A DNA stretch of 64,000 nucleotides. Origin: a virus. Position numbers and translations under genes: made by a program. The notes under the pieces were generated by a model, which worked only from the letters and a program-made list of their open reading frames with translations, ran no database searches and was not told where the DNA came from. Where the stretch lies: UHGV virus genome UHGV-1366828, one strand, 5' to 3'. Positions within the stretch are counted from its first letter, which is position 1. Every line of letters starts with the position of its first letter. This document shows positions 1 to 64,000 of this stretch, piece after piece.

Positions 1-43
1 TCTCGCCTAAAGTTTTTGGCCTATATTTTGTAGCGAGAGACAT

Positions 44-433
44 TTACTGCACCCTTTCGTAGTATGTTATGGCCTTCAACGGCACCCACATATTTTCATA
101 CATACTGTCATTTGACAACCCTGTCTTAAAATCATATCCTCTACCTGTAAACTGCACCATCTTGCCTACGAATTTATTTATTTGAATAATCAGGGTTGTG
201 TCAGTTATTTTTCGACCTTGATTCCAAGTTGCATCCAAAGTAAAGTTTTCAGGAGGGTTAGTTATATAGTTAGCTAAAACTACCTTGTACACCCCGTTTA
301 CGAGCAGCTCACAAGTTTCGTTTTTTATGGGCTCACGTATTCTTGGAAACAGTATGTATGTAGACGACTCATCGTAGTCTGGTTTATTCGGTAGGTTCAA
401 CTTCTCCAGTTGTTTCAGTATCAGCTTGTTCAT
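44..433 (-). CDS. hypothetical protein; start moved to the internal ATG (MNKLILKQ...), which has an AGGAGAAAC SD. The 5' part of the 44..610 ORF overlaps the upstream gene out of frame.
   Basis: ORF track; SD (AGGAGA) 7 nt upstream of ATG at ~433; upstream extension has no SD and overlaps the HD gene. Confidence 0.4.
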   Translation of the reverse strand: MNKLILKQLEKLNLPNKPDYDESSTYILFPRIREPIKNETCELLVNGVYKVVLANYITNPPENFTLDATWNQGRKITDTTLIIQINKFVGKMVQFTGRGYDFKTGLSNDSMYENMWVPLKAITYYERVQ

Positions 434-1097
434 GTTTCTCCTGTCTAAAGAAAATATTTCCGTTGGTATTTTCGTTAATGAATGCCGACTCAACATCTGC
501 AATGTAAAGCAGTGTAGCAAGAGGATAAGCATTCCAGATGCTTCCAATGTTGTCCTGCATGCTATCCCAAGACATATTTCCATGATGGTGAATGATTGCA
601 ACGGATTCAAAATGGTTCAGAGGAATAAACGAACGAATGTAATATTCAGAAGTGGTTTCGTGATTTCCATAAAGAAATCTTTCACTGTCGTCGAGATACC
701 CATAACACTTCTCACTCACCCAATCAAAACGACCGAGTTCATCTTTCTTACTTCCCTTTTCGCTGTACACCTTTTTGTTACGATAGTCAACCTTATAGAA
801 ATTCACTTTGGACAGGTCGTGAAGAAGAGCAACAATCTTACAAGTATCTTCGTCGATAACAGACTCCATTCCAAAGTCTTCTACGAGGCGCTTCAGATTA
901 TTGTACACGTTCAATGAATGCTGGCAAAGACCCCCTTTGTACGACCCGTGGTACTTATGGCTTGCCGGGGCAACAAAGAAATCAGAGTTAGTTAGCCAGT
1001 TAATAAGACCGTCAATATTTGCACCGTAACGTTCAATTGAACTAACCAGGTTGATAAAAGTATCCTTGTTCTCCTGAATCTGCATCTCTGTAATCAT
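384..1097 (-). CDS. HD-domain phosphohydrolase (YfbR-like 5'-deoxynucleotidase fold)
   Basis: H..H ... GGLCQHSL ... KIVALLHDLSK motif pattern typical of the HD superfamily; AGGAGG SD before ATG. Confidence 0.55.
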   Translation of the reverse strand: MITEMQIQENKDTFINLVSSIERYGANIDGLINWLTNSDFFVAPASHKYHGSYKGGLCQHSLNVYNNLKRLVEDFGMESVIDEDTCKIVALLHDLSKVNFYKVDYRNKKVYSEKGSKKDELGRFDWVSEKCYGYLDDSERFLYGNHETTSEYYIRSFIPLNHFESVAIIHHHGNMSWDSMQDNIGSIWNAYPLATLLYIADVESAFINENTNGNIFFRQEKHEQADTETTGEVEPTE

Positions 1098-1110
1098 GTT
1101 TTTTCCTCCT

Positions 1111-1150
1111 AAATAATAAAAAATACTACTATATTTTAGATAGTAGTATT
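1111..1150 (-). terminator. rho-independent terminator (minus strand)
   Basis: perfect 11-bp inverted repeat AATACTACTAT/ATAGTAGTATT with a 7-nt loop, followed on the minus strand by a T-run (plus-strand A-run 1111-1121); lies between the nuclease gene and the HD gene. Confidence 0.5.
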
Positions 1151-1322
1151 ATATGATATTTATTCAATTTATTCAACTTGTTGCACTTCAGACGATGTAT
1201 CTTCTTTATTCTTTCCGTAAATAGCAAACCAATACTCCATCTGAAGAAATGATACTCGGTAATCGGGGTTATGAGCATTTTCGCCTAGTATCTGTACAAT
1301 ATCTTGTACTGTTATATATCTA

Positions 1323-1691
1323 TTATTCATTGTATTCTTCTAACTTCTCTACAAGAAATTTCATTAACTTCTCCTCGATGACATAATAGTTAGGAGTGCC
1401 AGGACCAAAGTTAATACATAAACAGTTATTGTCGAGACGTTTACTGAATGCCTCTTCTTTGTTTTTAACAAGCCAGTCTCTTTTAACAGAAACAGATTGC
1501 TTCTCTGTCATAACTGTTTTACATTCAATTAACAGAGAAGCATCTTTCTGAATAACGTCACCACCAGAGAACTTTCCTGCCCCAGAATTTGCAACTTTTG
1601 TGCCCCCAAGAGCTCTGGCAACAGAGGTTTCGTGTTGGTCGCTATAATACCGTGTTGCTGTTTGATTATTGGTCAAGTTACATCTCCTCAA
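1323..1691 (-). CDS. PD-(D/E)xK nuclease-like protein (VRR-NUC/resolvase-like)
   Basis: GGDVIQKD...LLIECKTV matches a D-(x)n-E-x-K nuclease core; small size; located next to recA. Confidence 0.4.
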   Translation of the reverse strand: MRRCNLTNNQTATRYYSDQHETSVARALGGTKVANSGAGKFSGGDVIQKDASLLIECKTVMTEKQSVSVKRDWLVKNKEEAFSKRLDNNCLCINFGPGTPNYYVIEEKLMKFLVEKLEEYNE

Positions 1692-2862
1692 GATTGGTGG
1701 TAGTAATATCTACACCCAATTTTTCGCTGACGTCAATATTAAGTAGTGTTTCAAAACTCTTGATGAACGGGTCGTCTTTCTTACTCAGCATACTGTAACA
1801 TCTGTCATACAGCTTACGAGCTTCTACAGGATTGGTCTGAAAATATGTGTAGACATTCTTCTTTCCGCGTATCTTAATCTCATTTCCCAGCTCGTCTTTC
1901 AGAAGTTCTCCTGTATCAGGATCTACAAGTTTAAATGACCCCTGAACTGAATTATCAATCAATCCAAGATGAACACCAACATCAATTGTATCCTGCAACC
2001 AATCAATTCCCTTAGTGTAATTAAGGTGTGCCATGCCAAGTTTTCTGTCCCATTTACATACCTTAGTTTTAAGGACGTAACACTCGATAATATGGCCTGC
2101 AGGAGATTCTGCTTTCTTCGTTAGGATATTACCCTCCTCGTCAAAGAAATCTCCTCGCTTAAACATAAGCCGCATAGAACAAGCATGCTTCCAAGCTCTT
2201 CCTCCAGGAGTAGTAAGAGGATCTCCATAACCGGTCATGTTTTCACGAACCTGATTGATTGCAATAAGTGTTGCTTTGTACTTACGAAGTAATCCTATAG
2301 CAGTATTTGCAAAACGAGTTAGAGCCTTGGCAATTCCGCCCATCTGTTGCTTCTCCATAGACTCATCAGCAATCTGCGCAGGGACAAGCGTTGCAATACT
2401 GTCGAATACAAGGAGTCCTACTTCCCCTGTCTTCAACATTTCAAGCGCCATGTCAAAGATCTCTTCTGCAGACTGCGCTTCTGGACGAATACATACAGTC
2501 TTAACAGCCGCATTCTCGCTCATGTCATAACCGAGCTTTGCTGCCCAAACAGGATCCGCTGTGCCTTCATTATCCAGAAATACAATGCATCGTGGGTTAT
2601 TCGGGTTCCTTGTAATCTCTGCTTTCTGATAAGACGCGCAAGCAAGAAAGGCGTTTGTAGTCTTGCCGCTCCCCTCAGCACCTGAGAATTCGACGATTCT
2701 CCCCTCTGGAATCCCCCCGTAAATTGCAAAATCAAGCCCCGGAGATCCCAAAGATAATACCCCGTCTACACACAGATCATCAACCCCAAACTTAACTACA
2801 TTGTCGCCATACTTCTTTGAAATAGATTTCAACACTTCATTTAAACTTTTTGACTCTGCCAT
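1678..2862 (-). CDS. recA: RecA/UvsX-family recombinase
   Basis: Walker A GAEGSGKTT; RecA core LIAINQVRENMTGYGDPLTTPGGRAWKHACSMRL (cf. [34 protein letters not shown]); GGAGGA SD before ATG at 2862 (MAESKSLNEV). Confidence 0.8.
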   Translation of the reverse strand: MAESKSLNEVLKSISKKYGDNVVKFGVDDLCVDGVLSLGSPGLDFAIYGGIPEGRIVEFSGAEGSGKTTNAFLACASYQKAEITRNPNNPRCIVFLDNEGTADPVWAAKLGYDMSENAAVKTVCIRPEAQSAEEIFDMALEMLKTGEVGLLVFDSIATLVPAQIADESMEKQQMGGIAKALTRFANTAIGLLRKYKATLIAINQVRENMTGYGDPLTTPGGRAWKHACSMRLMFKRGDFFDEEGNILTKKAESPAGHIIECYVLKTKVCKWDRKLGMAHLNYTKGIDWLQDTIDVGVHLGLIDNSVQGSFKLVDPDTGELLKDELGNEIKIRGKKNVYTYFQTNPVEARKLYDRCYSMLSKKDDPFIKSFETLLNIDVSEKLGVDITTTNLEEM

Positions 2863-4442
2863 TATGTCCTCCAAACAAAAGTAGATTGTCCACAATCATA
2901 TATACAAACAAAATTGTTTGCTAACATCAGCTCTTTATTTGAGCTACCTTTTCCATAGTTCGTGCCAAATAACTGGTCATACCCTCTTTGCATCAGTAGA
3001 TTGTTTGTAATGTGTTTCTTGTCCTTATCTCGATACCAATGTATGCTCGGCGCATTATTACTTAGTGGCATAAAGCCTAACTTTGTATAAACATCTCCAG
3101 TAAATTTACTGTTGTCACAGTAGGATATGACAGCTTCGGGTTTATATACATTGACAAAATATTTAAATAACTTTTCTGCCCCACCTATAACTAAATATTT
3201 ACATCTTGTACACAGACGAAGTAATTCCCATTGGTAATTCTTATTGTAACGAGGTTTGCCAAAGGTCATTACCTGCACAAGTTCATCATTATAGTATAGG
3301 CCTAACAGTACTTTCTGTCCGCTACAAGTATTCTGAAAATGATATGTATTTAAGAATGCGTCGCACTCTTTTTTATCTATCTCTCTTAAAGTACATTTAC
3401 GAGCATAAACAGATTGTTTGGAAAGTAAAGCTGAAACAATCTTTTGTTTATCGTCCCAGTCCCACACGTGAACACATCTGTAACCATTATCTTTCGCACA
3501 ATTTGATTTGTTAAGATGATATAAAGAGTCTATAGGCTCTCCAGGAAAAGGTGACCATGTAGTATTATGTGTGCTGTAAGGATCAATTTCAACTAAAATA
3601 TTGCCTATTCGAAAATCAAACCAATAATGACCAAGTCGAAATTCTTCTTCGTATTCTATACCTAGATTGTCCAAAAGGACAGCGAACTCATTGTTGTATT
3701 TACTATTTTTCTTGTAAGCTAAGTTCTTACGGCAGTCTTCTGTTACTACATATTCTTCTACACCGTAACGCTCTAGGTTAGTTTCACGTCGTTTGATACA
3801 TGCTTCAGAATATGACGCATGCAAGCTACCTTTATTTCTAATTCTGGTTTCTTTCGACTTTTGTTTTACAGCTTCGTTTTGAGCTGTACTTCTAGTCCCG
3901 TAACGCTGTAAATTTGTCTGTATAACTTTCTCTTTTATATCGTTGTTCTGCATTGCATTAACAACACCATATTTGCTTATACAAGTTTCTATGTGCTTGT
4001 CAATGTTATTGTAGTTTGCGTCGCCGTGCCGTTTTAGTTTCGTCTGTTTACATTTAATAACATTCTGCTTCTTCTGCTCTTCTGACTGTGAATGTATTCC
4101 TTTATTTACTAAAAGTTTGTTTCTTCCTTCATCAGACTTAATATGAAAGTACGCGAATATATGAGATAGCTGATTGTAATTGGGAATATTGAATTTTTCG
4201 CAAAGTTCTTTCGCAGAATAGGATTTAAAACATTCTTTAAATTCTGTTTCGTCAATATTCCCAATAAGTTGAAAGAATTTGTTTTGTGGGTTGTACTTCA
4301 CCAGATGATACCAGTAACGCAGCTTCTCTGACTGTGCTTCTGTAATGTTAAAATGTTTCAAAGTTTCAGACAAAGAGTGAGTTGTGTAATATTCCTCAAA
4401 CGAATCTTTTGGTATTGAGTTTACTAGTTCATCTAGTGTCAT
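2862..4442 (-). CDS. free-standing homing-endonuclease-like protein with a Vsr/DUF559-like PD-(D/E)xK nuclease core and repeated helical (K/R)YG DNA-binding-type modules
   Basis: HYWFDFRIGNILVEIDPYSTH resembles the Vsr/DUF559 nuclease signature; four ~30-aa repeats ending in RYG/RHG/KYG; inserted between recA and the coiled-coil gene. Confidence 0.35.
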   Translation of the reverse strand: MTLDELVNSIPKDSFEEYYTTHSLSETLKHFNITEAQSEKLRYWYHLVKYNPQNKFFQLIGNIDETEFKECFKSYSAKELCEKFNIPNYNQLSHIFAYFHIKSDEGRNKLLVNKGIHSQSEEQKKQNVIKCKQTKLKRHGDANYNNIDKHIETCISKYGVVNAMQNNDIKEKVIQTNLQRYGTRSTAQNEAVKQKSKETRIRNKGSLHASYSEACIKRRETNLERYGVEEYVVTEDCRKNLAYKKNSKYNNEFAVLLDNLGIEYEEEFRLGHYWFDFRIGNILVEIDPYSTHNTTWSPFPGEPIDSLYHLNKSNCAKDNGYRCVHVWDWDDKQKIVSALLSKQSVYARKCTLREIDKKECDAFLNTYHFQNTCSGQKVLLGLYYNDELVQVMTFGKPRYNKNYQWELLRLCTRCKYLVIGGAEKLFKYFVNVYKPEAVISYCDNSKFTGDVYTKLGFMPLSNNAPSIHWYRDKDKKHITNNLLMQRGYDQLFGTNYGKGSSNKELMLANNFVCIYDCGQSTFVWRT

Positions 4443-4454
4443 AGTTCCTCCTAA

Positions 4455-5021
4455 TCAAAGGTCAATTGTTTCGTTAAGAATTTTACGAACTCCTGTAACA
4501 GGCGTAGACGGAAGATATTCTTCACCCATACGTCTGCTGATAGATTTCGAGATAGTTGATATCATCGTGTTAGCTGCGTCAATCTTATTCTTCAAAACTT
4601 TATATGCCCTAGCATAGATGTCATTTGTAATGGCTTCTGACTTTGAAGCTTCTTCGCTGAGTGCTACTAGCTCATTGACAGTCTTCTTCTTATTACTAGT
4701 AGTGTCGGGAAGCTGGTTATCAAGATACGCCTGGTTGTATACTTCCTTATACTTTGTTTTACTAAGGTAATCAAGAGACCCTAATTTTTCAAGTCGCTCC
4801 TGCATAAAGTAAAGACAGTTAGAAAGCTCAAGATGATACTTTTCAAAGACAGAGATTGACGGGTCTGGAACTGAGATGATATCTGTATACACTGCCTGCA
4901 TAACATCGTCAAGTTCTTTCGTATATCGTTTGATTACTTCATCAGAGATTGTGGAATAAATAGCAAGATTGTCCTCTGTTTCAGCGACAACTTTTTCAAT
5001 TTCTTCAATAGAGATTTGCAT
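4455..5021 (-). CDS. hypothetical coiled-coil protein
   Basis: ORF track, compact spacing. Confidence 0.45.
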   Translation of the reverse strand: MQISIEEIEKVVAETEDNLAIYSTISDEVIKRYTKELDDVMQAVYTDIISVPDPSISVFEKYHLELSNCLYFMQERLEKLGSLDYLSKTKYKEVYNQAYLDNQLPDTTSNKKKTVNELVALSEEASKSEAITNDIYARAYKVLKNKIDAANTMISTISKSISRRMGEEYLPSTPVTGVRKILNETIDL

Positions 5022-5034
5022 ATCTTTACCTTCC

Positions 5035-5502
5035 TCACCAAGTTTCTTCTAAATCTAATAATTGTTTATAATCAGAGTCAAGAAATACTCTTTTCTTCTT
5101 TGACGGTATATCGATTATTTCTTCTTTACCAAGATGCCGTATTCCTACAGACTGTTCATTTTTTGATAACAACTTCGTCACTGTTTTAATTGGAACATAC
5201 AAACATTTGTCTTTTTCGTACAGCCATAAGATTATTCCTACTCTTATTCCCGGAAGCCCGACAAACTGCGTCAGTCTATCATACTGAGAAACAGAACTAA
5301 ATGGAAGAGATGCTCCTGCATGACTCTTACACTCAAGTAAGAATAGTTTACCGTCAACATACGCTATGAAGTCACATAAGTTTGCAGAAGTATACTTGTA
5401 CCCGGACACTTGGTCATTCAATCTGAGTAAGAAAGTGCCCGGGAAACTGTTGTGCCAATCTTGACGAAATTTGTTTTCAAATTGTTTACCGTAATTCGGC
5501 AT
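5035..5502 (-). CDS. recU: RecU-like Holliday junction resolvase
   Basis: SGYKYTSANLCDFIAYVDGKLFLLECKS...QYDRL...GIRVGIILW follows the RecU pattern (DY.G...FE.K.T...Q..L...G..F.II). Confidence 0.5.
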   Translation of the reverse strand: MPNYGKQFENKFRQDWHNSFPGTFLLRLNDQVSGYKYTSANLCDFIAYVDGKLFLLECKSHAGASLPFSSVSQYDRLTQFVGLPGIRVGIILWLYEKDKCLYVPIKTVTKLLSKNEQSVGIRHLGKEEIIDIPSKKKRVFLDSDYKQLLDLEETW

Positions 5503-6617
5503 TACTGAACCCGAATTTCCGGAATAACGTTTGTCACATTGTTAGATACAAGAAGAATAGCAGAATTGTTTCCGAAGGATATGTGTACATTCTTAGTACG
5601 ATTACTATCCAGCATCTTTGTAAGTTCAATGATGTCAATTGTAACTTCATATGGCTCTACGATGCTGTTATTTGCTGTTTCGTACATAACCTTTTCTGTA
5701 CTATTCTTCTTAGTATCACTCACCTTAACAAACTCTCGTTCAAAGTCAAGGCAAGCAGAAGAAAGCATAGCATCCTGGGAGAACAGTGAGAAACGTTCAA
5801 GTGCTTCAAGAAGTTTGTTACGAGGAATACTTACGGTATAAGGCAGCTCGCCAGAGGCAAGGGAACGGATCCGATTTACCGGAACACTCTTCATCATAGT
5901 ATCATCGCAAGAAAGAATTGCCGACAGACGGACTTTCGGAGTTGTGAAAGAAATACGAGTCTGAATAATTTCATCACTAAGAGGCTCGGTTCCGTAACAG
6001 ATGCGAACCTGCTCATTTTCAAACAACTTGAACAGCTTAACAAGACGAGCGTTTAGAAGAAGCTTGATGTCTGCGCCCAGATCAAAGTTATTGACTGTTG
6101 CTCCGGAAGTGAATGTAAGAGCACCATGTTGGTCAATGTAGAAATACTTCTGAACAGCATTTGAAATAACACCAACATCAAGCTGACGACTATTTGCAGT
6201 CATAATACTGTTGAGCACATCAGACGACACATCAAATTCAGAAGAGATGTTATTCACTTCAATCTTTGGAAGTGTCATCATAACGGAATCTTCAAAGATA
6301 AGCGGCAGGCGATATGTTCCGTTTCCCTTAACAACAAGGAACTTGTCAGTAACGGAAAGTTCAACATATTCCGTTGTAATTCGAGAGATCAGCTTTGTAA
6401 ACAATTCCGCATCAACTGTTGCATGAATTTCTTCGGGTTCGTCAACAGGAATATTGATTGTAACAAAGTATTCTTTATTTGTCACTGAAAGTTGAAGTAC
6501 ATCGTCCTTTGTTTCAAGTTCAAGTACTTCTGTAAGCTGCGAGATGGAATTTGCATCTACAGCATTTGAAATTGTAGAGCAAGGCTTCTGAATTGTTTCA
6601 AGTTTAATTTTCATCAA
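5502..6617 (-). CDS. DNA polymerase sliding clamp (DnaN/beta-clamp-like)
   Basis: 371 aa; N-terminus MKIKLETIQKP...; three-domain-size protein in the replication module; weak DnaN-like pattern. Confidence 0.35.
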   Translation of the reverse strand: MMKIKLETIQKPCSTISNAVDANSISQLTEVLELETKDDVLQLSVTNKEYFVTINIPVDEPEEIHATVDAELFTKLISRITTEYVELSVTDKFLVVKGNGTYRLPLIFEDSVMMTLPKIEVNNISSEFDVSSDVLNSIMTANSRQLDVGVISNAVQKYFYIDQHGALTFTSGATVNNFDLGADIKLLLNARLVKLFKLFENEQVRICYGTEPLSDEIIQTRISFTTPKVRLSAILSCDDTMMKSVPVNRIRSLASGELPYTVSIPRNKLLEALERFSLFSQDAMLSSACLDFEREFVKVSDTKKNSTEKVMYETANNSIVEPYEVTIDIIELTKMLDSNRTKNVHISFGNNSAILLVSNNVTNVIPEIRVQ

Positions 6618-6670
6618 TGATACCTCATTATATTTTTGTTTTAGTATAACGTGGGATTACAATTATTAAA

Positions 6671-7381
6671 TCAAGAATCCCAGCCGGGGTACGGAATAAA
6701 CTTGTAGCAATTCATCAGTTCGCCGTCAAGTTTAATAATCTCTCCTGTCATGATTTTATTCTTAGTCAGAAGAAAGAAGATCCATTCCGCAACATCTCCT
6801 ACAGTTGAAAGACGTCCTGTAATACTCAGATCTTGAATTGCTTTCATAAGGTCGGGGTCAGCATAGAGTTCGGGTTCAAGCGCAGTTCCCACAAAACTTC
6901 CTTCAGCGGCAGGAACAATTCCGTCAATGTTGAGGGAATTAACAAGAACGTGTCGACTATCGTGGCCCAAGTTATTAGCTGCCCACTTCGTCAGAGCATC
7001 ACGACCTCCCTGTGACACACAATATTCCATGTTGTCGTATCCCTTAATTGAAGCTGTACTGCCAATCTGGACAATCGCCTTGAGCATTGGGTCCGAACTA
7101 TACTTCTTAATTATGTTCATGTACCCAATAAGATTAACTGCAATCGCCTGTGCCTTAGGCGTGACAATTCCTGCATTGTTAACAATGTACGTAATGTTTT
7201 TCAGGTCAGGCAGAGAATTGAAGTCACTTACATCACATTCATGATGAATATACTGACAAGACTGAGGAATTGTTGCAGGCTTCCAATCTAGACCTACAAC
7301 ACAATAACCCTCTTCAATAAACTTCATTGCTGCGGCACGACCTACACCATAACTAGTACCCGTAATAAGAACTGTTTCCAT
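6671..7381 (-). CDS. short-chain dehydrogenase/reductase (SDR) family oxidoreductase, translationally coupled to the dpdA-like gene
   Basis: TGTSYGVGRAAA Rossmann motif; NNAG motif; Y...K catalytic region. GGATGGTGA SD overlaps the dpdA stop, which lies 7 nt before the ATG (METVLITG). Confidence 0.55.
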   Translation of the reverse strand: METVLITGTSYGVGRAAAMKFIEEGYCVVGLDWKPATIPQSCQYIHHECDVSDFNSLPDLKNITYIVNNAGIVTPKAQAIAVNLIGYMNIIKKYSSDPMLKAIVQIGSTASIKGYDNMEYCVSQGGRDALTKWAANNLGHDSRHVLVNSLNIDGIVPAAEGSFVGTALEPELYADPDLMKAIQDLSITGRLSTVGDVAEWIFFLLTKNKIMTGEIIKLDGELMNCYKFIPYPGWDS

Positions 7382-7388
7382 GTTCAAT

Positions 7389-8312
7389 TCACCATCCCAA
7401 GCCATTTTTGAATGTTGTGTTATGAGGTTCGAGTTTAGCTACCCAATCAAGCGTGTCAAGAATATTAAACTCTGCACGCTTACCAGAATCCTGCTCCAGT
7501 TCTTCAAGCGTAAATCCTCGCTGTTTAATTCTTTTCAGCACATCTTCCTGAAGAGCCTTACTTTGCTGGCTTAGCGACCGGTCGTCTGCTTTTGCCTTCA
7601 TGACTTCGGAAACATGAATTGACTTATCGTCAACAGCTATCATTCCATACGCAGCACGCTTTACCCAAGAGGTAGCATCAGTGGAGGTTACAGTGATATT
7701 GTCCAGAACAGACTTTACTCCAACTCCGAAAGCGTGGGTCATTACATTAGGGTTAGAACTTTCATGAATAACTCGCATACACTCTCTACCCCAATTGATT
7801 CGGACCTTTTTCGTTCCTTCAAGAGAAATTGCTAGGCCAATATACTTAATCGGTGAGCCGTCAGGGTGACGATACTCGAGCATATTTCGGAGCCACTTAA
7901 AATCTTCCCCATAATGGAATACAGGGATGAGTTTGTCTCGAAGTTCCGGGCGAATTCTTTCAACCATGTAGAGATAATTATCCCAGGTAGTTTTAGCCTT
8001 ATTGTAGTCCATATTCATCGGGTCCGGAACATCATCAACTGCGACAAAAACAGTTACATAGTCTCCAATCTCATCAATGAACTTAAGATAGTCATCAATG
8101 TCAATATGGACTCCCTTTGTATATGCAGTAAAAGATCCAGAGTCTACCATAATACGTCCGGTATGCTCAGGATGTTCCTGCTTATACTCAATTAGGGACT
8201 TGATGCCCTTTCGCTCGTGCCACTGAGAGAAAAGCTGGTCAACATTCAATCGTCGTTTCATATCCTGATACGACATTCCTGAAAAATAATAGATTGTCTT
8301 CTCGTTTTCCAT
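7389..8312 (-). CDS. dpdA: DpdA-like tRNA-guanine transglycosylase superfamily protein (7-deazaguanine DNA transglycosylase)
   Basis: TGT signature blocks: MVDSGSF (cf. TDSGGFQ), VAVDDV (cf. IFDEC), YIGLAISLEG (cf. YAVGGLAVGE), FGVGVKS (cf. MGVGKPE), DATSWVKRAAYG (cf. PTRNARNG); no CxCxxC zinc site, as in phage DpdA. Confidence 0.6.
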   Translation of the reverse strand: MENEKTIYYFSGMSYQDMKRRLNVDQLFSQWHERKGIKSLIEYKQEHPEHTGRIMVDSGSFTAYTKGVHIDIDDYLKFIDEIGDYVTVFVAVDDVPDPMNMDYNKAKTTWDNYLYMVERIRPELRDKLIPVFHYGEDFKWLRNMLEYRHPDGSPIKYIGLAISLEGTKKVRINWGRECMRVIHESSNPNVMTHAFGVGVKSVLDNITVTSTDATSWVKRAAYGMIAVDDKSIHVSEVMKAKADDRSLSQQSKALQEDVLKRIKQRGFTLEELEQDSGKRAEFNILDTLDWVAKLEPHNTTFKNGLGW

Positions 8313-8420
8313 ATCATGCCTTCCTTAGCAATATTGATACCTTTATTATATAAAATTCTTATTTTCTTTTCAACTATACACTTTAGGAGAATGTTAGTGT
8401 TCAAAATGTTTTGACGTTTT

Positions 8421-8909
8421 TTAAGAAATACTAGTTACCCAGTCTAGTACTTCTTTTGGTGTATTTAAAACAGTGTGATTAGAAACTCCAAGTAGCATAT
8501 TGTTAATTGCAGGATCTGTAGCAACTGTCCAATATTGATGGGAGTTGGCAGGGAGTACCTCGATAGGATACACATTGTTTATCCTTGTGCCCTTATGCAG
8601 TTTACAAAACTCTGTTGCATAAAGTGCAACTGGTTTATGTAGTGCATATGCAATTCCCGCTTCCACAGCCGTGCCGGGGTCATCTCCGTCAATATAAGCA
8701 ACCATACAGTCGCAACCGATGATGTGCTCAACATCTGTATTGAACGTACTCAAAGAATCCTGGTATGTACTTTGGTCTTCAAAGATGACACCTTCGTCTC
8801 TCCAGGGGAAATATACTTCATGCCCTGCGGCTTCGAGCATGTCAGCAATCTTCTTTTCATGCTCGAAGTAGGCAAGGTTATCCATAATCTGTGCAAAGTA
8901 TATCTTCAT
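8421..8909 (-). CDS. nucleoside 2-deoxyribosyltransferase superfamily protein (NDT/DNPH1-like)
   Basis: KIYFA...IIGCDCMVAYIDGDDPGTAVEAGIAYALHKPVALY matches the NDT/Rcl core (ADVVVAEV...LGVGYELGRAVA..KP). Confidence 0.5.
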   Translation of the reverse strand: MKIYFAQIMDNLAYFEHEKKIADMLEAAGHEVYFPWRDEGVIFEDQSTYQDSLSTFNTDVEHIIGCDCMVAYIDGDDPGTAVEAGIAYALHKPVALYATEFCKLHKGTRINNVYPIEVLPANSHQYWTVATDPAINNMLLGVSNHTVLNTPKEVLDWVTSIS

Positions 8910-9694
8910 TACGCAGCCACCAGAGTAGGGGCGTCAAGGTTCTTGTTGACCTCTTGTGCTTCTTTCACAAGGTCGACATATTCCTGACCCACGTTATTCT
9001 TTCTCCAGGAATTAGCAATCTTGAATCCAATAGGGGAGAAAATCATCTGACCAATCAGCTCAATTACCATTCCCATAGCAGACATCGGAATCAGATGCAC
9101 AATGGCACCGAGTGTTCCCGCGTCCATGAACCAAGGCTGCCAAATACTGAAAAACAGACCGAAGAAGAAATTGTCCACAAACTGACCAAAAGCAGTTGAC
9201 ACCCAAGAAGCAGTAACGTACGCCTTCGCCGATGTACGATTCTTAAACTTCAGCAGGATGTACTTTGAAATGAGTGAGTTAACAATGTTACCAAAAAGGG
9301 CAGCACCGGCACCAGCGAACAGAGGCCAAGGGGCAGCAACAAACAGCGCACTGAAAATAGCAGATTCTTCAGGTGTCGCACCATACGAAGCAAAAGGCAA
9401 CATTGCGCCGATTGTCATCAGACCAATTGAAACAAGTTCAAGAAGCAACGCCGCAATGTTAATCTTGATTGCTGCTTTTGCACCGAATCGTTTTACAAGC
9501 ATATCAGACGCAAGGAACACTACCCAAGAAACAATAATGCCACAATCAAAAGGAACGGGACCAATAGCACCGCCTCTATTTGCCAGAAAGTTCATAGCAA
9601 TTAGACACGCCACAAGAAACGCAAATGGGATCGTCGGCATACATCTAAACAGTACTTTTGTTTCGTTCCATTCTTTCTTAAGATATTCAACCAT
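8909..9694 (-). CDS. yhhQ: YhhQ/COG1738-family queuosine-precursor (preQ0/preQ1) transporter
   Basis: multi-TM protein; FLASDMLVKRFGA (E. coli YhhQ FLATDLTVRIFGA) and TAFGQFVDNFFFGLFF (YhhQ TLFGNVSDTLAFFFIAF); start overlaps the stop of the NDT-like gene. Confidence 0.7.
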   Translation of the reverse strand: MVEYLKKEWNETKVLFRCMPTIPFAFLVACLIAMNFLANRGGAIGPVPFDCGIIVSWVVFLASDMLVKRFGAKAAIKINIAALLLELVSIGLMTIGAMLPFASYGATPEESAIFSALFVAAPWPLFAGAGAALFGNIVNSLISKYILLKFKNRTSAKAYVTASWVSTAFGQFVDNFFFGLFFSIWQPWFMDAGTLGAIVHLIPMSAMGMVIELIGQMIFSPIGFKIANSWRKNNVGQEYVDLVKEAQEVNKNLDAPTLVAA

Positions 9695-9772
9695 TTTAAA
9701 CTATCTCCTATTTTTATTTTTAATTTTACAGGATAGGCTGGTGGGATTTTCGAACAGCCTGTACTATATCTT

Positions 9773-10030
9773 TTACTCAGATTTTATTAGTTTTATCAGA
9801 TAGTAGACATGAGTAATCAAACAAATAACATTCAGAAGTACGGTGCTGAAAGACCCAATCCAAAATCCGTACAGGATCATCAGGACACTTCCTGTGAGGT
9901 TAAGCAACCGCATACGAATATTTCCGCTTCTACTATCAGATTTAACTGTCATAGAGAGCAGGACAAAACCTGACGCAAAAATTCCTAGTGCTTCTCTAAG
10001 GGTTACATTTTGAACTATATTCACTAACAT
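9773..10030 (-). CDS. small 3-TM membrane protein, first gene of the deazapurine operon
   Basis: 85 aa, hydrophobic segments; directly downstream of a strong promoter. Confidence 0.4.
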   Translation of the reverse strand: MLVNIVQNVTLREALGIFASGFVLLSMTVKSDSRSGNIRMRLLNLTGSVLMILYGFWIGSFSTVLLNVICLITHVYYLIKLIKSE

Positions 10031-10088
10031 CCTCCTAAAATGTATACTTGCTACGTCATTGAATCACTCCCTACATATTATACAACAT

Positions 10089-10117
10089 ATTATAGTGTAT
10101 TCTTTAACGTTCTTCAA
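10089..10117 (-). promoter_or_regulatory. sigma-70-type promoter TTGAAG-N17-TATAAT (minus strand), plus a second TGTTGTATAAT extended -10 just downstream
   Basis: minus-strand TTGAAGAACGTTAAAGAATACACTATAAT; sits between the polA stop and the membrane-protein gene. Confidence 0.5.
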
Positions 10118-11200
10118 CTTAATAGCTGAGTTAACTGTTCAGAAGTTAGCTCACTATGTCCTTCTAAAAGTTTATTGAAAGCTTCTTCTTTTGACACTCC
10201 AGAGTCTATAAGCTTCTGCAACTCTTGTTTTAATATGTCTCCGAAGTCATCTTCATACCAACAATTTACAATATATCCGTCGCACTTGAACGGTACTTGC
10301 ACCTTATCTGCAACAGAGGTTTTCATAACATAGGTCAAACGATTCATAACAGCTTCAGCGTTTTGCTTGGGGCATTCTACAATAACTTCATCATGAATCT
10401 GAAGTACTAGTTTAGCTCCTAGACGATTTAACTCTTCATCGTCAAATACTTTACGCATACATACCTTGGTCATCGAAGCTGCTCCGCCCTGGATACGAGC
10501 ATTTACGCACTGTCTTTCAGCCTGGCTTATAAATGCCCCATTGTCAACAATGTAGATGCCGTCCTTTTCCGCTTCTTGCTGAATCTTTTGATAGTCATTA
10601 CGCGATTTAACTTTTGAAAGTTTTTTCTTATACGACTCAACAAGGGCTGCAGAAGAATCGTTTACTTTACCCAACGTATAAAGAATCGGATTAAACTCCG
10701 TACTGGGCTTAGTGTTCTTTACTGTATACTTTGGAAGAAGTATGTCAGGCAATCTTCTACGTCTTCCCCAAAGGTCTTCTACATAACCAGTGACTTTTGC
10801 ATCTTTCTCTGTTTTCTCAGTCCACTCTTTAACCTTTGGAAACTGGTTATAAAAATCATTGATAATCTGTTGAGCTTCTTCTACAGTTGAATGAATCTGC
10901 TCGGCAATACTAGGAGCTCCTCTGCCATACATTATTCCAAGAATTAGACTTTTACAGTTACTACGTCTTTTCTTGCCTTCCGGATTAGGAGTTCCATCCT
11001 GACGATGCTCCATATTATCCCAGTAGTCGTTCTTGTATACAACAGACGCAACTGTAGCGTACAGATCCTTGTTTTCCTTATATGCAGCTATCATTGTATC
11101 GTCATTGGAATACGCAGACAAAAGACGGGGTTCCTGCTGCAACTACGAGAAGTCAGCTCCAACAAACACATTAGTCGTTCTAGTTCTGACTTTACTCATG
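10114..11200 (-). CDS. polA: family-A DNA polymerase, C-terminal segment (motifs A, B, C). It has its own SD-ATG (GAGGGGGTGATTAC-ATG, MSKVRTRTTNVFVGADFS) and one in-frame TAG at the motif-A Gln position
   Basis: GADFS[TAG]LQQEPRLL (cf. DYSQIELRIL); RRSNCKSLILGIMYGRGAPSIA (motif B, cf. RRSAKAINFGLIYGMSAFGLA); LVLQIHDEVIVE (motif C). Confidence 0.6.
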
Positions 11201-11258
11201 TAATCACCCCCTCGTTCAACTTTAATTTTCTCCGCATGAATTTTTCTTCTTTCCGTTT

Positions 11259-11519
11259 TTAATTAAAAAGGAATTTTATATCATTGCCTACATTGAAAAT
11301 ATTAGTGATAGTTCTTTGTGAGTATACTCCGTCATCTTCTATACTACACAGAGTATCTCCAACTGCAAGTTCGTCTGCTCTTTTCCATACACTAGGGCTT
11401 ATTTCTACTTCATCAGCAGCGGACACAGTAATAGAATTATTTTCAACTTCCGTGTCTTTTATACGTGTTCCTGCAGTAAACATCAATCGTATTTCTTTCG
11501 TATGAGACGGGATATTTTG
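11259..11519 (-). CDS. polA: family-A DNA polymerase exon 2 (QNIPSHTKEIRLMFTAG...) followed by ~64 non-polymerase codons ending in TAA
   Basis: starts exactly at QNIP, the continuation of PNL in exon 1; IRLMFTAG matches IRRAF(x)A. Confidence 0.5.
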   Translation of the reverse strand, partial: QNIPSHTKEIRLMFTAGTRIKDTEVENNSITVSAADEVEISPSVWKRADELAVGDTLCSIEDDGVYSQRTITNIFNVGNDIKFLFN

Positions 11520-11782
11520 CATTATGTTATCGTTAAGCTCTTTATCTTAACTTCTGTGACTATTTAGTATTCATCACAGTTCAGACTATATCATCAACTT
11601 GTAAAACAAGTTGCTGTGCGCTCGTGGAAGAATTATTGATATTAACTCTCATCTTCTAGTCGTTGCACCTTCAAGAAGATTTCCTTCTTGCTTGGCTCAG
11701 AGTTGTAGCATACAAGACTAAACTATTTTCTCTGAATTCACACAGTTTTCATATACTGTCGCCAGTATACGCCTCCATTGGA
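11520..11782 (-). other. group I self-splicing intron (ORF-less, ~263 nt) in polA between the PNL and QNIP codons
   Basis: exon 1 ends in U, intron ends in G; P1 candidate cctt|t with GGAGG internal guide; R-like CAACGACUAGAAG; S-like GAUGAUAUAGUCUGA (cf. AAGAUAUAGUCC); stops in all frames. Confidence 0.55.
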
Positions 11783-13138
11783 TTAAAGGTTCGGGTTACT
11801 AGAGCTGAATCTACCTGTACCTGCCCCAAGCTGATTAAAATGCGCGTGCAACCGATTATCTTTACTGTTTACACATTCCGGAATCTTGTCTATATACGTT
11901 CCGATCAGTTTTTCAAGGCCGCGTTTTTCAAGAATCAAATCGCATATTGGAAGCTTGATTTTCTGAAGAATTTCTTCTCCTGTTCCTCGAGGAGCTTTCT
12001 TGTCCTGTGCGGGTGTTCCTAGTATGTCATACAACAGAATTGCAAGCTGTGTAGGACTATTTAACTGCGGAGGATTTTCTAACTGTTCATTCTTTGACTT
12101 CTTGTAAGTAAATTCCCCCGCCTTATTAGGCTTTGAATTACGCTCTTTATAGTTTGCTTCTTTTGTCAATCTCCATGCAGATATCTTGTCAGAATACTTT
12201 GACAACTCCGTGTCAATCTTCGCGTTCACTTCGTCTACTTTTTTGTGGTACTTGTTGCTGAGTCTTTTCGCGTATTCTTTGTCAATCTCAATGCCATAAA
12301 GTTCCATTTCTGCGCACACGGGAACAACTGGCATTTCAACGTTCATAAACAGATCAAATAGCATTTCATTTCCAGGCTTATTAAACTGTTCCTTCTGCCA
12401 CTCATACAGTCTGTAAGTTATATAGGCATCCGTTGCTGCATACAAAGCAAAGATTTCGGGTCTAACATAAGCATACGGAATTCCTTGAAATAGATGCTCT
12501 ATATCATACTTTTCTTGAGTACTGTCAATATGAAGTATGTATTGTTTTTTCAAGCCTGCAAGCTCATTTTCATCGAGTATTCTTGCTGCTATTTCAGTGT
12601 CCCAATAAATATTCAGAACACAATTACAAGTACACTTGATAACCTCATAGTCAAACTTTCCGTTATGCATGAGAATCTGTGTGTTGGAAAGACGGTCAAA
12701 CTGCTCTTTGATATCTAGCTCTGTAAGCTGGTTCTCAATGAGAATGTCTGTGTCGGGTTGTGTATGATGAATAGGAATATATGCGCTAAGTTGACCCGGA
12801 GTATAGATACAGGCGCCCATAAGTAAACAAGTAAGAGGTTCAAGACTGTTATTTGTTTCTGTGTCTATAGCAATTATTCCGTTACGGATAGCTTCATCAA
12901 TATACTGTGACAACTCATCTTTTGATGTAATCACCTTTGTATTGGAAGTATATCCTCCGAGAACTCTGTTTACTTCTTCATAAATAAGCTGCAATTTGTC
13001 AAAGGTAGAAACTGTCTTTGACTTTATAGCCTTTCTAGTTTCTACCTTTGGGTCTTTAGGAGAACTGACCTTCTTTGCAACTTTCTTCACTTCCTTCTTT
13101 GCGGAAGGAACTTCAAATTCATCTCCCCACAGGGACAT
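11783..13138 (-). CDS. polA: family-A DNA polymerase exon 1 (3'-5' exonuclease domain and N-terminal polymerase domain up to ...GRFSSSNPNL)
   Basis: Exo I AIDTETN; GTGRFSSSNPNL matches Pol I TGRLSSSDPNL(QNIP). Confidence 0.75.
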   Translation of the reverse strand: MSLWGDEFEVPSAKKEVKKVAKKVSSPKDPKVETRKAIKSKTVSTFDKLQLIYEEVNRVLGGYTSNTKVITSKDELSQYIDEAIRNGIIAIDTETNNSLEPLTCLLMGACIYTPGQLSAYIPIHHTQPDTDILIENQLTELDIKEQFDRLSNTQILMHNGKFDYEVIKCTCNCVLNIYWDTEIAARILDENELAGLKKQYILHIDSTQEKYDIEHLFQGIPYAYVRPEIFALYAATDAYITYRLYEWQKEQFNKPGNEMLFDLFMNVEMPVVPVCAEMELYGIEIDKEYAKRLSNKYHKKVDEVNAKIDTELSKYSDKISAWRLTKEANYKERNSKPNKAGEFTYKKSKNEQLENPPQLNSPTQLAILLYDILGTPAQDKKAPRGTGEEILQKIKLPICDLILEKRGLEKLIGTYIDKIPECVNSKDNRLHAHFNQLGAGTGRFSSSNPNL

Positions 13139-13163
13139 AAGTCAATCTCCTTATTGTGTAGTA

Positions 13164-14069
13164 TTAGTTACGAACAGGTCGGCTGATTACCTGATTGGAA
13201 ACAGGAGGAGCATAATACTGCATCGGATTTCCCGTAGCAGGGGCCTGAGGAACAAAATGCGAGGGCATACCCGTAGGGGCTTGAGGAGCAACAGGCGTTC
13301 CAGTTGCAGGAACAAACTGGGGAGAGCTAGGCTGCGCTACAGGCGCAACCTGCGGCTGCGGGGTATACAGCTGAGGACCTCCTACGGAATTACCTGCAGG
13401 AGCAAACTGCGTTGCAGGCGGCGCATAATTGCCATTACCGTAAGACTGATTTTCCTTGGTCTCGTCTTCAGGCATACGACCCGTATTAACAAAGGTCGTC
13501 AGGTCAGCAAAACTCTTGTCCAGAACAATTGTACCTGTTGCAGAATAATCCCGGAAAGCCCCCTCAGGAACAGGATAATTCTGAGAAGGATAAATCTGTT
13601 CAGGGGCAAACAGGATATCATAGCTGGTATCCCGGCTTCCTGCTGCACCATTACGGTGAATCTTAAACAGATAATTCGACAACGGACCGTACTCGTTAAT
13701 CAGACTCTTAATACGAGTGGCATAGCTAAGTCCTCTAGCCCATACCTTAGGGACGGGAACAATATTCCCATTGCTGTCTCGAGAATACTCAATAAGGTGA
13801 ATAAACATAACATTCTGCGTATTGGCTCCAGTGGCGCAAAGGGGACAAGCTTCCATCGGATCTTTCGGATTACGGAGGCAGTTAACAGAACGGAACTTTC
13901 CGTTAATCGTCACCCCGTGAGTAGTAACAATGTCAAAAGATTTCACATCGTCATGCATAAAACGAACAAGTGCTTCGTCTCCGTCATTCTTAAGTGCAAA
14001 CGATTCAACATAATTAGGGTTGTTTGCAGACTGCATTTCAGTTGCTTCTTCAAAGGTTACACGTGCCAT
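13164..14069 (-). CDS. gp32-like single-stranded DNA-binding protein
   Basis: H-x12-C-x10-C-x2-C zinc site (TTHGVTINGKFRSVNCLRNPKDPMEACPLC) like T4 gp32 His64/Cys77/Cys87/Cys90; P/Q-rich low-complexity C-terminal tail. Confidence 0.5.
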   Translation of the reverse strand: MARVTFEEATEMQSANNPNYVESFALKNDGDEALVRFMHDDVKSFDIVTTHGVTINGKFRSVNCLRNPKDPMEACPLCATGANTQNVMFIHLIEYSRDSNGNIVPVPKVWARGLSYATRIKSLINEYGPLSNYLFKIHRNGAAGSRDTSYDILFAPEQIYPSQNYPVPEGAFRDYSATGTIVLDKSFADLTTFVNTGRMPEDETKENQSYGNGNYAPPATQFAPAGNSVGGPQLYTPQPQVAPVAQPSSPQFVPATGTPVAPQAPTGMPSHFVPQAPATGNPMQYYAPPVSNQVISRPVRN

Positions 14070-14151
14070 AGGTTCATAATCTCCTTCATTTCATTTTCAT
14101 TTCTTTAAGGTCTACGTTCTAACATCTATAATATTATAAAATCCTGCAAAA

Positions 14152-15111
14152 TCAACTTGTAAACGAATACTGAGAAATAAGTGGTAAATTTGCAATCTCT
14201 TCTGCTGACAAGTCGTTGCAGTCTTTTCCTCTGGGTAGTAGCATTATATCTACAAATACGTCTTTCCGTATATTAGTTAAAAATCTGTTTATTCCCTTGT
14301 CTCCTGCGTTATCTCCGTCAAAAGCAAGAATATAATGTCTTATCGGACACTTATTTAAAATATCATATTGCTCTTTAGCACCTGTTCCGATAAGAGCTAC
14401 AGCTGGATAGCCTAACGTGTTAAGATATAATGCGTTCAGCTGACTTTCACATATGAATACTGTGTCTTTACTCTCTTGTATCATAAAGTTTAGAAGGTAT
14501 ACAGGCTTCTTGACTCCTGGTGGAATAAAAAACTTCTTTCCCTTTACAGAGCGTTTTGTTACAAACTTTAGTCTTCCTCTTTCATCCCAAACAGGAAATG
14601 TTATGCTATCTGTTTGAGGGTCATACCCTACCTTGTATTTCAGTATAACTTCTTCAGAAAGTTTACGCTGAAACTGATAAGGATGAAAGTATGCAAAGTT
14701 ATTGAGGATTGACTCGTCAAGGAATTGCTCTTGTGATCTTTCAAGTTTTATTTCCGGCAATACAACTTGATGTTCAATAAAGATATTAGCATAGCGTTGT
14801 ATGAGCCATTCCTTACCGAATTCGTCATCTTTCCCAAAACAGTGCCCAACCAATGAATATAGAGGGACACTTATACCACAAGCAAAACAGTGTGTTATTC
14901 CCTTGACAGTGTCCTTGTCATCGTCTCTTGCAAATACAGTACAACTAGGGTGTTTCTCCTTGCCGTCTGAATGATAAGGGCATTGAATGAATATATTGTC
15001 TCCCTTGTCAATTATCTTGTTTAGATATCGACCGTTTGTTTCTCTGTTAATGTCTCTCAGTATGTCATATACAGGAGCATCAATTATTTTGTTACCAATA
15101 ATTAGTTCCAA
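14152..15111 (-). CDS. dnaG: DnaG-like DNA primase (CHC2 zinc finger plus TOPRIM)
   Basis: CPYHSDGKEKHPSC...CFACG zinc finger; TOPRIM ICESQLNALYL...ILAFDGDNAGDKG; begins with TTG immediately after the helicase TAA, in the same frame. Confidence 0.7.
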   Translation of the reverse strand: MELIIGNKIIDAPVYDILRDINRETNGRYLNKIIDKGDNIFIQCPYHSDGKEKHPSCTVFARDDDKDTVKGITHCFACGISVPLYSLVGHCFGKDDEFGKEWLIQRYANIFIEHQVVLPEIKLERSQEQFLDESILNNFAYFHPYQFQRKLSEEVILKYKVGYDPQTDSITFPVWDERGRLKFVTKRSVKGKKFFIPPGVKKPVYLLNFMIQESKDTVFICESQLNALYLNTLGYPAVALIGTGAKEQYDILNKCPIRHYILAFDGDNAGDKGINRFLTNIRKDVFVDIMLLPRGKDCNDLSAEEIANLPLISQYSFTS

Positions 15112-17421
15112 TTACAACACATCTTCTTCAAATTCTTTTGCTAATTCTTCTGAGCCCTCACCCGCCAAAGCGTTTCCTTCTTCAGGCAAATATTCAAATA
15201 CCCCTCGGTCAAAATTTGATGCATATCGAAGTTTTTGATTGTTTACAGCGTCTCTTGCCTTTGACAGATTAAGTGTCAGAATATCATCTTTCTGTTCAAG
15301 GAATATTACAATAGTACTATCCTGTGAAATTCTATCTGACTGTGCAATGTGACTTACATCAACACCCGAGGAAGTATCATTTCGATTCTGTTGAGAAACA
15401 GCGATGATTGGTATCTTCTCCATAACTTGAAGGTTTTTCAAATCTCTTGAAATGTTTGAAGCTTTTTCTACAGGATTTCTTGCCCTTCTATCATCTTCTA
15501 GTAAGGAGTGTTGGTCCACAAATAGAATGTCCAACTTGTCTTGTTCTATAAATGCCCTTAATGCAGTAACCCCTGCAGGCCCGTTAATGTCATTAGGTGT
15601 CAATACCTTGAAGGCAGTTGAAAACCTGTTACGCAACGAATCAATGTGCCGCTTATACTCGTTCTGTAGGTCTGCATTACCTCGAGTTATTCCATAGTTA
15701 GAAATGTGCCCCGACAAAGTATCAAATCGGTAGCCTACTTTATTTGTAGACATCTCACCAGAATACACTCCAACCGTCAACCCTTGTTCGAGAGCTGCAA
15801 CAGCGCATTTAAGAAGCACCCACGTATTATGCGTCAGTGTATTGTCCCATAGCATATATCTATGGTCTCCATCAAGCATAAATCCATAATATTCAATCTT
15901 TTCAACAGGTTCAATGTAGAACTTTGAAACTGCAGGATTATGACGACTATGCACAACATCGGACTTCTTCCGTTCAATCTTACAAGGAATTATGCCAACA
16001 GGACCTGTTATACTGATACTGTAATAAGGACCGTAATCCTTTCCATTATACTTTGAGTAAGACTCTTTAATTTTCCCAACTTTTAGTCCGACACCACGAC
16101 AAATCTGTGCAATATCCTCAACTAATTTTCTATTTTTCTGTGTCAGAGAATAACCTGAAACATCAGACTTATCTTTATACCTCCAAAGGCATTCTCCGTC
16201 AGTGTCTATTAACCCTGCCAGCAACTGCAACCGTTGTTCCTTGCTAGAAATGATATACTCGTGAGGTATATGTTTGTTGTTAAACAACTCTAACTCTTTG
16301 AATATTTCAAGTACGGGGTTTTTACCGCCCTTCTTTGTACCCTTAGTTACTTCCCAACCGAGAAGTCTGCCATTGAGATATTCTCTCGGAGAACAAACAA
16401 GCCCGTAATTTGCTGCAAAAGATGTCCAATAATTCTGGACTTCGACATCAGGGCAAGTCATCTCTACTCTACAAGCCGTGCCGTCTCCCAGCCAGGATCC
16501 AAGAATGTAGGGGTCTAGCTTCAAATGTTTTTCTGTGTAATCAACTGCCGGACGAAAGATTTTGTAATACTCTTGAGTACGTGGAGGCAAAGACATATAA
16601 TCCTCAATCTTCATGTCAACAAGAGTTTTCTCCCATGTAACAACCTTATCATGCTCGTGCGGAATGTTGGCATATAGAGTTAAAATATGGTCTGCGGAAA
16701 CAGTAAACGGTTCTCCTGAAGCGGGCACAATCTTATACCCATTGGACACTCCATTATGTAGACCTATTACTTTATTCACGCATTTATAACCTTGCACCTC
16801 ATCTCCGACGCGAACTTCTTCAACAGGTTTAGTAGTTCCGTCTGCCATTAGAACACGCGTTCCTTTTTCAAGACATTTGCCTACACCTGGACGTGCCGAT
16901 ATAGTAGCAAGCTCTTCATTTCTGTCCCAGCCACCAATCAATTTATCAAGCTCGTTGAACCCGGTTTTAACATAGTACTTTTCAAAATCTCTACAACGTT
17001 CAACATATGCATCGTATCTTGAAGTGTCTACAAGAAGGTCAGTTGATTGGAAATGCTTTGCTTTCACAACAGATTCCTGAGCTGTTGTGTAAACAGACAG
17101 TGCTTCGTCTACTTTGTTCTTCATCAAAAGGTCTCGTACCTTATTAAAGATTGTAGCCAGTAGACGTGTATTTCTATCTTTTACTAGTTCATCAATAAGA
17201 TAGTTATTAGGTTCTTCAACCTTTAGTACATCAAAATCCGGAAACTTTGCAACAAATGTTGCTACATCGGGAATTCTGCCGTAGTTATCAAAGTGTTCCT
17301 TTATGAAATGAAATTCATCTAGGTAATCACTGAAATATTCGTCATCAAGATTATTGCTAATAAGAAGTGACGAGTCGTTATTTGCCAGCATCTTATTGAG
17401 AACCTGCGCCTGAATAATCAA
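15112..17421 (-). CDS. dnaB: DnaB-family replicative helicase interrupted by an intein
   Basis: Walker A split: ARPGVGK|C...HN|TWVLL; H2-H4 motifs SGEMS, ILFVDQHSLL, IIAVSQQNRN. Confidence 0.8.
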   Translation of the reverse strand: MIIQAQVLNKMLANNDSSLLISNNLDDEYFSDYLDEFHFIKEHFDNYGRIPDVATFVAKFPDFDVLKVEEPNNYLIDELVKDRNTRLLATIFNKVRDLLMKNKVDEALSVYTTAQESVVKAKHFQSTDLLVDTSRYDAYVERCRDFEKYYVKTGFNELDKLIGGWDRNEELATISARPGVGKCLEKGTRVLMADGTTKPVEEVRVGDEVQGYKCVNKVIGLHNGVSNGYKIVPASGEPFTVSADHILTLYANIPHEHDKVVTWEKTLVDMKIEDYMSLPPRTQEYYKIFRPAVDYTEKHLKLDPYILGSWLGDGTACRVEMTCPDVEVQNYWTSFAANYGLVCSPREYLNGRLLGWEVTKGTKKGGKNPVLEIFKELELFNNKHIPHEYIISSKEQRLQLLAGLIDTDGECLWRYKDKSDVSGYSLTQKNRKLVEDIAQICRGVGLKVGKIKESYSKYNGKDYGPYYSISITGPVGIIPCKIERKKSDVVHSRHNPAVSKFYIEPVEKIEYYGFMLDGDHRYMLWDNTLTHNTWVLLKCAVAALEQGLTVGVYSGEMSTNKVGYRFDTLSGHISNYGITRGNADLQNEYKRHIDSLRNRFSTAFKVLTPNDINGPAGVTALRAFIEQDKLDILFVDQHSLLEDDRRARNPVEKASNISRDLKNLQVMEKIPIIAVSQQNRNDTSSGVDVSHIAQSDRISQDSTIVIFLEQKDDILTLNLSKARDAVNNQKLRYASNFDRGVFEYLPEEGNALAGEGSEELAKEFEEDVL
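15826..16875 (-). mobile_element. intein (350 aa) with LAGLIDADG homing endonuclease in the DnaB P-loop
   Basis: Cys1 (CLEKGTRVLMADG), LAGLIDTDG, C-terminal THN followed by Thr+1; excision restores GVGKTWVLL. Confidence 0.7.
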
Positions 17422-18134
17422 ACAGTCACCCCCAACGGACGTTTATCTTGACCATCGAAACGAATCTTTTCTGCTGTGTTGAATATACGACTTGCAATAC
17501 GTTCTCCAACAGTATTTACAAGACCTTCATAATCAAGATTTGACGTAAAGATATTTGCTTTACCATCATTTATTCTGGTATCAATTATATTGAACAGAAT
17601 TTCATGCTCATACGAAGTAGCAGATTTTGTTGCAATATCGTCAAAAACAACAATGTCCGCGGAGTTAACATATCTTTTAATGTGCTGAGCATATTCATTA
17701 ACTTCAGATATGTTGTCTTTCATGGCAATAAGATACTTTGGCACACTTACAAACAACACTTTACAATCAAGGTCACACTTGTACCATATGTTCTGTAGAT
17801 ACGCTTGACACAATCTTATCGCCCAAGTGGTTTTCCCATTTCCTACATTTGTAGAGTATATGTATAGATTGTTTCCTGAATATGCGAAGTACTTTACAAC
17901 GTCCCCTTCAATACTACTCAAACGCTGAAAGGCTTGTAAATCAGTCCCGTCGGCATCAACATATAGTGGTATACGAGTTCTTTGTTTTTCTGTTATCAAC
18001 GACAAGTCATAGAGCTGTTGTAGCTTAAACAGCTTGATACAGAAAACATCCTTTTCTCTGCATTCGCATTCTTTGTTTATATTTTGATACTTCTTACACG
18101 TATCTTTCATCCAACAATCATTGCTGGTAATCAA
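17418..18134 (-). CDS. DnaC/IstB-like AAA+ helicase loader with N-terminal Cys-rich segment
   Basis: Walker A NVGNGKTTWAI, Walker B IVVFDDIATK, TSNL sensor; ATGA overlap with dnaB. Confidence 0.5.
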   Translation of the reverse strand: MITSNDCWMKDTCKKYQNINKECECREKDVFCIKLFKLQQLYDLSLITEKQRTRIPLYVDADGTDLQAFQRLSSIEGDVVKYFAYSGNNLYIYSTNVGNGKTTWAIRLCQAYLQNIWYKCDLDCKVLFVSVPKYLIAMKDNISEVNEYAQHIKRYVNSADIVVFDDIATKSATSYEHEILFNIIDTRINDGKANIFTSNLDYEGLVNTVGERIASRIFNTAEKIRFDGQDKRPLGVTV

Positions 18135-18141
18135 ATAAAAA

Positions 18142-18960
18142 TCACTTCCTCGCCTCCCGTATGTCTTTTGAAATCATACGTAGCACTTTGGTAATACCTT
18201 TGTTAGTTATACAGTATAAACGGGACATAACACAACAAACACTCTCCAGAGGAATTCCATACTCTATAGAAAATCTTTCCGCAAAAGACTCTCCCGGGTT
18301 ATTGATCTCTTTTGCAACCCTTGCAGAATTTATGCTATAACTCCCGTCCTTCACTTCAACAAGACTAGCGTCATGTAGAAGAGCATCTGTAACAAATGCT
18401 GCAACGTACTCTTGGTTTTTGAAATAATTTTTTACTTGTTCCTTCCAAAAGATGTTTTCCGAAACTTCCTCCAAGTCATCAGTTGTCAAAAGATTCAGGA
18501 AGGATTGTTCTTCATCGTCATCACTGTCTTTTATTGTATTGTCAAGGCTCAGCGCAGTACTGGAAGCCTTTCGTTTGTGTCGTTGACTTGCAACAAATAA
18601 GTTTATTACATTCTGCTGAAATGTGATATTTATCGCCTTTTCTGGGCCACGTTCATCTTTATAGATACTCTGCTCGGGATCTTCCCAAGGTTCTTGTTCT
18701 AGTACATACAAGATGGAATCAATCAAACATTCGTAACAATCTTCTTCTGTCAGAATCTTTACAGCTTGTTTATTATAAGTCTTTGTTAAAACGTGCCAGA
18801 AATTCAGTATAATTGCACTTATATAAAAATCTTGAAGTTCTTCTGATCCTTCTTTTTCTAGTTGCTTATAAGATCTACAAAGTTGATTCCTGTCAATAGA
18901 TTTCCAGTTTGGAATGTGTTTTGCGGATTCGACATACGCCTTTCTATATTCATCTAGCAT
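18142..18960 (-). CDS. hypothetical protein (possible sigma/transcription factor-like C-terminal HTH)
   Basis: ORF track; acidic middle, basic C-terminus; weak. Confidence 0.35.
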   Translation of the reverse strand: MLDEYRKAYVESAKHIPNWKSIDRNQLCRSYKQLEKEGSEELQDFYISAIILNFWHVLTKTYNKQAVKILTEEDCYECLIDSILYVLEQEPWEDPEQSIYKDERGPEKAINITFQQNVINLFVASQRHKRKASSTALSLDNTIKDSDDDEEQSFLNLLTTDDLEEVSENIFWKEQVKNYFKNQEYVAAFVTDALLHDASLVEVKDGSYSINSARVAKEINNPGESFAERFSIEYGIPLESVCCVMSRLYCITNKGITKVLRMISKDIREARK

Positions 18961-19016
18961 CCTTTCACCTCATAACAACAATAGCAAATACAATCATGGA
19001 AGATGCATTTGCTATC

Positions 19017-19045
19017 ATTTTAATATATTCAACTTGAAAATTCAA
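19017..19045 (-). promoter_or_regulatory. sigma-70-type promoter TTGAAT-N17-TAAAAT (minus strand)
   Basis: minus-strand TTGAATTTTCAAGTTGAATATATTAAAAT in the 90-nt gap upstream of 18142..18960. Confidence 0.4.
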
Positions 19046-19051
19046 CTGGTC

Positions 19052-20014
19052 TCAAGCACATTCTTTGTCCGCTTCATTTATTCTGTCGAGATAATCTTTG
19101 TATTCAGGAGCCCATTTCTGAACAAATTTTTCATACTCTGATTGATACTTCATCATATGAAGGGATATCAGCTGAGCACGCTGGATACGAAAGGCCTTGC
19201 CAACAGAAGTCTCACAAAGGCTATACATTGCAGACCATGCTTCATGATGAAAGTAATGAGCTTCTTCGGTAGGGTTACCTTTACCATCATGAAAAACTTT
19301 TGTATAAGACTTACCGATATCGTGCCAAAGCATAGTGGAGTAAAGAAGCTCAGTATCGAGATCTTCGTCACAAGGGTGAGTATCAATATAGCTGGCAGCT
19401 TTCACACAGTGATCATATATGTCGTACTTATGATGTGGGTTGTCGTGCTTTATCCCCATGCATCTTTCAGCAACTTGAAGATAATGAACATTGCTACTAG
19501 GAAAAACATCAATGCTGTCCCAGCCTTCACTATAAAGGGGCATCTGAAACTGATTGAACTGTTTCCGTATAACCTCTTCTGGTACACGACGATCGCGTTT
19601 CGTATTCTGATAACAGCAACACTCAAAAGTTGCAGCAATTACAACACATTTTGTAAAAACAGGCTTGCCAAAGGAGCTCTTTACGTCGTTCAAAAATGCA
19701 ACACGTAGCTTTCTTTTAAGGTTTGTTGCATCCAGTACTACGTCTTTTCCTTCCTTCAGAGCTTCAATACACATCTTACGACATTCTGCAAAAACCTTTG
19801 CAGGATCAGCCTGAATGTTCTCATCACCAAAAATGATTCCCCGAACTTTATCAGAGCTAACTGTTACCAATTCCGCATTCCAGTTCTCAAGGTATTCGGT
19901 ATACGTAGACTTCCCTGCCCCTGCAGGCCCAACTAACATAATAAAATTCTGCAACTTACTTCTCCGTTTCTTCTTTATGGGCTTTTCCTTCTTCAAGCCC
20001 GGTATTATACCCAT
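19052..20014 (-). CDS. polynucleotide-kinase-like P-loop kinase fused to a C-terminal HD phosphohydrolase domain
   Basis: GPAGAGKST Walker A; VVLDATNL and NTKRDRRVPEEVIRKQ resemble T4 Pnk (SDTNL, NSKRGTKAVPIDVLRSMY); C-terminal H...HD...HH..H HD pattern. Confidence 0.5.
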   Translation of the reverse strand: MGIIPGLKKEKPIKKKRRSKLQNFIMLVGPAGAGKSTYTEYLENWNAELVTVSSDKVRGIIFGDENIQADPAKVFAECRKMCIEALKEGKDVVLDATNLKRKLRVAFLNDVKSSFGKPVFTKCVVIAATFECCCYQNTKRDRRVPEEVIRKQFNQFQMPLYSEGWDSIDVFPSSNVHYLQVAERCMGIKHDNPHHKYDIYDHCVKAASYIDTHPCDEDLDTELLYSTMLWHDIGKSYTKVFHDGKGNPTEEAHYFHHEAWSAMYSLCETSVGKAFRIQRAQLISLHMMKYQSEYEKFVQKWAPEYKDYLDRINEADKECA

Positions 20015-20171
20015 GCTGATATACGTCCATCAGTCGATCTGTCTCTGCTTTTACACTAAACAAAGAGGAAATGATATACCCTAAAAGGTAGCCTACAAAG
20101 AGGAGAGATGCGTACAACCACATAATGAAAATTTTCTCCCTTTCTAAATTTTGAAGTTCGGGGGATCGCAA
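19956..20171 (-). CDS. small membrane protein
   Basis: ORF track; hydrophobic core. Confidence 0.3.
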   Translation of the reverse strand: MRSPELQNLEREKIFIMWLYASLLFVGYLLGYIISSLFSVKAETDRLMDVYQHGYNTGLEEGKAHKEETEK

Positions 20172-20229
20172 TTATTTGCCATGAGAACTACTATAGCAAG
20201 TATAACAAGAACAGCAACTATTTTTCCCA

Positions 20230-20487
20230 TCAGTCCCACCCCATAAGTTGAAAGATTTCGTCAAGCGTAAAACCTTGTTTATTTTCTTCAGGCACAGCCT
20301 TCCGTTTTTCTTCTTCTGCTATCATGTCATCTATTCTCTGCTGTTCCCACAGATGCTTAGTGCGCATTGTTTCCGAGTATCCGTTGTGCTCATCTGTTAT
20401 CATGTATTCATGCCCTTTATACTCGTAAAAAAGATGCACAGCATATCCGTTATCATCCAAGGTCTTTCCAAGGTACTTAGCATTCAT
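20230..20487 (-). CDS. hypothetical protein
   Basis: ORF track. Confidence 0.4.
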   Translation of the reverse strand: MNAKYLGKTLDDNGYAVHLFYEYKGHEYMITDEHNGYSETMRTKHLWEQQRIDDMIAEEEKRKAVPEENKQGFTLDEIFQLMGWD

Positions 20488-20508
20488 GCTTAAATTCCTC
20501 CAGATTAC

Positions 20509-20787
20509 TTAATGATTAAACAGGGTATTATGTAAATTCATAGCAGCGTTGGCCATTTGGTTAATGTAGGCATCATGCTTCTTCTGGGCAACCAGCTCGT
20601 CTTGAACAACTCGTTTCACGGACTGATATCTATCTCCCTTTTTGGAAAACAGCTCAATGTCGTAAAAACCTTGAGTGTAGAGCCTGTTAGCAATCTTGCG
20701 GGCAAGCGCTTCCTCAACAAAGTATTCAATCTGAGCAGTGGAGTTGTGATTCAGACGATAGGTCAACAGAAACTTTCTCGTATCCAT
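20509..20787 (-). CDS. hypothetical protein
   Basis: ORF track. Confidence 0.4.
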   Translation of the reverse strand: MDTRKFLLTYRLNHNSTAQIEYFVEEALARKIANRLYTQGFYDIELFSKKGDRYQSVKRVVQDELVAQKKHDAYINQMANAAMNLHNTLFNH

Positions 20788-20878
20788 GTTGTACCTCTCC
20801 AGGCATACTGCCTACGTCGAATGTTTTATTACTTACATATACATTATAGTATATGTGTAAACAAAATTCAACTGAATT

Positions 20879-20913
20879 GTAAAAAACAGTAAGCTACAAT
20901 ATTCTCTTACTGT
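20879..20913 (-). terminator. rho-independent terminator (minus strand)
   Basis: 8-bp stem ACAGTAAG/CTTACTGT with 12-nt loop, followed on the minus strand by TTTTTT; directly downstream of gene 20931..21257. Confidence 0.5.
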
Positions 20914-20930
20914 AACTTACTGTAAATGAA

Positions 20931-21257
20931 CTATTCTTCAAAAACTTTTAGGCCATATGCTTGTGCAAGTTCATACTGAAATCTGCATTCTTTTGAATCT
21001 TGCCACCCCTTGCAAAAACACACAATGTTACAACGAGCCATCTGCTCCAAAGACTTTGCTAAATCACATAGGGTGAAATTCATTATGCCTCGTTCTTCCA
21101 TTTTTTCAATGGTATACAATTCGTCAATAGGAGCAGTGTTTAAAACTACACAGTTAGCTCGTTCAACAATCGCAATCATACGATTTCTATCTTCAAGTAT
21201 CTCCTCTTTGGTACGCCCTGTAGTAGGCTGACAAATCATAACCCTTCGACCAAACAT
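20931..21257 (-). CDS. DUF4406-like protein (nucleoside 2-deoxyribosyltransferase-like fold), paralog of 29992..30309
   Basis: ICQPTTGRTKEE...CNIVCFCKGWQDSKECRFQYELAQAYGLKV matches the DUF4406 pattern (GPMTG...DAV.LLPGWE.S.GAR.E...A...G.PV); AGGAGGGTGAAATTATG. Confidence 0.5.
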   Translation of the reverse strand: MFGRRVMICQPTTGRTKEEILEDRNRMIAIVERANCVVLNTAPIDELYTIEKMEERGIMNFTLCDLAKSLEQMARCNIVCFCKGWQDSKECRFQYELAQAYGLKVFEE

Positions 21258-21449
21258 AATTTCACCCTCCTATATACAAACGTATTTATTTTGGTTTATA
21301 ACAGTCATGAGTTTCCGTGGGAAGAACCCAACAAGACATGCTGACGCATCTAAATAACACTTTATCAGAGATTGGGAAGCAAGCTGTTTGTTTAGTGTCA
21401 CAGTATTTACAATTCTCGCAACATTTCTCGTTAATGGTTACACTACCTC

Positions 21450-21695
21450 CTAGCCCTCTTCATAGGTTTTTATTAACAACTCAAGGTCTCTTTTACCTCT
21501 ACTCCGGAGTTGTTTATCATCAGAAAGAAATTTTGAAATATGCTTTAACTCATATAACGGTACCGATTTTACAGTTTCAGCAGCGTTTATGCGCTGAATA
21601 ATCTGATATATTTTCAAAGATTCGTCTGAAATCATTCCGTGAAATTCCGAGTATAATTCCTTAACGAATTCATCTGCATCAATTAACCGGGCCAT
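21450..21695 (-). CDS. hypothetical protein
   Basis: ORF track. Confidence 0.4.
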   Translation of the reverse strand: MARLIDADEFVKELYSEFHGMISDESLKIYQIIQRINAAETVKSVPLYELKHISKFLSDDKQLRSRGKRDLELLIKTYEEG

Positions 21696-21910
21696 TCACT
21701 ACAACCTCCATTATACTTCCAAACACATCGTTTACAAAAAGAGTTATCATGGCAGGTTTTCTTTTCAAAAGAAAGATCCTTCTTTAATTCTTCCGAAACT
21801 TTATACATATCTAGTTCACAGAAAGTACCTTGCCAGTGGCAACAGCGAGTATTTGGAGCAGTACATATGCTCCCAGTAAAGTCACACAGAACGGGCATCT
21901 TCATCATCAC
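21683..21910 (-). CDS. Cys-rich small protein
   Basis: ORF track; multiple CxxC. Confidence 0.35.
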   Translation of the reverse strand: MMMKMPVLCDFTGSICTAPNTRCCHWQGTFCELDMYKVSEELKKDLSFEKKTCHDNSFCKRCVWKYNGGCSEWPG

Positions 21911-22262
21911 AAGTCATCAATGCACCGCAGTATGGACAGATGTCAGAACAATATTCCTGAATAAGTGAACCAGAATTTTTCCACAGTGCTGTGTGACCAC
22001 ATTCGGAACAAAAATGACTCCCATCATCTGCGAGAACCCATATTCCAGGATAGAGGATAGAATAACTTCTGTCATAAGTATCTTCAATGATAAAGTTATT
22101 CTTCAGCCATTTTTTAACAAAGGGAAGTGAGTAGGATCCGTATCCTGTATTAAACTTTCCAGTGTTTTTGTCAAAATATACAATTTCATAATAATTACTC
22201 CCCGAAATATCTCTAACAGTGGCTCTTGCAAACGGGGTTTTAAACTTCTCGTGCTGTTCCAT
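21882..22262 (-). CDS. hypothetical protein with C-terminal zinc ribbon
   Basis: CSECGH...CPYCG. Confidence 0.4.
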   Translation of the reverse strand: MEQHEKFKTPFARATVRDISGSNYYEIVYFDKNTGKFNTGYGSYSLPFVKKWLKNNFIIEDTYDRSYSILYPGIWVLADDGSHFCSECGHTALWKNSGSLIQEYCSDICPYCGALMTCDDEDARSV

Positions 22263-22276
22263 GTAACTTAGCCTCC

Positions 22277-22597
22277 TTAATTAATCTCTACCCACCCATT
22301 ATAGTTAATTATTGTACGCATGTTGTCACGACCAACGTGGTTCATCGTATGGAGATGGAATGTATAGCCTGTGTCGGGCAGCTGCTGTCGTTCAAGCCAC
22401 TTTAGAACCTCAATGTAATCTCCGCCGTCAAAAGCATAATCACCCGCATCATGGTCAAGGTCGATATGAATAGCATCTTTCGAACGCTGACGCTCATAGA
22501 GCACAATTGCTGTTTTAGCTTCACTTACACTTCGCGCCCATAACCAGTCATTACCATCCTTGGGAGGCTCTCGAAGGTCGTCTACCCAGAGATACAT
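22277..22597 (-). CDS. hypothetical protein
   Basis: ORF track. Confidence 0.4.
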   Translation of the reverse strand: MYLWVDDLREPPKDGNDWLWARSVSEAKTAIVLYERQRSKDAIHIDLDHDAGDYAFDGGDYIEVLKWLERQQLPDTGYTFHLHTMNHVGRDNMRTIINYNGWVEIN

Positions 22598-22614
22598 TCT
22601 TTGCTCCTCACTTT

Positions 22615-22839
22615 CTATTCGTTCATCAAATGTTTAACTTGAGCGGAAAGATAATATCGGGACTGGCGCATTGACGGGCAATAGTACGACACAATAAGTC
22701 CCTTACGCTCAAGCCATCGAAGAGTATTCTTTACTTCGATGTGAGTTGCATAACCTAGCCGTGCAAAGACTTCGGTAAACGTTGGGTCGGCGCCCGCGCA
22801 ATCAATGATACGAAGAATATCACTAGTAATTGAACTCAT
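22615..22839 (-). CDS. winged-helix DNA-binding protein
   Basis: 74 aa; NTLRWLERKGLIV winged-helix signature. Confidence 0.4.
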   Translation of the reverse strand: MSSITSDILRIIDCAGADPTFTEVFARLGYATHIEVKNTLRWLERKGLIVSYYCPSMRQSRYYLSAQVKHLMNE

Positions 22840-23309
22840 TATTTCTCCTCCAATTCGCTAATAATACGCTCACGCAACTGCTGTGCTTCTTTCGTTGCCT
22901 CTTGTTCTGCACGGACACACTGCTGACGAATGCTCTCAATAAATCTATTTGTCTCGTGTACCTTCTGAAGTGTCGCTTCACGCTTTTTCTTATTGCGTCG
23001 CCACAAACGATACTTCATCTGGTCGCCATAAGTTTGGAATTTAATGAGGAACCTTTCATTGTGATTCCTATAAACAAAGTAGATATTACAACCGTTATAT
23101 TCTTGCCAACTTGAAGAAGAAACATTATAGAAAGCGAGAAATTGCTTAAAGGTAAGAGTAATACCATCTGAGTGTGGGTCGATTTTTCGGAAAAATCTAA
23201 AAAAATCTCTGAAGATTTCTTCATTCTCATCATCCTTATTCAATGCTGAAAAAACAATCCAAATCAAGAAACCGACTAACACTGCTACAATAATACAAAG
23301 CACAACCAT
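22839..23309 (-). CDS. membrane-anchored coiled-coil protein
   Basis: N-terminal TM helix (VVLCIIVAVLVGFLIWIVF), charged coiled-coil C-terminus. Confidence 0.4.
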   Translation of the reverse strand: MVVLCIIVAVLVGFLIWIVFSALNKDDENEEIFRDFFRFFRKIDPHSDGITLTFKQFLAFYNVSSSSWQEYNGCNIYFVYRNHNERFLIKFQTYGDQMKYRLWRRNKKKREATLQKVHETNRFIESIRQQCVRAEQEATKEAQQLRERIISELEEK

Positions 23310-23366
23310 TATTTCTCCCTCACTTTCTATATATATTATATACTAAATTTAGGAATAAATCAAAAT

Positions 23367-23585
23367 TTAGATTACAACTTTAGCATTAGGCAGAGGCTCA
23401 ACTTGTTCATTTGATGGGAAGCAAGCCAGCAAACCAGTTTCCAGTATAACGGCATTATAATCTCCGCCCTCAGTAAAAGGAATTTTGATAAAGATAGCAT
23501 TATTCCTAACCTTAGATCGGAAACAGTCTCCCCATTTTAAATCTCTAAAAGGAATGGTAGTTTCTAACTTAGAACTAATTTTCAT
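23367..23585 (-). CDS. small protein, member 3 of a tandem paralog triplet
   Basis: shared motif FRDLKWGDCFR with 23589..23825 and 23832..24077. Confidence 0.4.
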   Translation of the reverse strand: MKISSKLETTIPFRDLKWGDCFRSKVRNNAIFIKIPFTEGGDYNAVILETGLLACFPSNEQVEPLPNAKVVI

Positions 23586-23588
23586 AGC

Positions 23589-23825
23589 TTAATTATTTAC
23601 TACCACTACGCTGGGTAGTAGCTCTACTTCTTCCATCTCTCCGAACCGTTCAAACTCGCCATCAGACAAATAAACCGCATTCAACATCGAACCATCAGAC
23701 CGAAATACATCCGCAGTCTTCATCATAATTGCCTCAGCCTGCGCGTCAATCTCGCGGAACAAATCACCAGCCTTTAAGTCTCGAAACCGAACAATAGTTT
23801 TCTTATTACATTCAATTTTCATCAT
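23589..23825 (-). CDS. small protein, member 2 of tandem paralog triplet
   Basis: FRDLKAGDLFR motif. Confidence 0.4.
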   Translation of the reverse strand: MMKIECNKKTIVRFRDLKAGDLFREIDAQAEAIMMKTADVFRSDGSMLNAVYLSDGEFERFGEMEEVELLPSVVVVNN

Positions 23826-23831
23826 CTTACC

Positions 23832-24077
23832 TCAAAAACTAACAACCGCATCAGGGCAAAAAGTTACGCCTTCATAAACATCAATATTTCCAAAATTTCC
23901 ATTTGCCAAATTCACAGCATTACAAGCAACTTGAGGAGCATCAGGGTTAGCACGATTAGCCGTAGGCGCATAAAAAGTATCTACTTTCATATAAATATCA
24001 GTTCCTTTTCGGAAACAATCGCCTTTTTTGAGAGCACAAAAACTACACCGATTTTTATTTGCTTCTTGAACTTTCAT
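23832..24077 (-). CDS. small protein, member 1 of tandem paralog triplet
   Basis: CALKKGDCFR motif. Confidence 0.4.
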   Translation of the reverse strand: MKVQEANKNRCSFCALKKGDCFRKGTDIYMKVDTFYAPTANRANPDAPQVACNAVNLANGNFGNIDVYEGVTFCPDAVVSF

Positions 24078-24853
24078 TCTTCACTTATTCTCCTTGCCAT
24101 AATAAGTTTCAATCCATACCCATCAAGCTCGCTCACAACAACACCTTCTGGCGAGGACGAATGAATAAACTTCCCATCACCAATATATATTCCTGTGTGG
24201 AAGATGTTCCATTTACTACGTCCGAAACATAAAATATCGCCAGGCGCATAGTCTTCTACTTCTTTACCTTCAAAAGCCTGAATTTGGGTGGTGCGTCCAA
24301 TGGAGTAGCCTGCATCTTCGTAAGCTTTCTGGACAAAACCACTACAATCCATACCTTTATCAGTGGTTCCACCCCATTTATAGGGGACACCAAGATAGGC
24401 TTCTGCACTTTCTACAATAGAGGTATCACCCGAAGGCGTAAAAGTAGAAGTAGGAGTAGGAGTTAGTGTAGTAGTAGTCGGCTCGCTAGGCGCGGGCTCC
24501 ATTGGCTTATTGAATGGAGTAGCTACCGGAGCAATAGGCACAGGTGTTGCATCAATAGTGATTGTATAGTCTTGCTTATGGTCGACAGACACATACTCGC
24601 TCAACACATATCCGGTCTTTCCATTCCAACCAACTTCATACCACTGATGGTACTGCCCATACACACAAATCTCTGTCCCTGCACTAAGCGTTGTATAACC
24701 ACTAGCATTGTAACTAGGCCCGCTATACAAAGTTGCTTCGTTAATTACATATCCATTAGGCTCACTGGAGGCTAGTGCTATAGTAATTGTAGATGAAAAA
24801 AGAACTACAATCAGTAGCCCAATTATAAGCCATTTATATTTCTTTCTATCCAT
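24074..24853 (-). CDS. endolysin: N-terminal signal-anchor, SH3b-like domain, C-terminal NlpC/P60 peptidase
   Basis: MDRKKYKWLIIGLLIVVLF TM; YHQWYEVGWNGKTGYV SH3b; DCSGFVQKAY...HTGIYIGDGKFIHSS (Cys-His NlpC/P60). Confidence 0.65.
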   Translation of the reverse strand: MDRKKYKWLIIGLLIVVLFSSTITIALASSEPNGYVINEATLYSGPSYNASGYTTLSAGTEICVYGQYHQWYEVGWNGKTGYVLSEYVSVDHKQDYTITIDATPVPIAPVATPFNKPMEPAPSEPTTTTLTPTPTSTFTPSGDTSIVESAEAYLGVPYKWGGTTDKGMDCSGFVQKAYEDAGYSIGRTTQIQAFEGKEVEDYAPGDILCFGRSKWNIFHTGIYIGDGKFIHSSSPEGVVVSELDGYGLKLIMARRISEE

Positions 24854-24885
24854 ATTTCCTTTCCATGATACCTGCGCCGTTCAAG

Positions 24886-25113
24886 TCAATTACTAATTGG
24901 CGCCCAGTGCCCTTTACTACATTCACAAGAAGGACAATGGCACTGGCATTCTCCTTCCACCAACTCATATCCTTTTGCGTACATCTGGGTGCTTTTTATT
25001 TTTACATACATAAAGGGAATAAGTATAATTATAACGCCCGTACAAAGAAAAGCTATGAGTTTACAGACAAAACGTCTGTCTTCTCTGTCCATAGACCCTC
25101 TTCTCGTCTTCAA
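24886..25113 (-). CDS. putative holin (small TM protein upstream of the endolysin)
   Basis: 75 aa, TM helix LIAFLCTGVIIILIPFMYV, position. Confidence 0.4.
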   Translation of the reverse strand: MKTRRGSMDREDRRFVCKLIAFLCTGVIIILIPFMYVKIKSTQMYAKGYELVEGECQCHCPSCECSKGHWAPISN

Positions 25114-25310
25114 ACAAGAACGAATTTCTTCTTAAGGCAACGCTTGCACTGGTAACGATGACCGATAAGAACGTCGCCGTCCGGCTGATAATCATAAACC
25201 GGTTCAACTTCAACAAAGTCGTGCCCGCCACCCGAGATAGGACAGAGGAGATTTTCGAGTTCCTCAACACGATACTTCAGACCAAGATACTCTTCTTTCT
25301 TAACAAACAT
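25110..25310 (-). CDS. small zinc-ribbon protein
   Basis: ORF track; CxxC...CKRC. Confidence 0.35.
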   Translation of the reverse strand: MFVKKEEYLGLKYRVEELENLLCPISGGGHDFVEVEPVYDYQPDGDVLIGHRYQCKRCLKKKFVLV

Positions 25311-25342
25311 TGTATATTCTCCTTTATCTAAATCAGATGTGT

Positions 25343-25513
25343 TTAAATGTTACGCTCAATTTCCGCAGAATGAAAGACCTGTCCGTCAACATCTTCAGCT
25401 GTAAGGTAGGCCTTATCCAGAGCATCGTAAGAGCCCCAATACCACCAGCCGTCATCGCAATAACGAGCAACAACGTAGTTTTTATACTCAGTGGGAAGAT
25501 TATTGATTTTCAT
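25343..25513 (-). CDS. small hypothetical protein (56 aa, below ORF-track cutoff)
   Basis: GGAGGAGACTAACA-ATG SD; MKINNLPTEYKNYVVARYCDDGWWYWGSY...; fills a gap. Confidence 0.35.
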   Translation of the reverse strand: MKINNLPTEYKNYVVARYCDDGWWYWGSYDALDKAYLTAEDVDGQVFHSAEIERNI

Positions 25514-25515
25514 TG

Positions 25516-25686
25516 TTAGTCTCCTCCTTCAATGATGTCAATTGTAAAACTGAGCAACTTTCGAGTGGCTATTTCGTGTTCGAGCTTGAAAAGAAAATCT
25601 GTAACGGAAATGTTATCGGGAATGGGAGTGGAGCTAATCTTAACTGACCCGTCAGTGTAGGTCTTGGTTACCAGAAGAACGTTCAT
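25516..25686 (-). CDS. small hypothetical protein (56 aa, below ORF-track cutoff)
   Basis: ATGA start/stop overlap with the upstream gene; MNVLLVTKTYTDGSVKISS... Confidence 0.3.
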   Translation of the reverse strand: MNVLLVTKTYTDGSVKISSTPIPDNISVTDFLFKLEHEIATRKLLSFTIDIIEGGD

Positions 25687-25880
25687 ACAAACAAGCCCTC
25701 CTCTTCGTCGGCAAGACGATACCCAGAATAAACGTCAATCATCTCACGGGTGCGAGCGATGACACAAGAATCAATGATGTCGCCGTGACCATTTTTCGTC
25801 ATACGACCTTCTGCTGTGTCGCAGGAGATGATCAGGGACGCCGAAGGGTTTTCAACTTTCAGAAGACGAAGAAATTTCAT
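25683..25880 (-). CDS. hypothetical protein
   Basis: ORF track. Confidence 0.4.
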   Translation of the reverse strand: MKFLRLLKVENPSASLIISCDTAEGRMTKNGHGDIIDSCVIARTREMIDVYSGYRLADEEEGLFV

Positions 25881-25971
25881 ATCAGGTAACCTTCCTTTCT
25901 TTTCTACACTTCAATTATATTATAGAAACTTAATATAATCAACTAGTATACATAGTAAAAGGACGATGTAA

Positions 25972-26580
25972 TTATCGTCCTAGAAAAATAAGTGTATACT
26001 TATCCCAGTCAATTGATTTATACAATCGGATTAAGTCAAATATATTGTGCTCATACTGCCATGACTTACTTAACCGCTCATGTGATTCATCTAGGTCTAT
26101 TACTCCTAGACCTTTCCACCAGGTGATTTTGTCCTGGACAAATTCAGCAAGTTTATCAACACTCTTTATATCGTCGGCCTTGACAGTGCATCCGAATGGA
26201 AGAGTATATTCTGCACCGTCCTTAAGCAAGTCCTCATAAGAATCTATAATTTTTCTTTTGTATATTTCAATTGCTTTAAGCAACCCTTCTTTACCGACAA
26301 CGTAAGGAGAATAATCACACATACTCTTCCACACCTCAGCATCTTGAAACATTGGATAACCCGTGCTGTTTATCTGAGATATTGTGTCATCCCAATACAG
26401 TTTTCCAAATTCAAAAACTTCTTTCAGGTTTAGAAACTTTGGATCGAATATCCATACGTAATCATCTTCAACTTCAGCCCCTCTGTCAGAAGCAAAAGAT
26501 AGCAGGCTGCTCTGACTCATCCCCTTAACCGTTTCAACAAGAGATTTATCCACCAAATAGAAATAATTTCTGTATCCCAT
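25972..26580 (-). CDS. hypothetical protein
   Basis: ORF track; 202 aa. Confidence 0.45.
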   Translation of the reverse strand: MGYRNYFYLVDKSLVETVKGMSQSSLLSFASDRGAEVEDDYVWIFDPKFLNLKEVFEFGKLYWDDTISQINSTGYPMFQDAEVWKSMCDYSPYVVGKEGLLKAIEIYKRKIIDSYEDLLKDGAEYTLPFGCTVKADDIKSVDKLAEFVQDKITWWKGLGVIDLDESHERLSKSWQYEHNIFDLIRLYKSIDWDKYTLIFLGR

Positions 26581-26583
26581 TTA

Positions 26584-26790
26584 TTACTGTTCCTCCATTA
26601 TCAGGTATATCCTATCGTCATCATCCAATCTGCAACGTACGCCGAGACGAGAAGTGCGTACAAATACATCCTCATGATGAATACATTCTGAGCAATTAAA
26701 GTGATTTGCTTTACAGATCTTTCTAAGTTTTCTTTTCTTTCGCCACTCATGAAATAGTTTCATTCCGCACCGTCCATTCGTGCGCCGCAA
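26584..26790 (-). CDS. small zinc-finger protein
   Basis: CxxC...CxxC. Confidence 0.35.
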   Translation of the reverse strand: MRRTNGRCGMKLFHEWRKKRKLRKICKANHFNCSECIHHEDVFVRTSRLGVRCRLDDDDRIYLIMEEQ

Positions 26791-27035
26791 TGAGGGCAGA
26801 ACGCGCTCTCTCCCATAAACGTGTTAGGGTTCTGGCAGATGGAACAACTATATGGCTGATAGAAATCATGCAAAACTCCCTTCCAATCTTCCTTCTTTAC
26901 AACAAGCGACACCCATTTCCCGTGCTGTACAGGTGCAAACTCTTCGAGGTACTCGCACGGGCCGCCAACGTTGCAAGGGTGGTCGGACAGTGTGCATATA
27001 CCGCCGTGCTCTTCGTATATACAAAATTTAGCCAT
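26760..27035 (-). CDS. zinc-ribbon protein, CPxCGA(R/H)M paralog family
   Basis: APVQHGKW...CSICQ...CPHCGARMDG. Confidence 0.4.
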   Translation of the reverse strand: MAKFCIYEEHGGICTLSDHPCNVGGPCEYLEEFAPVQHGKWVSLVVKKEDWKGVLHDFYQPYSCSICQNPNTFMGESAFCPHCGARMDGAE

Positions 27036-27375
27036 CAGATTTGTCCTCTTTCTTCATGTGAGCACCACAGTTGGGGCAGTAGTCTGACAAAATGTACTCA
27101 TCATTACAGTCGAATATAGCTTCATTTCTACAGTTTGTACACATGTATCCCCAGATTGGATCGCTCCCTGCAATCTTAGGATCCCACCCGGTTACCTCGC
27201 TTGCATGAACGGGCCTCCAACATCCATGCCGTACTGGCACAACGTCGGCAGCTGGAAAGTTTGAAATCGTCTCACGAGCATCCTGCAGAGAAATCAACGT
27301 TCCGTTTACGTTCATCATATCATCAATGTTGAACTTACTAAGCACCCCGTCGCGCTTTATGTATTCATCCATTAT
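27028..27375 (-). CDS. zinc-ribbon protein, CPxCGA(R/H)M paralog family (start moved to MDEYIKRDG with AAAGGTGAGGTG SD)
   Basis: VPVRHGCW...CTNC...CPNCGAHM. Confidence 0.4.
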   Translation of the reverse strand: MMDEYIKRDGVLSKFNIDDMMNVNGTLISLQDARETISNFPAADVVPVRHGCWRPVHASEVTGWDPKIAGSDPIWGYMCTNCRNEAIFDCNDEYILSDYCPNCGAHMKKEDKSDG

Positions 27376-27382
27376 CCACACC

Positions 27383-28129
27383 TCACCTTTTCGGCAAATT
27401 GGGCAGTGGCATCCAGTCAGTAACAGCGCAATCGACCGGGCTGTTGTAAACATCATCAGGCGTGAACTGCCGATTTTCCCACCACCCCTGCGGAACAAAA
27501 TAATCGTCATCTTCCTCGCTGTACGTCCCGTAGTCGTCTAAGTCGTACCAATTCCAGATACTGTCTTGCGTCAATACTGTGCCGTCCTCGTAAATTGCAG
27601 GACAGACAAAACGGTATCCGTTTCTATTACAGGTGACCAAAACTTCGGTTTCGGCCTTTGGCAATCTTTCCTTTACGCTAATCCATTGAGGAACAGACAC
27701 AATGGGGAGTGAAAGTAGCCTGCGAACATCCTTTGAAGTGTGACCGTCCCACGGCTTTCCCTTGTCCAATTCTTTACACTGAAACAGATCCCAGTCTTTC
27801 AATTCATAGTGGTATGTGTAACATCCTTCGTCGGTGTCAAAACCCATGATGAACCATCCCCCGCCGAAAGGAACACTGCCGTCCTCATGCCGCTTGCTTT
27901 TCCATGCATGCGGATTGTTTTTGGCAAGAGCGGCAGACAGAATAAGCCTTTGCTCATACAAATCTGCGAAGGTGTGGTATCCATCTGAGATTTTTTCAAC
28001 ATCAACGGCGGGAAGCGTCATTATGGTCTGTACGTTTTTTGCGCTACACCCGTCCTGCATTAATCGCATAACCGCCACTTCTCGTTCTAAGTATTCAGTC
28101 ATTGTCAACCCTCCTATTCCATGCTTCAA
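27383..28129 (-). CDS. DUF551-domain protein
   Basis: C-terminal WISVKERLPKAETEVLV...DWMPLP matches the DUF551 signature. Confidence 0.45.
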   Translation of the reverse strand: MKHGIGGLTMTEYLEREVAVMRLMQDGCSAKNVQTIMTLPAVDVEKISDGYHTFADLYEQRLILSAALAKNNPHAWKSKRHEDGSVPFGGGWFIMGFDTDEGCYTYHYELKDWDLFQCKELDKGKPWDGHTSKDVRRLLSLPIVSVPQWISVKERLPKAETEVLVTCNRNGYRFVCPAIYEDGTVLTQDSIWNWYDLDDYGTYSEEDDDYFVPQGWWENRQFTPDDVYNSPVDCAVTDWMPLPNLPKR

Positions 28130-28343
28130 TTGCTTTTTCTGGCGTAGAGAAAAGCCGTGTTTGCTGATGACAAAAACAGACGGCGTTGTCGCAAATCACT
28201 CGATATTTTTTGATGTACTCAATCAAGCCGTCATCGGCTGCTACTGCGGCGGGCAGATCGCAAAAAACAATCTCCCTGATGTACGGGGTACTGCCACAGA
28301 AAGGACACGGTTTAGGTTTTATCATATTTGTTACTCCATTCAA
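28095..28343 (-). CDS. Lar-family restriction-alleviation protein
   Basis: KPCPFCGS...VICDNAVCFC...PEKAIEAWNRR matches the Lar family consensus (KPCPFCG...C..C...eAi.aWNrR). Confidence 0.55.
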   Translation of the reverse strand: MNGVTNMIKPKPCPFCGSTPYIREIVFCDLPAAVAADDGLIEYIKKYRVICDNAVCFCHQQTRLFSTPEKAIEAWNRRVDND

Positions 28344-28852
28344 CAGATAGTTATCTCATTTGTACAAATTTCGTTCATTTCACTAAATACATTATTGTTA
28401 TTACAAATTTCGTAAATTTTATCCCATTTACGAGCCTCATCCAGTTGTGGGCGTTCGTAGTCGTTATACATTTTTATCAATTCGTTTTGCGGGATTATTC
28501 GTTTACGACTTGAATTATTTTTCAAACATAATTCAATAGGGGCGTATATATAAATCATATAGTTTTCCGTGAACATATGACCAAACCAATTATAGATTTC
28601 GTCCCTATTGGAGATGGTCGGTGCGTTGGTGTCAATAATTATATCAACATTGTCTCGCGAAGCTAGTTCAATTGCACGATAAAACATCATCCATACGTCA
28701 AATTCGTGCTTATGTACATTTTCATCGCCGAAAGTGGCATAATAAAAATTGTCAATATTAAGACAACGAAGATTATTCTTATGAGCAAATTCTTTGGCAA
28801 AAGTGGTTTTACCGGAGCCACTAACACCAGTCATCAAGTACAATTTACTCAT
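28340..28852 (-). CDS. T4 Pnk-like P-loop nucleotide/polynucleotide kinase (kinase domain only)
   Basis: LYLMTGVSGSGKTTFAKEF; DIIIDTNAPTISNRDEIYNWF; NNSSRKRIIPQNELIKMY (cf. T4 Pnk NSKRGTKAVPIDVLRSMY); start overlaps the radical-SAM stop (ATGAGTAA). Confidence 0.5.
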   Translation of the reverse strand: MSKLYLMTGVSGSGKTTFAKEFAHKNNLRCLNIDNFYYATFGDENVHKHEFDVWMMFYRAIELASRDNVDIIIDTNAPTISNRDEIYNWFGHMFTENYMIYIYAPIELCLKNNSSRKRIIPQNELIKMYNDYERPQLDEARKWDKIYEICNNNNVFSEMNEICTNEITIC

Positions 28853-29567
28853 TGTTGCTTCCACCAATCCATATGCCTCTATCACTTTCCCAACTGTCGT
28901 AAACCATTCCGTCGCTTCTAAAAATAAGATATCGACCCGTGGCATCTTGACAAGTGGTGTCAAGACGGATAGAAAATTTACTGCCATTGCGAGAACTTAC
29001 AATATCTTTAAATTGACCAAGTTCAATAGTGTTCTCATCAATCCACTTATTTATTTTTTCGTCTTCACCATAGTTGAGAGATTTAAAAGTAACTTGGTCA
29101 AAACCCATACGACAGAAATTATTTTCATTTAAGAAATTCAATTCTTTTGTGAGAATAATTACCATACGGGAAGTTGCATCACCGTGATAGTTGTTTATGC
29201 ATTGCCAAGAAGAAAGATATTCGCGTGCATTAGTGATAGAATAACTGACTACATCAACAAAATCAAGTTGCTCAATTTTCATTGAGAGGTTGTGTGTCTG
29301 GATTTCAGTCTTAACTCCACAAGATTTTGCGACTTCCGCAACTTTACGCGCCCAGCGCATATTCTGAGTTGGGTCGCATTCGCCGGTGATAATGACGGTG
29401 TCGATATTACAATTTTTAATTGTGCGCTTCAGTGCGTTAAAATAGTCTTGATTAAGTCCGTCTTTATAAATATCCTTAAACTGATACTTATGCTTATGCC
29501 CACGAGCAACACAAAACGGACAATTATAAACACACTCTTGGTGCGGAGCACAGACTTGAAGATTCAT
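28845..29567 (-). CDS. radical SAM enzyme (NrdG/QueE-like small activase-type)
   Basis: CVYNCPFC CX3CX2C at residues 13-20; VIITGECDPTQN resembles the ITGGEP motif of the NrdG/PflA/QueE group. Confidence 0.5.
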   Translation of the reverse strand: MNLQVCAPHQECVYNCPFCVARGHKHKYQFKDIYKDGLNQDYFNALKRTIKNCNIDTVIITGECDPTQNMRWARKVAEVAKSCGVKTEIQTHNLSMKIEQLDFVDVVSYSITNAREYLSSWQCINNYHGDATSRMVIILTKELNFLNENNFCRMGFDQVTFKSLNYGEDEKINKWIDENTIELGQFKDIVSSRNGSKFSIRLDTTCQDATGRYLIFRSDGMVYDSWESDRGIWIGGSNNE

Positions 29568-29599
29568 TGAGTAGTTCTCCCTTTTATTTTATGTTTCTA

Positions 29600-29995
29600 T
29601 TATACTATACTATGTGCCGACTTTTCAACTAGGTTATAACTCATATCAGGTTCTACGGGTTCGTAGTTCGTATTCGTCAAAACATCTCCGTAAGGACAAA
29701 AATCAGTATCGCGTGTAATAAACGGGTAGTGCCAACAGCCACAATCACAACGCTTGCTTTCGGGGTCCCGGTGTTTGCAATACTTACAGTAAACTACTTT
29801 CTCATAGCCTAGTTGCACCGCCATACGCTTGAATTGGCTGCGGGTGGGACGGTCAACCTCTATTGTAGGCGCTGCATCGATAAGTTCAAGTACCTGTTCT
29901 TTACTAAGAAGGGTGCAGTTTCTACAATTCTGAAATGCGTCAACGCTTGTTTCCGGGATAGCTAATTTCAGGGCATCTGCGTCAGTCAACCTCAT
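29600..29995 (-). CDS. Cys-rich hypothetical protein
   Basis: ORF track; CRNC...CKYCKH...CDCGC. Confidence 0.4.
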   Translation of the reverse strand: MRLTDADALKLAIPETSVDAFQNCRNCTLLSKEQVLELIDAAPTIEVDRPTRSQFKRMAVQLGYEKVVYCKYCKHRDPESKRCDCGCWHYPFITRDTDFCPYGDVLTNTNYEPVEPDMSYNLVEKSAHSIV

Positions 29996-30309
29996 TCCTC
30001 TATCACCTCAAGCCCGTAAGCAACCGCTGCGTCATGTTCAATTCGGCAGCCTCGCGCATTCTCCCAGCCAGTACAGAAATAAGCAGCATGACAGAGACTC
30101 ATATTCTCTAGCGATTTTGCAAGAAAACAAAGCGGGATCTGAACAACGCCTCGATCCGCCATTTTTTCATGGCTATACCATTCATCCGTAAAAAGTGTGT
30201 TCACTACTTCATACCCGCGTCGTTCCAGCTCAGCAATAGCACGATTTCGTGTTTCAATGATCTCTTGTTCCGTTTTTCCAGCCATCGGCTGGGACAACAT
30301 AGCTTTCAT
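29992..30309 (-). CDS. DUF4406-like protein (NDT-like fold), paralog of 20931..21257; start moved to internal M
   Basis: QPMAGKTEQE...CHAAYFCTGWENARGCRIEHDAAVAYGLEV; same C-terminal ...AYGL(K/E)V(F/I)EE as the paralog. Confidence 0.45.
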   Translation of the reverse strand: MKAMLSQPMAGKTEQEIIETRNRAIAELERRGYEVVNTLFTDEWYSHEKMADRGVVQIPLCFLAKSLENMSLCHAAYFCTGWENARGCRIEHDAAVAYGLEVIEE

Positions 30310-30544
30310 TTTCTTTCTTCTCCTTAAATTCGTCATGATACTTGTTAATAAACTCGTCAAGAACAAATCCCCTGCAATCGGGGTTGCCATCATCGTCTCT
30401 ACGGACATTTCCATAAGGGCACCCATCACATCCGCAAGGCATATCAAGATGACTTCCGCACAAGTCGTTCATTGCAAAATTGATTGCTTTCTCTACAAGG
30501 TCAAGTTTTGTCATTTTCTTTGCCGTCCTTTCTCCAAGCTCCAA
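30254..30544 (-). CDS. Cys-rich hypothetical protein
   Basis: ORF track; PCGCDGCPYG. Confidence 0.35.
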   Translation of the reverse strand: MELGERTAKKMTKLDLVEKAINFAMNDLCGSHLDMPCGCDGCPYGNVRRDDDGNPDCRGFVLDEFINKYHDEFKEKKENESYVVPADGWKNGTRDH

Positions 30545-30550
30545 AACCGT

Positions 30551-30748
30551 TCATTTTTCCACATCGTCCATTCTTGCACCACAATTGGGACAAAATGGGG
30601 GCTTCCAGTCGCTCCAAATGTCGGCGTCTAAATCCTTAAACTTATCTTCACCGCACACGGGGCAAATGGGGTTGCCATTTTCCCAACGTCCATGACGGAC
30701 AGGCGCAACGTCGACAGCTTGCTTGTTGATATATTCATCCATTTTCAA
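30551..30748 (-). CDS. zinc-ribbon protein, CPxCGA(R/H)M paralog family
   Basis: APVRHGRW...CPVCG...CPNCGARMDD. Confidence 0.4.
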   Translation of the reverse strand: MKMDEYINKQAVDVAPVRHGRWENGNPICPVCGEDKFKDLDADIWSDWKPPFCPNCGARMDDVEK

Positions 30749-30784
30749 CCCTCCTTAGTTCCAGCCATTAAACGGCACCATTTC

Positions 30785-31066
30785 TTAGTCGAGATGTTTA
30801 ACACAATCTGCTCCAAGATACAGCATCTCGATATCAGTGCTATCACTCTGAACAACATACAGAATGTTCTTTATGGGTTTGTTGCATCGACTACACAAAC
30901 AGTACGGTACATTTCCTTCAGAGTTACAGTTTAATAAACAGAAATAAGAATTAACTCGAGGGTTAACATCTGCAACAAACTCAAGAGAATGATTTATCAC
31001 AGAATTGGGAAATGCTCTAAACAGCTTCTGAAGTACATCTGTTTCTACCATATGTGAAAACTCCAT
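30785..31066 (-). CDS. hypothetical protein
   Basis: ORF track. Confidence 0.4.
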   Translation of the reverse strand: MEFSHMVETDVLQKLFRAFPNSVINHSLEFVADVNPRVNSYFCLLNCNSEGNVPYCLCSRCNKPIKNILYVVQSDSTDIEMLYLGADCVKHLD

Positions 31067-31071
31067 TATTC

Positions 31072-31404
31072 TTATATTAAACTGAGGAGGTGTAGTTGTT
31101 GCATCTCCTCAGAAGTGATTTCATGCTCGCCGTTCATCGGAACAATGCCGATAACAACTTCGTCCCAGAACCCGTCCTTGTACAGCGGCGTCTTGATGAA
31201 GTCCTCATGCTGTTTCATGTAAGCTGCCAACCCGATCTTAGCACCACGAAGGGTGGAGTACCCCTCATACATAGGCTGCCCAGACATCCAACCATTCCTT
31301 CCGATATAATGATAAAGTGTCATAGGACCTTCAGTGTTATAACGGGGGTTCGTGGATCTCATCGTATTCTGTACTTTAATGGCGTAGGTCGTCATCTGGA
31401 ACAA
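31072..31404 (-). CDS. hypothetical protein
   Basis: ORF track. Confidence 0.4.
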   Translation of the reverse strand: MFQMTTYAIKVQNTMRSTNPRYNTEGPMTLYHYIGRNGWMSGQPMYEGYSTLRGAKIGLAAYMKQHEDFIKTPLYKDGFWDEVVIGIVPMNGEHEITSEEMQQLHLLSLI

Positions 31405-31463
31405 CTCCTTTATTTATTTTACACTCTTATTTTATAATAAGAGGTAACATAAATCAACTAACA

Positions 31464-34349
31464 TCATACAGTAAGACCCTGTATGTATTTTCGGAGGCTG
31501 TCGATGCTTCGTTCTTCTATCTTATCATCAATAATGTAATCGCTAATTGCTCCCTTGTCATGGACTAACTCATCAACTCTCTGGTCAATGGTGTTATTGC
31601 TAATAAGATAGTGAATGAAAACGGGCTTCTTTGAACCAATTCTGTGAATACGGTCTTCACATTGCTGACAATCTGCTGCCGTCCAAGGGTTACTAACAAA
31701 GATTGCATGTGTTGCTCTATTTAGTGTAACACCCGTACCCATCTTACTAGTTGTACAGAGCATTACCATGTGTTCATTGTCATTTTGAAATTTCTCTATG
31801 TTCTCGTTTATGATAACATCAGGAACATCGCCTGTACAAAGTAGCGGTTTATACTGTTTGAGGTCTTCCTTTAGCGTATTTAAAGTGTCTTTAAATGTAC
31901 TGAATACAACAACTTTTTCGTCACCCGACACAATCTGTTCTACGAGATCTTCTGCAACAGAAACTTTTTCAGACTTTATACTTTCTGTTGTAAGAACAGA
32001 GGGACATTCTGTAGCCTGCCGTAACCGAGCTACCATTGACAAAATGTTTGCTGTAGACATATCTACTTTGTCGACCTGGTCAACAATACCTGCTTGAATG
32101 TTGGAGTAGAATGTTTCCTGTGTGGGGTTCATTTCTACAATCTGCGTAATTATTGTCTTTTCTGGGAGGTCAAGAAGATCTTTCGTTCTTCTTAGTGAAC
32201 ACTCGTTAAGCTGTTCCTTTAACGTATCAACATTTCTGTAACCTACAAAATCGTTGTTGAAGAACCCTGTATAGTTACAGTAGTAATACTTAAAGTTACT
32301 AAAACTGCAATGTTCCTTACCAATCCACTTCAATGGAATGTAAGCATCAAGAGGACTATTAAGAAGTAACGTTCCCGTTAAAGCTACTCGATACTTTGCA
32401 GAAGTTAACTTCAGAAAATTCTTAGACTGAACAGCTGTAGGATTCTTACAACGATGGACTTCATCAATGATAATGAGGTCGAACTTATTTGCGCCTTTAT
32501 TGATTCCTTTTACAACATTTGCATCTCTTAAAGTTTCAATGTTTGTTACAACAAAGAATTCATCAATGGTCCTGTTTAGATCAGCAACTCTGTCATTCAC
32601 ACTTCCGATTGTGAATTTACCAGATTTTGTAATACGTTGACCTAATATGTAACAACTTTCCTTAGTATGTTTTTCAATTTCTCTTTTCCAGTTGAATTTA
32701 AGGTTGTTAACACCACAAATAATTAAACAGTGCTCAATCCCTTCACGCTTTTTCAGTTCGAGAGCCAAGTAAAGCATCTGCAACGTATTATGTGTTACAC
32801 AGCACCCTTCGATTAGATACGTCTTTGAAGGGCTGTCAACAGTAATACATCGTCCAACTTTCAAAGTTATGGGCTCAATTTTAGCAAACCGCCTTCTCGG
32901 ATTACCTCCATTGCTTCTTGCTCTTAACAACTCTTTCTTACGTGGCAGGGTTACAAACAAGGAAGGGTCGGCTACACGTATGGTTAGACTATAGGACAAT
33001 CCTGTACACTTCCCGTTATATTTAGCTTGTCCTACATGTTTATGACATATTCCTCCTAGGGACTCTACAATTTCACGAACATCGTCACACAATTTCTCAG
33101 AGACAGTTGAGTAATCTAAGTGATTATCCTTAGCAGCATAACCATCTGTGTCAAACAGTCCTCGAAGAACGTCCATTCTAACTTCAACAGTGTTGTACTT
33201 ATAGACATCAGGAATAAATTTGGTGTGAGAAGTACAACCAAACAATCCCAGGTCAAGAAGGTCTTGATGCAAGGGATTTCCAGCTTCTCTTCTGTACGAC
33301 CACCTAGACCCGGCATATAAACTGTTTTGATTAATACTATATTTTATTTCGTCCAATTTTTTATACATAAGATTAGTATTATCTGTCGGCAACCCTAGAT
33401 ATCTGCACACCTCTTTACCTGACCCAATTCTAACGCCGTCCGCATACCATACGTAACCTCTGTTTGTAATAACTTGTCCCTCTTTCTGGCATATTCTATA
33501 GGATATTGGGGCGCACTTTTTCAACTGTAAATCTTCGGGAAGGTTTTCCCTTACTTTGTTTACAATATGTTCATCCACAGTTGTAATATCAATGGATTTT
33601 GAGATGCTACCGTCACCAAGTAAGACCCCTAACAAATAGGGTTGAATTGGGACATTTTGATGAACAAACTGAATGGGTTTTGTTAGGGGCACATAGTAAG
33701 GCGTTTCTTTTGAGTCAATACGTCTGTAAGATTTTCTACAATCATTCTCAAGAAACCACTTAGTAGGAACAACTCTTCCGTCGGATAATAACCACAAATG
33801 GTCTTCGCAACAGTCAACAGTTAAGCCATCTGTGAATGTAACTCTGTACATATTCAGGTTATCGTGGTCATACACTGCTAACACTTTGCAAGGATTGCCC
33901 TCTTTGTCTATAACAAAATCTCCTACTTTTAATTCTCCCATTGTGGTTTTACCCGTAGGAGTATACACACTAGTATCTAAACTAACGGCTTTTCCAAGAC
34001 CGGGTGCGTCAAGAAGTAGCCATTTATCATGAGACAGGCCAAATTTTATCCCGTCGGCTTGATATGGAAACGGAGTTGTTTTAAACTCGCTAAGTTGAAC
34101 ATCTTTAACAGGATGTTTCTTTTCATCAGGCTTCAACTTTAACTCAATATCGTCAAAAACATTAACACTATTTATAATTGAAGCAAGGTCAGTAACAGGG
34201 ACTTCCCACATCTTACTTTTCTTGTCATAGTTAGCTACAGTAACACTGTTTTTAAGTGCTTCTATAATGTCTTTGTTGTACTCAAAGCTAACATACAGAG
34301 AAGAGGTGCCGGGAACCTTGCTGTTTAATTTTTCTTCAATCGTTATCAA
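31464..34349 (-). CDS. SNF2/DExH-family helicase interrupted by an intein
   Basis: motif I split: DAPGLGK|A...HN|TLQML; DEVH box IIIDEVHRCKN; SNF2-type C-terminal helicase domain. Confidence 0.7.
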   Translation of the reverse strand: MITIEEKLNSKVPGTSSLYVSFEYNKDIIEALKNSVTVANYDKKSKMWEVPVTDLASIINSVNVFDDIELKLKPDEKKHPVKDVQLSEFKTTPFPYQADGIKFGLSHDKWLLLDAPGLGKAVSLDTSVYTPTGKTTMGELKVGDFVIDKEGNPCKVLAVYDHDNLNMYRVTFTDGLTVDCCEDHLWLLSDGRVVPTKWFLENDCRKSYRRIDSKETPYYVPLTKPIQFVHQNVPIQPYLLGVLLGDGSISKSIDITTVDEHIVNKVRENLPEDLQLKKCAPISYRICQKEGQVITNRGYVWYADGVRIGSGKEVCRYLGLPTDNTNLMYKKLDEIKYSINQNSLYAGSRWSYRREAGNPLHQDLLDLGLFGCTSHTKFIPDVYKYNTVEVRMDVLRGLFDTDGYAAKDNHLDYSTVSEKLCDDVREIVESLGGICHKHVGQAKYNGKCTGLSYSLTIRVADPSLFVTLPRKKELLRARSNGGNPRRRFAKIEPITLKVGRCITVDSPSKTYLIEGCCVTHNTLQMLYLALELKKREGIEHCLIICGVNNLKFNWKREIEKHTKESCYILGQRITKSGKFTIGSVNDRVADLNRTIDEFFVVTNIETLRDANVVKGINKGANKFDLIIIDEVHRCKNPTAVQSKNFLKLTSAKYRVALTGTLLLNSPLDAYIPLKWIGKEHCSFSNFKYYYCNYTGFFNNDFVGYRNVDTLKEQLNECSLRRTKDLLDLPEKTIITQIVEMNPTQETFYSNIQAGIVDQVDKVDMSTANILSMVARLRQATECPSVLTTESIKSEKVSVAEDLVEQIVSGDEKVVVFSTFKDTLNTLKEDLKQYKPLLCTGDVPDVIINENIEKFQNDNEHMVMLCTTSKMGTGVTLNRATHAIFVSNPWTAADCQQCEDRIHRIGSKKPVFIHYLISNNTIDQRVDELVHDKGAISDYIIDDKIEERSIDSLRKYIQGLTV
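32787..33989 (-). mobile_element. intein (401 aa, Ala at position 1) with LAGLIDADG homing endonuclease in the SNF2 helicase P-loop
   Basis: block A AVSLDTSVYT..G, block B TDGLTVDCCEDHLW, LLGVLLGDGSI and LRGLFDTDGYAA, C-terminal VTHN plus Thr+1. Confidence 0.6.
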
Positions 34350-34890
34350 ACAATTTATCTCCTTTTATAAGGGGTATATAAGAAAGGTAGCTGACAAAGG
34401 TAACCTAACCTTTCAAATAGAAGAAAATGTCAGCTACCCCCGTTGCGTCGTCAAACATCAACTGATACGCCATTTATAGTCGTAATATTTCCGATGAAGG
34501 TTTCCTTTAGATTTAGTTTCCTCGAAATCAATTCTCCGAACACACTTATGAGACATCTTCTTGTGATAAGGGCTACCATAGTAATACTGTTTAAGATACT
34601 TTCTGTTGTAATAGTTGTTCCACCAAACAGCTACAGACGGAGAATCACTAAGCAATCTTTTAAGTTTCTGCTGATATACTTCTTCACGAAAACGACGATA
34701 TTCTGAAGTCCTGTTCAAAAATATTACCCCTTTCTTTATTTCGGGACATGTTTTGCTATCCAACTTACACATCTGATACCAATAAGAATCAAGCAGAGAT
34801 AAGAAACAATTTCATTCTCTACTAGTGCCATCAGTATAATCAGAAGAAGGCTGGATAACATTTTAAACACTCCTTAAAAATAATGATATA

Positions 34891-35196
34891 TCAATCTTCT
34901 GGGAGTAGAATTTTATCCGTGGCTAATATAGTTGTATAATCTTCGTTGAAATTATGGTCTGTATCTTCTTTAGCACTAAAACTAATCTTTGCGCTTATTC
35001 TGAATGGAGTATCACAATAGTTACATGTATAACATTCTTCCGTGTCTATATCTGTTCCGTAAACTTCTAAAATCTTATGAGTGTCTCCGGATCTTTCAAT
35101 ATAGTTAGCCTTTCCAAAAAAAGCTGTAGGTAAATAGATTTCTTGTGCCAAATATTCTGCACCACAACGTGGGCAAGTTATAACTGTTCTTTTCAT
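34891..35196 (-). CDS. zinc-ribbon protein, first gene of the structural block
   Basis: CPRCG...CNYC. Confidence 0.4.
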   Translation of the reverse strand: MKRTVITCPRCGAEYLAQEIYLPTAFFGKANYIERSGDTHKILEVYGTDIDTEECYTCNYCDTPFRISAKISFSAKEDTDHNFNEDYTTILATDKILLPED

Positions 35197-35223
35197 TCTA
35201 TAAGCTCCTGTTTTCTACAATAA

Positions 35224-35252
35224 TATTCTATTATATATAGATACTGAAATCA
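35224..35252 (-). promoter_or_regulatory. sigma-70-type promoter TTGATT-N17-TAGAAT (minus strand) with an upstream 8-bp inverted repeat TTGAAATT/AATTTCAA (35255-35273)
   Basis: AT-rich 265-nt intergenic region upstream of the structural gene block. Confidence 0.4.
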
Positions 35253-35325
35253 ACTTGAAATTTCTTAATTTCAAAATATATAATTTAATACTATTATTTG
35301 TTAATTTTATATTGTTATTATTTGT

Positions 35326-35400
35326 CCTAACTTAGTTAAGAACAGGCTGTTAACTTAGTAAAGAACAAGCCGTTTACTTAGTTAAGAACTTATGTTTACT
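35326..35400. repeat. three imperfect ~23-bp direct repeats (aaCTTAGTtAAGAACa.gc.gTT)
   Basis: ctaacttagttaagaacaggctgtt / aacttagtaaagaacaagccgtt / tacttagttaagaacttatgttt. Confidence 0.6.
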
Positions 35401-35461
35401 TTCTATACAACAAAATGAGGACATCCATTACAGATGCCCTCAAGTAGCGTGTATATTTTAG

Positions 35462-35992
35462 TTATTCAATAACTCCGCCGTCAATAACTGACAGGTCAAG
35501 TGAGTCTTTAGAGAACCGAATCTTACTTTCTTCGGGAACTTTCCAACTTCCGTCGTTATCTAGTTGCGCCAACTTAAGGGTCTTTACAACACCTGAATGT
35601 TGTGCTGTATACTCAAGGGCATTGTCAATTACAAGGCCTGTGTAAAGATTATTGTCGTCTTGCCCCCACAGTTCGTTATATACAAGACCGTCGTCAGCTG
35701 TTGCTGAAACTAATTCTATATGAGCATATACACTACCAGAGGTGTAGGTAGTTCCTAGCCCGATAGAACTTACAGGGTCTTCAATACGGAAATAATATCC
35801 AAATAGATTAAATTCTAGAGGCGCATCATCTGTTAATACATCTACATCGGATATGACGAATCCGTCTAAATCAATTAGTTTGTTTGTAATACCAACAAGT
35901 GCTTGTTCTGACATCAGCTTAGCAAGGGGTTTACTCCCGCCACGTCTTGTTGCTGGGAATACATTTATTTTGTTTGAAGTTATCGTTGCCAT
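35462..35992 (-). CDS. structural protein (tail fibre/baseplate-associated), hypothetical
   Basis: ORF track; position in the baseplate block. Confidence 0.4.
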   Translation of the reverse strand: MATITSNKINVFPATRRGGSKPLAKLMSEQALVGITNKLIDLDGFVISDVDVLTDDAPLEFNLFGYYFRIEDPVSSIGLGTTYTSGSVYAHIELVSATADDGLVYNELWGQDDNNLYTGLVIDNALEYTAQHSGVVKTLKLAQLDNDGSWKVPEESKIRFSKDSLDLSVIDGGVIE

Positions 35993-36002
35993 TTATTTCT
36001 CC

Positions 36003-36515
36003 TTAGCCTTCATCTGGGTTTGTCATTCTCATTGCCCATTCAATTATAGCATTTACACCAGGGACAATTCTTGACAACTGTTCTGCTGGAATTTCTAGTC
36101 TTGCCAAATCTCTTTTTCCTGTTTTATCTTCTGTGTCCGTCACTAGATATAACATGAACACATCTGTAGAATCAACAGGAACAGCGGCGTATAACATATC
36201 GCTTGAGATTACCGCTGTAAAGTTAGCAACAAATCTTCCTTGATTGTCTACCTTCCAGCTTGCTCCTGTTAACGGAAGTCTATTTATTGTTAAATAGGAC
36301 AGGAAGTCATTGGTACTGCCAGGTACTAGCTTTCTTACGTCAATGTACTTCGGAATGTCACAATCCCCTCGGTAGTTTCCGCTCATTATTCTTGCAAAAG
36401 ACTCAAACAAAGCAGGCAGTCCTTCATTGTGGGACTGGAAGGAGAATACTCGGTCCTTTATTTTTAATTTTACATTAACATTTCCATTGTACCAAGTTTC
36501 AGTTATATTTTTCAC
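36003..36515 (-). CDS. structural protein, hypothetical
   Basis: ORF track. Confidence 0.4.
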   Translation of the reverse strand: MKNITETWYNGNVNVKLKIKDRVFSFQSHNEGLPALFESFARIMSGNYRGDCDIPKYIDVRKLVPGSTNDFLSYLTINRLPLTGASWKVDNQGRFVANFTAVISSDMLYAAVPVDSTDVFMLYLVTDTEDKTGKRDLARLEIPAEQLSRIVPGVNAIIEWAMRMTNPDEG

Positions 36516-37624
36516 TTCGTTCTCCGATCTGGATCTTCCAATCCGTAGGCTTGTAGTATATATCTTGCAAAATTACACTCTTCCCATACACCGTTTAACT
36601 GTAAGTAGTATTTTCCCTCACAGTATACTAGAGAGATTTGTGGGAGACCTAGTTGTGCTTTCAGTTCAATTGTTTTTTTACGAGAAGTCCTTCTTGAACG
36701 AGGAATTGACGGAACAGTTCCCTTGAAATCAATTCTTCCAAATTCTAAGTTTCCATTCTCAGCATCTATTCCAGTTACAATAACAGGCTCTCCCCTGCCC
36801 ATAGCATCGTTTACTATTGCTACGGTATACAACTTTTCTGTAAGAGTATTTATGTAATTTTCTGCGTCTTCCAGTTTGGTGTAGTATCCAACAAATCTTG
36901 GGCTGTTGTAACTTGTTGTAGAAATGACAGGGGCAGTGTTTGCTGCACCCACACGGTATTTAGTTTCCGCATTTGACATCCCTTGAGGAGTTCCCCTTAC
37001 TTCAGCATTCAAGTTATCCGAAACAAAGATTAACTCTGCGGAGTCTACATTATACAATACAATATCGGGAAGTTCGACGTTCTTATCAAATTCTATGTAG
37101 TAATTTATACCGGCAGGCAGAATATAGCGAAAAATTTCTTCTAGTACTGTAATGTCGGGTTTTGTTGAAAATGAGTGTATTTTTACTACTAAGCTGTTGT
37201 TTTCTGGAAATTTTCCATTTGCTAACACACAAGGCATTGCTTCAGAAAAAGGTTTACTGTATGGGGTTTTTAAGTAGTAAACTTCCAAATCAGAAGAAAC
37301 GGAATACATTCTTAAGAACAAGTATAACGTTTCTTTTATTGCTTTTAACGACCCTTTATTCTTTACTAGGATCGGGAAACATTCTAGAACTTTACGGAGT
37401 TTTTCGTCGTCTATTTTCTTTTCAGTAAAGAAGCCTAATTTAGTTTGTAGTAGTTGTAATATACTAGTTCTACACTGTTGCGTATCTATCAATTCTACAA
37501 TTGAATCCGTATCGAATTTCATTCCATTGAATACACAATCATATAAACGAGACAAAAGCTGAAAGTCTCTTGACTCCTCAGTGTAGATCTGAGGAGTCAT
37601 TTCTTGTACATTTATTATACTCAT
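36512..37624 (-). CDS. baseplate-associated protein, hypothetical
   Basis: ORF track; ATGA coupling with the gpJ-like gene. Confidence 0.4.
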   Translation of the reverse strand: MSIINVQEMTPQIYTEESRDFQLLSRLYDCVFNGMKFDTDSIVELIDTQQCRTSILQLLQTKLGFFTEKKIDDEKLRKVLECFPILVKNKGSLKAIKETLYLFLRMYSVSSDLEVYYLKTPYSKPFSEAMPCVLANGKFPENNSLVVKIHSFSTKPDITVLEEIFRYILPAGINYYIEFDKNVELPDIVLYNVDSAELIFVSDNLNAEVRGTPQGMSNAETKYRVGAANTAPVISTTSYNSPRFVGYYTKLEDAENYINTLTEKLYTVAIVNDAMGRGEPVIVTGIDAENGNLEFGRIDFKGTVPSIPRSRRTSRKKTIELKAQLGLPQISLVYCEGKYYLQLNGVWEECNFARYILQAYGLEDPDRRTK

Positions 37625-40600
37625 TATCTCTTACCTGCTATATAGATTGAAGTTTTGTCGGAAGAGTCAAACTGACATATTGTGAACTTGTTATAGATGT
37701 GATTCGTATTTAGGAAGGAAGCAGCTTCGAGAGGATTTGCAATCAACTCATCGTCATCTACTTGATATGTGTAGTTGAATATGTTGTCTACATCAAATCT
37801 TGGAATCAACGTTAACATACGTTCAAAATACTCTTCGCTAATACTGTCAGGATGCGTATACAAGAACGGGTTCTGAAGCGTTATTGTAACTTCTTCTGTT
37901 GACATTGTTCTGGTAACGGTTAACTGATGATTGCTCGTAATAGTATCGTCTGTAACTTCAAATGTTAAGTAATATGTACGTTGTCCCTTCAAATCAGTTT
38001 GTGTTGAGTTAAGAGAAGTTAGATTTTCTCCATCAAACTGTATTGTCAACGAATCATTGTCAGGGAACTTATTTGTATTACTAAACGGAATCAAGTATCT
38101 TCCCTTAGGAAGAATGAACTGAATTGTAGCTGTTTTTCCGGAAGCTCCCGCAACCAATTTAATCTTAACATCGTCTTTTCCATATACAACAGTATCTGTG
38201 GAAAGTTGCTTCTGGTAGACAAGAAGATTCATATAACGTCTATTTCCTTCGCTGTCTACAATATAGGTAGGAAGTTTATCCGAACTACCATCAGAATCAA
38301 TAGACATTGAAGAAATAAGAGCTGTTTGATAATAGTTATTGGACTCTTTATCTGCACCCGTTATTACATAAGAAGAAAAATCAGAAGCATTTGCTGTTTG
38401 GAATTCAATGGTCTGATTTGACAGGAGTACTCGTTCTGTGTCCGGACCAACCTTCAGGTTTAACAACGATTGCGCATTCCAAGAGACAACATTTCCACTA
38501 CTATTCTGAAGCTCCATCTGAGGTAGAAACACCCAAGCGTTATCTTCTGGGCTCTGGTACCCGATTGTAAATCCTTGTAATGTCAACGAAGTTGGGTCAG
38601 TTGTATTCTCTGCGTAGGTGTATGTAACAACTACTGTTGCGCCATTCGGAATAACACCTGTATCAACTGTGCAGGTTTGAGCTCCTTGATTGAAGGTATA
38701 GTTGGTAACTGTTACGGCACCTTCCCCTGTTGTCGTATAAACAACGGACACAATTCCTGTAACACTTGTTTGAGTAAATGTTATTGTATTGCTTGTACCG
38801 TCAACCCAGGAATTAACTGTTTTAGATGTTGTGTGTGGAGTTACATTTGATCCTGACTTTACACCGCCTCGATTGAATACTCTAGACCAAGATGCAAGAT
38901 TGTCATTCACAAGCCTGAATTTTGTTCCTGCATTCAATGTGTATATCTTATTCTCTGTTAACTCTACATATCCATTTGTTGGAATTTCTTTCCAGTAGTT
39001 AGCAAGAGCAGATGCGCCAGAGTTTAAGATAACAGAAGAATCTAGAACTTTAACTCTCCACATATTTATTTCTGTGTTAGGCTCTACAACGTGAACTCTT
39101 GTTCCGGAACCCAGAATTGACATCTCGCTCAGGTCAGCATTTGAATATATGAAATACTCTCCTGCATCTAATAACCTGTCGTGTGTTGTATCATTTCCGT
39201 GGTTTACGGGAAATTCATAATACTGTAAATCTTCAGTTGTTTCGTTTAGTATCCAGTAACAATAACAACCATCAGAAGAGTTGATAGTAACTTCATTTAT
39301 TTTCTTGATGACAAGAGTTTTTGTGCCTGACAAGATATTTGCAGCAGAATTCAAGTTTAGACCAACTGCACTTGAAAGATCTGCTAGGTATCCCATATTG
39401 TCCGTACTGGTGTAATTATTCGGGCTCAAGTCTGTTTCTGACTGTAAGAAAGCTCCTCCAACAGACGTATTACTAGAGGTCAGTTCAAATGTAGGACAGA
39501 CGATATGACCTTTACCATAACTAGCAAATCTGTAGTAAGCATCTTTGTTGTCGCTATCTTTCCAGTACAGGAACAAATACTCATTTGGGAGTAACTGATA
39601 GTTTGTATTAGCGTTTATTACTTTACTAGAAGCATTGGGTGTATAGAACTCAAACTTAACATAGTTTGAATAACTTGTTGCATCTATCAGGTTTGGTGAG
39701 TAGAACTGAATGCTTTCATTGTCTCTGAGTGTATACTCATTTGAAGTGTTACTCACAGCTATGTCAACATTAGTTCTTACATATTTAACATCGTTTACTT
39801 CATATTTATCTTGTGCTTCATTGTTTGGACGGTTGCTGTTGTAAGTCTGGTCAAAACGATGTGTGTATTTATTTCCGGAAATGATTAACGGAGTTTTTCC
39901 GGCAAGTATAGACTTAGCATATATCTCATCTTCAAACTGTGTCTTATAAGAGATACGTGCCGTAATTTTGTCACCAGTTACAATATTTGACCCTTCAGTC
40001 GACCAATAAGTAATAACAACAGGAACTCCAGTAGATGACGGAGACGGTAAAGTAACAACTTTATTACTAAAGGTTGATCCCGATAACTCAACTCTACTAC
40101 GGGTAACACTCTCTATACGATTTACTGCGTAAGCTACAGTGAACTGTGTTTGATTTGCTGTTGCAATAAATGTCTCTTCATACTTGAAGTAGATACCATA
40201 ATCTGTTAAATTAACATTTGTTGTGTTTAGTTTCCAGTTTGGACTACTATAAACAAACGTAATAGGCTCGTAGTTTGTCTCGCCTGCTTTCCGCATAAAC
40301 ACTTGAGGGTCGGCAATAGGAACAGACTCGTTCGTAAACTGATATGATATGTCAACTTTATCTTCTGGGGTGTTGATTGCTACTTCAACAAATGGGTAGC
40401 CTGTGTCAACTAGATTTTTATCGTAATACACAGCATATGTAGTAAACTCTATATTTGCCATGTTTACATCTTTTATTCTTGCATCAGAAGCTTGAATAAT
40501 TTCTTTTACTTTTTCCAGTGTTACTTCTGACCCAAAATCAAGTTCTTTTGAACTCAACTTATTATACAGGGCGGATTTTATAGTTCCCATCATGTCAGAA

Positions 40601-42198
40601 GCTTCAACGGAACTTAATGGGTACTGTGTTGTAATACGACAATCAATCGGAAACTTATTCTTGAAAAAGCAGAAGTGAGACGATACGCTACTAGGTGACT
40701 CAAGATTTTTGAAATCATGTTGTAAAGACTTGACATCTTGCAAATAATCTTTAACAGTATCCTGTTGATTGTTACTTAACATATTAAATGTTAAACTGTG
40801 TGCAGCAGCTGTTGTAACTGCTGGCATATACTGTAAAAGATATAACTTTAATGAAAAGGCATCAAAGTTTGGTGTTGAAGAAACTTCGTCAAATGCTCCT
40901 TTAACAAGATTGTATACTTTACCAGAATCGAGGTCGTAGCAATAAGATGTTCCTATCTGCTCCGCTGTATACGCATTGTAGTATATTGTTCCTACTTTTC
41001 CTGCATAAAATGTTGTTCCTGACAGATACCCAGGAATAGCATCTTTTTCAATAACATGTACAGAGGATAGAATACTATCTTTAAGTGTAACTATGTTGTA
41101 AGTATTCTGTAAATCGTTTGTTCTGTCGCAAACAAAACCATTAGAAACAAGTTCAGAATTGAGTAAATAATTCAGGTAGTCTCTTAATGTTACAAGGGTA
41201 TCAAATGTTCCTATAGTTCTCTTGTAATGTTTGTATCCATCTTCAATAGTTTCCGGGTCTTTCCCGTCAACTGCACTGTAGATATTCATTACCTTTACTC
41301 TGTCTGCGTTGATGGTTACAGAGGTGTCTTCAACAGGGGCAAATGAATAATAGAAGTCAGTAAGTACATTTGCCGCAACATTTCCCGCAAGACCATCTGT
41401 TCTAAGATATGTTATGTTGATGCCGTTTTTAAATAGTAGCTCAGCATCTTCGGGGAATTCCAGATAGCAATATGCACCGTCTGACGTTGTTCCGAAACGA
41501 TAGATTGTCTGTCCCGGTTCTTCTACTAACAGATTGTCCTTCTTTACCCACTCATTGTAATTGGTGTTGTCAGAGTTTGTTATGAAGATTCCGTTTTCTG
41601 CTATCATGTTGGTATCAAAATACAACCTATTCTTCGTATCCAAATGAGAAACATTGATGTTTGTTTCACCATTTATTGAATAAGTTGTAGCAACACCTTC
41701 CATAACAACTGCAGAAGAAATTGTTCCGTCAGTTAAAAGATGAACATCACTAACGCTTCGGTCGATTTCTTGCGTGCCGGACGTTCCGATAATGGAATAA
41801 ATGATTTCACGTTCACTGTCTGTCACCATAGTAAACTTAGGAATTGTATAAGACGGTACTTCTGTTGTATCCCCTATATACTTCATAGATATAATGGTAG
41901 AAGCGGAACGGTACCATTTCATGAAATAGCCTAACTGTGCAAATAGTTGTCGAGCGTTGGACAACTGCGAAACAGTTTCTGGAAAACATTCAAGAATGTT
42001 ATTGTCGATGTTATAGTTTATCTTGTCCGCTATTAAAGCATTCAGTTTAAGCAGAATAACCCCAGGGTCAGATTCATTTGACACCGAGGGGTCCCACTTA
42101 TATGTTAATTTCTTAACTAGGTCTAGTAACTCTACGTATACACTTTCAAAATCTTTGTTTGTATAACTAAGAGGTCCTAATGGATTTTGTATACTCAT
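37624..42198 (-). CDS. baseplate J-like (gp6/gpJ family) N-terminal domain fused to a ~1200-aa fibre-like extension
   Basis: N-terminus ...YTNKDFESVYVELLDLVKKLTYKWDPSVSNESDPGVILLKLNALIADKINYNIDNNILECF matches the baseplate-J signature. Confidence 0.5.
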   Translation of the reverse strand: MSIQNPLGPLSYTNKDFESVYVELLDLVKKLTYKWDPSVSNESDPGVILLKLNALIADKINYNIDNNILECFPETVSQLSNARQLFAQLGYFMKWYRSASTIISMKYIGDTTEVPSYTIPKFTMVTDSEREIIYSIIGTSGTQEIDRSVSDVHLLTDGTISSAVVMEGVATTYSINGETNINVSHLDTKNRLYFDTNMIAENGIFITNSDNTNYNEWVKKDNLLVEEPGQTIYRFGTTSDGAYCYLEFPEDAELLFKNGINITYLRTDGLAGNVAANVLTDFYYSFAPVEDTSVTINADRVKVMNIYSAVDGKDPETIEDGYKHYKRTIGTFDTLVTLRDYLNYLLNSELVSNGFVCDRTNDLQNTYNIVTLKDSILSSVHVIEKDAIPGYLSGTTFYAGKVGTIYYNAYTAEQIGTSYCYDLDSGKVYNLVKGAFDEVSSTPNFDAFSLKLYLLQYMPAVTTAAAHSLTFNMLSNNQQDTVKDYLQDVKSLQHDFKNLESPSSVSSHFCFFKNKFPIDCRITTQYPLSSVEASDMMGTIKSALYNKLSSKELDFGSEVTLEKVKEIIQASDARIKDVNMANIEFTTYAVYYDKNLVDTGYPFVEVAINTPEDKVDISYQFTNESVPIADPQVFMRKAGETNYEPITFVYSSPNWKLNTTNVNLTDYGIYFKYEETFIATANQTQFTVAYAVNRIESVTRSRVELSGSTFSNKVVTLPSPSSTGVPVVITYWSTEGSNIVTGDKITARISYKTQFEDEIYAKSILAGKTPLIISGNKYTHRFDQTYNSNRPNNEAQDKYEVNDVKYVRTNVDIAVSNTSNEYTLRDNESIQFYSPNLIDATSYSNYVKFEFYTPNASSKVINANTNYQLLPNEYLFLYWKDSDNKDAYYRFASYGKGHIVCPTFELTSSNTSVGGAFLQSETDLSPNNYTSTDNMGYLADLSSAVGLNLNSAANILSGTKTLVIKKINEVTINSSDGCYCYWILNETTEDLQYYEFPVNHGNDTTHDRLLDAGEYFIYSNADLSEMSILGSGTRVHVVEPNTEINMWRVKVLDSSVILNSGASALANYWKEIPTNGYVELTENKIYTLNAGTKFRLVNDNLASWSRVFNRGGVKSGSNVTPHTTSKTVNSWVDGTSNTITFTQTSVTGIVSVVYTTTGEGAVTVTNYTFNQGAQTCTVDTGVIPNGATVVVTYTYAENTTDPTSLTLQGFTIGYQSPEDNAWVFLPQMELQNSSGNVVSWNAQSLLNLKVGPDTERVLLSNQTIEFQTANASDFSSYVITGADKESNNYYQTALISSMSIDSDGSSDKLPTYIVDSEGNRRYMNLLVYQKQLSTDTVVYGKDDVKIKLVAGASGKTATIQFILPKGRYLIPFSNTNKFPDNDSLTIQFDGENLTSLNSTQTDLKGQRTYYLTFEVTDDTITSNHQLTVTRTMSTEEVTITLQNPFLYTHPDSISEEYFERMLTLIPRFDVDNIFNYTYQVDDDELIANPLEAASFLNTNHIYNKFTICQFDSSDKTSIYIAGKR

Positions 42199-42220
42199 CT
42201 ACATTCTCCAATTCTACTGC

Positions 42221-42598
42221 TTAGATTTCTTCTGTGTCTGTCAGTTGTATTCTATATAAATCTAAAGTATAATCAGTTGCACTAACAGCTTTTATTTCAG
42301 CATACAACTTATCATCTTCAGCAATAATCGAAATGTCTTTTCTTTCAACAAGCATCTGCGGCATATAAGTCTTAATTGCCGTGTATATTTCGTCAATAAC
42401 TAAGTCCCTCAATACAAAATCATTTTGAGAATATATTGTTTGCATAAGTCTTGTTCCGTATCCGGGGTCTCCGAATAAAGAAGTGGCTTCTGTCGCAAGC
42501 AAGAGCTTGAGATTTGTTAATGTAGCCTGTTTGTCTTTATATAAGTTAACGCTTTCACTAGAAAACATATTAGGAAAAGCTAAAGAATATAACGCCAT
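42221..42598 (-). CDS. gp25/GPW-like baseplate wedge protein
   Basis: ATSLFGDPGYGTRLMQTIYSQNDFVLRDLV matches the gp25-like lysozyme-fold pattern. Confidence 0.55.
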   Translation of the reverse strand: MALYSLAFPNMFSSESVNLYKDKQATLTNLKLLLATEATSLFGDPGYGTRLMQTIYSQNDFVLRDLVIDEIYTAIKTYMPQMLVERKDISIIAEDDKLYAEIKAVSATDYTLDLYRIQLTDTEEI

Positions 42599-42645
42599 AA
42601 ATACACTCCTAATATACTATTGTTGTTTATTGATACAATATTTTG

Positions 42646-43230
42646 CTATCCACATCGTTTCCAGGTTCCATTTACATTCAACCAGATAGTTACTCTTTTC
42701 CATGTTCCATTAACATTAAGCCAAGGCTGTACTCGTTTCCATGTTCCACTCACATTCAACCAAGTTCCCCCAAGTAGTGTATAATCACACGTAACCGTAA
42801 CATATGTGATTTCATTAACACCATAATACACATTCCCATTAGTGTTTAATTCAACACGCATATAATGAGCCTGTCCCGATGTTAACCCTTGTGTGGGGGA
42901 CCATTGTATGTAACCAGTTTGTCCTTGAGAAAAGGAAGTCTCGTTGGACAAAACATATGCGGTTCTATCCCAGAACCTTAACGGGTTCGTATTGTAATTA
43001 TTAGTATATTTGTTAGAAACTCCACAGGTTATAGTAACACTGTTTATACGAGCATTGCTGGGCAGGACAAAGTAGAAGTCGTAATAATAGATGTACCCAT
43101 TACCCAACACATCGTTCCAAGGAGATCCCGAATGACCCACCGCCGGATGACTATTTTCAGAGTAATTAGCATTGGCAGCCGCCATTGTAACTACAACCTC
43201 GTCTGTAACTGTCAGATTAACTGTCGGCAT
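42646..43230 (-). CDS. tail fibre-associated protein with a C-terminal triple 14-aa repeat
   Basis: WLNVSGTWKRVQP / WLNVNGTWKRVTI / WLNVNGTWKRCG. Confidence 0.45.
   Translation of the reverse strand: MPTVNLTVTDEVVVTMAAANANYSENSHPAVGHSGSPWNDVLGNGYIYYYDFYFVLPSNARINSVTITCGVSNKYTNNYNTNPLRFWDRTAYVLSNETSFSQGQTGYIQWSPTQGLTSGQAHYMRVELNTNGNVYYGVNEITYVTVTCDYTLLGGTWLNVSGTWKRVQPWLNVNGTWKRVTIWLNVNGTWKRCG
42649..42780. repeat. three tandem 42-bp repeats inside 42646..43230
   Basis: ccatgttccattaacattaagcca... repeated three times on the plus strand. Confidence 0.6.
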
Positions 43231-43242
43231 TAGTTTTCCTCC

Positions 43243-45459
43243 TTAAGAATACTGAAAATACAATTTTCCGCTCCACCAACCAGAAGGCTCTGCGGTACCA
43301 CAACTATTAGACAAATAATTGTTGTCTAAGAAGAATCCACCCTCCCCCGCATAGAAATACTTCGCGAACATTGACCCGTCAGTTCCCATACGAATTGAAG
43401 TTTCTGCTTTGTTATTTCCCGCATTATAGTTTTCATCTGAAACAAAACTGAAGTAGTAATCGTTTCCTAGTGACCCGACCTCCCAAGTTCCTATGTTACA
43501 TTTTGAAGAAGTAACGGGCCAGAATGCCTGTTTAGATGCATCAAAGTCAGCATTTCTTACTAATGCCTGGTCACGTGCACCTCCCCAGCTTGAAGCTCCG
43601 CCTTTTGGTCTAACAACCCCGTTTCCATTTTCTGATTCAAGTTGTAGCCGTTGTCCATATACCCAAGACCCTGCTCTAACATCTCTTCTTGCATACACGT
43701 CTCCTAATCTGCAATCAACTCCTGCAGCAACTCCAGAATCTCCGTTACCATCAACAAATCCTATACCGTACCAAGATTTAATAGCGATGTTGCAAAATCC
43801 GTCTGCCCCCATTTTGATGCCGTCTCCGTTTCCTTTATATATACCATTGCCAGATCCCCAAGCATCTCCTGAAGCCAGAAGAAGAGCACCGTCAGCATTG
43901 TACTGTGCAAATCCTAAGTTTGTGGGTGAGTTTACACCTACTCTTCCGAAGACAGTTAACTCTTTGTCAGTTGACGAAAGTCCGAAGAATGCAGCTCCAA
44001 GGCCATTGGACTTTAAATTAAGAGTTGCAGCAACACTTGTATTTGTTAAAGTACGTGTTTGAGTAGAAGTTTGCCCAAAAGAGTCAATAGCCAGTACTTC
44101 AATCAGATACGAGGCTGTTGTTGCAATGTTTCCTCCCCCAACAGGATCTGATTTCACATTGTTCTGTATGTCGGTATAATCGCTGTACGAACCTCCAAAC
44201 ACTTGCCAACGAGTCCTTATCAACAGCCAGTTATTTCCATCGTATGAAGTATGTGAAACTGACGGTGTTACTGCATAGTAAGTTCCCGAAGAAGATTCGT
44301 TACCAGAGGAGTCACATCGTATTACAGACAGGCTGTTAAATGATGGAGGGTAGTACGCTTTACCGACAATCGTTTTAGTATAAGTTGTGCCCAACCCTCG
44401 AGAGTCATATGCTGTTATAGTTACAATATTGTTACCAGTAATTGCTTTTCCCAGATTAAACGTTCCTGATTCAGTTATGCTGGTATTGAATGAATTACAG
44501 CTTATTCTAACTTCTCTTAATGTGGAGCCATAGTTACAGGTTATTTTACTTGTATCTAGTGTAGCCTTTACCTCACTAAAGCCCGCCACACAGTTTCCTG
44601 CTTTAACTTCATAAGTAGCAGAAGCCCATCCGGCGGCACATGTAGGAGGTCGGTTGTTAGTCGGGATGCTCAACGTGAACTCCGCAGAAGTTTCTCCTAC
44701 TTTAGCACCGCCACTGTTATAAGAATATACATAGATTCTGAACGACCCTGAAGTAGCATTCGGTATGTTGCTTGCAAGAGAATCTGAGGGGGCAGTATAC
44801 CACATAGACCCGCCCGTAACTTTTTCGCCGATTAACTGCATTCCGCTATGATGTACAAAGGAGTACCAAACATCATACTTGTAATCTGATCTGGACGGAT
44901 TCCATACGATCTGAAACTGCTGGTCCATATACAGCGTTGTAGAAACACTGATGGAGGTTGCAGGGGTTTCCGGCCTTATTTCACTCAGTGAACAAGATAT
45001 GTTTGTTACACCCTTCATAAACGGGTTAAGAGAATTTGTCCCGTTCGTTGTTAAAAACATATAATATGTTCCAGAGGACGTTATATTGCAGGGAACATTT
45101 ACTACAATATTTGCCGTCCCTTCCCAACCGTTAATCCAGGCCACGGATCTTCCGATAACCGCAGTGCTAGGAGCTTCAGTACTAAACGCCGATACAGGGT
45201 CGTAGTCATAAATCAACGCATAAACCGTTACGTTTTCATAGCTATCATTGGAGGCAATATTTCCAATGTTGAAATTCAACCCGGTAACTTGATACCCTGC
45301 AGTTACTGAAATCGGCATCGTATAAACAACACCCTGGTCCCAGAAGCTAGCGTTGTCGTATCCCATCACTATAGGATTTGTTGTTGAATCTACCCATGTT
45401 AATCCTACATTGGGCAGACCTTGTCTGGCTTTATAAAATGATAATGAAACAGTACTCAT
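43243..45459 (-). CDS. tail fibre/receptor-binding protein
   Basis: 738 aa, Ser/Thr/Gly/Asn-rich beta-type composition, position. Confidence 0.45.
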   Translation of the reverse strand: MSTVSLSFYKARQGLPNVGLTWVDSTTNPIVMGYDNASFWDQGVVYTMPISVTAGYQVTGLNFNIGNIASNDSYENVTVYALIYDYDPVSAFSTEAPSTAVIGRSVAWINGWEGTANIVVNVPCNITSSGTYYMFLTTNGTNSLNPFMKGVTNISCSLSEIRPETPATSISVSTTLYMDQQFQIVWNPSRSDYKYDVWYSFVHHSGMQLIGEKVTGGSMWYTAPSDSLASNIPNATSGSFRIYVYSYNSGGAKVGETSAEFTLSIPTNNRPPTCAAGWASATYEVKAGNCVAGFSEVKATLDTSKITCNYGSTLREVRISCNSFNTSITESGTFNLGKAITGNNIVTITAYDSRGLGTTYTKTIVGKAYYPPSFNSLSVIRCDSSGNESSSGTYYAVTPSVSHTSYDGNNWLLIRTRWQVFGGSYSDYTDIQNNVKSDPVGGGNIATTASYLIEVLAIDSFGQTSTQTRTLTNTSVAATLNLKSNGLGAAFFGLSSTDKELTVFGRVGVNSPTNLGFAQYNADGALLLASGDAWGSGNGIYKGNGDGIKMGADGFCNIAIKSWYGIGFVDGNGDSGVAAGVDCRLGDVYARRDVRAGSWVYGQRLQLESENGNGVVRPKGGASSWGGARDQALVRNADFDASKQAFWPVTSSKCNIGTWEVGSLGNDYYFSFVSDENYNAGNNKAETSIRMGTDGSMFAKYFYAGEGGFFLDNNYLSNSCGTAEPSGWWSGKLYFQYS

Positions 45460-45480
45460 ATTTTATCCCTCGTTTGTAGT

Positions 45481-48400
45481 TTAGATATGTTTTATTATCA
45501 ATCCACTTGACGAATCGAATGTTATAACCCATTGTTCGTCTAAAGATAATTTGTTATTCACAGTAGCATTGTTTATATACAATTCTTGGTTAGAAATGTA
45601 CGCTACTTCGGTAGAACCTTCCATGAAACTATTCTTTGTAGGGGACATTTGCTGTTTGAAGTTGCCTTTTCCAAGAGTCATCGTGCTGTTCTGAATATCG
45701 AACTGCATAAATGAGTCAATGTTCTCTTTATATGGAGTAAAGGTAACTGTGTCGAGTTTTGCAGCAAGGACACCGTCTATAGCAGTTAATGTTTGCTGGA
45801 CATGTTGTATATTTTCTGCATTCTGGTGTGTACCGTCTAAAGCATCATTTGCTGTATTTTGGGCATTGTCGGCAGATGATTGAGCGTTATCTGCAGCATC
45901 TTTTGCTTCCTGCGCCTGTAACCAACTTACTACACCAGCATCAAATGCAGCTGACCTTTCAACATTTCCTGCAGTACAGCTATTATCAGAAAAGATAATC
46001 ATCTGGAAAGTGTAGCACAATTTACTGACTGTACCACTGTTTACTATAGGAGCGGAATCCTGCCAAGTAAACGACACTGTTACTTCTTCAGCATCACCAA
46101 CTTTGTTTTTGTACTCACCTGTAGGAACAACAGAAGAATCATTCTCGTCATATACAACGGTGGGAGCAGAGACAAATGTAACATTGTCGACAGTTAACAT
46201 GTACCAACTCTTTAAAGAGCTAGTATCATTCAAATCTTTAATTGTAACTTCGGATAATGTTAATGTTTTTGAAGAAGATACAACTTTACAGATTATTACA
46301 ACTTGACCTCTAACATCAGTTCTAGTTACTGTAACTTTATCCGACGTAGATGTAAGATATTGAATTAGGATTATACTTTCATCTGCAGGGGCTGTATTGA
46401 ATTTAATTGTATCTTTATCAACAACTGTAAATTCTGTAGTAGTAGTTCCGTTTATTGTAATTTCTACTTTAGGACTTGTCGTTGCATTTAAAATGTCAAG
46501 ACCTAAGTCAAATGTTGTTGATGTTCCATTTCCAGTAAACCGCTCTTTAGCAAACCAGTTTAACTGTCCTATTGTTGTAGCCCCGTCTTTTACAACACCT
46601 GTAGCACTTACTGTTAGTTGTTTAACTCCGAGATAAACATCTGCACTCAATGTTGTAGACATAGCTTTTGCATTGAATAGTGTCCCGTTATCTGCTTGAA
46701 TTTCTACAGACAGAACGCTGTCTCCATATACACCGATGATTAAAGCATCTGTTACCGAACCAGACGTGTCGCCATTTGTATAAGTTATTACAGAATAGTT
46801 CCAGAGGTATCTATTGGTGGCATCCATTGACGGAAGGTTCGTAGACCATCCTGTTGTTGGTCGAGTTGTTGTGGCACTAAGCGCGTAATACTCAACAATG
46901 CTAGTTATTCCAACACCAGCAGAACCTGGTTCGCCTTGTGAGCCATATGCGCCTATAATACACGGGTCTGTATATGTCGATACTGTGTTGCTGTATTTAA
47001 CCTCTTCATAATTCCATAAATAAGGTTTGTCAGAACTTATTGTCTGGATATCTGTTGTCCAGCCTTCCGTGTCTCTTGTTACACCTGTACTTACATTGGT
47101 TGCTAGATAATAATTTAGGACTGCTGTAATACTTGTTCCATCTGCGCCGTCTTGACCATTCTGCACTAGAATTACAGGTGTTGCCCATTCGTCTGGAGTA
47201 ATTGTGTCTGTATTTTCTACAGACGCTGCTGTTGCCGCTGTAACATATAACGGGTCTGTTCCTGAAGGGATTGTAGAACTCCACCCAGTAGGAACAGTTG
47301 TAAGCTTCTTTGTCGTAAAGTTGTAAGTTAGGGTAGTAGTCCAGTTAATTGTTGCAGTAGTTGCGCTACGTTTGTACAAGTATACAATGGCAGTATTAAC
47401 ACCATTAGTACCATCTGTACCGTCTTTACCGTCTGTGCCATTTTGGCCCGGTGCGCCGTCTTCAACTAATTTAACAATTGAGCTCCATTCAGAAGGGAGT
47501 ATTGTGTCAGTAGCTTCAGAACTTACAGCTGTTGCTTGAATTGAAAAGCACGGATTTCCATCAGATGCGGGAATTGTTCTTGACCATCCTGCAAGATTTC
47601 CTGACAGTTCTCCTGTAGCAAAAGTATATGTTAAATTGACTGTTGGTTTAGTCAATCCCGTGTCTGTAGAAGCTCTCTTGTAAAGAAATATAGAAGCGGT
47701 ATTCAGACCATTTGTGCCGTCAGTTCCTGGTGCACCATCCTGACCATTCTGCCCATTTTGCGCAAGTATAACAGGTGTTGCCCACTCAGATGAGGGAATT
47801 GAATCGTTACTGGTGTTGGAAGATGCAGTAGCTGCTGTTACAAAAATCGGAGCTGTGCCAGACGGTATTTCTTCATACCAACCTTTAGGAACATTGGTTA
47901 TTGACTTTGTGTCAAAGTTGTATATTAAATCATTTGTCCAGTCAATTGTTGCGGAGTCAGCTCTCTTGTAAAGATATACAACAGCGGAGTTTCTACCGTC
48001 AGTTCCGTCTTTACCGTCAATACCATTGGTGCCATTTCTGCTTACTGAGTAGGAGGTAGAGCTTGTATCATCTGTATATTCAATGACTGTTCGTGTCCAT
48101 AAGTACTGACCCGACCCAGTAGCATCAATTGTATCCTTCCATCCTGTTTGTGGAATATCCGTTCCACTATCCGAAACAACATATGAAATTGTTGTCTGTT
48201 TGATGCCTACACCGTCAGCACCCGGACTACCGTCAGTACCATTTACGCCATTCTTACTTACAGAATAAGATACGGAAGATGTGTTATTTGTATACTCAAT
48301 GGTTGTCCTTGTCCACAAGAATTTACCTTGAGCAACTTCTGGAATGTCCGCCTGCCAACCTGATTGAGGAAACTGAACACCATTATCAAAAACAGCATAC

Positions 48401-50460
48401 TCAATAGTAGTGGTTTTAATTCCGATGCCTGCTTCGCCGTCTTTACCATCTGTACCATTTTTACCATCTGAAACTAACTCAGTAATACTGCTCCACTCTG
48501 ACGGAGAAATTGTATCTGTCTCGCCTGTGCCGATGGCTGTCGCCTGTATAACAAAACAAGGATTTCCGTCGGAGGCAGGAATTGATTGTTTCCATCCACC
48601 GAGTTGTCCTGATAAAGTTCCTGTTGCGAATGTATATGTTAGTGTTCCTGTAGGCTTTGTAATACTGCTAGCAGATGCAGCTCGCTGGTAAAGAAAAACA
48701 GCAGCTGCACTTAATCCAGGAGCACCCTCCTCACCAGGTGCAGAATACATCGAGATTACTGTAGGAGTTGTTTCTTTACTGTCTCCTGTTGTGTAGTGAA
48801 TAATCTCGTACTTCCACAAATACTTATTCTGTGGTGTAGGAGTAATAGGGTTGTCTCCCCAAACCGCTGAACCTTTGGCGGGAGGATTTTCGGGGTCGTT
48901 GTTCAAGGCGAACTTGTCTTCTATGTCTTGAATACCTTTTCCCGTTTCTGCAAAGGTTGTTATAATATGAGGACTTGTTTTTATATATCCCGATATAGTA
49001 TAATGTGTAACCTCTGCATTCCACAGATATTTATTGCTTGCAGAAAGTTCGAGAGAACTCATGTCCTGAGTCCAACCAAGATCCGTCCATTCAGTTTCTA
49101 CTTCAATGTCCGCCGTAGGAGAGGTTGGGGTGTTAGTATTGTTTGTTACAATATACCAATCTACTACAGGTTGGTCAATGTAATCAGAGTTACCATCTTT
49201 AGCTAACACTGTTGGAGCGGACCACGAATTCTTTTGAATCGTATAAGTATCTCCATATCCGATAGCTGTTGCTTGTGTCACATAACAAGGATTGCCGTCC
49301 GTATTAGGAATGGTTAACGACCAGCCATCAGGAGAGGTAGGTTGAATAGCTCCGGTACTAAATGTATAGGTCACTGCAGTTGAAGGAGTTGCAGGGGTAC
49401 TTCCATAACGCTTATATAAGAGAACTGTTTTGGAATTAAGACCACTGGTACTAAATAAGGTAGGAATTGACCATTCTGCTGGAAGGATAGTTGCTTGAGC
49501 TGTTATAGAACTTGCAGTTGCTGCTGTTACGTATAAAGGCTCTGAGCCAGAAGGAATCTCTTCACTCCAGCCTGCTGGTGCTGCAGTTAATTTTTTGTTA
49601 TCAAAATCGTATGTAAGATTCTCTGTCCAATCAATTGCTGTAATCTCATCGACAGAACGTTTATATAGATATACTATTGCAGAGTTTGTACTTACACGGG
49701 AGACACCAAACGCACTATTTGTTTTACCATCTGAAAATCTAGTGTACGTCCATGACCATAAGTAAGGGTTAACATCTGTTGTTTTTGGGGGGTTAGGAAA
49801 CCATATTCCGCTTTGTGTAATATCAGGAGGAGTTGTACCGTTACTACTTATAGCATACTTAACATACGTTTCTTCGATTGTAGCACCTGAACCTGCAGAA
49901 CCTTGTGCTCCTTGTATACAGGTCATACTACGCATGATAGTTCCATCTTCATATGTGACAGTTGTTCTTTGCCACATAAACTTTCCAGGCCAATACTGAG
50001 GTGCTTGCTCAGACCAATTACTAAAGCTGTCGTAGTGGTCTTGATAGTTAGACAATGAGTATTGAATTGAAATTGCTTTTACATTGTTGGAATACTTATC
50101 GTTCAGCTTTTTCAGGGAATCCGGAGTGACTTCACCTATCAGCGTATTTTCTGATAGATTTGTATTTACATTTACTACAAGAGAGTCTGCTGTGATGTCG
50201 GTAGACCCTTCAGGCATACCTTCACGATAAAGTAATCCAATTATGATTGGGAATGAAAGATCGTCATTCTCAAAATCAACAATAACAACATCGCCCTCTT
50301 GATAGTTAGGGCTACAACCAGGTAAGGTTTGGATTGTAGCTGTGTATAATTCATTTGTAGGGGTAGCTGTAGGATCGGACTTTACTTTATTGTATACTGG
50401 TATCCGAACCTTCATGGAATACTTATCTAGTTTCTTTTCAATAATTGCTTTCTGTAACAT
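45481..50460 (-). CDS. giant tail fibre/baseplate protein with collagen-like G-X-Y tracts and multiple ~100-130-aa internal duplications
   Basis: GQNGQDGAPGTDGTNGLN, GAPGQNGTDGKDGTDGTNGVN and similar tracts; repeated (I/V)(F/Y)LYKR...SEW modules. Confidence 0.55.
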   Translation of the reverse strand: MLQKAIIEKKLDKYSMKVRIPVYNKVKSDPTATPTNELYTATIQTLPGCSPNYQEGDVVIVDFENDDLSFPIIIGLLYREGMPEGSTDITADSLVVNVNTNLSENTLIGEVTPDSLKKLNDKYSNNVKAISIQYSLSNYQDHYDSFSNWSEQAPQYWPGKFMWQRTTVTYEDGTIMRSMTCIQGAQGSAGSGATIEETYVKYAISSNGTTPPDITQSGIWFPNPPKTTDVNPYLWSWTYTRFSDGKTNSAFGVSRVSTNSAIVYLYKRSVDEITAIDWTENLTYDFDNKKLTAAPAGWSEEIPSGSEPLYVTAATASSITAQATILPAEWSIPTLFSTSGLNSKTVLLYKRYGSTPATPSTAVTYTFSTGAIQPTSPDGWSLTIPNTDGNPCYVTQATAIGYGDTYTIQKNSWSAPTVLAKDGNSDYIDQPVVDWYIVTNNTNTPTSPTADIEVETEWTDLGWTQDMSSLELSASNKYLWNAEVTHYTISGYIKTSPHIITTFAETGKGIQDIEDKFALNNDPENPPAKGSAVWGDNPITPTPQNKYLWKYEIIHYTTGDSKETTPTVISMYSAPGEEGAPGLSAAAVFLYQRAASASSITKPTGTLTYTFATGTLSGQLGGWKQSIPASDGNPCFVIQATAIGTGETDTISPSEWSSITELVSDGKNGTDGKDGEAGIGIKTTTIEYAVFDNGVQFPQSGWQADIPEVAQGKFLWTRTTIEYTNNTSSVSYSVSKNGVNGTDGSPGADGVGIKQTTISYVVSDSGTDIPQTGWKDTIDATGSGQYLWTRTVIEYTDDTSSTSYSVSRNGTNGIDGKDGTDGRNSAVVYLYKRADSATIDWTNDLIYNFDTKSITNVPKGWYEEIPSGTAPIFVTAATASSNTSNDSIPSSEWATPVILAQNGQNGQDGAPGTDGTNGLNTASIFLYKRASTDTGLTKPTVNLTYTFATGELSGNLAGWSRTIPASDGNPCFSIQATAVSSEATDTILPSEWSSIVKLVEDGAPGQNGTDGKDGTDGTNGVNTAIVYLYKRSATTATINWTTTLTYNFTTKKLTTVPTGWSSTIPSGTDPLYVTAATAASVENTDTITPDEWATPVILVQNGQDGADGTSITAVLNYYLATNVSTGVTRDTEGWTTDIQTISSDKPYLWNYEEVKYSNTVSTYTDPCIIGAYGSQGEPGSAGVGITSIVEYYALSATTTRPTTGWSTNLPSMDATNRYLWNYSVITYTNGDTSGSVTDALIIGVYGDSVLSVEIQADNGTLFNAKAMSTTLSADVYLGVKQLTVSATGVVKDGATTIGQLNWFAKERFTGNGTSTTFDLGLDILNATTSPKVEITINGTTTTEFTVVDKDTIKFNTAPADESIILIQYLTSTSDKVTVTRTDVRGQVVIICKVVSSSKTLTLSEVTIKDLNDTSSLKSWYMLTVDNVTFVSAPTVVYDENDSSVVPTGEYKNKVGDAEEVTVSFTWQDSAPIVNSGTVSKLCYTFQMIIFSDNSCTAGNVERSAAFDAGVVSWLQAQEAKDAADNAQSSADNAQNTANDALDGTHQNAENIQHVQQTLTAIDGVLAAKLDTVTFTPYKENIDSFMQFDIQNSTMTLGKGNFKQQMSPTKNSFMEGSTEVAYISNQELYINNATVNNKLSLDEQWVITFDSSSGLIIKHI

Positions 50461-50477
50461 CTATGCTAGCCCTCTCT

Positions 50478-50723
50478 TCAAAATGTCCTTACTTTAATTG
50501 TGTTACTGTTAATAAAGAAGGTTCCCGTTCTTATTGAAACTTTTCCGTAGTAAGTGTTTATCTGTTGGCAGGCTGTGTCGGAACTTAACTGCCCTGCAAA
50601 CCTTGTTAGATTTGAATCAAAATAATAGGGAGTAAAAGCAGGGCAGTATACATAATTTATTATTTTATTCTTATTTTGAAGTATTGTTGTAATACGTTGC
50701 GTATTTATAACTTTTACGCTCAA
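50478..50723 (-). CDS. hypothetical small tail protein
   Basis: ORF track. Confidence 0.35.
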   Translation of the reverse strand: MSVKVINTQRITTILQNKNKIINYVYCPAFTPYYFDSNLTRFAGQLSSDTACQQINTYYGKVSIRTGTFFINSNTIKVRTF

Positions 50724-50735
50724 CTACATCACCTC

Positions 50736-53324
50736 TTAATTGGAAGTGGTAAAGGTTAAAGTATTGTCACCTGTAACTCTTGTTAGCGAAAGAATTGTTC
50801 TGTAACCACTTGCATCTACAATATCTTGTTGCTTTGTTATTACATACAATCCGCTAGACACGTGACGTTGACCATAGAATAAGGAGTTTATTCTAACATA
50901 GCTCATTAACATAGCAGGACGTAACAGACCTTTAAGTGTTAACTTCGCTTTGACAGGGAATTGTGTCATCTGTGTCCACCAAGTTTTCTGTGCCTGCGTA
51001 GTTTTATGATATCTGCTAGAAGTTGTTGAGTTAGGTGAGTATTCCGTTGTAACATTTCCTGCGTTGTCTATGTTGTATACATAATCTTCTGTAGGAATCT
51101 GTTGAGAATATTTGTATAGTAGACTCCACGAATCATCATTTTCTATCTGGAAATTCATAACATAGTTACTTGGTGTGTCTCCTACATATCCGGAATATCC
51201 AACATCTACTTCATATACATCAGAGCCACTTAACGATTCCGCAGAAGCGTCTGCTGTAACTTTTACAACTCTAAAGTATGGTCCATTGTATTCGTTTGTT
51301 ATATCATCAACAATGGTTAAGTGATATGTAGATTTTCCTAGAGACGTAGTTTGGTCACCAGAGGGGGACATTTCCGATACAAGATAGTTTAGATATGTTA
51401 TCGGGCTCATTCCCTCTTTAGGTTCTAGATGTGTCTCTCTGTCGTCACCAGCTATAAGTCTTCTAGCAATGGTCTTATTCTTCATTCCAGTGAAGACTTG
51501 TCGCAAGCCATATTTTTCAGAGAACAAGATTTCAATTATCTTGTCGCTGGGCTTACAAACAACTCCAGGGAAGTTATAAGAACGAGATGCTAACTGTAAA
51601 GCATTGCTAGTACAGAACAGAGTATATGTTATTCTCGAAGAAGAAAAATCAATGTTTGAAGTCAGTTTAGTTATGATAGCTTCTTCTTCTCTGAATATGA
51701 AGGATGGCGAGCTGTAATCACCATAACTTATTTTTATTTTACCGTAGCCAACACTACTAAATATCTTGTCCAGTAGATTTGGGTCTTGACCAGGTTCAAT
51801 CTGATATACCATGTTGATTGTGTACTGATTTACTGTACCGTTTACTTTTACTATATTGATACTTTGCATATAGTTAGGATAATCAACCCTGACAGTATTT
51901 TCAGACTTTCTATATTTATATGTACCAAATGTGTAGTTTCCTATTTGTAAAGTGATAAACGGACTTTCAACAAATGTTCCTACACTCAGTAGTCCTGTAG
52001 AACGCTGTGTAGAAATGTTTGTAGGAGTTTCATTTATTGTAACTCTTCTCACAACTTCTGCTTCGTCTACGGGACCAGCACTTCTTAATCTACGCTGTGC
52101 TTCAACATATTCTGCATAAGAGGAGTATTTTTTATTTAAATCAGTGTCATTATCAAATTGTTGTTTGCTAATAATGTTAGAGATTGTTTTCTTCCAGTTG
52201 TCAATGGTTCCGCTTATTGCGTTGCCTAATTTATTAACACCTTCATTGAAAGCATTTTCAACGGAAGAGCCTGTTGACTCGGAATTTTCGGGTCCTATAA
52301 CTCCTGTAGCTGCATCTCTGTAACGAAGAACAACTTGCCAAGAACATTCTCTGTAATAATTTCTAGTTGCTATACCGGTTGGAGTACACTCGACCATTCT
52401 ACCATTTCCAATAAACATTGCAGTATGTCCGTTAGCTCCTGCACCAGATGTGCCCGTAGCATTCCAGACAAGGACGTCTCCGGCTCGCATTCCGGTTCCG
52501 TTATCAATGTTTACCATGGAACGAACATCGGTGAACCCGTTCGCTACAAAACAACGTTTCATGTCGCCTGTATAAGAAGCGCCTGTTTGAACGCCTGCTT
52601 TGTTCCATGCAGAAATAATAAAAGCAGAACAGTCATATGAGGTGGGTCCCCATCTATTTGTCATGCTGTACGTATAACCTTTATTGCACTGAGCAACTGC
52701 CCACTGGATTGCTTTGTCTGTTGCAGTGGGTTGACTTGTTCCGTATAATGAATTTGTTGAAGATGTATAAGGAGCAGTGTACCCACTGTACTTGTTATAG
52801 AAAGCATACGCATGAGATCTACGAACATCATAATTATAAACAGCAGGACGTTCATATTGCTCAAGGACTAAGTCACAAGCAGCACGAACGTCCGTAGCTC
52901 TCTTTAATTGATTTCCCCAAGATGCATTACTAAAGGCATTGTCAGCAAAGGTTAACTGTGTGTCAAGATTTCCAACTGAAGTACCACGTTGTTTTGCAAG
53001 CTCATAAAGGTCTCTTTTATATGTCCACCAAGTCCATTGAGCAAGTCCGTATCCTATAGAATCGTGAACAAATTTATCTTTGGAGTATGCTCCACTATCT
53101 ACCTGTTGAGTATAGTCAGCATCAGACCAACCATATCCGTTTTGAACATTGTTTGCAATAAGTGCACTTTCTGCTTGGAAGTTGCCCATTATACCGGCGA
53201 TGCCTTCAGAGCTGTACCCTTTAGACCGGAAAAATGACCATATCTGTTGTTCAACTGTTTGATTTGTTCTGTTTATAGCGTTAGCTCTTAGTCCGCTGCC
53301 CTCAATGTCTTGATATACTTGCAT
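50736..53324 (-). CDS. tail-associated lysin/baseplate hub: phage-tail-lysozyme domain plus NlpC/P60 (CHAP-like) peptidase plus C-terminal hub region
   Basis: GIAGIMGNFQAESALI...GYGLAQWTWW lysozyme-like; CNKGYTYS...YDCSAFIISAW...GHTAMFIGNGRMVEC Cys-His peptidase. Confidence 0.6.
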   Translation of the reverse strand: MQVYQDIEGSGLRANAINRTNQTVEQQIWSFFRSKGYSSEGIAGIMGNFQAESALIANNVQNGYGWSDADYTQQVDSGAYSKDKFVHDSIGYGLAQWTWWTYKRDLYELAKQRGTSVGNLDTQLTFADNAFSNASWGNQLKRATDVRAACDLVLEQYERPAVYNYDVRRSHAYAFYNKYSGYTAPYTSSTNSLYGTSQPTATDKAIQWAVAQCNKGYTYSMTNRWGPTSYDCSAFIISAWNKAGVQTGASYTGDMKRCFVANGFTDVRSMVNIDNGTGMRAGDVLVWNATGTSGAGANGHTAMFIGNGRMVECTPTGIATRNYYRECSWQVVLRYRDAATGVIGPENSESTGSSVENAFNEGVNKLGNAISGTIDNWKKTISNIISKQQFDNDTDLNKKYSSYAEYVEAQRRLRSAGPVDEAEVVRRVTINETPTNISTQRSTGLLSVGTFVESPFITLQIGNYTFGTYKYRKSENTVRVDYPNYMQSINIVKVNGTVNQYTINMVYQIEPGQDPNLLDKIFSSVGYGKIKISYGDYSSPSFIFREEEAIITKLTSNIDFSSSRITYTLFCTSNALQLASRSYNFPGVVCKPSDKIIEILFSEKYGLRQVFTGMKNKTIARRLIAGDDRETHLEPKEGMSPITYLNYLVSEMSPSGDQTTSLGKSTYHLTIVDDITNEYNGPYFRVVKVTADASAESLSGSDVYEVDVGYSGYVGDTPSNYVMNFQIENDDSWSLLYKYSQQIPTEDYVYNIDNAGNVTTEYSPNSTTSSRYHKTTQAQKTWWTQMTQFPVKAKLTLKGLLRPAMLMSYVRINSLFYGQRHVSSGLYVITKQQDIVDASGYRTILSLTRVTGDNTLTFTTSN

Positions 53325-53334
53325 AGGCTAATCC

Positions 53335-53649
53335 TCACTGAAATTCAATACTCGACAGAATTGGAATATTTAATGTACTTCCTTCAACAGGCTTTCTAAA
53401 TGGGTCTGATATGTTATTAAAATCACATATTGCCCAAAAGTATACAGGAGAGTTATAAAAAGCAAGAGATAGAGAGTCATATGTGTCATTCTTTTTTACA
53501 ACATATGCTGTATACGGAGTTGTTTTGTCGAGGTGTCGTGTAGTTCCGTAGATATATTTTCCATCTGACTTGTTATAGTAATAAGGAAATGAGCTATATC
53601 TAGAAACTCTTTTATAACTCTTATAAGTTTTGTTAGTTAATTTATCCAT
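53335..53649 (-). CDS. LysM-like tail protein (P2 gpX/T4 gp53-like)
   Basis: YVVKKNDTYDSLSLAFYNSPVYFWAICDFNNISDP...GSTLNIP resembles LysM. Confidence 0.4.
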   Translation of the reverse strand: MDKLTNKTYKSYKRVSRYSSFPYYYNKSDGKYIYGTTRHLDKTTPYTAYVVKKNDTYDSLSLAFYNSPVYFWAICDFNNISDPFRKPVEGSTLNIPILSSIEFQ

Positions 53650-53660
53650 ACACCGCTACC

Positions 53661-54314
53661 TCATCTCGGATTAGAATAAGCAGAAAAGGGCTGTGCTGCT
53701 ACGTACAGATTTCTTGCAAGAGATGTGTTTAGCCCTCTGGAACTGCCCATTTGTGCAGCTATAAGGGCATCGTAAGGCTCTGTTTCGGTTACTCCAAAGG
53801 CGACGTCAACTAATGCATACTTACCGTCGCTTAGAATTGGATAACGATAAGTAACGCCTACAGAACCTGTTATAACACCTTTTATAAACAGGTCTTGACC
53901 TAGTCTTAAAGCAACCTGAGGAGGATTTACCATCTTCTTTGCTACTTCATATGTAGGAAGAGCGGCTGCTTGAATATATTTAATTAAAAGGTCTGTGTAA
54001 TCATCGTTGCTGTTGTTTTCAATCATCGCTGTGCTAACACCGTAGTTGATCTGCTTCATCATATCTCTGTGTAGATTGAATGATACCTGTAAAGTACGAG
54101 GACCCGAACTGGAATAAGAATAGATTGGGGCAGACCTTGCAAGGGGTGTAGACGAGTTGAAGTTAACATTCTGGGTATCAGTTACTGAGTCAGCGTAAGC
54201 TGGCAGCAAAATACATACACCCATTGTACCTTTGTTATTTGGCACATGATATAGATACAGATAGTTGTCTGGCATGACATATCTACTATATCTGTTGTTA
54301 TATGTTACAGCCAT
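53661..54314 (-). CDS. tail protein, hypothetical
   Basis: ORF track; ATGA overlap with the neighbour. Confidence 0.4.
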   Translation of the reverse strand: MAVTYNNRYSRYVMPDNYLYLYHVPNNKGTMGVCILLPAYADSVTDTQNVNFNSSTPLARSAPIYSYSSSGPRTLQVSFNLHRDMMKQINYGVSTAMIENNSNDDYTDLLIKYIQAAALPTYEVAKKMVNPPQVALRLGQDLFIKGVITGSVGVTYRYPILSDGKYALVDVAFGVTETEPYDALIAAQMGSSRGLNTSLARNLYVAAQPFSAYSNPR

Positions 54315-55486
54315 TACATGTATCCTTTCATTATTGCATTTTCGACATCTTTATCAACATATCCGGTGATGTCAATTTTTCTTGTGTGTTTACTTAAAAG
54401 ATAGTCTCTATAAACAGCTCTTCGTAAATTATTATCCCAAACACCTGTTTGTGTCATTCTATTTCGTTGGGCAATCTTTATGTCAAGAGAACATTCATCT
54501 CTTGGAGTAATCACATTGTTAAGAAGATACTCAATCAGTCTGTTTGAAAACGGACGTTGCTCCTTGTTACTAAATTGTAACAAATCGAGTTCCGTTAGCA
54601 TCATCTTGTCCAATTCAGGAGGGGAAATCTCATTCTTTTCCTGTTTTACTTTATCGTCATACGACACATCTAACACAGGCTCGAAGTTGTAAATCTCATT
54701 ACAAGATAGGTTTGTGTAGTCTCCTTCAAGAACCATAAGACTCGTCTCTACAGTAGACATAAACTGAATTAGAAGGTATAAGAATTTTTCGTTACGTTGA
54801 TGTACCTTTGCGTTTCTGTCTCCTTCATGATTCTTTACCTCTACAGTGAATGGACGTCTGAAGGAGCAAGACAGCTCTTTGTGTACATTAACGTACTCAT
54901 TACGAGAACAAAGGTCACTGGTCAAGTCAAACGAAACTGAACCCGACCAGGCAGGAACAAGCTGATTATTTTCTTGATATATTGGAGCAATCATTACAGC
55001 AGAGCTAGAGTCGGCTGCGATTGTATATTTTCGGTTAAACTTTATTGGAACCATTGCCACTTTATATGATGAGTTATCACCTTGTACAACTCCTGTTGAG
55101 TCAATGTAGTAATTAGAAATGTACTGTTTTCCCCAGCAGTTATAAAATGGCATTAAATCTATATTAAAACAATCTCGAATAGTTCGTAGATAATTTCCTA
55201 ATTGACGATGTGTTTTTACATCATAGTATAGGTTATCTGATTTGAAAGGCTCTGTAAACTTTGGATAATAATCTCCAAAAGAGTAGTGCTGTAATACTTG
55301 AACTTCCGCATCTTCAGAGAATCGCCCACTCTTTGTACACTTGAATATGTTACATCTGTTTATGTAGATAAAGGGAGAAAGAATATAATCTCCCTCCCGT
55401 ACTGTGTCGCAAATCGGAAGAGGAGTATTACTGAGTAAGTTTTTTATCAGTTTACTCTCAATAGTGTTAGTGTAGTACTCACTCAT
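54314..55486 (-). CDS. tail protein, hypothetical (distal-tail/hub-proximal)
   Basis: ORF track; follows the tape measure gene. Confidence 0.4.
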   Translation of the reverse strand: MSEYYTNTIESKLIKNLLSNTPLPICDTVREGDYILSPFIYINRCNIFKCTKSGRFSEDAEVQVLQHYSFGDYYPKFTEPFKSDNLYYDVKTHRQLGNYLRTIRDCFNIDLMPFYNCWGKQYISNYYIDSTGVVQGDNSSYKVAMVPIKFNRKYTIAADSSSAVMIAPIYQENNQLVPAWSGSVSFDLTSDLCSRNEYVNVHKELSCSFRRPFTVEVKNHEGDRNAKVHQRNEKFLYLLIQFMSTVETSLMVLEGDYTNLSCNEIYNFEPVLDVSYDDKVKQEKNEISPPELDKMMLTELDLLQFSNKEQRPFSNRLIEYLLNNVITPRDECSLDIKIAQRNRMTQTGVWDNNLRRAVYRDYLLSKHTRKIDITGYVDKDVENAIMKGYM

Positions 55487-55488
55487 AA

Positions 55489-58110
55489 TTATAATCTCCT
55501 AACTGTGTCAAGTATCTGCATCATATAGGTTGCGCTGTTGTCATTTGTTGGAATTGTGTTCTGAATCTGTTGTAAAAGAATCTTCATTCCTTCGGGGTCT
55601 AGTTGAAGTATTAAGTTGCTGAGCTGGTCAAATGAAGATTTTTCTAACTCTGCCAACTTTACTCTAATCGGATTTGATTGTGTTTCAAATAGCTCTTTGT
55701 AAATGTCATTGGCACCTGTATTTATCTGCTCGCTCATTCCTGTAATTGCTGTTGTTGCATTTGCAAGGTTTGTAGCGTTAGTTACCAAGTTATTTATTGT
55801 GCTGCTTGCTCCTGTTGTATTGTAGTAAGCACTTGAGCTAAGTCCTTCCACAACAGGGGCTTCATATCCGAATGTAGACCCAGTAATGACAACATCATTA
55901 TAACTCTGCTGTGCAGCTCTGTAGCTACCAGTTAATCCACCGACACCTCCGGAGTATGTAACTCCTCTAATACCTTGTGTATAGTCGGTTCCTCTCATTG
56001 TGAACGGGTCCCAATCAAATCCCATAAGAGATTTATTCTGGCCTGCCATCGTGTCAAACATATTACCGACAGCCGAGCCCAATGCACTCGCAATATTAAA
56101 CGGAAGAGTAAGTATATTTCCTAGAGAGCCGAGGACGCCCATTATGCCTCCGCCGCTTGTGTTGAAAGCAAAGCTAGTATTAGAAATATCCCCAAGAGTT
56201 TCAGACAAACTCGAAAGCATCGGAAGAGCACTAATAACCTTGGTAATCATACCAACTGTGCTGTTCTGTAATCCTACAGCACCTAACAATTGGTCTACAA
56301 ACTGTGTAGCGTACCACGTCATGTACTGGGCATCATTCTGTGCCATATTCATTCCCCAGTTAAACATGAAGTTGTCTGCCATGGTCTGCACTCTTTCAGA
56401 GGCAGCAGTTCTTCCTACTACTGTTTGAAGTTGATTTTTCGTTTCATTTATCGACTGGTCATATGTAGTATTTGACCTGTATATAGCAGAAATATCATTG
56501 TTTGTAAGGTTACTAACAGCTCTTAAGTCTGTTAATGTTATTCCTAAAACATCAGACCACTGTGAACGTAATACCTGATTGTCTGTTGTATTTTCTGCAA
56601 TTGTTCCCAAATAGTCAACCATTGAACGCATTAAATCATTAACATTGGAAGCATTCAATCCCTGCGTTAACAAATCAGAATATGACAGCCCAGCATTCGT
56701 CGCTGACATATTCATTAAAACTGATAATGGTTGGTTACCGTTTAAGGTATTTATGTTACCTGATGCAAGAGCGTTGATGCCGGATGCAATCGAGGCAACA
56801 GCCTGGTCTGATAATCCTACACTATACAAAGATGCAAGCCATTTTTGCACCGCATATGTAAATGATGTAGCATTATTCTTATCCATGCTAGAGATGGAAT
56901 CTGTTAAAGCAGCTAACACGCTGTCATACATTGTGTTAAGATATGATGTATCTTCAAACTGGCTGTTTAAGAATTTTGTTAACTGAGCTTCTGAACCCAA
57001 CTGTGACATTGTAAGGTCTGCTTGTTGAATTCGAATCATACGTTGTAAAGTGTTGTCAAGAACATCAAATGTTGTCACCATTTTGTCCGACAATGTAGCT
57101 AACATAGCTCTTTGTTCTATGTTGTAAGCAATGCCATTTTCAGTTAACTTTGCAACATTCTGCAGTAATTCTTTCTGAGAAACAAATCTACTTGCACCAA
57201 TTGTATTCTGAACATCGTCTGTTATCTGTTTAAAGAACCCTGTTTGAGCTTCCTCACTTTGTAGCCGAGCATCAACTTTACCCATATACTGGTTCTGGAA
57301 GTTTGCTGCTTGAGTAAAGTTTTGTGACATTTTTTTGCTAATGCCAGACACAACATCAAGAATCTTACCAAAGGTAGAAAGTCCTTCTGCAGAACTTGCA
57401 GAGGAGAACCCAGACTCTGCTAATGCCGAGGCATTTCGAGTCTCGTTATCTTTTTGTTCTTGGGCAATACGTTCTCTTGCGGCAGCTCTTTCTTCTTCCG
57501 TACTAGCAGTATCTTCAATAATTGCTTGATTTTCACGAAGAATACGTTGATGAAGTTTTTGGTTTTCTTTCTGTTTCTCTACAAACTTGTTAGCTCTTTG
57601 TTGTGCATTAGCAAACCGTTCTGCTCTTGTTGCATTTTCCTGTGCGCCTTTTGCTATATGCTCGTCTATTTTTACTTGACGTTTCTTTGCATTTTCAAGC
57701 AGCAGTTGTGTGCTAAGAGACTGTTGGTCTAGAGCTTTCAGTTTCTCATTTATTTCAGCACGTTGATTTTCATCTTCTACTTGGTCTCTTTGCAATTTCA
57801 GCATATACTCTTTTTGCTGTTGCTGTTTCTGTTGGTTTTGTAAGTATTCTATATTCTGTTTATTTATTGCAGCCTGTTGATTTAGCTCAAGGTTTGCTAA
57901 TTGATAACGTTGACGAGCTCTCACAGCACGCTCTATTTCAAACTTCTGCGTATCCGTCAATGTTTTACCAATCTTTTCTTGTAGCTTTGCCTGGTCCGCC
58001 AACGCCTTGTTAATCATTTGTTGTGTCTTAGCTTCAGAAGCAAAGTCAGCAGCTTTTCGTTGGTTGGAGGCTTCTATTCGATCCATCAAATCGTCTACAT
58101 TAAAGGCCAT
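55489..58110 (-). CDS. tail tape measure protein
   Basis: 873 aa; long N-terminal Q/E/K-rich coiled coil; Gly/Ala/Ser-rich hydrophobic middle; position after the chaperone. Confidence 0.55.
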   Translation of the reverse strand: MAFNVDDLMDRIEASNQRKAADFASEAKTQQMINKALADQAKLQEKIGKTLTDTQKFEIERAVRARQRYQLANLELNQQAAINKQNIEYLQNQQKQQQQKEYMLKLQRDQVEDENQRAEINEKLKALDQQSLSTQLLLENAKKRQVKIDEHIAKGAQENATRAERFANAQQRANKFVEKQKENQKLHQRILRENQAIIEDTASTEEERAAARERIAQEQKDNETRNASALAESGFSSASSAEGLSTFGKILDVVSGISKKMSQNFTQAANFQNQYMGKVDARLQSEEAQTGFFKQITDDVQNTIGASRFVSQKELLQNVAKLTENGIAYNIEQRAMLATLSDKMVTTFDVLDNTLQRMIRIQQADLTMSQLGSEAQLTKFLNSQFEDTSYLNTMYDSVLAALTDSISSMDKNNATSFTYAVQKWLASLYSVGLSDQAVASIASGINALASGNINTLNGNQPLSVLMNMSATNAGLSYSDLLTQGLNASNVNDLMRSMVDYLGTIAENTTDNQVLRSQWSDVLGITLTDLRAVSNLTNNDISAIYRSNTTYDQSINETKNQLQTVVGRTAASERVQTMADNFMFNWGMNMAQNDAQYMTWYATQFVDQLLGAVGLQNSTVGMITKVISALPMLSSLSETLGDISNTSFAFNTSGGGIMGVLGSLGNILTLPFNIASALGSAVGNMFDTMAGQNKSLMGFDWDPFTMRGTDYTQGIRGVTYSGGVGGLTGSYRAAQQSYNDVVITGSTFGYEAPVVEGLSSSAYYNTTGASSTINNLVTNATNLANATTAITGMSEQINTGANDIYKELFETQSNPIRVKLAELEKSSFDQLSNLILQLDPEGMKILLQQIQNTIPTNDNSATYMMQILDTVRRL

Positions 58111-58130
58111 CTATATATCACCTGCCGTGG

Positions 58131-58374
58131 CTAACGTTTATTTTTGCTTGCGGCTTCTCGTTTATGTTTCTCAATCAATTCTTGTTGCTGTTGTAAATCT
58201 TGAATAATCAGTTGTAACAGAATTTCTCTTTCTGTGGGTGTTATGTCTTTTGTGTCGTTATATGAAGTGTGTGTATTTTTTGAAATCAGATAACGTTCGT
58301 TTACGATGTCTCTAAATCTTACTGGGGCATATAACTTATTCTCCTTTTCAGATATCCAGAGAGGGTCGAAAAAA
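58131..58374 (-). CDS. +1-frame C-terminal extension of the tail assembly chaperone (T-like part of a G/GT-type frameshift pair)
   Basis: ~80-codon open frame with no start codon, overlapping the last 13 codons of 58348..59124; candidate shift site UUU_UUU_CGA (plus 58366-58374). Confidence 0.35.
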
Positions 58375-59124
58375 CTCTCTGTCAGCTCTTAGGCTGACGT
58401 TATAATCAAGACCGCAGACATCGCACATACAATGAAGTGTGTTGTCTACACCGAAAGAGCTGTTTGCTTTGTCTGCATATACAAGTATTGTATTGGTGTC
58501 CGCCATTGGAAGATTCTTCACCCATTCAGTAATCTTTACTGGGTTTACGGGAGATCCATCAATACTCTTTATCAACTCTTGAATTGTAAACACCGTTGTG
58601 TAGTCAACTGTTTGTCCGCTCTTCTTCCGATACTCTTTTGCGTTATACTGCGCGCTGTCTACCATACGAGGGGTCTGTAGATATATTTCAATCTTACTTT
58701 TTGTCATTGGAAGTTCAAACGAAAGGTACTTTGAAACCTCTTCTTGGTTGTATGCTTTTAACGGTAATTTTGTAAGATCTATGGTATCTACATTACCACA
58801 GCCACAATAAGGACAAGTTGTGCTTAGCTTATAGTTATTTCCGTATGTAACTACACGGAGCATATACAACAAAAATCGGTAGTCCGCAAGACACATATCG
58901 CGACTTGAAATGTTACAAGGAGAAATAATACAGTCGTCGATAATCTCACAAATGTTCTTATATGGCATATCAGAAGGAGAGAGTCGTTTCATCTCTTCTT
59001 GTGTTGTCATAGAACGAAGTGTGATGTCTGGGCCTACCAGTTCACTATATATTTTACCTTCACTGGGAAGAGTAAAAGTCTGATTGATTGTGTAATCTTT
59101 TTGATTCATTTGACCATTCTCCAT
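58348..59124 (-). CDS. tail assembly chaperone (G-like), between the tube and tape measure genes
   Basis: position; Cys cluster CPYCGCGNV; see frameshift extension. Confidence 0.4.
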   Translation of the reverse strand: MENGQMNQKDYTINQTFTLPSEGKIYSELVGPDITLRSMTTQEEMKRLSPSDMPYKNICEIIDDCIISPCNISSRDMCLADYRFLLYMLRVVTYGNNYKLSTTCPYCGCGNVDTIDLTKLPLKAYNQEEVSKYLSFELPMTKSKIEIYLQTPRMVDSAQYNAKEYRKKSGQTVDYTTVFTIQELIKSIDGSPVNPVKITEWVKNLPMADTNTILVYADKANSSFGVDNTLHCMCDVCGLDYNVSLRADREFFRPSLDI

Positions 59125-59280
59125 ATAAAATAATATTTAGTTAAATAAATTATCTTATATATCAATGTCAAATGTTATCTTAACAATTTATAACGTTATC
59201 TTGATATATAAAATAATAGGTAATCCCTTAAGGAAATCATATTCATGACTGTCCCTATTACTTTATACAATTTAATTCAA

Positions 59281-59889
59281 TTAGATGTCAGCATCCAACT
59301 TAGCGTGGTCATACTGAATTGTTGCAGAAACTTTACGAGCAGAGTTGCCATTGTCGCTGTCAAAGTCGTCTTCTGACAGACCGCTAATCCAGCAACCGTA
59401 AAGTGTCCAGCTTCTAACAACTTGATAATCAGGGCTATACTCAATAAGAGTACAATTCTTCTTGTAGTCCTGAACCAGGCCCACCTTTTCCGTAATTACA
59501 TTGTAGGAAAGGTTCTGCCATGCCATTAAGTAGTCTTTTGTTCCAGCTCCGATGTAATCGTTTACAATCAGGCTTCCTTCTCCGAATGTCGGGACTCCCG
59601 CGTACTTCAGGAGGTTGTTACCTCTACGAACCTGAATTACTTCCTGCGTGAAGTGAGGAACAGATGCTCTAGTAACTGACATACGAATAATCTCTTGACC
59701 CTTTTGCAGCTTCGTCATGTTACTGTCGTTACTGCTAGCAGGTTGAAGGTTGTCAAAATCAGAGATTAGAAACTCGAAGTTATTAGAACGAGCAATTTCG
59801 TATAGGTTCGGATTGTCTGCAAGATTGTAAGTACCGATAGCAAAATTGGAGCTAACATCAACTGTACTGGGATTGTATTTGATACTCAT
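59281..59889 (-). CDS. tail tube protein
   Basis: directly follows the sheath gene; C-terminus WTLYGCWISGLSEDDFDSDNG...ATIQYDHAKL resembles the gp19-type tube signature. Confidence 0.55.
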   Translation of the reverse strand: MSIKYNPSTVDVSSNFAIGTYNLADNPNLYEIARSNNFEFLISDFDNLQPASSNDSNMTKLQKGQEIIRMSVTRASVPHFTQEVIQVRRGNNLLKYAGVPTFGEGSLIVNDYIGAGTKDYLMAWQNLSYNVITEKVGLVQDYKKNCTLIEYSPDYQVVRSWTLYGCWISGLSEDDFDSDNGNSARKVSATIQYDHAKLDADI

Positions 59890-59912
59890 ATTATTCTATC
59901 CTCCTTATCCCG

Positions 59913-61253
59913 TTACGCCACAGTCACGTCATCGTCGGTCATGTAAACCGTGATATCAAAGCTCTCAACAGCGTAAATCGGATAAATGCGAATCGATGCG
60001 CTAATCTTCGTCGGACTGTCGGAAGTATTACGGATAATTCTATATCCAGAAATTCCACTACCAGAAACCATCTGGTCAAGCAGCGGAGTCAGATAAGACT
60101 TGAAGTTTGTCCACAGTGTAGCGGTATTCTGCTCGTACAGAAGATTGATGCAAGCAGTGTAAATCTGCTTCTTAACATCACACGTAAGGTTACGAAGATT
60201 CAGATAAGACATTGCCTGAAGGCCTAATGTACCGTTCTGTCTGAGAGTTCTGTTACCCCAGATGCAATATCCATAAGGCTTGATACGAGTGATGGCGTTA
60301 ACATAGATGCCGTTAAGAGATGTGCTAGTACCGAAATTCTGATAGCCATCTGCAATAGCATTTGTTAACACTTCATTTGTATGAAGTTCTTTAAGTCCCG
60401 GAACAAGTCCTCTGCTAACACCCGCCACGACATTCCAGTTATAGTTGGTTTGAAGTGATTGAGCAAGAGATGTCAGATAAGCAAATGAACCAGGAAGACT
60501 TACTGCTGAATAGTTGTCGTTTGTGTAAACTGCTTGCGGATAAATCGCCCAAGGAGTAAACATTGCTCCGAATGCGCCGTTAGTGAAGCTATTTGAGTAA
60601 GTATTATTCAATGCGTAAACAACAGAGGTTGTTGCTGATGCACTTAATGCTCTTCCAGGATTGTCTGTATGGTCAATGAGAGCGACAGCATCTCCACGAG
60701 TGGCACAGATACTTAGCATATCAATAACAATACTGTTAGTCTCGTACTCGAATACAGGATATCCGCCTGAGGTCAGATACTTGAAATCAAAGTCGCCTTT
60801 ACTGATTAGATTTGTTGTAGCTGCTGCATACAGTGTTGACAGCTGAGCATAAAGGTCTTTTGCAGTTCCTGTAAACTTACCATTTTCATTGATCTGCTCA
60901 TCTGTATTTATCTTACAGTAGACAACCTGTAACCCCTGAGACAGAAGCTTGGCTGCATAAATCCAAGACGGATCAGGTTCATCTGCATCAAATAGATTAC
61001 CTTCTGCGGGAACAGCGTTTGTTGCAAAACCTTTTAAGTCGCCAAACACATCATAAGCAGACGCTGCATTAAACAACACCGGGAAAGAACCGAAGGCGGT
61101 GTAGAACTCTGAAAGCGTGCTGCAAGCAACAGGAGCATACTGTTCAACGGTTTTTACAGAAGACAATCCAGGGATAAAAACAATGTCTGTATTAGAAAGG
61201 GCTTCAACCGATTGTGTTAAGTCCTTTTCAGAAATATTTATTCTGAGAGCCAT
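59913..61253 (-). CDS. contractile tail sheath protein
   Basis: IVFIPG...PVACSTLSEFYTAFG (cf. P.lVts..eF...FG), YAAKLLSQGLQVVYCKIN, GDAVALIDHTDNP sheath-family blocks. Confidence 0.6.
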   Translation of the reverse strand: MALRINISEKDLTQSVEALSNTDIVFIPGLSSVKTVEQYAPVACSTLSEFYTAFGSFPVLFNAASAYDVFGDLKGFATNAVPAEGNLFDADEPDPSWIYAAKLLSQGLQVVYCKINTDEQINENGKFTGTAKDLYAQLSTLYAAATTNLISKGDFDFKYLTSGGYPVFEYETNSIVIDMLSICATRGDAVALIDHTDNPGRALSASATTSVVYALNNTYSNSFTNGAFGAMFTPWAIYPQAVYTNDNYSAVSLPGSFAYLTSLAQSLQTNYNWNVVAGVSRGLVPGLKELHTNEVLTNAIADGYQNFGTSTSLNGIYVNAITRIKPYGYCIWGNRTLRQNGTLGLQAMSYLNLRNLTCDVKKQIYTACINLLYEQNTATLWTNFKSYLTPLLDQMVSGSGISGYRIIRNTSDSPTKISASIRIYPIYAVESFDITVYMTDDDVTVA

Positions 61254-61264
61254 TTATTGTCTCC

Positions 61265-61903
61265 TTAATCTATATTGATTGTTTCTTTAATAAAAGTTTT
61301 CTCGTCCGGGTTTCTTACGTATAGCATATTTTCATCTTCAATTGTGAGGTTATTTGCTACACGAAGATCCCACAGATAAGCGTCGTCTATATTTACTGTA
61401 ACAGATAATCTAGTAAACTGTCCGTTAAATAAACGAATAGAAGTATTCGATGTATCCATTACGTCAGAGTTAATTCGTATGTTGGCGTTATGTTTGAAAT
61501 TTATGTCCCTATACGGAATGATAATACTTAGGGTGGGGTAGTTGATAATATTAAATACAAGATTTCTCATGTACATATCAGCTTCTTTTTGATACCGAGT
61601 ATATATATCAAATTGATACTGAATGTTTATAGGTACCTGAGCCAACATAGAAGCTGTCTTTTCTCCTTGGACAACTTTTATGCCGTTATACGTTGTAGGC
61701 TTCTTATTTGTATTTGATATTGTATATCCCTTGGGTCTTGTTACTGTAAGTATTGGAAGTTTTATAGGGCTGTCCTTAGTCTCATCTGCAACAACTTGAA
61801 AAAGGTCTCGAATTTCATCAACACCATATACGTGGAGGTTTGTTTTTTCTGTCCAATACTTTATCTTACTTAGTAAAGCATCGTCATACAGATATACGCT
61901 CAT
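61265..61903 (-). CDS. tail completion/neck protein, hypothetical
   Basis: ORF track; ATGA overlap with the upstream gene. Confidence 0.4.
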   Translation of the reverse strand: MSVYLYDDALLSKIKYWTEKTNLHVYGVDEIRDLFQVVADETKDSPIKLPILTVTRPKGYTISNTNKKPTTYNGIKVVQGEKTASMLAQVPINIQYQFDIYTRYQKEADMYMRNLVFNIINYPTLSIIIPYRDINFKHNANIRINSDVMDTSNTSIRLFNGQFTRLSVTVNIDDAYLWDLRVANNLTIEDENMLYVRNPDEKTFIKETINID

Positions 61904-62442
61904 TTACCCTCCTCGTTAAATGTTGGATATTCAAACATTGAATCATTCTCCTGATTTAGAAGATTGAAACTTGAATCAGAATAATCTTCAATTTCCGTCT
62001 TCACTAGTGTATCTTCATACTCTGGAGCGATTTCACAAGCTACTGAAGAGGGAAAAATCATAATGTTTGAAATCTTTATTACTCTAAACAATCTGCCTTC
62101 ACTGTTATCAAGTCCTCCCGGAACAACAAATAAAGCTCCTTGTTGTAAATCTGGCAAGTCATATCTAACATGAATAATAGAGCTTGTATCTTGTAATTCA
62201 GATACCCAACCTAATTTCTTCAATGTTTGTTGCGATGGGTAGTCTTCAAAGATGCAATATTCCAACATAGGCTTCTGGTAGTTACTTTCTATTTCAGCAT
62301 ATGTTGTATAGTGTTTATCTTTAGCAGGAGCTCTATAGATAACACGTATTCCAAGAAGTTTTGCCATTTCTTTGAAATACATACGATGTAGTTTTGTATT
62401 AGAATTAACTAATAACCCATAATTTTCATCATACGGGGTCAT
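61900..62442 (-). CDS. tail/neck protein, hypothetical
   Basis: ORF track. Confidence 0.4.
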   Translation of the reverse strand: MTPYDENYGLLVNSNTKLHRMYFKEMAKLLGIRVIYRAPAKDKHYTTYAEIESNYQKPMLEYCIFEDYPSQQTLKKLGWVSELQDTSSIIHVRYDLPDLQQGALFVVPGGLDNSEGRLFRVIKISNIMIFPSSVACEIAPEYEDTLVKTEIEDYSDSSFNLLNQENDSMFEYPTFNEEGK

Positions 62443-62491
62443 CTATAACACCTACCTTACTAAATTAAAATCTCTTTGTAAATAGTTAACG

Positions 62492-63811
62492 TCACTTAGA
62501 ATTGGCGCCTGTTTTTCTCTTAGAATCGGGGGACCGTTGACCTTCGCCCGCAAGAATAAAATCATACACATATTTCAAAGCTGCATAATGATTTTTCTTT
62601 GCTTGAAGAACCTGAAGGAACTGCTGCGCCTTTGCGCCACCCTTATCAGCGAGAATGTCCCGGCAAGCCTTTACCAGCTCTTCTTTAGAAGCTGCACCGT
62701 CAATTGCTTCCTTGTTGTCTAGAAGAAGCTTATTGATGCTGTTTCCTTTTTCAGACAAGTTAACTTCTTGAGCTTCTGTAAGAGAATTAGTTTTTAAAGT
62801 CCCGTAAATTCTAGTTGATTTACCAGCTTCGTTCTTTGTCATATAGTTGTAATTGAATCTTTCAGTAATGAATGATTTATTCTCATTAAGTGTGCCCGTA
62901 AGGGTAAATGCTTTACGACCTCTGGTAATATTCTTATTCTCGCCAATGAAACGTAACTTGTTATTCTTTGTAGCAGTTTTTGCTTCAAAGACAAACTTTG
63001 TGGGCTTCATCTTACCAGAGTTGAACTTAATCAAACCTTCAACAACTAATGTATTTCCCTGTGAAGAAACGTCTGTTGTTTTATATGAACTCACGTTTTC
63101 ATAAACGGCTTTAAGATACGCTTCTCCTAACTCATCAAAAGAATCTGAATCAAAATCTTCAACATCGTAGTCAACTTCATCTTCAGGCCAAGGACTTTCC
63201 TCAGTTTCCTCAATCGTGTCCGCTACTTCTGTTGGAACAGGAGCAAGAACTTCTGCTTCTTCTTCAGTATCTTTAACAGGTTCAGCTTCAATTGTAAGTT
63301 TTCCGTCATCATCAGCATCCAGTGTAACCTTTTGATCTTCAGTAGCGACTTCTACGGTTTCAAATTCTTCTGTGAGTTCTTCGTCAACATGTTCTTCGGA
63401 CTCTTTTTCTTCTTCAGAAGAGTCCTCCTTCTCATCTTCCTGTTCGTCTTCTTCGTCTTTTCCCTCTTCGAACGGACTTACAATACCAATTACTTTAAAG
63501 CCCTCGGAAGTGTAACAATAGGGGCATTCTTCCCCAACATTGACAAGCTCTTCTACGTCGTCCTTAACAATATCCTCCAGCTTTTTATATACCATGGAGT
63601 TACAAACAGGGCAGTGAAGAATTACTTTCCCGATATAAGTATCTTGCAATTCATCCTCAGTTTCCGCCTCTGGATCAATTACGTCTTGAGAGGGAGTACC
63701 GGGGTCTGCTAAAAGTTGCCCCATATCGTCAATGGAGTCAGTATTATATAGCGAAAAGTCCTCTTCCGTAAGAAAGTCTAATTTCTTGAAAGCTTCGCTC
63801 AGATAATTCAT
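62492..63811 (-). CDS. highly acidic protein with N-terminal CPVC...CPYC zinc ribbon
   Basis: long D/E-rich tract (EEGKDEEDEQEDEKEDSSEEEKESEEH...); GAGGAGAT SD. Confidence 0.45.
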   Translation of the reverse strand: MNYLSEAFKKLDFLTEEDFSLYNTDSIDDMGQLLADPGTPSQDVIDPEAETEDELQDTYIGKVILHCPVCNSMVYKKLEDIVKDDVEELVNVGEECPYCYTSEGFKVIGIVSPFEEGKDEEDEQEDEKEDSSEEEKESEEHVDEELTEEFETVEVATEDQKVTLDADDDGKLTIEAEPVKDTEEEAEVLAPVPTEVADTIEETEESPWPEDEVDYDVEDFDSDSFDELGEAYLKAVYENVSSYKTTDVSSQGNTLVVEGLIKFNSGKMKPTKFVFEAKTATKNNKLRFIGENKNITRGRKAFTLTGTLNENKSFITERFNYNYMTKNEAGKSTRIYGTLKTNSLTEAQEVNLSEKGNSINKLLLDNKEAIDGAASKEELVKACRDILADKGGAKAQQFLQVLQAKKNHYAALKYVYDFILAGEGQRSPDSKRKTGANSK

Positions 63812-63852
63812 TTATTAAATCTCCTCGTCTATTTATCCGAATAATTATCCGA

Positions 63853-64000
63853 CGTCATCAATCAACCGCATTGTAGAAAAGGGCTGTGTTTGACGACAAC
63901 GTTTGTCTTAACTCTTGCAGCTCAGAGGTTCCTTCAGCTAGAATATCTCGACCGTCTTGCGTCCATATTGCATTCGACTGTGTGTACCTACTACGAACTC
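63853..64000 (-). CDS. C-terminal fragment of a gene continuing beyond the window (...TQDGRDILAEGTSELQELRQTLSSNTALFYNAVD*)
   Basis: open minus-strand frame from the window edge to TGA at ~63853; below ORF-track length cutoff. Confidence 0.3.

Follow-up and report, generated by a model that had tools for sequence, protein, structure and literature searches.

A candidate salvage-type DpdA cassette with a conserved short-chain dehydrogenase partner in uncultured gut myoviruses

The analyzed window, a stretch of 64,000 nucleotides from the viral genome UHGV-1366828 (about 133.6 kb), contains five open reading frames that all lie on the minus strand, as a preceding sequence-only reading had stated. 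They are located in the replication module, between the genes for DNA polymerase A (PolA) and the sliding clamp, and follow each other in the order small membrane protein, YhhQ, nucleoside 2-deoxyribosyltransferase-family protein (NDT), DpdA, and short-chain dehydrogenase (SDR). The source phages form a family of uncultured gut myoviruses with genomes of about 130-200 kb, and the window phage holds a minimal version of the cassette. A comparison with a 95%-identical strain revealed purifying selection on all five genes (dN/dS 0-0.24). The features are:

10089..10117, minus strand: promoter-like site P1, TTGAAG-N17-TATAAT (10/12), found by a scan, overlapping the PolA stop codon
9773..10030, minus strand: small membrane protein of 85 aa with three transmembrane segments, half-YgjV- or SemiSWEET-like (Pfam Imp-YgjV)
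8909..9694, minus strand: Vut_1/COG1738 (YhhQ-family) membrane transporter, 261 aa (Pfam PF02592)
8421..8909, minus strand: NDT-family protein, 162 aa (PF05014)
8345..8373, minus strand: promoter-like site P2, TTGAAA-N17-TATAAT (11/12), found by a scan, directly upstream of dpdA
7389..8312, minus strand: phage-type DpdA, a DNA guanine transglycosylase of the TGT superfamily, 307 aa (profile, fold, catalytic residues)
6671..7381, minus strand: atypical classical SDR with 236 aa when read from the conserved start, the open reading frame extending to 7405 (PF13561/PF00106)

The proposed membership of the DpdA-like protein in the TGT superfamily was corroborated by several approaches. A profile search yielded no Pfam match, including the Pfam TGT family, the NCBIfam DpdA equivalog was not matched, and the model for bacterial DpdA (NF041059) scored 12 bits. 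The protein matched phrog_887, "queuine tRNA-ribosyltransferase", at 3e-39, as well as the DpdA proteins of Streptococcus phage Dp-1 (35% identity, tblastn 1e-44, phmmer 3e-50) and of Escherichia phage CAjan (27% identity, phmmer 5e-21). The best PDB neighbors of its AlphaFold (AF2) model (pLDDT 86) were solely TGT-family enzymes and the DpdA structure 7ui4. The residues D57/F61, D93, H133, and D212 are invariant across 25 homologs and correspond to the validated residues Asp95/Phe99, Asp130, His181, and Asp256 of bDpdA (PMC10164549). Asp93 and His133 are the base-recognition residues and are kept as in TGT and DpdA. Compared to the 95%-identical strain, dN was 0 at a dS of 0.25. The protein consists of the catalytic barrel alone; with just one cysteine it lacks the TGT-type Cys3-His zinc site, and PUA and C-terminal tRNA-binding domains are also absent.

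A TGT-like enzyme together with an imported queuosine precursor might also act on tRNA and remodel the Q status of the host tRNAs in favor of phage translation. PHROGs and GenBank label the family "queuine tRNA-ribosyltransferase", tRNA transglycosylases are the best fold matches, and a boost of Q precursors for tRNA has been suggested for certain phages (Hutinet 2019). However, the reduced domain content, the grouping with experimentally validated DNA-modifying phage DpdAs, a dpdA gene flanked by those for polymerase and clamp, a setting shared with Dp-1 and CAjan, and the failure to find tRNA genes in the window make this role highly improbable.

The gene downstream of dpdA encodes an SDR, in agreement with the previous assignment of the 6671-7405 reading frame (PF13561/PF00106, Pfam E 6e-12). 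The fold is FabG-like, and the best matches are generic FabG proteins and ketoreductases. The start common to the homologs is the ATG at 7381 (METVLITGTS), 7 nt past the dpdA stop codon, and thus the two genes are adjacent without overlapping, in contrast to the stop/start overlap that had been suggested. The SDR motifs TGTSYGVG, Asp32 after beta-2, NNAG, Ser108, and Tyr120 are present, while the lysine of the YxxxK motif is replaced by an invariant Gln124, accompanied by an invariant Arg127. The ortholog in the distant locus L052 (L numbers denote related phage lineages and their loci) has retained YAASK. As the canonical catalytic lysine is missing, the SDR could be inactive or have an unrelated role. 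In each of the 20 close loci the gene lies downstream of dpdA. Among 237 homologs this clade was found only in the context of the DpdA module, the change of the active site being clade-specific.

The family assignment of the transporter was also sound: the protein scored 60.7 bits with Vut_1 (PF02592, E 2.8e-16), well above the Pfam gathering score of 27.2. With TIGR00697, the "queuosine precursor transporter" of NCBIfam, it reached 33.9 bits, below the equivalog cut-off of 50.95, and therefore its substrate is only putative. The gene is under strong purifying selection (dN/dS 0.03) and adjoins dpdA in 20/20 close loci as well as in L052, L054, L055/56, and L059. The first gene of the module indeed encodes a membrane protein, which matched Imp-YgjV above the Pfam cut-off (E 4.9e-6) and SemiSWEET_2 of NCBIfam weakly. 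Its true start may be the GTG at 10024, 6 nt after an AGGAGG. Homologs (E 1e-14 to 1e-18) are present in the module of most relatives and in the outgroups L052 and L054.

The NDT-family protein, recognized as such before, matched PF05014 (Nuc_deoxyrib_tr) above the gathering score (E 8e-18) and the NDT structures 6evs and 7m5h at 1e-7, and it has kept the nucleophilic Glu (DDPGTAVEAG). The predicted translational coupling to yhhQ is present, because the yhhQ stop and the NDT start codon have a nucleotide in common (TAATG at 8909). The protein falls into a tight clade of 147 members, all from phages, with at least 72% identity, and its conservation is high (dN/dS 0.02; 78% identity where DpdA has 58-64%). 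In L008/L009, L004, and L015 an SGNH hydrolase is found in its place, and the DpdA of L008/L009 is 91% identical to that of the window; L002 has a truncated gene, and L012, L014, L016, L045, and L052 have none. This distribution marks the NDT as an accessory that can be exchanged within the module. This turnover argues against a route at the nucleoside level, which had been offered as one option and in which the NDT would attach deoxyribose to an imported 7-deazapurine, followed by phosphorylation and incorporation by PolA, with DpdA being secondary. The retained nucleophile and NxM motif, the coupling to the transporter gene, and the strong selection are in line with such a route, and Hutinet 2019 left undetected 2'-deoxyribosyltransferases possible. 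Nevertheless, DpdA and SDR have never been lost where the NDT varies, the module is devoid of a nucleoside or nucleotide kinase, and the field currently regards every known 7-deazaguanine modification of DNA as inserted by DpdA after replication (PMC10516641), so that we regard the nucleoside route as very unlikely.

The five genes had been proposed to form one operon behind a near-consensus promoter. The TTGAAG-N17-TATAAT sequence is present upstream of the small membrane protein gene, but it has an equivalent in only 2/11 related lineages, and promoter-like sites are not enriched in the region (8 versus 9.4 +/- 3.1 in shuffled sequences). P2, the better match, is located within the 108-nt gap between the NDT gene and dpdA. 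An AGTTGAnn-N17-TATAAT element occurs upstream of dpdA in L006, L002/3, L004, L012, L014, L015, and L045, and TATACT variants are found in L009 and L016; in L002/3, L004, and L016 the element is preceded by terminator hairpins. Two transcription units are thus probably more realistic than one, since the site at dpdA is better and recurs in most divergent relatives. The gene identities of the proposed operon stand, whereas its description as a single unit of equal parts does not.

All 20 loci with a DpdA of at least 54% identity have the arrangement PolA-[mem]-YhhQ-[NDT/SGNH/none]-DpdA-[DUF7487]-SDR-...-clamp, and long versions of the module additionally carry a nucleotidyltransferase and a YvcK/CofD-like protein. 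As far as gene content tells, the conserved core is the small membrane protein, YhhQ, DpdA, and SDR. In L001 the clamp has 43% identity, below the values for DpdA and SDR (64/61%), and thus DpdA and SDR are better conserved. Within a single phage family, part of the co-occurrence reflects inherited synteny, and a functional linkage is argued only by L052, in which YhhQ, SDR, small membrane protein, and DpdA (36% identity) are kept in a changed gene order, and by the turnover of accessory genes around the fixed core. The connection could be loose, with DpdA using host preQ0 alone and transporter, NDT, and SDR being independent auxiliary metabolic genes that share a slot and serve, for example, to salvage nucleotides or to support lipid or redox metabolism of the FabG type. 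The generic best matches of the SDR, the classification of similar proteins as auxiliary metabolic genes by PHROGs, the variable cargo of the PolA-clamp slot (DUF7487, SGNH, CofD-like), and the dispensability of yhhQ for modification in CAjan would fit. The reshuffled L052, the adjacency of dpdA and SDR behind a conserved promoter-like element, and the module-specific SDR clade with its altered active site speak against it, and we consider it unlikely.

Phmmer searches of the 64 kb with Dp-1 and CAjan queries did not find FolE, QueC, QueD, or QueE (lowest E > 0.1), as had been noted before. PreQ0 genes were also not found in the 9.8 kb that follow the window or in the 21 kb that precede it, the latter searched in the 95%-identical strain; window and flanks of about 31 kb were thus covered. 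The suggested reliance on imported precursor or the host pool is a reasonable reading of this result. The accompanying statement that DpdA phages normally carry preQ0 genes was too strong, because DpdA-only phages are the largest group, with 76 members (Hutinet 2019). In CAjan folE or queC mutants host-derived preQ0 was still incorporated, at a 12-fold lower level, which shows that DpdA can use a non-phage pool (PMC7544227). Import alone would, by our estimate, have to supply roughly 10^5-10^6 base molecules per burst, which would be demanding unless the modification is sparse.

The inserted base might not be a 7-deazaguanine at all. Vut_1 would then import another purine- or vitamin-like compound, DpdA would insert it directly or after processing by the SDR, and the nucleotidyltransferase and the YvcK/CofD-like protein would decorate it further in long modules. 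The sub-threshold TIGR00697 score, the unmatched Pfam TGT and NCBIfam DpdA models, the lack of detectable deazaguanine biosynthesis genes nearby, and several proteins without a counterpart in known deazaguanine pathways (SDR, YvcK/CofD-like, IspD/GlmU-like, and an uncharacterized protein of 297 aa) are compatible with this idea. However, QueC/QueE/FolE genes lie beside related dpdA genes in the sister lineages L055/L056, L053, and L060/61, in L055/L056 together with yhhQ, which ties the clade to the preQ0/7-deazaguanine pathway. In addition, the closest characterized homologs, from Dp-1 and CAjan, insert preQ1 or preQ0, and Asp93 and His133 are conserved. A different base is therefore quite unlikely.

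Several known systems resemble the cassette in part. Dp-1, the source of the closest characterized DpdA, contains dPreQ1 at 1.7% of G and has a cluster of QueF-like, QueC, QueD, QueE, FolE, QueT, and DpdA. In both phages dpdA adjoins a membrane transporter gene and is itself located just upstream of clamp, RecU, and UvsX-like genes; SD sites are strong and the GC content is about 39-40% in either case. However, Dp-1 has the full preQ0 pathway plus QueF, none of which was found in the searched sequence of the window phage, it uses QueT instead of Vut_1/YhhQ, and it lacks the SDR, the NDT, and the small YgjV-like protein. CAjan/9g (Queuovirinae, DpdA1) also has DpdA near polymerase/processivity-factor genes, and its cluster includes a phage-encoded preQ0 transporter, yhhQ, of which the window phage has a homolog with a putative substrate. 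In contrast to the window phage, CAjan makes its own preQ0 via FolE/QueD/QueE/QueC and has neither SDR nor NDT. The DpdA-only phages that Hutinet 2019 placed in group 3, among them Salmonella phage 7-11 and Mycobacterium phage Orion, lack preQ0/G+ synthesis genes, as does the searched sequence of the window phage; LC-MS of 7-11 and Orion revealed trace or no modification. Earlier work proposed that such systems draw on the host pool or on uptake, and co-localization with YhhQ, which is present in about 9% of bacterial dpd islands, is known. Unlike the window phage, neither DpdA-only phages nor dpd islands have a dedicated SDR or small membrane partner, and bacterial DpdA belongs to another subfamily and requires DpdB. 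Bacterial queuine/queuosine salvage operons reportedly consist of YhhQ or ECF-QueT/QrtT, the nucleoside hydrolase QueK, and the queuine lyase QueL. The layout logic of transporter, candidate base-freeing enzyme, and transglycosylase is common to both; however, the IUNH-type QueK and radical-SAM QueL contrast with the NDT-family protein and SDR, and the target is tRNA there and presumably DNA in the window phage.

Taken together, we favor with moderate confidence a salvage-type cassette, in which DpdA would swap guanine in phage DNA for an imported or host 7-deazaguanine base, with a step catalyzed by the SDR. The exchange, deduced from homology, fold, and catalytic residues, would take place in double-stranded DNA after replication. 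YhhQ and the small SemiSWEET-like protein would form the import unit; in this reading the phage would not make the base and would therefore depend on exogenous precursor, the host pool, or both. The NDT may optionally process the precursor by freeing or exchanging the base from a (deoxy)nucleoside, a role that in sister phages would be replaced by an SGNH hydrolase or by nothing. The NAD-type SDR, with its remodeled active site and predicted co-transcription with dpdA, would add an obligatory redox reaction to the exchange. This reaction would either make the DpdA substrate from the imported compound or modify the base once it has been inserted.

DpdA-only phages and phage yhhQ have been published before, while an obligate SDR partner of DpdA has not; a link of SDR and DpdA was not found in the literature searched, and, as had been supposed, NDT and SDR lie outside the described Dpd systems; neither term appears in the 2023 paper on phage deazaguanines. 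The earlier idea that the SDR may mark a new 7-deazaguanine derivative is strengthened by the strict linkage of both genes. The constant pairing of DpdA and SDR may thus mean new chemistry.

The window covers a portion of a myovirus genome with tail sheath, T4 gp19-like and baseplate-like genes, has a GC content of about 39% and strong Shine-Dalgarno sites, and carries a big replication module on its minus strand. No tRNA genes were found in these 64 kb. Within the replication module, five minus-strand ORFs are bounded by the C-terminal part of a family-A DNA polymerase (PolA) and the sliding clamp, and ORF calling returned all five exactly where the sequence-only reading had placed them:

5502-6617: sliding-clamp gene
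6671-7405, minus strand: classical short-chain dehydrogenase/reductase (SDR) by fold and profile, 244 aa (236 aa from the conserved start ATG 7381)
7389-8312, minus strand: DpdA-like protein, 307 aa (phrog_887, Dp-1 and CAjan DpdA, fold)
8421-8909, minus strand: nucleoside 2-deoxyribosyltransferase (NDT) family, 162 aa, nucleophile Glu kept (E 8e-18)
8909-9694, minus strand: Vut_1/COG1738 (YhhQ-family) transporter, 261 aa (E 2.8e-16)
9773-10030, minus strand: protein with three transmembrane segments, half-YgjV or SemiSWEET-like, 85 aa (Pfam Imp-YgjV, E 4.9e-6)
10114-11142: family-A DNA polymerase, C-terminal part
59913-61253: tail sheath

The gene at 7389-8312 had been proposed to belong to the TGT/DpdA superfamily, and this holds by fold, residues and similarity. 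The AF2 model (pLDDT 86) has a TGT-type TIM-barrel fold, and a Foldseek search against the PDB retrieved ArcTGT 1iq8 (1e-6), bacterial TGTs, mouse QTRT and DpdA 7ui4 (3e-4) within ranks 1-11, with an unrelated TIM-barrel protein at rank 10. In an alignment of 25 DpdA homologues, D57-S-G-S-F61, D93, H133 and D212 are invariant. Their order and spacing are those of Asp95/Phe99, Asp130, His181 and Asp256 of S. Montevideo DpdA, so that the three active-site Asp and the base-binding His are present, the equivalence being assigned from motif and spacing and not from structural superposition. Mutagenesis of the bacterial DpdA has assigned acid/base, base-recognition and nucleophile roles to these residues (PMC10164549). 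With the DpdA of Streptococcus phage Dp-1 the protein shares 35% identity (tblastn 1e-44, phmmer 3e-50), and it is also similar to the experimentally validated CAjan DpdA (phmmer 5e-21) and to phrog_887 (3e-39). The curated models do not recognize it: there is no match to Pfam TGT PF01702 or to any other Pfam family at E <= 0.1, and NCBIfam NF041059, the bacterial DpdA equivalog, gives 12.4 bits against a cut-off of 200. Therefore, it is not a bacterial-type DpdA but a member of a divergent phage clade. PDB sequence searches with the protein and its family profile yielded nothing relevant, and only the fold search placed it among PDB entries. It consists of the catalytic barrel alone and has a single cysteine and thus no TGT-type zinc site. 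The TGTs among the structural neighbors would also fit a tRNA target, but next to the similarity to phage DpdAs this alternative is very remote.

The transporter was likewise correctly placed in COG1738/Vut_1, since 8909-9694 reaches 60.7 bits with PF02592 (gathering score 27.2, profile positions 1-148 of 152). With TIGR00697, the "queuosine precursor transporter" equivalog, it scores 33.9 bits and stays under the cut-off of 50.95. Its genomic association with 7-deazaguanine genes is clear: it adjoins DpdA in every related locus, and two distant lineages (L055 and L056, DpdA 31% identical) have the order DpdA-QueC-YhhQ...QueE-FolE, while a third (L053) has DpdA-QueC. These Que genes anchor the DpdA/YhhQ clade in 7-deazaguanine metabolism. 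The sub-threshold TIGR00697 score would leave room for a base that is not a deazaguanine, which is quite improbable in view of this anchoring.

The sequence-only reading had recognized no FolE, QueC, QueD or QueE in the window, and this was upheld by phmmer searches of six-frame ORFs of at least 50 aa with FolE, QueC, QueD, QueE, QueF-like and QueT of Dp-1 and CAjan as queries (best E about 0.1). Such genes are also absent from 9.8 kb past the window end (L049, an identical ENA contig), from about 21 kb before its start (L048 and L051, from an IMG/VR genome of 133.6 kb that is 93-96% identical and was walked with exact DNA patterns), and from 10 kb on either side of dpdA in all close relatives. 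The search covered all but about 38 kb of the genome. The Que genes of the distant lineages also suggest that the SDR-containing lineages swapped precursor synthesis for something else.

Phages with DpdA but without preQ0 or G+ genes are the largest group (76) in the survey of Hutinet et al. (2019), who proposed host preQ0 or uptake as the source and noted that some phages encode YhhQ. About 9% of the bacterial dpd islands also carry YhhQ. Therefore, neither the salvage-fed idea nor the YhhQ link is new. In CAjan, yhhQ lies inside the dpdA cluster and is dispensable, and mutants in folE and queC continue to insert preQ0 from the host, albeit 12-fold less (PMC7544227). In Dp-1, QueT adjoins dpdA, and the DNA carries dPreQ1 at 1.7% of G. 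In two DpdA-only phages that have been tested, modification was at trace level or absent. A 2023 study concluded that every known 7-deazaguanine DNA modification is inserted by DpdA after replication, and that the substrate range of DpdA is flexible and includes preQ0, preQ1 and CDG (PMC10516641). What is new here is the obligate SDR, the small membrane protein, the NDT/SGNH slot, and the accessory genes of longer module versions.

A total of 381 metagenomic DpdA homologues were found at E <= 1e-5, many of them on contigs between 130 and 200 kb long. In each of the 20 loci that have a DpdA at least 54% identical to that of the window, the upstream half reads PolA-[small membrane protein]-YhhQ-[NDT or SGNH/GDSL hydrolase or nothing]-DpdA, followed by [DUF7487]-SDR-[297-aa protein, 570-aa YvcK/CofD-like protein, IspD/GlmU-like nucleotidyltransferase]-clamp. 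YhhQ, DpdA and SDR are present in 20 of 20, the small membrane protein in most. In a more distant lineage on a MAG contig (L052, DpdA 36% identical) the order is changed to PolA-YhhQ-SDR-small membrane protein-DpdA-clamp, which argues that function and not frozen synteny holds these four genes together. Comparison with a 95%-identical strain shows purifying selection on each of the five window genes (dN/dS 0-0.24), with a dN of 0 at a dS of 0.25 for DpdA; across lineages, the clamp is less conserved than DpdA and SDR. That the partners are unrelated auxiliary genes, as their common position between PolA and clamp would allow, is unlikely.

Megablast and tblastn against INPHARED retrieved no member of the phage family, only a 4-kb unannotated fecal fragment; NDT and YhhQ had no match there, and SDR only generic hits of 26-28%. 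A scan of GTDB genomes revealed no relative of at least 54% identity, only relatives of 26-40% on MAG contigs with mixed taxon labels, and hence gave no host assignment. Cluster look-ups gave no public names for the module proteins. This uncultured gut phage family is abundant and has no representative in the GenBank phage records.

The NDT-family assignment holds (65.1 bits with PF05014, cut-off 28.8). The DDPGTAVEAG segment aligns with D-x-G-T-x-x-E-x-G in 6evs and 7m5h, including the nucleophile Glu, and the C-terminal INNMLLG (NxM) motif is conserved; of the N-terminal Y-x-A-G-P-x-F motif, which reads IYFAQIMDN in the window, Tyr and Ala are kept and G-P-x-F is replaced. The gene is not core to the module. 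In L008 and L009, the DpdA of which is 91% identical to that of the window, its slot holds an SGNH/GDSL hydrolase (9259-9903), as it does in four further loci (L004, L013, L015, L017). It is truncated to 129 aa in L002, while the near-identical L003 retains 167 aa, and it is missing from L012, L014, L016 and L045. The retained nucleophile would be compatible with a nucleoside-level route, but with a gene that is so readily swapped, truncated or lost this is highly improbable, and the NDT-centered part of the earlier interpretation is weakened.

The proposal of a single five-gene operon behind one promoter fared no better. The TTGAAG-N17-TATAAT site exists (10117..10089), but promoter-like sites are not enriched in the region (8 versus 9.4 +/- 3.1 in shuffles), and a better site, TTGAAA-N17-TATAAT, lies at 8373..8345 within the 108-nt gap ahead of dpdA. 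Of 11 divergent lineages, eight have an AGTTGAnn-N17-TATAAT element directly 5' of dpdA and two others have TATACT variants; in several lineages intrinsic terminators (hairpin and T-run) lie just upstream of the element. The site upstream of the first module gene recurs in only two lineages. Therefore, the single-promoter operon was rejected; a division into two units, one of small membrane protein, YhhQ and NDT and one of dpdA and SDR, describes the module better. The recurring element may be the family's own promoter type. Of the two stop/start overlaps that had been described, that between YhhQ and NDT is real (TAATG at 8909). The SDR start common to the homologues is ATG 7381, 7 nt past the dpdA stop, so that these genes are adjacent and do not overlap. 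On the whole, what the sequence-only reading observed was real and largely accurate, and its interpretation was partly right.

Its claim of unusual partners gains strength for the SDR, which is never missing from the 20 loci, and loses it for NDT; our literature search found no paper linking either to DpdA. The SDR contains TGTSYGVG, an Asp ending beta-2, NNAG, and the catalytic Asn83, Ser108 and Tyr120. In every clade member, Gln124 takes the place of the Lys in YxxxK, so the classical Asn-Ser-Tyr-Lys tetrad is incomplete, and Arg127 is invariant; the orthologue in the distant lineage L052 retains YAASK. The protein is thus a family member by fold and profile with an atypical catalytic set. 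By the usual SDR rules, the Asp at the end of beta-2 suggests a preference for NAD over NADP, and Gln124/Arg127 may mean that the positive charge has moved (Y-x6-R, comparable to Y-x6-K in FabI) or that the chemistry is altered. Structural neighbors are generic FabG, ketoreductase and 17beta-HSD proteins. Pteridine reductase, sepiapterin reductase and DHPR gave no signal in the fold search, and a pterin-type role is thus unsupported. Of 237 SDR homologues, the 120 listed are all at least 61% identical and unannotated; the one whose genomic context was checked (P0161, loci L045-L047) is part of the same module.

We regard it as a tentative possibility that this active-site-remodelled SDR gives the DpdA clade an undescribed DNA 7-deazaguanine chemistry, either a new salvage step that makes the DpdA substrate from a compound abundant in the gut or a new C7 side chain. 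For the former, NAD-dependent oxidation followed by beta-elimination might free preQ1 from queuine and replace the radical-SAM enzyme QueL. For the latter, the long module versions are of interest. They occur in many relatives and have three additional genes directly after the SDR (L001:12911-16240, L004:13845-17175, L012:11621-14971, L045:10736-14106), which the window phage does not have. The 297-aa protein has no family match. A true F420 CofC/CofD reading of the other two was rejected, because the CofD-like protein of about 570 aa scores best with the YvcK subfamily (TIGR01826, 70.6 bits versus 16 bits for F420 CofD), and the nucleotidyltransferase is IspD/GlmU-like. The extension may be a further decoration step, in which the latter two proteins could produce a phospho-sugar or polyol hypermodified 7-deazaguanine.

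Beside or after dpdA, some lineages have DUF7487 ORFs that differ in size and number (L001:9067-10017 and 10906-12123, L004:11163-13067, L045:7229-8692). They are missing in other lineages and behave like mobile insertions, not like pathway genes. A distant DpdA of 407 aa (L054:839-2059, 36% identity) has an N-terminal "LYFAG...LFS" segment three times in tandem.

The phage family is rich in mobile insertions inside replication genes. In the window, PolA is split inside a conserved motif, exactly between SSSNPNL and QNIP, by an insertion of about 646 nt (11140-11785), resulting in ORFs at 11783-13138, 11259-11522 and 10114-11142; the 87-aa ORF within the insertion begins anew with MQNIP. In the 95%-identical strain (L006), PolA is an uninterrupted ORF of 820 aa, with 84 nt at the position of the insertion. 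The insertion resembles a mobile intron or a split-gene insertion. An HNH/homing-endonuclease ORF of 526 aa (2862-4442, phrog_3339, 6e-66) adjoins the gene for a UvsX-like recombinase; its region (2873-4436) is missing in the same strain, so that this is apparently a free-standing homing endonuclease that was inserted here. The DnaB-like helicase (15112-17421) has an in-frame insertion of about 1047 nt (15830-16876), also missing in L006, which looks like an intein. A 961-aa helicase (31464-34349) has similar extra matches to intein/HEG-type PHROGs, and the RecA of a relative (L003) contains LAGLIDADG.

The gene identities, catalytic residues, conserved linkage and lack of nearby precursor genes observed here could be combined as follows. 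DpdA would swap G in the phage DNA for a 7-deazaguanine base, which would be imported via YhhQ, possibly with the small SemiSWEET-like protein, and/or be taken from the host pool. The co-expressed SDR would perform a redox step that the pathway requires, with either the free precursor or the inserted base as its substrate, and the NDT-family enzyme or the SGNH hydrolase would optionally unmask or exchange the precursor. If more than about 1% of G were exchanged, import alone would, by our estimate, have to deliver about 10^5-10^6 bases in each burst. A modification that is sparse and motif-specific would be a better fit, as would an abundant precursor, for example queuine.

Phage 7-deazaguanine DNA modifications counter restriction enzymes and Cas9, and eight DNA 7-deazaguanine derivatives with their enzymes are known so far. 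The module described here is widespread, with hundreds of metagenomic homologues in a family of large gut myoviruses that has no cultured or GenBank representative; it does without precursor synthesis and pairs DpdA with an SDR that does not occur in any described pathway. The minimal DpdA-SDR unit comprises two genes, with or without YhhQ, and is small enough for direct testing in E. coli. If the SDR is functional, it would represent either a new route for scavenging queuine or preQ1 in the gut, or the source of a ninth or later DNA base derivative. Either outcome, if true, would bear on sequencing bias in viromes, on restriction evasion, and on the competition for queuine in the gut.

What the first reader, a model, noticed from the sequence alone, without database searches (positions are those of the whole stretch)
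11520..11782. ORF-less group I intron splitting the DNA polymerase exactly between PNL and QNIP
Exon 1 ends ...GRFSSSNPNL, then a TAA; 263 nt downstream the reading frame resumes with QNIPSHTKEIRLMF. This is the uninterrupted Pol I motif (TGRLSSSDPNL-QNIP-xRxxxGxxIRxAF). The intervening RNA has a U at the 5' splice site, a terminal G, a plausible P1 (ccuu|u pairing with GGAGG 12 nt into the intron) and good matches to the conserved R (CAACGACUAGAAG) and S (GAUGAUAUAGUCUGA) core elements. Group I introns in phage polymerase genes are known, for example in SPO1-like phages. At ~263 nt with no homing-endonuclease ORF, this one is near the lower size limit.
Basis: partly seen in the sequence, partly recalled or inferred. 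Interest (0 to 1): 0.6.

Follow-up and report, generated by a model that had tools for sequence, protein, structure and literature searches.

The report
Group I intron in phage polymerase
A 266-base self-splicing group I intron with no gene of its own interrupts a gut phage's DNA polymerase gene at a site already known from another phage; it is ordinary in itself, but it forms one end of a larger mobile cassette that also splits the gene and leaves an odd stop codon inside the catalytic motif.

Summary
On the minus strand, exon 1 ends at 11786 (…SSSNPNL). A 266-nt intron (11785→11520, starting UAA, ending G) follows, and exon 2 starts at 11519 (QNIPSH…). Rfam Intron_gpI scores 73–77 bits (cut-off 50). 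Hundreds of 96–98%-identical uninterrupted 820-aa polymerases read …NPNL|QNIP… across the junction. Diverged relatives show compensatory changes in P6a, P7, P8 and P9.

The site (E. coli Pol I L676|Q677) is the same as the published phiL7 intron site, so this is a new member of a known kind. 266 nt is normal for an ORF-less phage intron.

Forty-nine nt downstream the gene is split by a homing-endonuclease cassette. The LAGLIDADG gene is present in three sister genomes (intact in L005, broken by an in-frame TAA in MT839691) and deleted here. The cassette gives ORF1 a ~70-aa tail and ORF2 a new start, and leaves TCG-TAG-TTG between DFS and QQEPR.

Thirteen polymerase lineages share this layout. 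Twelve have Ser–stop–(0–2 nt)–Ser in three different frames, which looks like a natural short translational "stop-hop" analogous to T4 mobA/gene 60. Intron plus cassette travel as one nearly invariant block.

The parts
11786..13138 (-). Polymerase exon 1 (451 codons: 3'-5' exonuclease domain plus the N-terminal part of the DNA_pol_A domain), ending …GRFSSSNPNL (CTT = 11788..11786).
   Evidence: ORF list. Pfam DNA_pol_A_exo1 and DNA_pol_A profile positions 23-128. 94.5% nt identity to intron-less allele L002 up to 11786.
11520..11785 (-). ORF-less group I intron, 266 nt. It starts UAA (in-frame stop) and ends AUG (terminal G = 11520). Helices: P1 3' strand/IGS 11777..11772; P2 11770..11751; P3 11745..11739 with 11620..11614; P4-P5 11736..11696; P6/P6a 11695..11668; P7 11661..11657 with 11588..11584; extra hairpin between P7 and P3' (P7.1/7.2-like) 11656..11627; P8 11613..11595; P9 11579..11554; P9.x 11551..11532.
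   Evidence: Rfam RF00028 73.2 and 76.7 bits. Fold. Helix coordinates. Covariation. Boundaries from intron-less alleles.
11471..11519 (-). Exon 2: 49 nt homologous to the parental gene (QNIPSHTKEIRLMFTA + G). It is only ~80% identical to intron-less alleles, almost all differences synonymous, and identical among cassette-bearing genomes.
   Evidence: BLAST mapping to L002. 0 differences from MT839691.
11259..11470 (-). In-frame C-terminal extension ('tail', ~70 aa, GTRIKDTEVENN…IKFLFN) of polymerase ORF1, plus its TAA stop (11261..11259). After intron splicing ORF1 is 451+86 = 537 aa.
   Evidence: Translation. Homologous tails in all split lineages. No Pfam match. No Rfam ribozyme.
11257..11262 (-). 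Deletion scar (TTAAAA-type microhomology) where sister genomes carry ~1.0 kb encoding a LAGLIDADG homing endonuclease.
   Evidence: Alignment with MT839691/L001, L005 and L119. An uninterrupted 344-aa ORF in L005. Pfam LAGLIDADG_3 at 40.3 bits.
11196..11256 (-). Remnant of the 3' end of the endonuclease ORF (…KRKEEKFMRRKLKLNEGVIT*). Its TGA (11198..11196) overlaps the ATG of ORF2. It contains the Shine-Dalgarno GAGGGGGTGA (11213..11204).
   Evidence: A strong SD is conserved in all lineages.
11146..11199 (-). Start of polymerase ORF2. ATG 11199..11197; a basic 9-aa leader MSKVRTRTT (11199..11173); then a diverged replacement copy of the parental segment, NVFVGADFS (11172..11146), which carries the motif A catalytic Asp and ends in the Ser codon TCG (11148..11146).
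   Evidence: The same layout occurs in 13 lineages.
11140..11145 (-). Six-nt insertion TAG TTG between DFS and QQEPR, absent from intron-less alleles. It is the candidate bypass ('stop-hop') gap and landing codon. In 12 other lineages the second codon is Ser (TCN).
10114..11139 (-). Remainder of the polymerase (QQEPRLLS… 341 codons plus stop), 96.7% identical to the intron-less allele over the 240 nt compared (11139..10900).
   Evidence: (DNA_pol_A profile 161-292 and onwards).

Best explanation
Window 11785..11520 (minus strand) is a self-splicing subgroup-IA-type group I intron with no ORF. It is inserted in a family-A DNA polymerase gene of a ~130-kb human-gut phage, between the codons for L and Q of …DPNL|QNIP… (E. 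coli Pol I L676|Q677).

Mechanism:
1. The 5' exon end CCUU pairs with the internal guide UGGAGG to form P1, with a U·G wobble at the cleavage site.
2. Exogenous guanosine, bound at P7, attacks after U11786.
3. The freed exon then attacks after the terminal G11520. This joins CUU to CAA and removes the in-frame UAA.

Shown: the RNA family, the exact junction, the helices and their covariation. Inferred: catalysis itself.

The intron has no endonuclease and does not appear to move on its own. It is the left-hand end of a nearly invariant ~650-nt block (about 1.65 kb with the endonuclease gene) spanning 11785..11140. That block also contains a free-standing LAGLIDADG homing-endonuclease cassette that splits the polymerase 49 nt downstream. 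The most likely mode of spread is co-conversion, that is trans- or 'collaborative' homing, when that endonuclease cuts an empty allele. In this window the endonuclease gene has since been deleted.

Splicing therefore yields ORF1 (exon 1 + exon 2 + a 70-aa tail), not a full-length polymerase. The rest is made from ORF2, which has its own SD and ATG.
For: - Rfam RF00028: 73.2 bits/E 1e-16 and 76.7 bits/E 1e-19, full model 1-253. The same hit occurs in sister loci.
- At least 120 listed 820-aa homologues at 96-98% identity read …SSSNPNLQNIPSH… without interruption. DNA of three such alleles aligns up to 11786 and resumes at 11519.
- P1 with U·G, the terminal G, and the R and S elements are all present.
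- Covariation in a five-intron alignment: 84% of cells paired against 33-47% in slid controls; 21 of 38 pairs changed on both sides; 0 of 500 shuffles as high; P7 pseudoknot 96% paired.
- The phiL7 intron has the same junction and the same UAA…GGAGG start.
- The intron is identical in the window, L005 and L119, with 1 difference in L001. Exon polymorphism begins 7-22 nt upstream and 15-27 nt downstream of the block.
- All four intron copies found carry the cassette.
- An uninterrupted LAGLIDADG ORF is present in L005.
Against: - No experimental splicing data exist.
- No convincing P10 pairing with the 3' exon could be drawn (my reading of the sequence).
- Copies of this particular intron are too similar to each other to show covariation, so the covariation comes from more distant relatives aligned only over the 3' two-thirds. 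The structure tested was derived from the window sequence, which favours it against the slid controls.
- The trans-homing inference rests on co-occurrence in only four genomes.
- The endonuclease target site is unknown.
- A related LAGLIDADG cassette (L088) exists without the intron, so the intron is not required by that endonuclease.
Confidence: 0.9

Rival explanations
1. The intron is a splicing-dead relic and the polymerase gene in this phage is a pseudogene, already broken by the downstream cassette and the in-frame TAG.
For: - The gene has three interruptions within 650 nt.
- The endonuclease gene is deleted here and carries an in-frame TAA in MT839691.
- The second codon of the junction is TTG rather than the Ser codon seen in all other lineages.
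- Synonymous-biased divergence of the flanking exons may largely pre-date insertion, so it does not prove current function.
Against: - The ribozyme core is intact and scores well above threshold.
- The same block sits in four different, otherwise intact phage backgrounds, on contigs up to 104 kb.
- The split layout is conserved in 13 polymerase lineages down to ~36% protein identity, with SD, start codon and motif A preserved.
- Exon 2 and the NVFVGADFS segment differ from parental alleles almost only synonymously.
Confidence: 0.05
2. The intron is a bona fide ribozyme but spreads independently, by vertical inheritance in a donor lineage or by reverse splicing, or is mobilised by an unlinked endonuclease. 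Its linkage with the cassette would then be just physical proximity (49 nt).
For: - Introns at this site and the neighbouring site exist in other phages with their own HNH endonucleases.
- Cassette-bearing lineages L010-L016, L030, L050, L056, L074, L088 and L110 lack the intron.
Against: - In this phage clade the intron was found only together with the cassette (4 of 4).
- The block of near-identity starts exactly at the intron's 5' end.
- Any double-strand break repaired from this donor would co-convert two insertions 49 nt apart (inference from established homing biology; reviews).
Confidence: 0.15
3. The 266-nt stretch is merely a spacer between two independently translated polymerase fragments. 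ORF 11259..11522 would start at the ATG that ends the 'intron', and no RNA splicing would take place.
For: - An in-frame ATG (11522..11520) immediately precedes QNIP, and gene callers annotate such ORFs, as in Enterococcus phage TV16.
- The gene is demonstrably split into separately initiated ORFs further downstream.
Against: - There is no Shine-Dalgarno sequence upstream of that ATG.
- The AUG is the conserved 3' terminus (…AACAnAAUG) of this intron family.
- The covariance-model hit and the covariation evidence.
- The split would fall between PNL and QNIP, with nothing that could hold the fragments together.
Confidence: 0.02

Closest known systems
[quoted passage not shown]
   Same: Identical codon junction (…DPNL|QN…). 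The 5' exon ends AAC CTT, the intron starts UAA, and the guide sequence contains GGAGG a few nt in.
   Different: The phiL7 intron is about 0.7-0.75 kb by my reading of the record and encodes an HNH endonuclease (P45). Ours is 266 nt and ORF-less. The host phages are unrelated (a Xanthomonas siphovirus against a ~130-kb gut phage). Apart from P1 I found no notable sequence similarity (phiL7 was not among the listed hits).
SPO1 / SP82 / Bastille / Pf-WMP3 and Enterococcus Saphexavirus polymerase introns (subgroup IA2, 'site 674')
   Same: Same gene, same conserved finger-domain motif. The P7-P9 region and the 3' tail are about 75% identical to the Enterococcus phage TV16 intron (GAUAAAGAGCCUAUCGAUAACACAAUG).
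   Different: These introns are inserted two codons upstream (SNP|NL) and carry HNH nicking endonucleases (I-HmuI family).
Trans- or 'collaborative' homing of ORF-less introns by neighbouring free-standing endonucleases (T4 mobE with the nrdB intron; cyanophage F-CphI with the psbA intron)
   Same: An intron without a functional endonuclease lies next to a free-standing homing endonuclease gene, and the two are inherited as one unit.
   Different: Here the endonuclease (LAGLIDADG) lies inside the same gene, which it splits. Its cleavage site is unknown, so it is not established that it targets the intron insertion site.
T4 MobA / gene 39-gene 60 mobile element with its 50-nt translational bypass
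   Same: For the downstream cassette: the endonuclease splits an essential enzyme gene; ORF1 gets an in-frame C-terminal extension; ORF2 gets a new start, a short basic N-terminal extension and a diverged replacement copy of the deleted segment; a stop follows immediately after a codon that recurs just before coding resumes; the element ends at that codon; the endonuclease is swapped between families or cleanly excised in some lineages.
   Different: Different gene (PolA, not topoisomerase II) and different endonucleases (LAGLIDADG, GIY-YIG, HNH-like, not MobA). The gap is 3-5 nt, for a 6-8-nt shift, instead of 50 nt. The take-off codon is Ser TCN, not Gly GGA. There is only a 3-6-bp hairpin. 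In this window the landing codon is TTG, not a match.
Phage genes with several closely spaced introns (Twort orf142; Bastillevirinae polymerase and terminase genes)
   Same: Multiple intervening sequences in one essential replication gene, with very short internal exons.
   Different: Here only the first interruption is an intron. The second has no ribozyme signature in any of the five loci searched with Rfam (window, L010, L012, L013, L030) and has its own translation signals.

Membership tests
Group I intron (Rfam RF00028) | Covariance-model score at or above the curated gathering threshold over the full model | tested here: met
   73.2 bits (whole window) and 76.7 bits (local), gathering score 50, model positions 1-253.
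Group I intron (Rfam RF00028) | P1 helix formed by the 5' exon end and an internal guide sequence, with a U·G wobble at the 5' splice site | tested here: met
   CCUU|UA pairs with UGGAGG (11777..11772). U11786 pairs with G.
Group I intron (Rfam RF00028) | Terminal guanosine (omega G) at the 3' splice site | tested here: met
   G11520 immediately precedes CAA (Q). The boundary is fixed by intron-less alleles.
Group I intron (Rfam RF00028) | Conserved core helices, including the P7 pseudoknot, supported by compensatory changes | tested here: met
   P6a, P7, P7.1, P8, P9 and P9.x: 84.4% paired, 21 of 38 pairs with changes on both sides, 0 of 500 shuffles as high, slid controls 33-47%. P3-P5 could not be tested because the 5' third of the relatives aligned poorly.
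Group I intron (Rfam RF00028) | Precise removal restores the host reading frame and conserved protein sequence | tested here: met
   Joining 11786 to 11519 gives …SSSNPNLQNIPSH…, identical in register to 820-aa uninterrupted homologues.
Group I intron (Rfam RF00028) | Guanosine-dependent self-splicing activity | not testable with these tools
   Needs in vitro transcription and splicing, or RT-PCR.
Subgroup IA2 (phage-type) group I introns | Extra pairing(s) P7.1/P7.2 between P7 and the 3' strand of P3 | tested here: inconclusive
   One hairpin (11656..11627) lies at that position. It appears as a 34-nt insertion relative to the Rfam consensus and its base is 81% paired in relatives. One hairpin does not by itself separate IA1, IA2 and IA3.
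Mobile (endonuclease-encoding) group I intron | A homing-endonuclease ORF inside the intron | tested here: not met
   The intron is 266 nt with stops in all three frames. The only endonuclease of the locus lies outside the intron, in sister genomes.
Intein | In-frame insertion with Hint/splicing blocks and a nucleophile at +1 | tested here: not met
   The intron begins with an in-frame stop. The downstream tail has no Pfam Hint or intein match and ends in a stop. The ORF2 leader is only 9 aa.
Group II intron | Domain V/VI or other group II RNA signatures | tested here: not met
   No Rfam hit other than RF00028 in 11050..11900 at E<=10.
MobA/gene 60-type endonuclease cassette with translational bypass (downstream element, 11470..11140) | A free-standing endonuclease splits the ORF and adds a C-terminal extension to ORF1 and an N-terminal extension plus a replacement copy of the deleted segment to ORF2 | tested here: met
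   compared with the description read. In this window the endonuclease itself is deleted.
MobA/gene 60-type endonuclease cassette with translational bypass (downstream element, 11470..11140) | A stop codon immediately 3' of the take-off codon, and a matching landing codon where coding resumes | tested here: inconclusive
   The stop directly follows Ser in 13 of 13 lineages. It is TGA in the TAG-recoded phage L012. Ser/Ser codons flank it in 12 of 13. In this window the pair is TCG/TTG, not matched.
MobA/gene 60-type endonuclease cassette with translational bypass (downstream element, 11470..11140) | A 50-nt gap with take-off stem-loop; homology to MobA (HNH) and to the topoisomerase context | tested here: not met
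   The gap is 3-5 nt, the endonucleases are LAGLIDADG_3 or GIY-YIG, and the host gene is PolA. The element is therefore analogous to MobA/gene 60, not a member of that family.
MobA/gene 60-type endonuclease cassette with translational bypass (downstream element, 11470..11140) | Ribosomes actually bypass the gap, giving a single polypeptide across the junction | not testable with these tools
   Needs mass spectrometry or reporter assays.

The most novel reading that the evidence does not exclude
The polymerase of this phage, and of at least 12 other phage polymerase lineages, is expressed through a natural, programmed short translational bypass ('stop-hop').

Proposed mechanism: ORF2 starts at its own SD/ATG. 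It translates a basic leader plus NVFVGADFS. Peptidyl-tRNA-Ser then disengages at TCN in front of a UAG or UGA stop and re-pairs 6-8 nt downstream on a second Ser codon (TTG in this window). Translation continues with QQEPR, which regenerates the exact motif A sequence.

The few inserted nucleotides would serve, as in T4 mobA/gene 60, to destroy the target site of the cassette's own homing endonuclease. The group I intron would be a passenger of this composite element.

This would be the first bypass cassette outside the topoisomerase gene. It would also be the first natural use of the short stop-hops so far known only from synthetic constructs.
Probability: 0.5. Interest if true: 0.85.

Novelty: new member of a known kind. 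Interest (0 to 1): 0.42.

Why it matters
The intron itself adds one more well-supported example of a group I intron at the L676|Q677 hot-spot of phage family-A polymerase genes. This one is in an uncultured ~130-kb human-gut phage. It shows an ORF-less intron travelling as the edge of a larger endonuclease-driven block, which is a clean natural case of intron hitch-hiking.

The greater value lies next door. The same block contains a gene-splitting endonuclease cassette built like the T4 mobA/gene 60 element, but in a different gene, with different endonucleases and only a 6-8-nt gap. If ribosomes really hop that gap, it would answer the long-standing expectation that short-distance natural counterparts of gene 60 bypassing exist. 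It would also give a simple, widely distributed system for studying take-off and landing.

For annotation, such polymerase genes will be called as three or four fragments or as pseudogenes unless both intron splicing and the split and hop are modelled.

Tried and rejected
1. **Second group I or II intron for the ~300-nt block after exon 2.** Rejected. There is no Rfam hit at E<=10 in the window or at E<=1 in four relatives, including ~200-nt versions. The MFE z-score is only -2. A conserved SD and start codon argue for translation re-start.

2. **Intein or split intein ('fractured gene').** Considered because the tail looked Hint-like to me and a LAGLIDADG gene follows. Rejected. There is no Pfam Hint signal, no nucleophile at the junctions, stops and frame changes intervene, the ORF2 leader is only 9 aa, and splicing the tails out would delete the catalytic Asp strand (for the comparison).

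3. **TAG read as an amino acid in this phage.** Rejected for the window. There is no excess of coding length when TAG is read through and there are no tRNAs. The insertion would also add two residues to motif A. It is true, however, for relative L012.

4. **Termination-reinitiation at the TTG after the TAG.** Possible only in the window clade and in L013 (GTG). There is no in-frame start codon in L010, L012 or L030 (my reading of the sequences). It would also leave the catalytic Asp on an 18-aa peptide.

5. **Frameshift or readthrough.** This would need three different mechanisms in homologous sites (0, +1, +2 frames) and would always add two residues.

6. **Ser codon family (TCN against AGC) as a signal.** Rejected. 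Uninterrupted alleles also use TCN.

7. **Covariation among copies of this intron.** Impossible, because the copies are identical or differ at one base.

8. **Search for intron-only alleles.** Nothing found. One exact 22-mer from the intron in the metagenome scan and one exact 32-mer in a viral scan each gave one hit. Exact-match patterns can miss diverged copies.
Full report
**1. The observation**

The feature lies on the minus strand. Read 5'→3' on that strand, the long ORF 13138→11783 ends …GGTAGATTCAGCTCTAGTAACCCGAACCTT TAA (…GRFSSSNPNL*). Further on, …ATAACATAATG CAA AAT ATC CCG TCT CAT… reads M-QNIPSHTKEIRLMF.

A whole-window Rfam scan gives a single hit above gathering threshold. It is RF00028 Intron_gpI at 11795→11562, 73.2 bits (threshold 50), E = 1.1e-16, covering model positions 1-253. 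A local scan gives 76.7 bits with a better P9 (11795→11554).

**2. Exact boundaries**

A provisional spliced protein found thousands of homologues. The 120 best are all uninterrupted 820-aa polymerases at 96-98% identity, from contigs up to ~139 kb. One is named 'Siphoviridae sp. ctsf32 DNA polymerase' by UniRef. They read …GRFSSSNPNLQNIPSHVKEIRLMFRAAEGNVFAGADFSQQEPRLL….

DNA of three such alleles (L002-L004) aligns with the window up to 11786 (CTT) and resumes at 11519 (CAA). This fixes several points:
- The intron is 11785..11520, 266 nt.
- The TAA is its first three nucleotides.
- The last exon base is U.
- The last intron base is G.

Pfam places exon 1 at DNA_pol_A profile positions 23-128 and the C-terminal ORF from position 161.

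**3. Structure**

The helices are as follows:
- **P1:** CCUU|UA with UGGAGG, giving U·G at the splice site.
- **P2:** 11770..11751.
- **P3:** 11745..11739 with 11620..11614.
- **P4-P6:** 11736..11668.
- **P7:** GACUA 11661..11657 with UAGUC 11588..11584.
- **Extra hairpin between P7 and P3':** 11656..11627. This arrangement is typical of subgroup IA.
- **P8:** 11613..11595.
- **P9:** 11579..11554.
- **A further hairpin:** 11551..11532.
- **3' tail:** GAUAACAUAAUG.

I could not draw a convincing P10.

Copies of this intron are too alike for covariation analysis. BLAST, however, found partial relatives in Clostridium phage CPQ4, a second gut-phage scaffold, a crAss-like phage and Enterococcus phage TV16. 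On a five-sequence alignment the helices P6a, P7, P7.1, P8, P9 and P9.x gave these results:
- 84.4% of cells are paired, against 33-47% when partners are slid by 1-3 columns.
- 21 of 38 pairs change on both sides, against 4-10 in the slid controls.
- None of 500 shuffles reaches the observed values.
- P9 and P9.x are 100% paired.
- P7 is 96% paired, with two compensatory pairs.

One caveat applies. The structure was taken from the window sequence, which favours it in the slid control.

**4. Comparison with known introns**

A paper on the Pf-WMP3 intron lists three intron sites in phage family-A polymerase genes, in E. coli numbering:
- 674: SPO1, SP82, Bastille, Pf-WMP3.
- 676: phiL7.
- 881: phiI, W31.

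I checked the records. phiL7 exon 1 ends …SSSDPNL with AAC CTT|TAA TAACCTGGAGG…, and exon 2 begins QNVSKG…. That is the same junction, the same UAA start and the same kind of guide sequence as here. Enterococcus phage TV16 has a 3' intron end about 75% identical to ours but splits SNP|NLQQ, which is site 674.

This is therefore a new member of a known kind at a known hot-spot. In Bastillevirinae, introns average 802 ± 342 nt, mostly because of endonuclease genes. A 266-nt ORF-less intron is small but, to my knowledge, not near any limit.

**5. Splicing does not restore a single ORF**

After exon 2, similarity to empty alleles stops after 49 nt (11471) and resumes only at 11139 (CAG CAG GAA = QQE). 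The stretch in between contains:
- An in-frame ~70-aa extension of ORF1, ending at TAA 11261..11259.
- A strong SD (GAGGGGGTGA).
- ATG 11199, followed by MSKVRTRTT-NVFVGADFS.
- TAG TTG (11145..11140), six nucleotides that empty alleles lack.

Three sister genomes carry the same arrangement plus ~1.0 kb inserted at 11257-11262: MT839691 (human faeces, Mexico), an IMG/VR contig of 104 kb, and ENA contig ULRP01013369. The insert encodes a double-motif LAGLIDADG endonuclease. Its ORF is uninterrupted at 344 aa in L005 and is interrupted by a TAA in MT839691. The ORF in ULRP01013369 (L119) was not examined. The window thus has an endonuclease-deleted derivative.

**6. One mobile block**

Between the window and MT839691, the stretch 11785..11140 differs at 10 of 646 positions (intron: 1 of 266). 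The flanking exons differ by 5.9% and 3.3%, mostly synonymously (53:7 and 29:4 codons).

The intron is identical in the window, L005 and L119. Polymorphism among these genomes begins 7-22 nt upstream of the 5' splice site and 15-27 nt downstream of 11140. Exon 2 and the NVFVGADFS segment are only ~80% identical to empty alleles, again synonymously.

This is the signature of a composite element recently copied into diverged backgrounds, with the intron as its left end. I infer that the ORF-less intron spreads by co-conversion when the LAGLIDADG enzyme cuts empty alleles. This resembles the trans- or collaborative homing described for T4 mobE with the nrdB intron and for F-CphI with the psbA intron.

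Two caveats apply:
- Exon divergence between carriers mostly reflects pre-existing diversity, so it is not proof that the interrupted gene is under selection now.
- A related LAGLIDADG cassette (L088) lacks the intron.

**7. The second interruption is a gene split, not an intron**

Relatives at 36-79% protein identity lack intron 1 but are interrupted after the same residue (467 of the 820-aa protein). These are L010/11, L012, L013-16, L030, L050, L056, L074, L088 and L110. For L050 the contig begins inside the gene, so the N-terminal part and the presence or absence of intron 1 cannot be judged.

Rfam finds no ribozyme in the five loci searched (window, L010, L012, L013, L030), even in the ~200-nt versions. 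All the split lineages share the following:
- A homologous tail on ORF1.
- An optional endonuclease: LAGLIDADG, GIY-YIG, an HNH-like ORF, or none.
- A strong SD plus ATG or GTG.
- A basic leader.
- The motif A strand ending D[FY]S.
- A stop codon.
- 0-2 nt of spacer.
- A Ser codon, followed by QQEP[RK].

The junctions are:

| Lineage | Junction | Offset |
|---|---|---|
| L010 | TCT TAG TCT | +6 |
| L123, L134 | TCT TAG TCA | +6 |
| L012 | TCT TGA G TCA | +7 |
| L030 | TCT TAG T TCC | +7 |
| L050 | TCT TAG G TCA | +7 |
| L056 | TCG TGA G TCA | +7 |
| L088, L110 | TCT TAG G TCT | +7 |
| L013 | TCG TGA GT TCG | +8 |
| L074 | TCT TAG CG TCG | +8 |
| L131 | TCC TAG TA TCA | +8 |
| Window clade | TCG TAG TTG | +6 |

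Four arguments bear on the mechanism:
- Only a move of the ribosome from the first Ser codon to the second regenerates the native DFSQQEPR in all three frames. Readthrough or frameshifting would need three different mechanisms and would always add two residues to the catalytic motif.
- Re-initiation lacks a start codon in L010, L012 and L030, the lineages I inspected for one.
- L012 is a TAG→Gln recoded phage, and its stop at this position is TGA. A genuine stop is therefore conserved.
- A 3-6-bp hairpin, GACU(U)/(G)AGUC, spans the site in most lineages.

The whole layout matches point by point the MobA/gene 39-gene 60 element of T4-like phages as described in a 2022 preprint. That layout comprises a C-terminal extension, an endonuclease that can be exchanged or excised, an N-terminal extension, a diverged replacement segment, and a bypass cassette ending at the landing codon. 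The preprint also reports that the insert protects against the element's own endonuclease.

A 2016 review states that 'stop-hops' with matched codons flanking a stop are known from synthetic constructs. It adds that short natural counterparts of gene 60 have long been presumed, and that no natural in-frame stop-hopping was known. My literature searches found no description of this polymerase cassette. No catalogued phage other than MT839691 carries the window's tail.

Bypassing here is inference, not demonstration. In this window the landing codon is TTG, a mismatch at the middle position, which weakens the case for this particular genome.

**8. Verdict**

The finding is real and correctly interpreted. 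It is an ORF-less, IA-type group I intron at the phiL7 site of a phage family-A polymerase gene: a new member of a known kind and of modest interest in itself.

Its context raises the interest. The intron is the edge of a composite homing-endonuclease element that splits the polymerase and contains a candidate natural stop-hop. That reading has roughly even odds and would be important if confirmed.

Noticed in passing
window 11140-11470 (minus strand); also L010, L012, L013, L030, L050, L056, L074, L088, L110, L123, L131, L134: A homing-endonuclease cassette splits the polymerase 49 nt after the intron. It consists of a ~70-aa tail on ORF1, an endonuclease (deleted here), a new SD/ATG, a basic leader, a replacement NVFVGADFS segment, then stop + 0-2 nt + a Ser codon before QQEPR, in three different frames across 13 lineages. 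This is a candidate natural short translational bypass, analogous to T4 mobA/gene 60.
   Followed up: yes
L012 (IMGVR_UViG_3300032038_008650), polymerase gene 2310-5020: This relative has in-frame TAG at conserved Gln positions throughout its polymerase (for example SQ*EPR), and its coding length doubles when TAG is read through. It is evidently a TAG→Gln recoded phage. Its stop at the bypass-like junction is TGA.
   Followed up: partly
L121 (MT837385.1, human faecal phage scaffold) about 590-860 and 1125-1374: This scaffold seems to hold two group I introns about 270 nt apart. One resembles the window intron by BLAST and alignment but was not reported at Rfam gathering threshold. The second scores 77.2 bits. 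I did not identify the host gene.
   Followed up: no
L120 (Clostridium phage CPQ4, MZ401006.1 about 2100-2380): A stretch between two 'hypothetical protein' CDSs aligns with the P6-P9 core of the window intron and shows compensatory changes, but it is unannotated and fell below the Rfam gathering score. It is probably an unannotated group I intron.
   Followed up: partly
window 8421-9694 (minus strand), immediately downstream of the polymerase: Genes for a nucleoside 2-deoxyribosyltransferase-family protein and a Vut_1 (queuosine-precursor transporter family) membrane protein sit next to the replication genes. They are conserved in the intron-less relatives (Pfam calls in L002-L004). This might relate to nucleotide salvage or DNA base modification.
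   Followed up: no
window, whole: TAG is rarely used as a stop: 3 of 53 stop-to-stop ORFs of at least 150 codons, against 29 TAA and 21 TGA. No tRNA gene occurs in the 64 kb. There is no sign of stop-codon reassignment in this phage.
   Followed up: partly
window 11473-11466 and 11136-11129 (minus strand): The 8-mer GCAGGAAC occurs both at the exon 2/tail boundary (ACTGCAGGAACACG) and at the resumption of the parental sequence (TTGCAGCAGGAACCCC), in different reading phases. It may be chance or a trace of how the cassette was inserted.
   Followed up: no

Follow-up and report, generated by a model that had tools for sequence, protein, structure and literature searches.

The ATP-binding loop of an SNF2-family helicase in the virus genome UHGV-1366828 (the window analysed here, 64,000 nucleotides in length) is interrupted by a real, precisely bounded intein of 401 residues. 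It is very probably a class 3 (Trp-Cys-Thr, WCT) intein carrying a LAGLIDADG homing endonuclease, and it is predicted to splice by a mechanism in which Cys381 acts as the first nucleophile. A preliminary description had placed the element at 32787-33989, and these positions proved exact. The strand is the minus strand, on which they encode an open 401-aa peptide (AVSLDTSVYT...LIEGCCVTHN); a plus-strand reading was ruled out, its translation being full of stops. Within the 961-aa ORF, the intein occupies residues 121-521 in frame, flanked by LLLDAPGLGK and TLQMLYLALE, which puts it between the Lys and the Thr of SNF2 motif I (Walker A), as had been proposed. The features are collected in Table 1.

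Table 1. Window coordinates of the helicase gene, its intein and the DnaB locus. A hyphen within a sequence marks a splice junction.
Feature	Coordinates	Strand	Remarks
SNF2-family helicase precursor ORF	31464..34349	-	961 aa, TTG start; coordinates include stop; from ORF listing and Pfam
N-extein	33990..34349	-	120 aa; ends LLLDAPGLGK, the first half of Walker A / SNF2 motif I
Intein, very probably class 3	32787..33989	-	401 aa, Ala1...Asn401; HINT splicing domain split by LAGLIDADG homing endonuclease domain
Intein block A (AVSLDTSVYTPTG)	33951..33989	-	Residue 1 is Ala (33987-33989), a non-nucleophile; aligns with ALALDTPLPTPSG of 6bs8
Intein block B (GLTVDCCEDHLWLL)	33786..33827	-	Cys60 B:6, Cys61 B:7, His64 B:10, Trp66 B:12 (33792-33794)
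LAGLIDADG homing endonuclease domain	32955..33677	-	About intein aa 105-345; Pfam LAGLIDADG_3, Hom_end
LAGLIDADG motif 1 (YLLGVLLGDGS)	33606-33638	-	Asp126
Extra module in endonuclease domain	33276..33482	-	About 65-69 aa, aa 170-238; EGQVITNRGYVWYADGVRIGSGKEVCRYLGL...SRWSYRREAGN
LAGLIDADG motif 2 (VLRGLFDTDGY)	33138-33170	-	Asp282
Intein block F (VGRCITVDSPSKTYLI)	32811..32858	-	Cys381 at F:4 (32847-32849), predicted first nucleophile
Intein block G (GCCVTHN)	32787..32807	-	Thr399 G:5 (32793-32795), His400 G:6, Asn401 G:7
C-extein	31464..32786	-	440 aa + stop; starts with Thr+1 (32784-32786) of GLGK-T
DnaB ORF	15112..17421	-	Host of P-loop intein
DnaB intein, class 1	15826-16875	-	350 aa, Cys1; RPGVGK-CLEKGT...LTHN-TWVLL

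The host gene encodes, in order, an N-terminal HARP-like region, an SNF2 ATPase and a Helicase_C domain. Pfam searches with the 961-aa precursor recovered SNF2-rel_dom (1e-21) and Helicase_C (1e-12), along with ResIII and HARP, and the N-terminus of the precursor is matched by the metagenomic orthologues P0004 and P0005. Once the intein is excised, the features of an SNF2 helicase are found together: the GLGKT of motif I and, in the C-extein, which holds the remainder of the ATPase, the DEVH of motif II and the Helicase_C lobe. The spliced 560-aa product matches phrog_62, a DNA helicase, with an E value of 4e-105. The best protein matches come from Clostridium phage phiCTP1 and are about 34-35% identical. 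A megablast of the helicase gene against 50,697 phage records returned zero matches. The phage is distant from cultured phages. For annotation, the gene product should be given as a mature protein of 560 aa together with an intein, rather than as a helicase of 961 aa.

The boundaries of the element are defined by comparison with genes that lack it. Removing the 401 residues restores GLGKTLQ, as the preliminary description had it, and the resulting 560-aa protein aligns without a gap across the junction to gp33 of phiCTP1, an intein-less helicase (35% identity, E = 1e-114). Two IMG/VR contigs, L005 and L011, carry the same gene minus exactly 1203 nt of intein, with the N- and C-exteins contiguous and with flanks about 94-94.5% identical to those of the window phage at the nucleotide level (IMG/VR contigs IMGVR_UViG_3300045988_145944 and _128299). 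Because these empty-site alleles lack exactly 1203 nt, both intein boundaries are fixed, and with them Ala1. Their empty-site sequence, which would constitute the homing target, reads CTTGGCAAGACGTTGCAGATG; GACGCACCCGGCCTTGGCAAGACGTTGCAGATGCTTTAC. An N-terminal boundary shifted to Ser3 (GLGKAV-S...) was rejected, since in phiCTP1 and in the empty-site alleles alike the T follows GLGK immediately. The earlier claim that residue 1 is Ala rather than Cys or Ser thus holds on alignment, and the terminal His-Asn and the +1 nucleophile are both present (...VTHN-T). None of the 12 nearest IMG/VR relatives carries the intein.

The features by which inteins are recognised are all found, namely blocks A, B, F and G, the C-terminal His-Asn and a +1 nucleophile, here Thr; block B, noted earlier, is GLTVDCCEDHLWLL. 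In class 3 inteins, by definition, residue 1 is non-nucleophilic and co-varies with Trp at B:12, Cys at F:4, Thr at G:5 and Ser or Thr at +1. Cys F:4 is their obligate nucleophile, and they reside in DnaB, RecG, SNF2 and terminase genes, mostly at P-loops (PMC2807308). They are monophyletic, a phage origin has been proposed for them (PMC3196547; PMC4031507), and their crystal structures display a Cys-His-Thr triad (PMC7664689). In the SNF2 insert, this signature is complete: Ala1, Trp66 at B:12, Cys381 at F:4, Thr399 at G:5, the His-Asn end and Thr+1. Trp66, the W of the WCT triplet, belongs to a His64-Leu65-Trp66 stretch that aligns to the HQW of the class 3 DnaB inteins 6bs8 and 6rix, while Cys381 lies within GRCITVD, aligned to RCVEVD of the same two inteins. 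The check for a Trp-Cys-Thr motif that the preliminary description had suggested is therefore positive and points to class 3, with the block F Cys as first nucleophile. Given this triplet and the class 3 placement, Ala1 in a helicase P-loop is the expected state for the WCT clade and no oddity. Two positions are unusual: block B position 7 is Cys, versus Ser or Asp in studied class 3 inteins, and block G contains Cys396-Cys397 at the place that an aromatic residue and then Val or Ile occupy in homologues.

From Ala1, the preliminary description had drawn a different mechanism, a direct attack of the +1 nucleophile on the N-terminal junction. Class 2 inteins splice in this way, with no intermediate at block F. 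They are orthologues of the KlbA intein in which residue 1 is Ala, +1 is Cys, G:6 is Ser, F:4 is Asp and B:7 is Thr (PMC4031507). The SNF2 insert has Ala1 in common with them, and it possesses a +1 hydroxyl nucleophile, but at the four defining positions (+1, G:6, F:4 and B:7) it carries Thr, His, Cys and Cys, and it resides in an SNF2 gene, whereas all known members of class 2 are KlbA orthologues. The class 2 mechanism was rejected on these four residues. Moreover, we know of no precedent for a Thr hydroxyl attacking an amide directly, the WCT triplet extends across the homologues, and the nearest structures are of class 3. Direct attack by the +1 residue is, on this evidence, extremely improbable.

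How the diagnostic residues are distributed among relatives agrees with the class 3 assignment. Searching a 5.8-billion-protein collection yielded 96 sequence homologues of the intein (best E = 4e-84), with identity to any protein found of at most 44%; an IMG/VR scan with the intein as query found no relative. At residue 1, the aligned homologues have Ala in 46 cases, Asp in 4, Gly in 3 and Met in 2, with Ile, Gln and Glu also occurring, and no Cys, Ser or Thr was found there among the aligned positions of the 96. The block B His is conserved in 90/92 and the B:12 Trp in 88/92, and Cys is present at B:6 and B:7 in 68 and 62 of the 92, respectively. Cys at F:4 is invariant (88/88), Thr at G:5 occurs in 87/88, and the T, H and N of block G are each found in 87/88 or 87/87. 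The +1 residue is Thr in 67 homologues, Ser in 19 and Cys in 1. Judged by these aligned positions, all 96 nearest homologues appear to be WCT inteins.

Structural comparisons lead to the same group. In a PDB search, the top matches of known structure are the class 3 DnaB inteins 6bs8, 6rix and 6riy (E values of 2e-8 to 6e-8), with which the A1, HxW, rC and THN positions align residue for residue, although the class 1 gp41-1 intein scores nearly as high over the N-lobe. An AF2 model of the intein (pLDDT 87.6, pTM 0.85) was matched by Foldseek to PI-SceI over the whole chain (E = 5e-19, TM about 0.6), to PI-PfuI and to class 3 DnaB inteins (1.5e-7), and the HINT N-lobe of the model compares with 6bs8 at 36% identity and an rmsd of 1.2 Å. 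An NCBIfam search returned weak partial matches to intein-containing proteins only, none of them near the cut-offs. Taken together, the Pfam, PDB, homologue and fold matches lie far beyond chance, and the whole domain is homologous to class 3 inteins.

The proposed splicing mechanism follows from this placement. Translation would produce a 961-aa precursor in which the intein splits the ATP-binding loop. First, with assistance from block B (His64, Trp66) and block G (Thr399), Cys381 (F:4) would attack the peptide bond between Lys(-1) and Ala1 to give a thioester-linked block F branched intermediate. Then, transfer of the N-extein to the hydroxyl of Thr+1 would create a block G branched intermediate, from which cyclisation of Asn401 would release the intein, and an O-to-N acyl shift would complete a 560-aa helicase with an intact GLGKT P-loop. 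That the element splices, passes through a branched intermediate at block F and has an active endonuclease is inferred from the sequence and from homology to biochemically studied class 3 inteins. The hallmarks of this class are that branched intermediate, a strict dependence on Cys F:4 and N-terminal cleavage when the +1 residue is mutated (PMC2807308).

Selection on the exteins bears on whether the intein is removed at all. The extein DNA of L005 and L011 differs from that of the window at 108-111 of 1683 nt, yet the encoded product is identical to the spliced helicase at 555 of 560 residues. With 5 amino acid changes against this number of nucleotide differences, the host gene is under purifying selection, and the intein must come out for a working helicase to form, which lends indirect support to protein splicing. 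Were the element instead a decayed, non-splicing intein, akin to the Arth_1007 fossil, the helicase would be permanently inactive and its function either host-supplied or dispensable. Class 3 pseudo-inteins do exist (PMC3196547), the nearest IMG/VR relatives live without the insert, and Cys396-Cys397 takes the place of conserved hydrophobic residues in block G. Such decay is nonetheless very unlikely here, as all catalytic positions are intact, whereas Arth_1007 is without Cys F:4, the ORF remains open through 961 codons, and a protein that never matured would give no reason for strong purifying selection on its exteins.

The endonuclease domain of this probable class 3 intein is recognised by Pfam as LAGLIDADG_3 (PF14528, 1.4e-9) and Hom_end (PF05204, 2.6e-4). 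The two LAGLIDADG-type motifs mentioned in the preliminary description were located as YLLGVLLGDGS and VLRGLFDTDGY, and their acidic residues are conserved in 82/91 and 88/92 aligned homologues, respectively. PI-SceI matches the endonuclease both by sequence and by fold. With two motifs, an acidic residue in each and a PI-SceI-like fold, the domain looks intact. It also contains an extra module that is not present in the nearest SNF2-intein homologues, while the PhoH inteins P0006-P0008 have an insertion at the same place. The module is modelled as beta-beta-alpha-alpha-alpha-beta at low pLDDT (53-67), compared with >90 for the rest of the endonuclease domain, and a Pfam search of its 65 aa at E values up to 10 gave nothing meaningful. 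It may be an added DNA-binding element; a resemblance to a NUMOD1-like helix-turn-helix is not supported by these searches.

During co-infection, the endonuclease would cut intein-less alleles at the GLGK-T site and the element would be copied in. Homing into such alleles would explain why near-identical phages without the intein are found, and the presence/absence polymorphism among phages of about 94% identity is consistent with homing without being proof of it. The same pattern would arise by precise loss in the relatives if the intein were splicing-competent but its endonuclease dead, leaving vertical descent as its only route. Many inteins carry decayed endonucleases, the low-confidence 65-aa module could be a disruptive insertion, and a close donor intein was not found in the 5.8-billion-protein collection or the IMG/VR scan. 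However, the two LAGLIDADG motifs are intact, acidic residues included, pLDDT exceeds 90 across the domain outside the module, a deletion removing precisely these 1203 nt is far less probable than acquisition by homing, and the absence of the intein from 12/12 nearest relatives favours recent gain. We therefore regard a dead endonuclease as the less likely explanation, though one with a real share of the probability.

A second P-loop intein in another helicase of the genome had also been claimed, and it is confirmed in DnaB, which carries a 350-aa Cys1 intein. This element, too, is missing from the nearest relatives of the window phage. The possibility that the SNF2 and DnaB inteins are recent duplicates was rejected: identity between them is only 29%, confined to a portion of the endonuclease domain (E = 2e-10), and they fall into different splicing classes. 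A more far-reaching reading, which we consider unlikely, would join these observations into a lineage caught mid-invasion by self-splicing elements. The class 3 P-loop intein of SNF2 and the class 1 P-loop intein of DnaB would both have been gained, sisters about 94% identical lacking both. The extra 65-aa module, whose position is common to PhoH inteins only, and a cluster of five cysteines around the active site of the SNF2 intein (Cys60, Cys61, Cys381, Cys396 and Cys397) would be lineage-specific features: the module a retargeting device for hopping between the P-loops of unrelated ATPases, and the cluster a redox- or metal-gated switch for conditional splicing, through which a phage of anaerobes would control the maturation of its helicase.

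The literature since 2010 has covered class 3 inteins together with their Trp-Cys-Thr signature, the helicase and ATPase P-loops that they favour and the phage origin proposed for them, so the SNF2 insert adds an example rather than a concept. Its value is modest but real, as a divergent, full-length class 3 intein with an apparently intact endonuclease. In addition, natural empty-site alleles in near-identical phages define the homing target precisely and provide both the before and the after state for work on class 3 intein mobility in uncultured Firmicutes-type phages.

Among known systems, the solved class 3 DnaB inteins of mycobacteria, Msm DnaBi1 (6bs8) and Mch DnaB1 (6rix, 6riy), likewise have Ala1, an A-(L/V)-x-L-D-T start, H-x-W in block B, r-C-(I/V)-x-V-D in block F, a T-H-N end, Ser or Thr at +1 and a helicase P-loop site. 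They differ in being mini-inteins without an endonuclease, in residing in DnaB instead of SNF2 and in having Asp at B:7, where the SNF2 insert has Cys. The redox switch of the mycobacterial DnaB intein uses Cys48 (PMC6195587), a residue with no counterpart shown in the SNF2 insert. The DnaB intein of mycobacteriophage Bethlehem (MP-Be), the class 3 prototype, and the Snf2 intein of Deinococcus radiodurans (Dra), likened to the insert here by published descriptions, also combine a non-nucleophilic residue 1 with the WCT triplet. Both are hosted by phage or helicase genes, and for both Cys F:4 as obligate nucleophile and the block F branched intermediate have been shown experimentally (PMC2807308; PMC3196547). 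The MP-Be intein further shares an endonuclease domain (341 aa) and Thr+1 (PMC2807308; PMC3196547), but it begins with Pro1 and sits in DnaB. Class 2 KlbA inteins such as Mja KlbA share Ala1, and hence have no linear thioester step, but depart from the insert in Cys+1, Ser G:6, Asp F:4, Thr B:7, an archaeal KlbA host and direct +1 attack (PMC4031507). PI-SceI, the Sce VMA1 intein and best whole-chain fold match, has the same two-domain HINT and LAGLIDADG architecture, but it belongs to class 1 (Cys1, Cys+1), comes from a eukaryotic host and shares only about 16% identity. SNF2 inteins at the same GLGK-x...THN-T site, with the WCT triplet and a LAGLIDADG domain, occur in Erythrobacter phage vB_EliS-L02 (Gly1), in Brevundimonas phage Papperlapapp (Met1) and in the metagenomic orthologues P0001-P0005, P0009 and P0014, all of them without the extra 65-aa module. 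The two phage precursor proteins are 28-29% identical to the window helicase overall, and the metagenomic inteins are only 41-44% identical to the SNF2 intein. At motif II, the metagenomic orthologues have an additional intein, apparently a split one, which the window helicase lacks, and two of these orthologues, P0004 and P0005, have Ala1 and exteins clearly orthologous to those of the window helicase.

The SNF2-family helicase gene of this phage is interrupted at its P-loop by an intein that occupies the coordinates first assigned to it (32787-33989), on the minus strand: in translation, the plus-strand frame of this interval has no open reading and many stops, and its reverse complement is an open 401-residue peptide, AVSLDTSVYTPTG...LIEGCCVTHN. 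The junctions in the ORF read ...LLLDAPGLGK / AVSLDT...CCVTHN / TLQMLYLALE..., with GLGK directly before the intein and Thr after it, at the P-loop site originally proposed. Pfam assigns SNF2-rel_dom (1e-21), Helicase_C (1e-12), ResIII and a HARP-like N-terminus to the flanks, and LAGLIDADG_3 (1e-9) and Hom_end to the insert, while the 560-residue helicase obtained by in silico excision matches phage DNA helicase family phrog_62 (4e-105).

The intein boundaries are exact, with three lines of evidence in agreement. First, the excised helicase aligns gap-free across the junction with intein-less gp33 of Clostridium phage phiCTP1 (DEQGLGKTKEA in gp33, DAPGLGKTLQM in the window; 35% identity, E 1e-114). 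Second, a scan of IMG/VR with the C-extein found 12 relatives (54-99% amino acid identity), all with Thr or Ser straight after GLGK. Third, the near-identical phages L005 (IMGVR_UViG_3300045988_145944) and L011 (..._128299), with flanks at ~94.5% nucleotide identity, carry the window gene minus exactly 1203 nt, a natural empty site for the intein. Residue 1 is thus Ala, as first read; the boundary did not shift to a Cys or Ser, the outcome set beforehand as refutation. The L005/L011 product is identical to the spliced window helicase at 555 of 560 residues, with 108-111 of 1683 nucleotides differing. Because ~108 nucleotide changes stand against 5 amino acid changes, the exteins are under purifying selection, which argues that removal of the insert yields a working helicase. 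This natural intein-plus/intein-minus allele pair is the most useful by-product of the analysis. In a 55%-identical relative (L012, IMGVR_UViG_3300029305_005443, around 3001), the in-frame SNF2 reading covers only 59 residues upstream and 93 downstream of the P-loop junction; an intron, a further insertion or a frameshift may break up the gene elsewhere.

The top matches in a PDB sequence search are the class 3 DnaB inteins 6bs8 (Mycobacterium smegmatis) and 6rix and 6riy (M. chimaera), at E values of 2e-8 to 6e-8. Class 3 was defined by Tori et al. by a non-nucleophilic residue 1 that co-varies with a Trp-Cys-Thr triplet and Ser/Thr+1, and its members reside in DnaB, RecG, SNF2 and terminase genes, mostly in the P-loop (PMC2807308). 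Ala1, Trp66, Cys381, Thr399 and Thr+1 match this definition, the suggested search for Trp-Cys-Thr in blocks B, F and G being positive. The preliminary description therefore holds for the intein, its Ala1, the P-loop site and the presence of a second intein, but not for the mechanism, as direct attack by the +1 residue belongs to class 2. Every class 2 intein is an orthologue of KlbA and carries Thr at B:7, Asp at F:4, Ser at G:6 and Cys at +1 (PMC4031507); none of these four hallmarks occurs here, and that assignment was rejected.

Among 5.8 billion proteins, 96 homologues were found (the residue counts in the table cover all matches projected onto the query, aligned positions only). The top homologues, at 41-44% identity, are orthologous phage SNF2 helicases with Ala1 at the same intein site (P0001-P0005, P0009, P0014), and the remaining hosts are PhoH, RecA, DnaB, large terminase and one DNA methylase. 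These orthologous genes with the same class 3 P-loop intein (including L004 6001-8022 and 8042-8908; ENA ERZ10407652 NODE_3780) stop ~100 residues past DE(I/V)H(K/T)/C..., with a separate gene next. Their ending resembles the N-terminal fragment of a split intein inserted at motif II, and the arrangement would amount to a 'fractured' helicase gene. At this point the window gene runs on unbroken (IIIDEVHRCKNP).

Features of the SNF2 intein and its genome context (residues in intein numbering; positions in the window)
Feature	Position	Strand	Details
SNF2 helicase precursor ORF	31464-34349	-	961 codons; intein = residues 121-521
Ala1			block A:1; homologues Ala 46, Asp 4, Gly 3, Met 2, Ile, Gln, Glu; never Cys, Ser or Thr
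Cys60-Cys61	33807-33812		block B:6, B:7; family trait, Cys in 68/92 and 62/92 homologues
His64			block B:10; His in 90/92
Trp66			block B:12; Trp in 88/92
Cys381	32847-32849		block F:4; Cys in 88/88
Cys396-Cys397	32799-32804		block G; homologues Phe/Tyr then Val/Ile
Thr399			block G:5; Thr in 87/88
His400			block G:6
Asn401			block G:7
Thr+1			homologues Thr 67, Ser 19, Cys 1
Extra module	33276-33482	-	~65-69 aa, inside endonuclease domain; intein aa ~170-238
RecA/UvsX	1678-2895	-	
Family-A DNA polymerase	11783-13138 and 10114-11142	-	two pieces
Group I intron	11562-11795	-	Rfam RF00028, 73 bits, E 1e-16
Primase	14152-15111	-	
DnaB	15112-17421	-	
DnaB intein	15826-16875	-	350 aa, within DnaB ORF
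Tail protein	43243-45459	-	
Tail lysin	50736-53324	-	

An AlphaFold2 model of the intein, built from a 51-sequence alignment (mean pLDDT 87.6, pTM 0.85), matches PI-SceI (E 5e-19), TliVMA, PhoVMA and PI-PfuI in Foldseek against the PDB as a whole chain, and its HINT N-lobe matches 6bs8 (36% identity, rmsd 1.2 Å over 78 columns). These matches therefore point to a bifunctional intein, with the HINT domain interrupted by a predicted two-motif LAGLIDADG endonuclease. Both motifs claimed earlier were found (YLLGVLLGDGS and VLRGLFDTDGY), and their acidic residues, Asp126 and Asp282, are conserved across the family. The extra module has no Pfam match, is missing from the nearest SNF2 inteins, and is predicted with low confidence as beta-beta-alpha-alpha-alpha-beta; an insertion occupies that position in the PhoH inteins P0006-P0008. 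Our impression is of a possible accessory module for DNA binding. Cysteines cluster around the active site, five of them within or beside the splicing blocks (Cys60, Cys61, Cys381, Cys396 and Cys397), and may confer redox or metal sensitivity. The block G pair, which replaces a conserved aromatic residue and Val/Ile, is unusual. Conditional splicing is conceivable because a redox trap has been described in Msm DnaBi1 (PMC6195587).

The SNF2 intein is missing from all 12 nearest relatives, including two at ~94% nucleotide identity, and is present in more distant orthologues; this sporadic distribution, with an endonuclease that looks intact, fits homing. No close donor was found among the 5.8 billion proteins (top match 44% identical), nor in IMG/VR, where a scan with the intein itself gave no relative. 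In GC content the intein (39.6%) differs little from the exteins (37%) and the window (39.1%). The other P-loop intein reported earlier is indeed present: a class 1 element (Cys1, Thr+1, LAGLIDADG domain) in the DnaB Walker A loop (RPGVGK/CLEKGT...LTHN/TWVLL), whose relationship to the SNF2 intein is distant. The seven nearest IMG/VR relatives (L025-L031) lack it, among them the L005 and L011 contigs that also lack the SNF2 intein; both P-loop inteins thus set the window lineage apart from its sisters. As a whole, the window represents part of a phage genome (39% GC) whose identifiable genes listed here all lie on the minus strand, with a group I intron splitting the family-A DNA polymerase gene between its two ORFs; its nearest cultured relatives are Clostridium phages (~34% amino acid identity). 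Very large ORFs (370, 1524 and 1659 aa) adjoin the helicase (36512-42198 and 45481-50460, minus strand). The 370- and 1524-residue ORFs have no Pfam or PHROG match, and the presumed products of these large ORFs are structural proteins of the tail or baseplate, from a phage group with poor sampling.

By homology, the intein most likely follows the class 3 pathway, in which Cys381 would attack the Lys(-1)-Ala1 amide, forming a thioester block F branched intermediate, the N-extein would pass to Thr+1, Asn401 would cyclise, and an O-to-N shift would restore GLGKT. Since the P-loop is split until splicing, the precursor should lack ATPase activity, by reasoning established for P-loop inteins (PMC6195587). 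The MP-Be DnaB and Dra Snf2 inteins are known to follow the class 3 pathway (PMC2807308, PMC4031507, PMC3196547), and the Cys-His-Thr triad seen in the structure of Mch DnaB1 provides a rationale for it (PMC7664689). The SNF2 intein is a new, rather divergent member of this already known class. It aligns residue for residue with 6bs8, 6rix and 6riy, sharing the start A-(V/L)-(S/A)-L-D-T, block B D/Q-H-x-W, block F r-C-(I/V)-x-V-D and the terminal T-H-N. WCT inteins also occupy the identical SNF2 site in Erythrobacter phage vB_EliS-L02 and Brevundimonas phage Papperlapapp, with Gly and Met, respectively, as residue 1.
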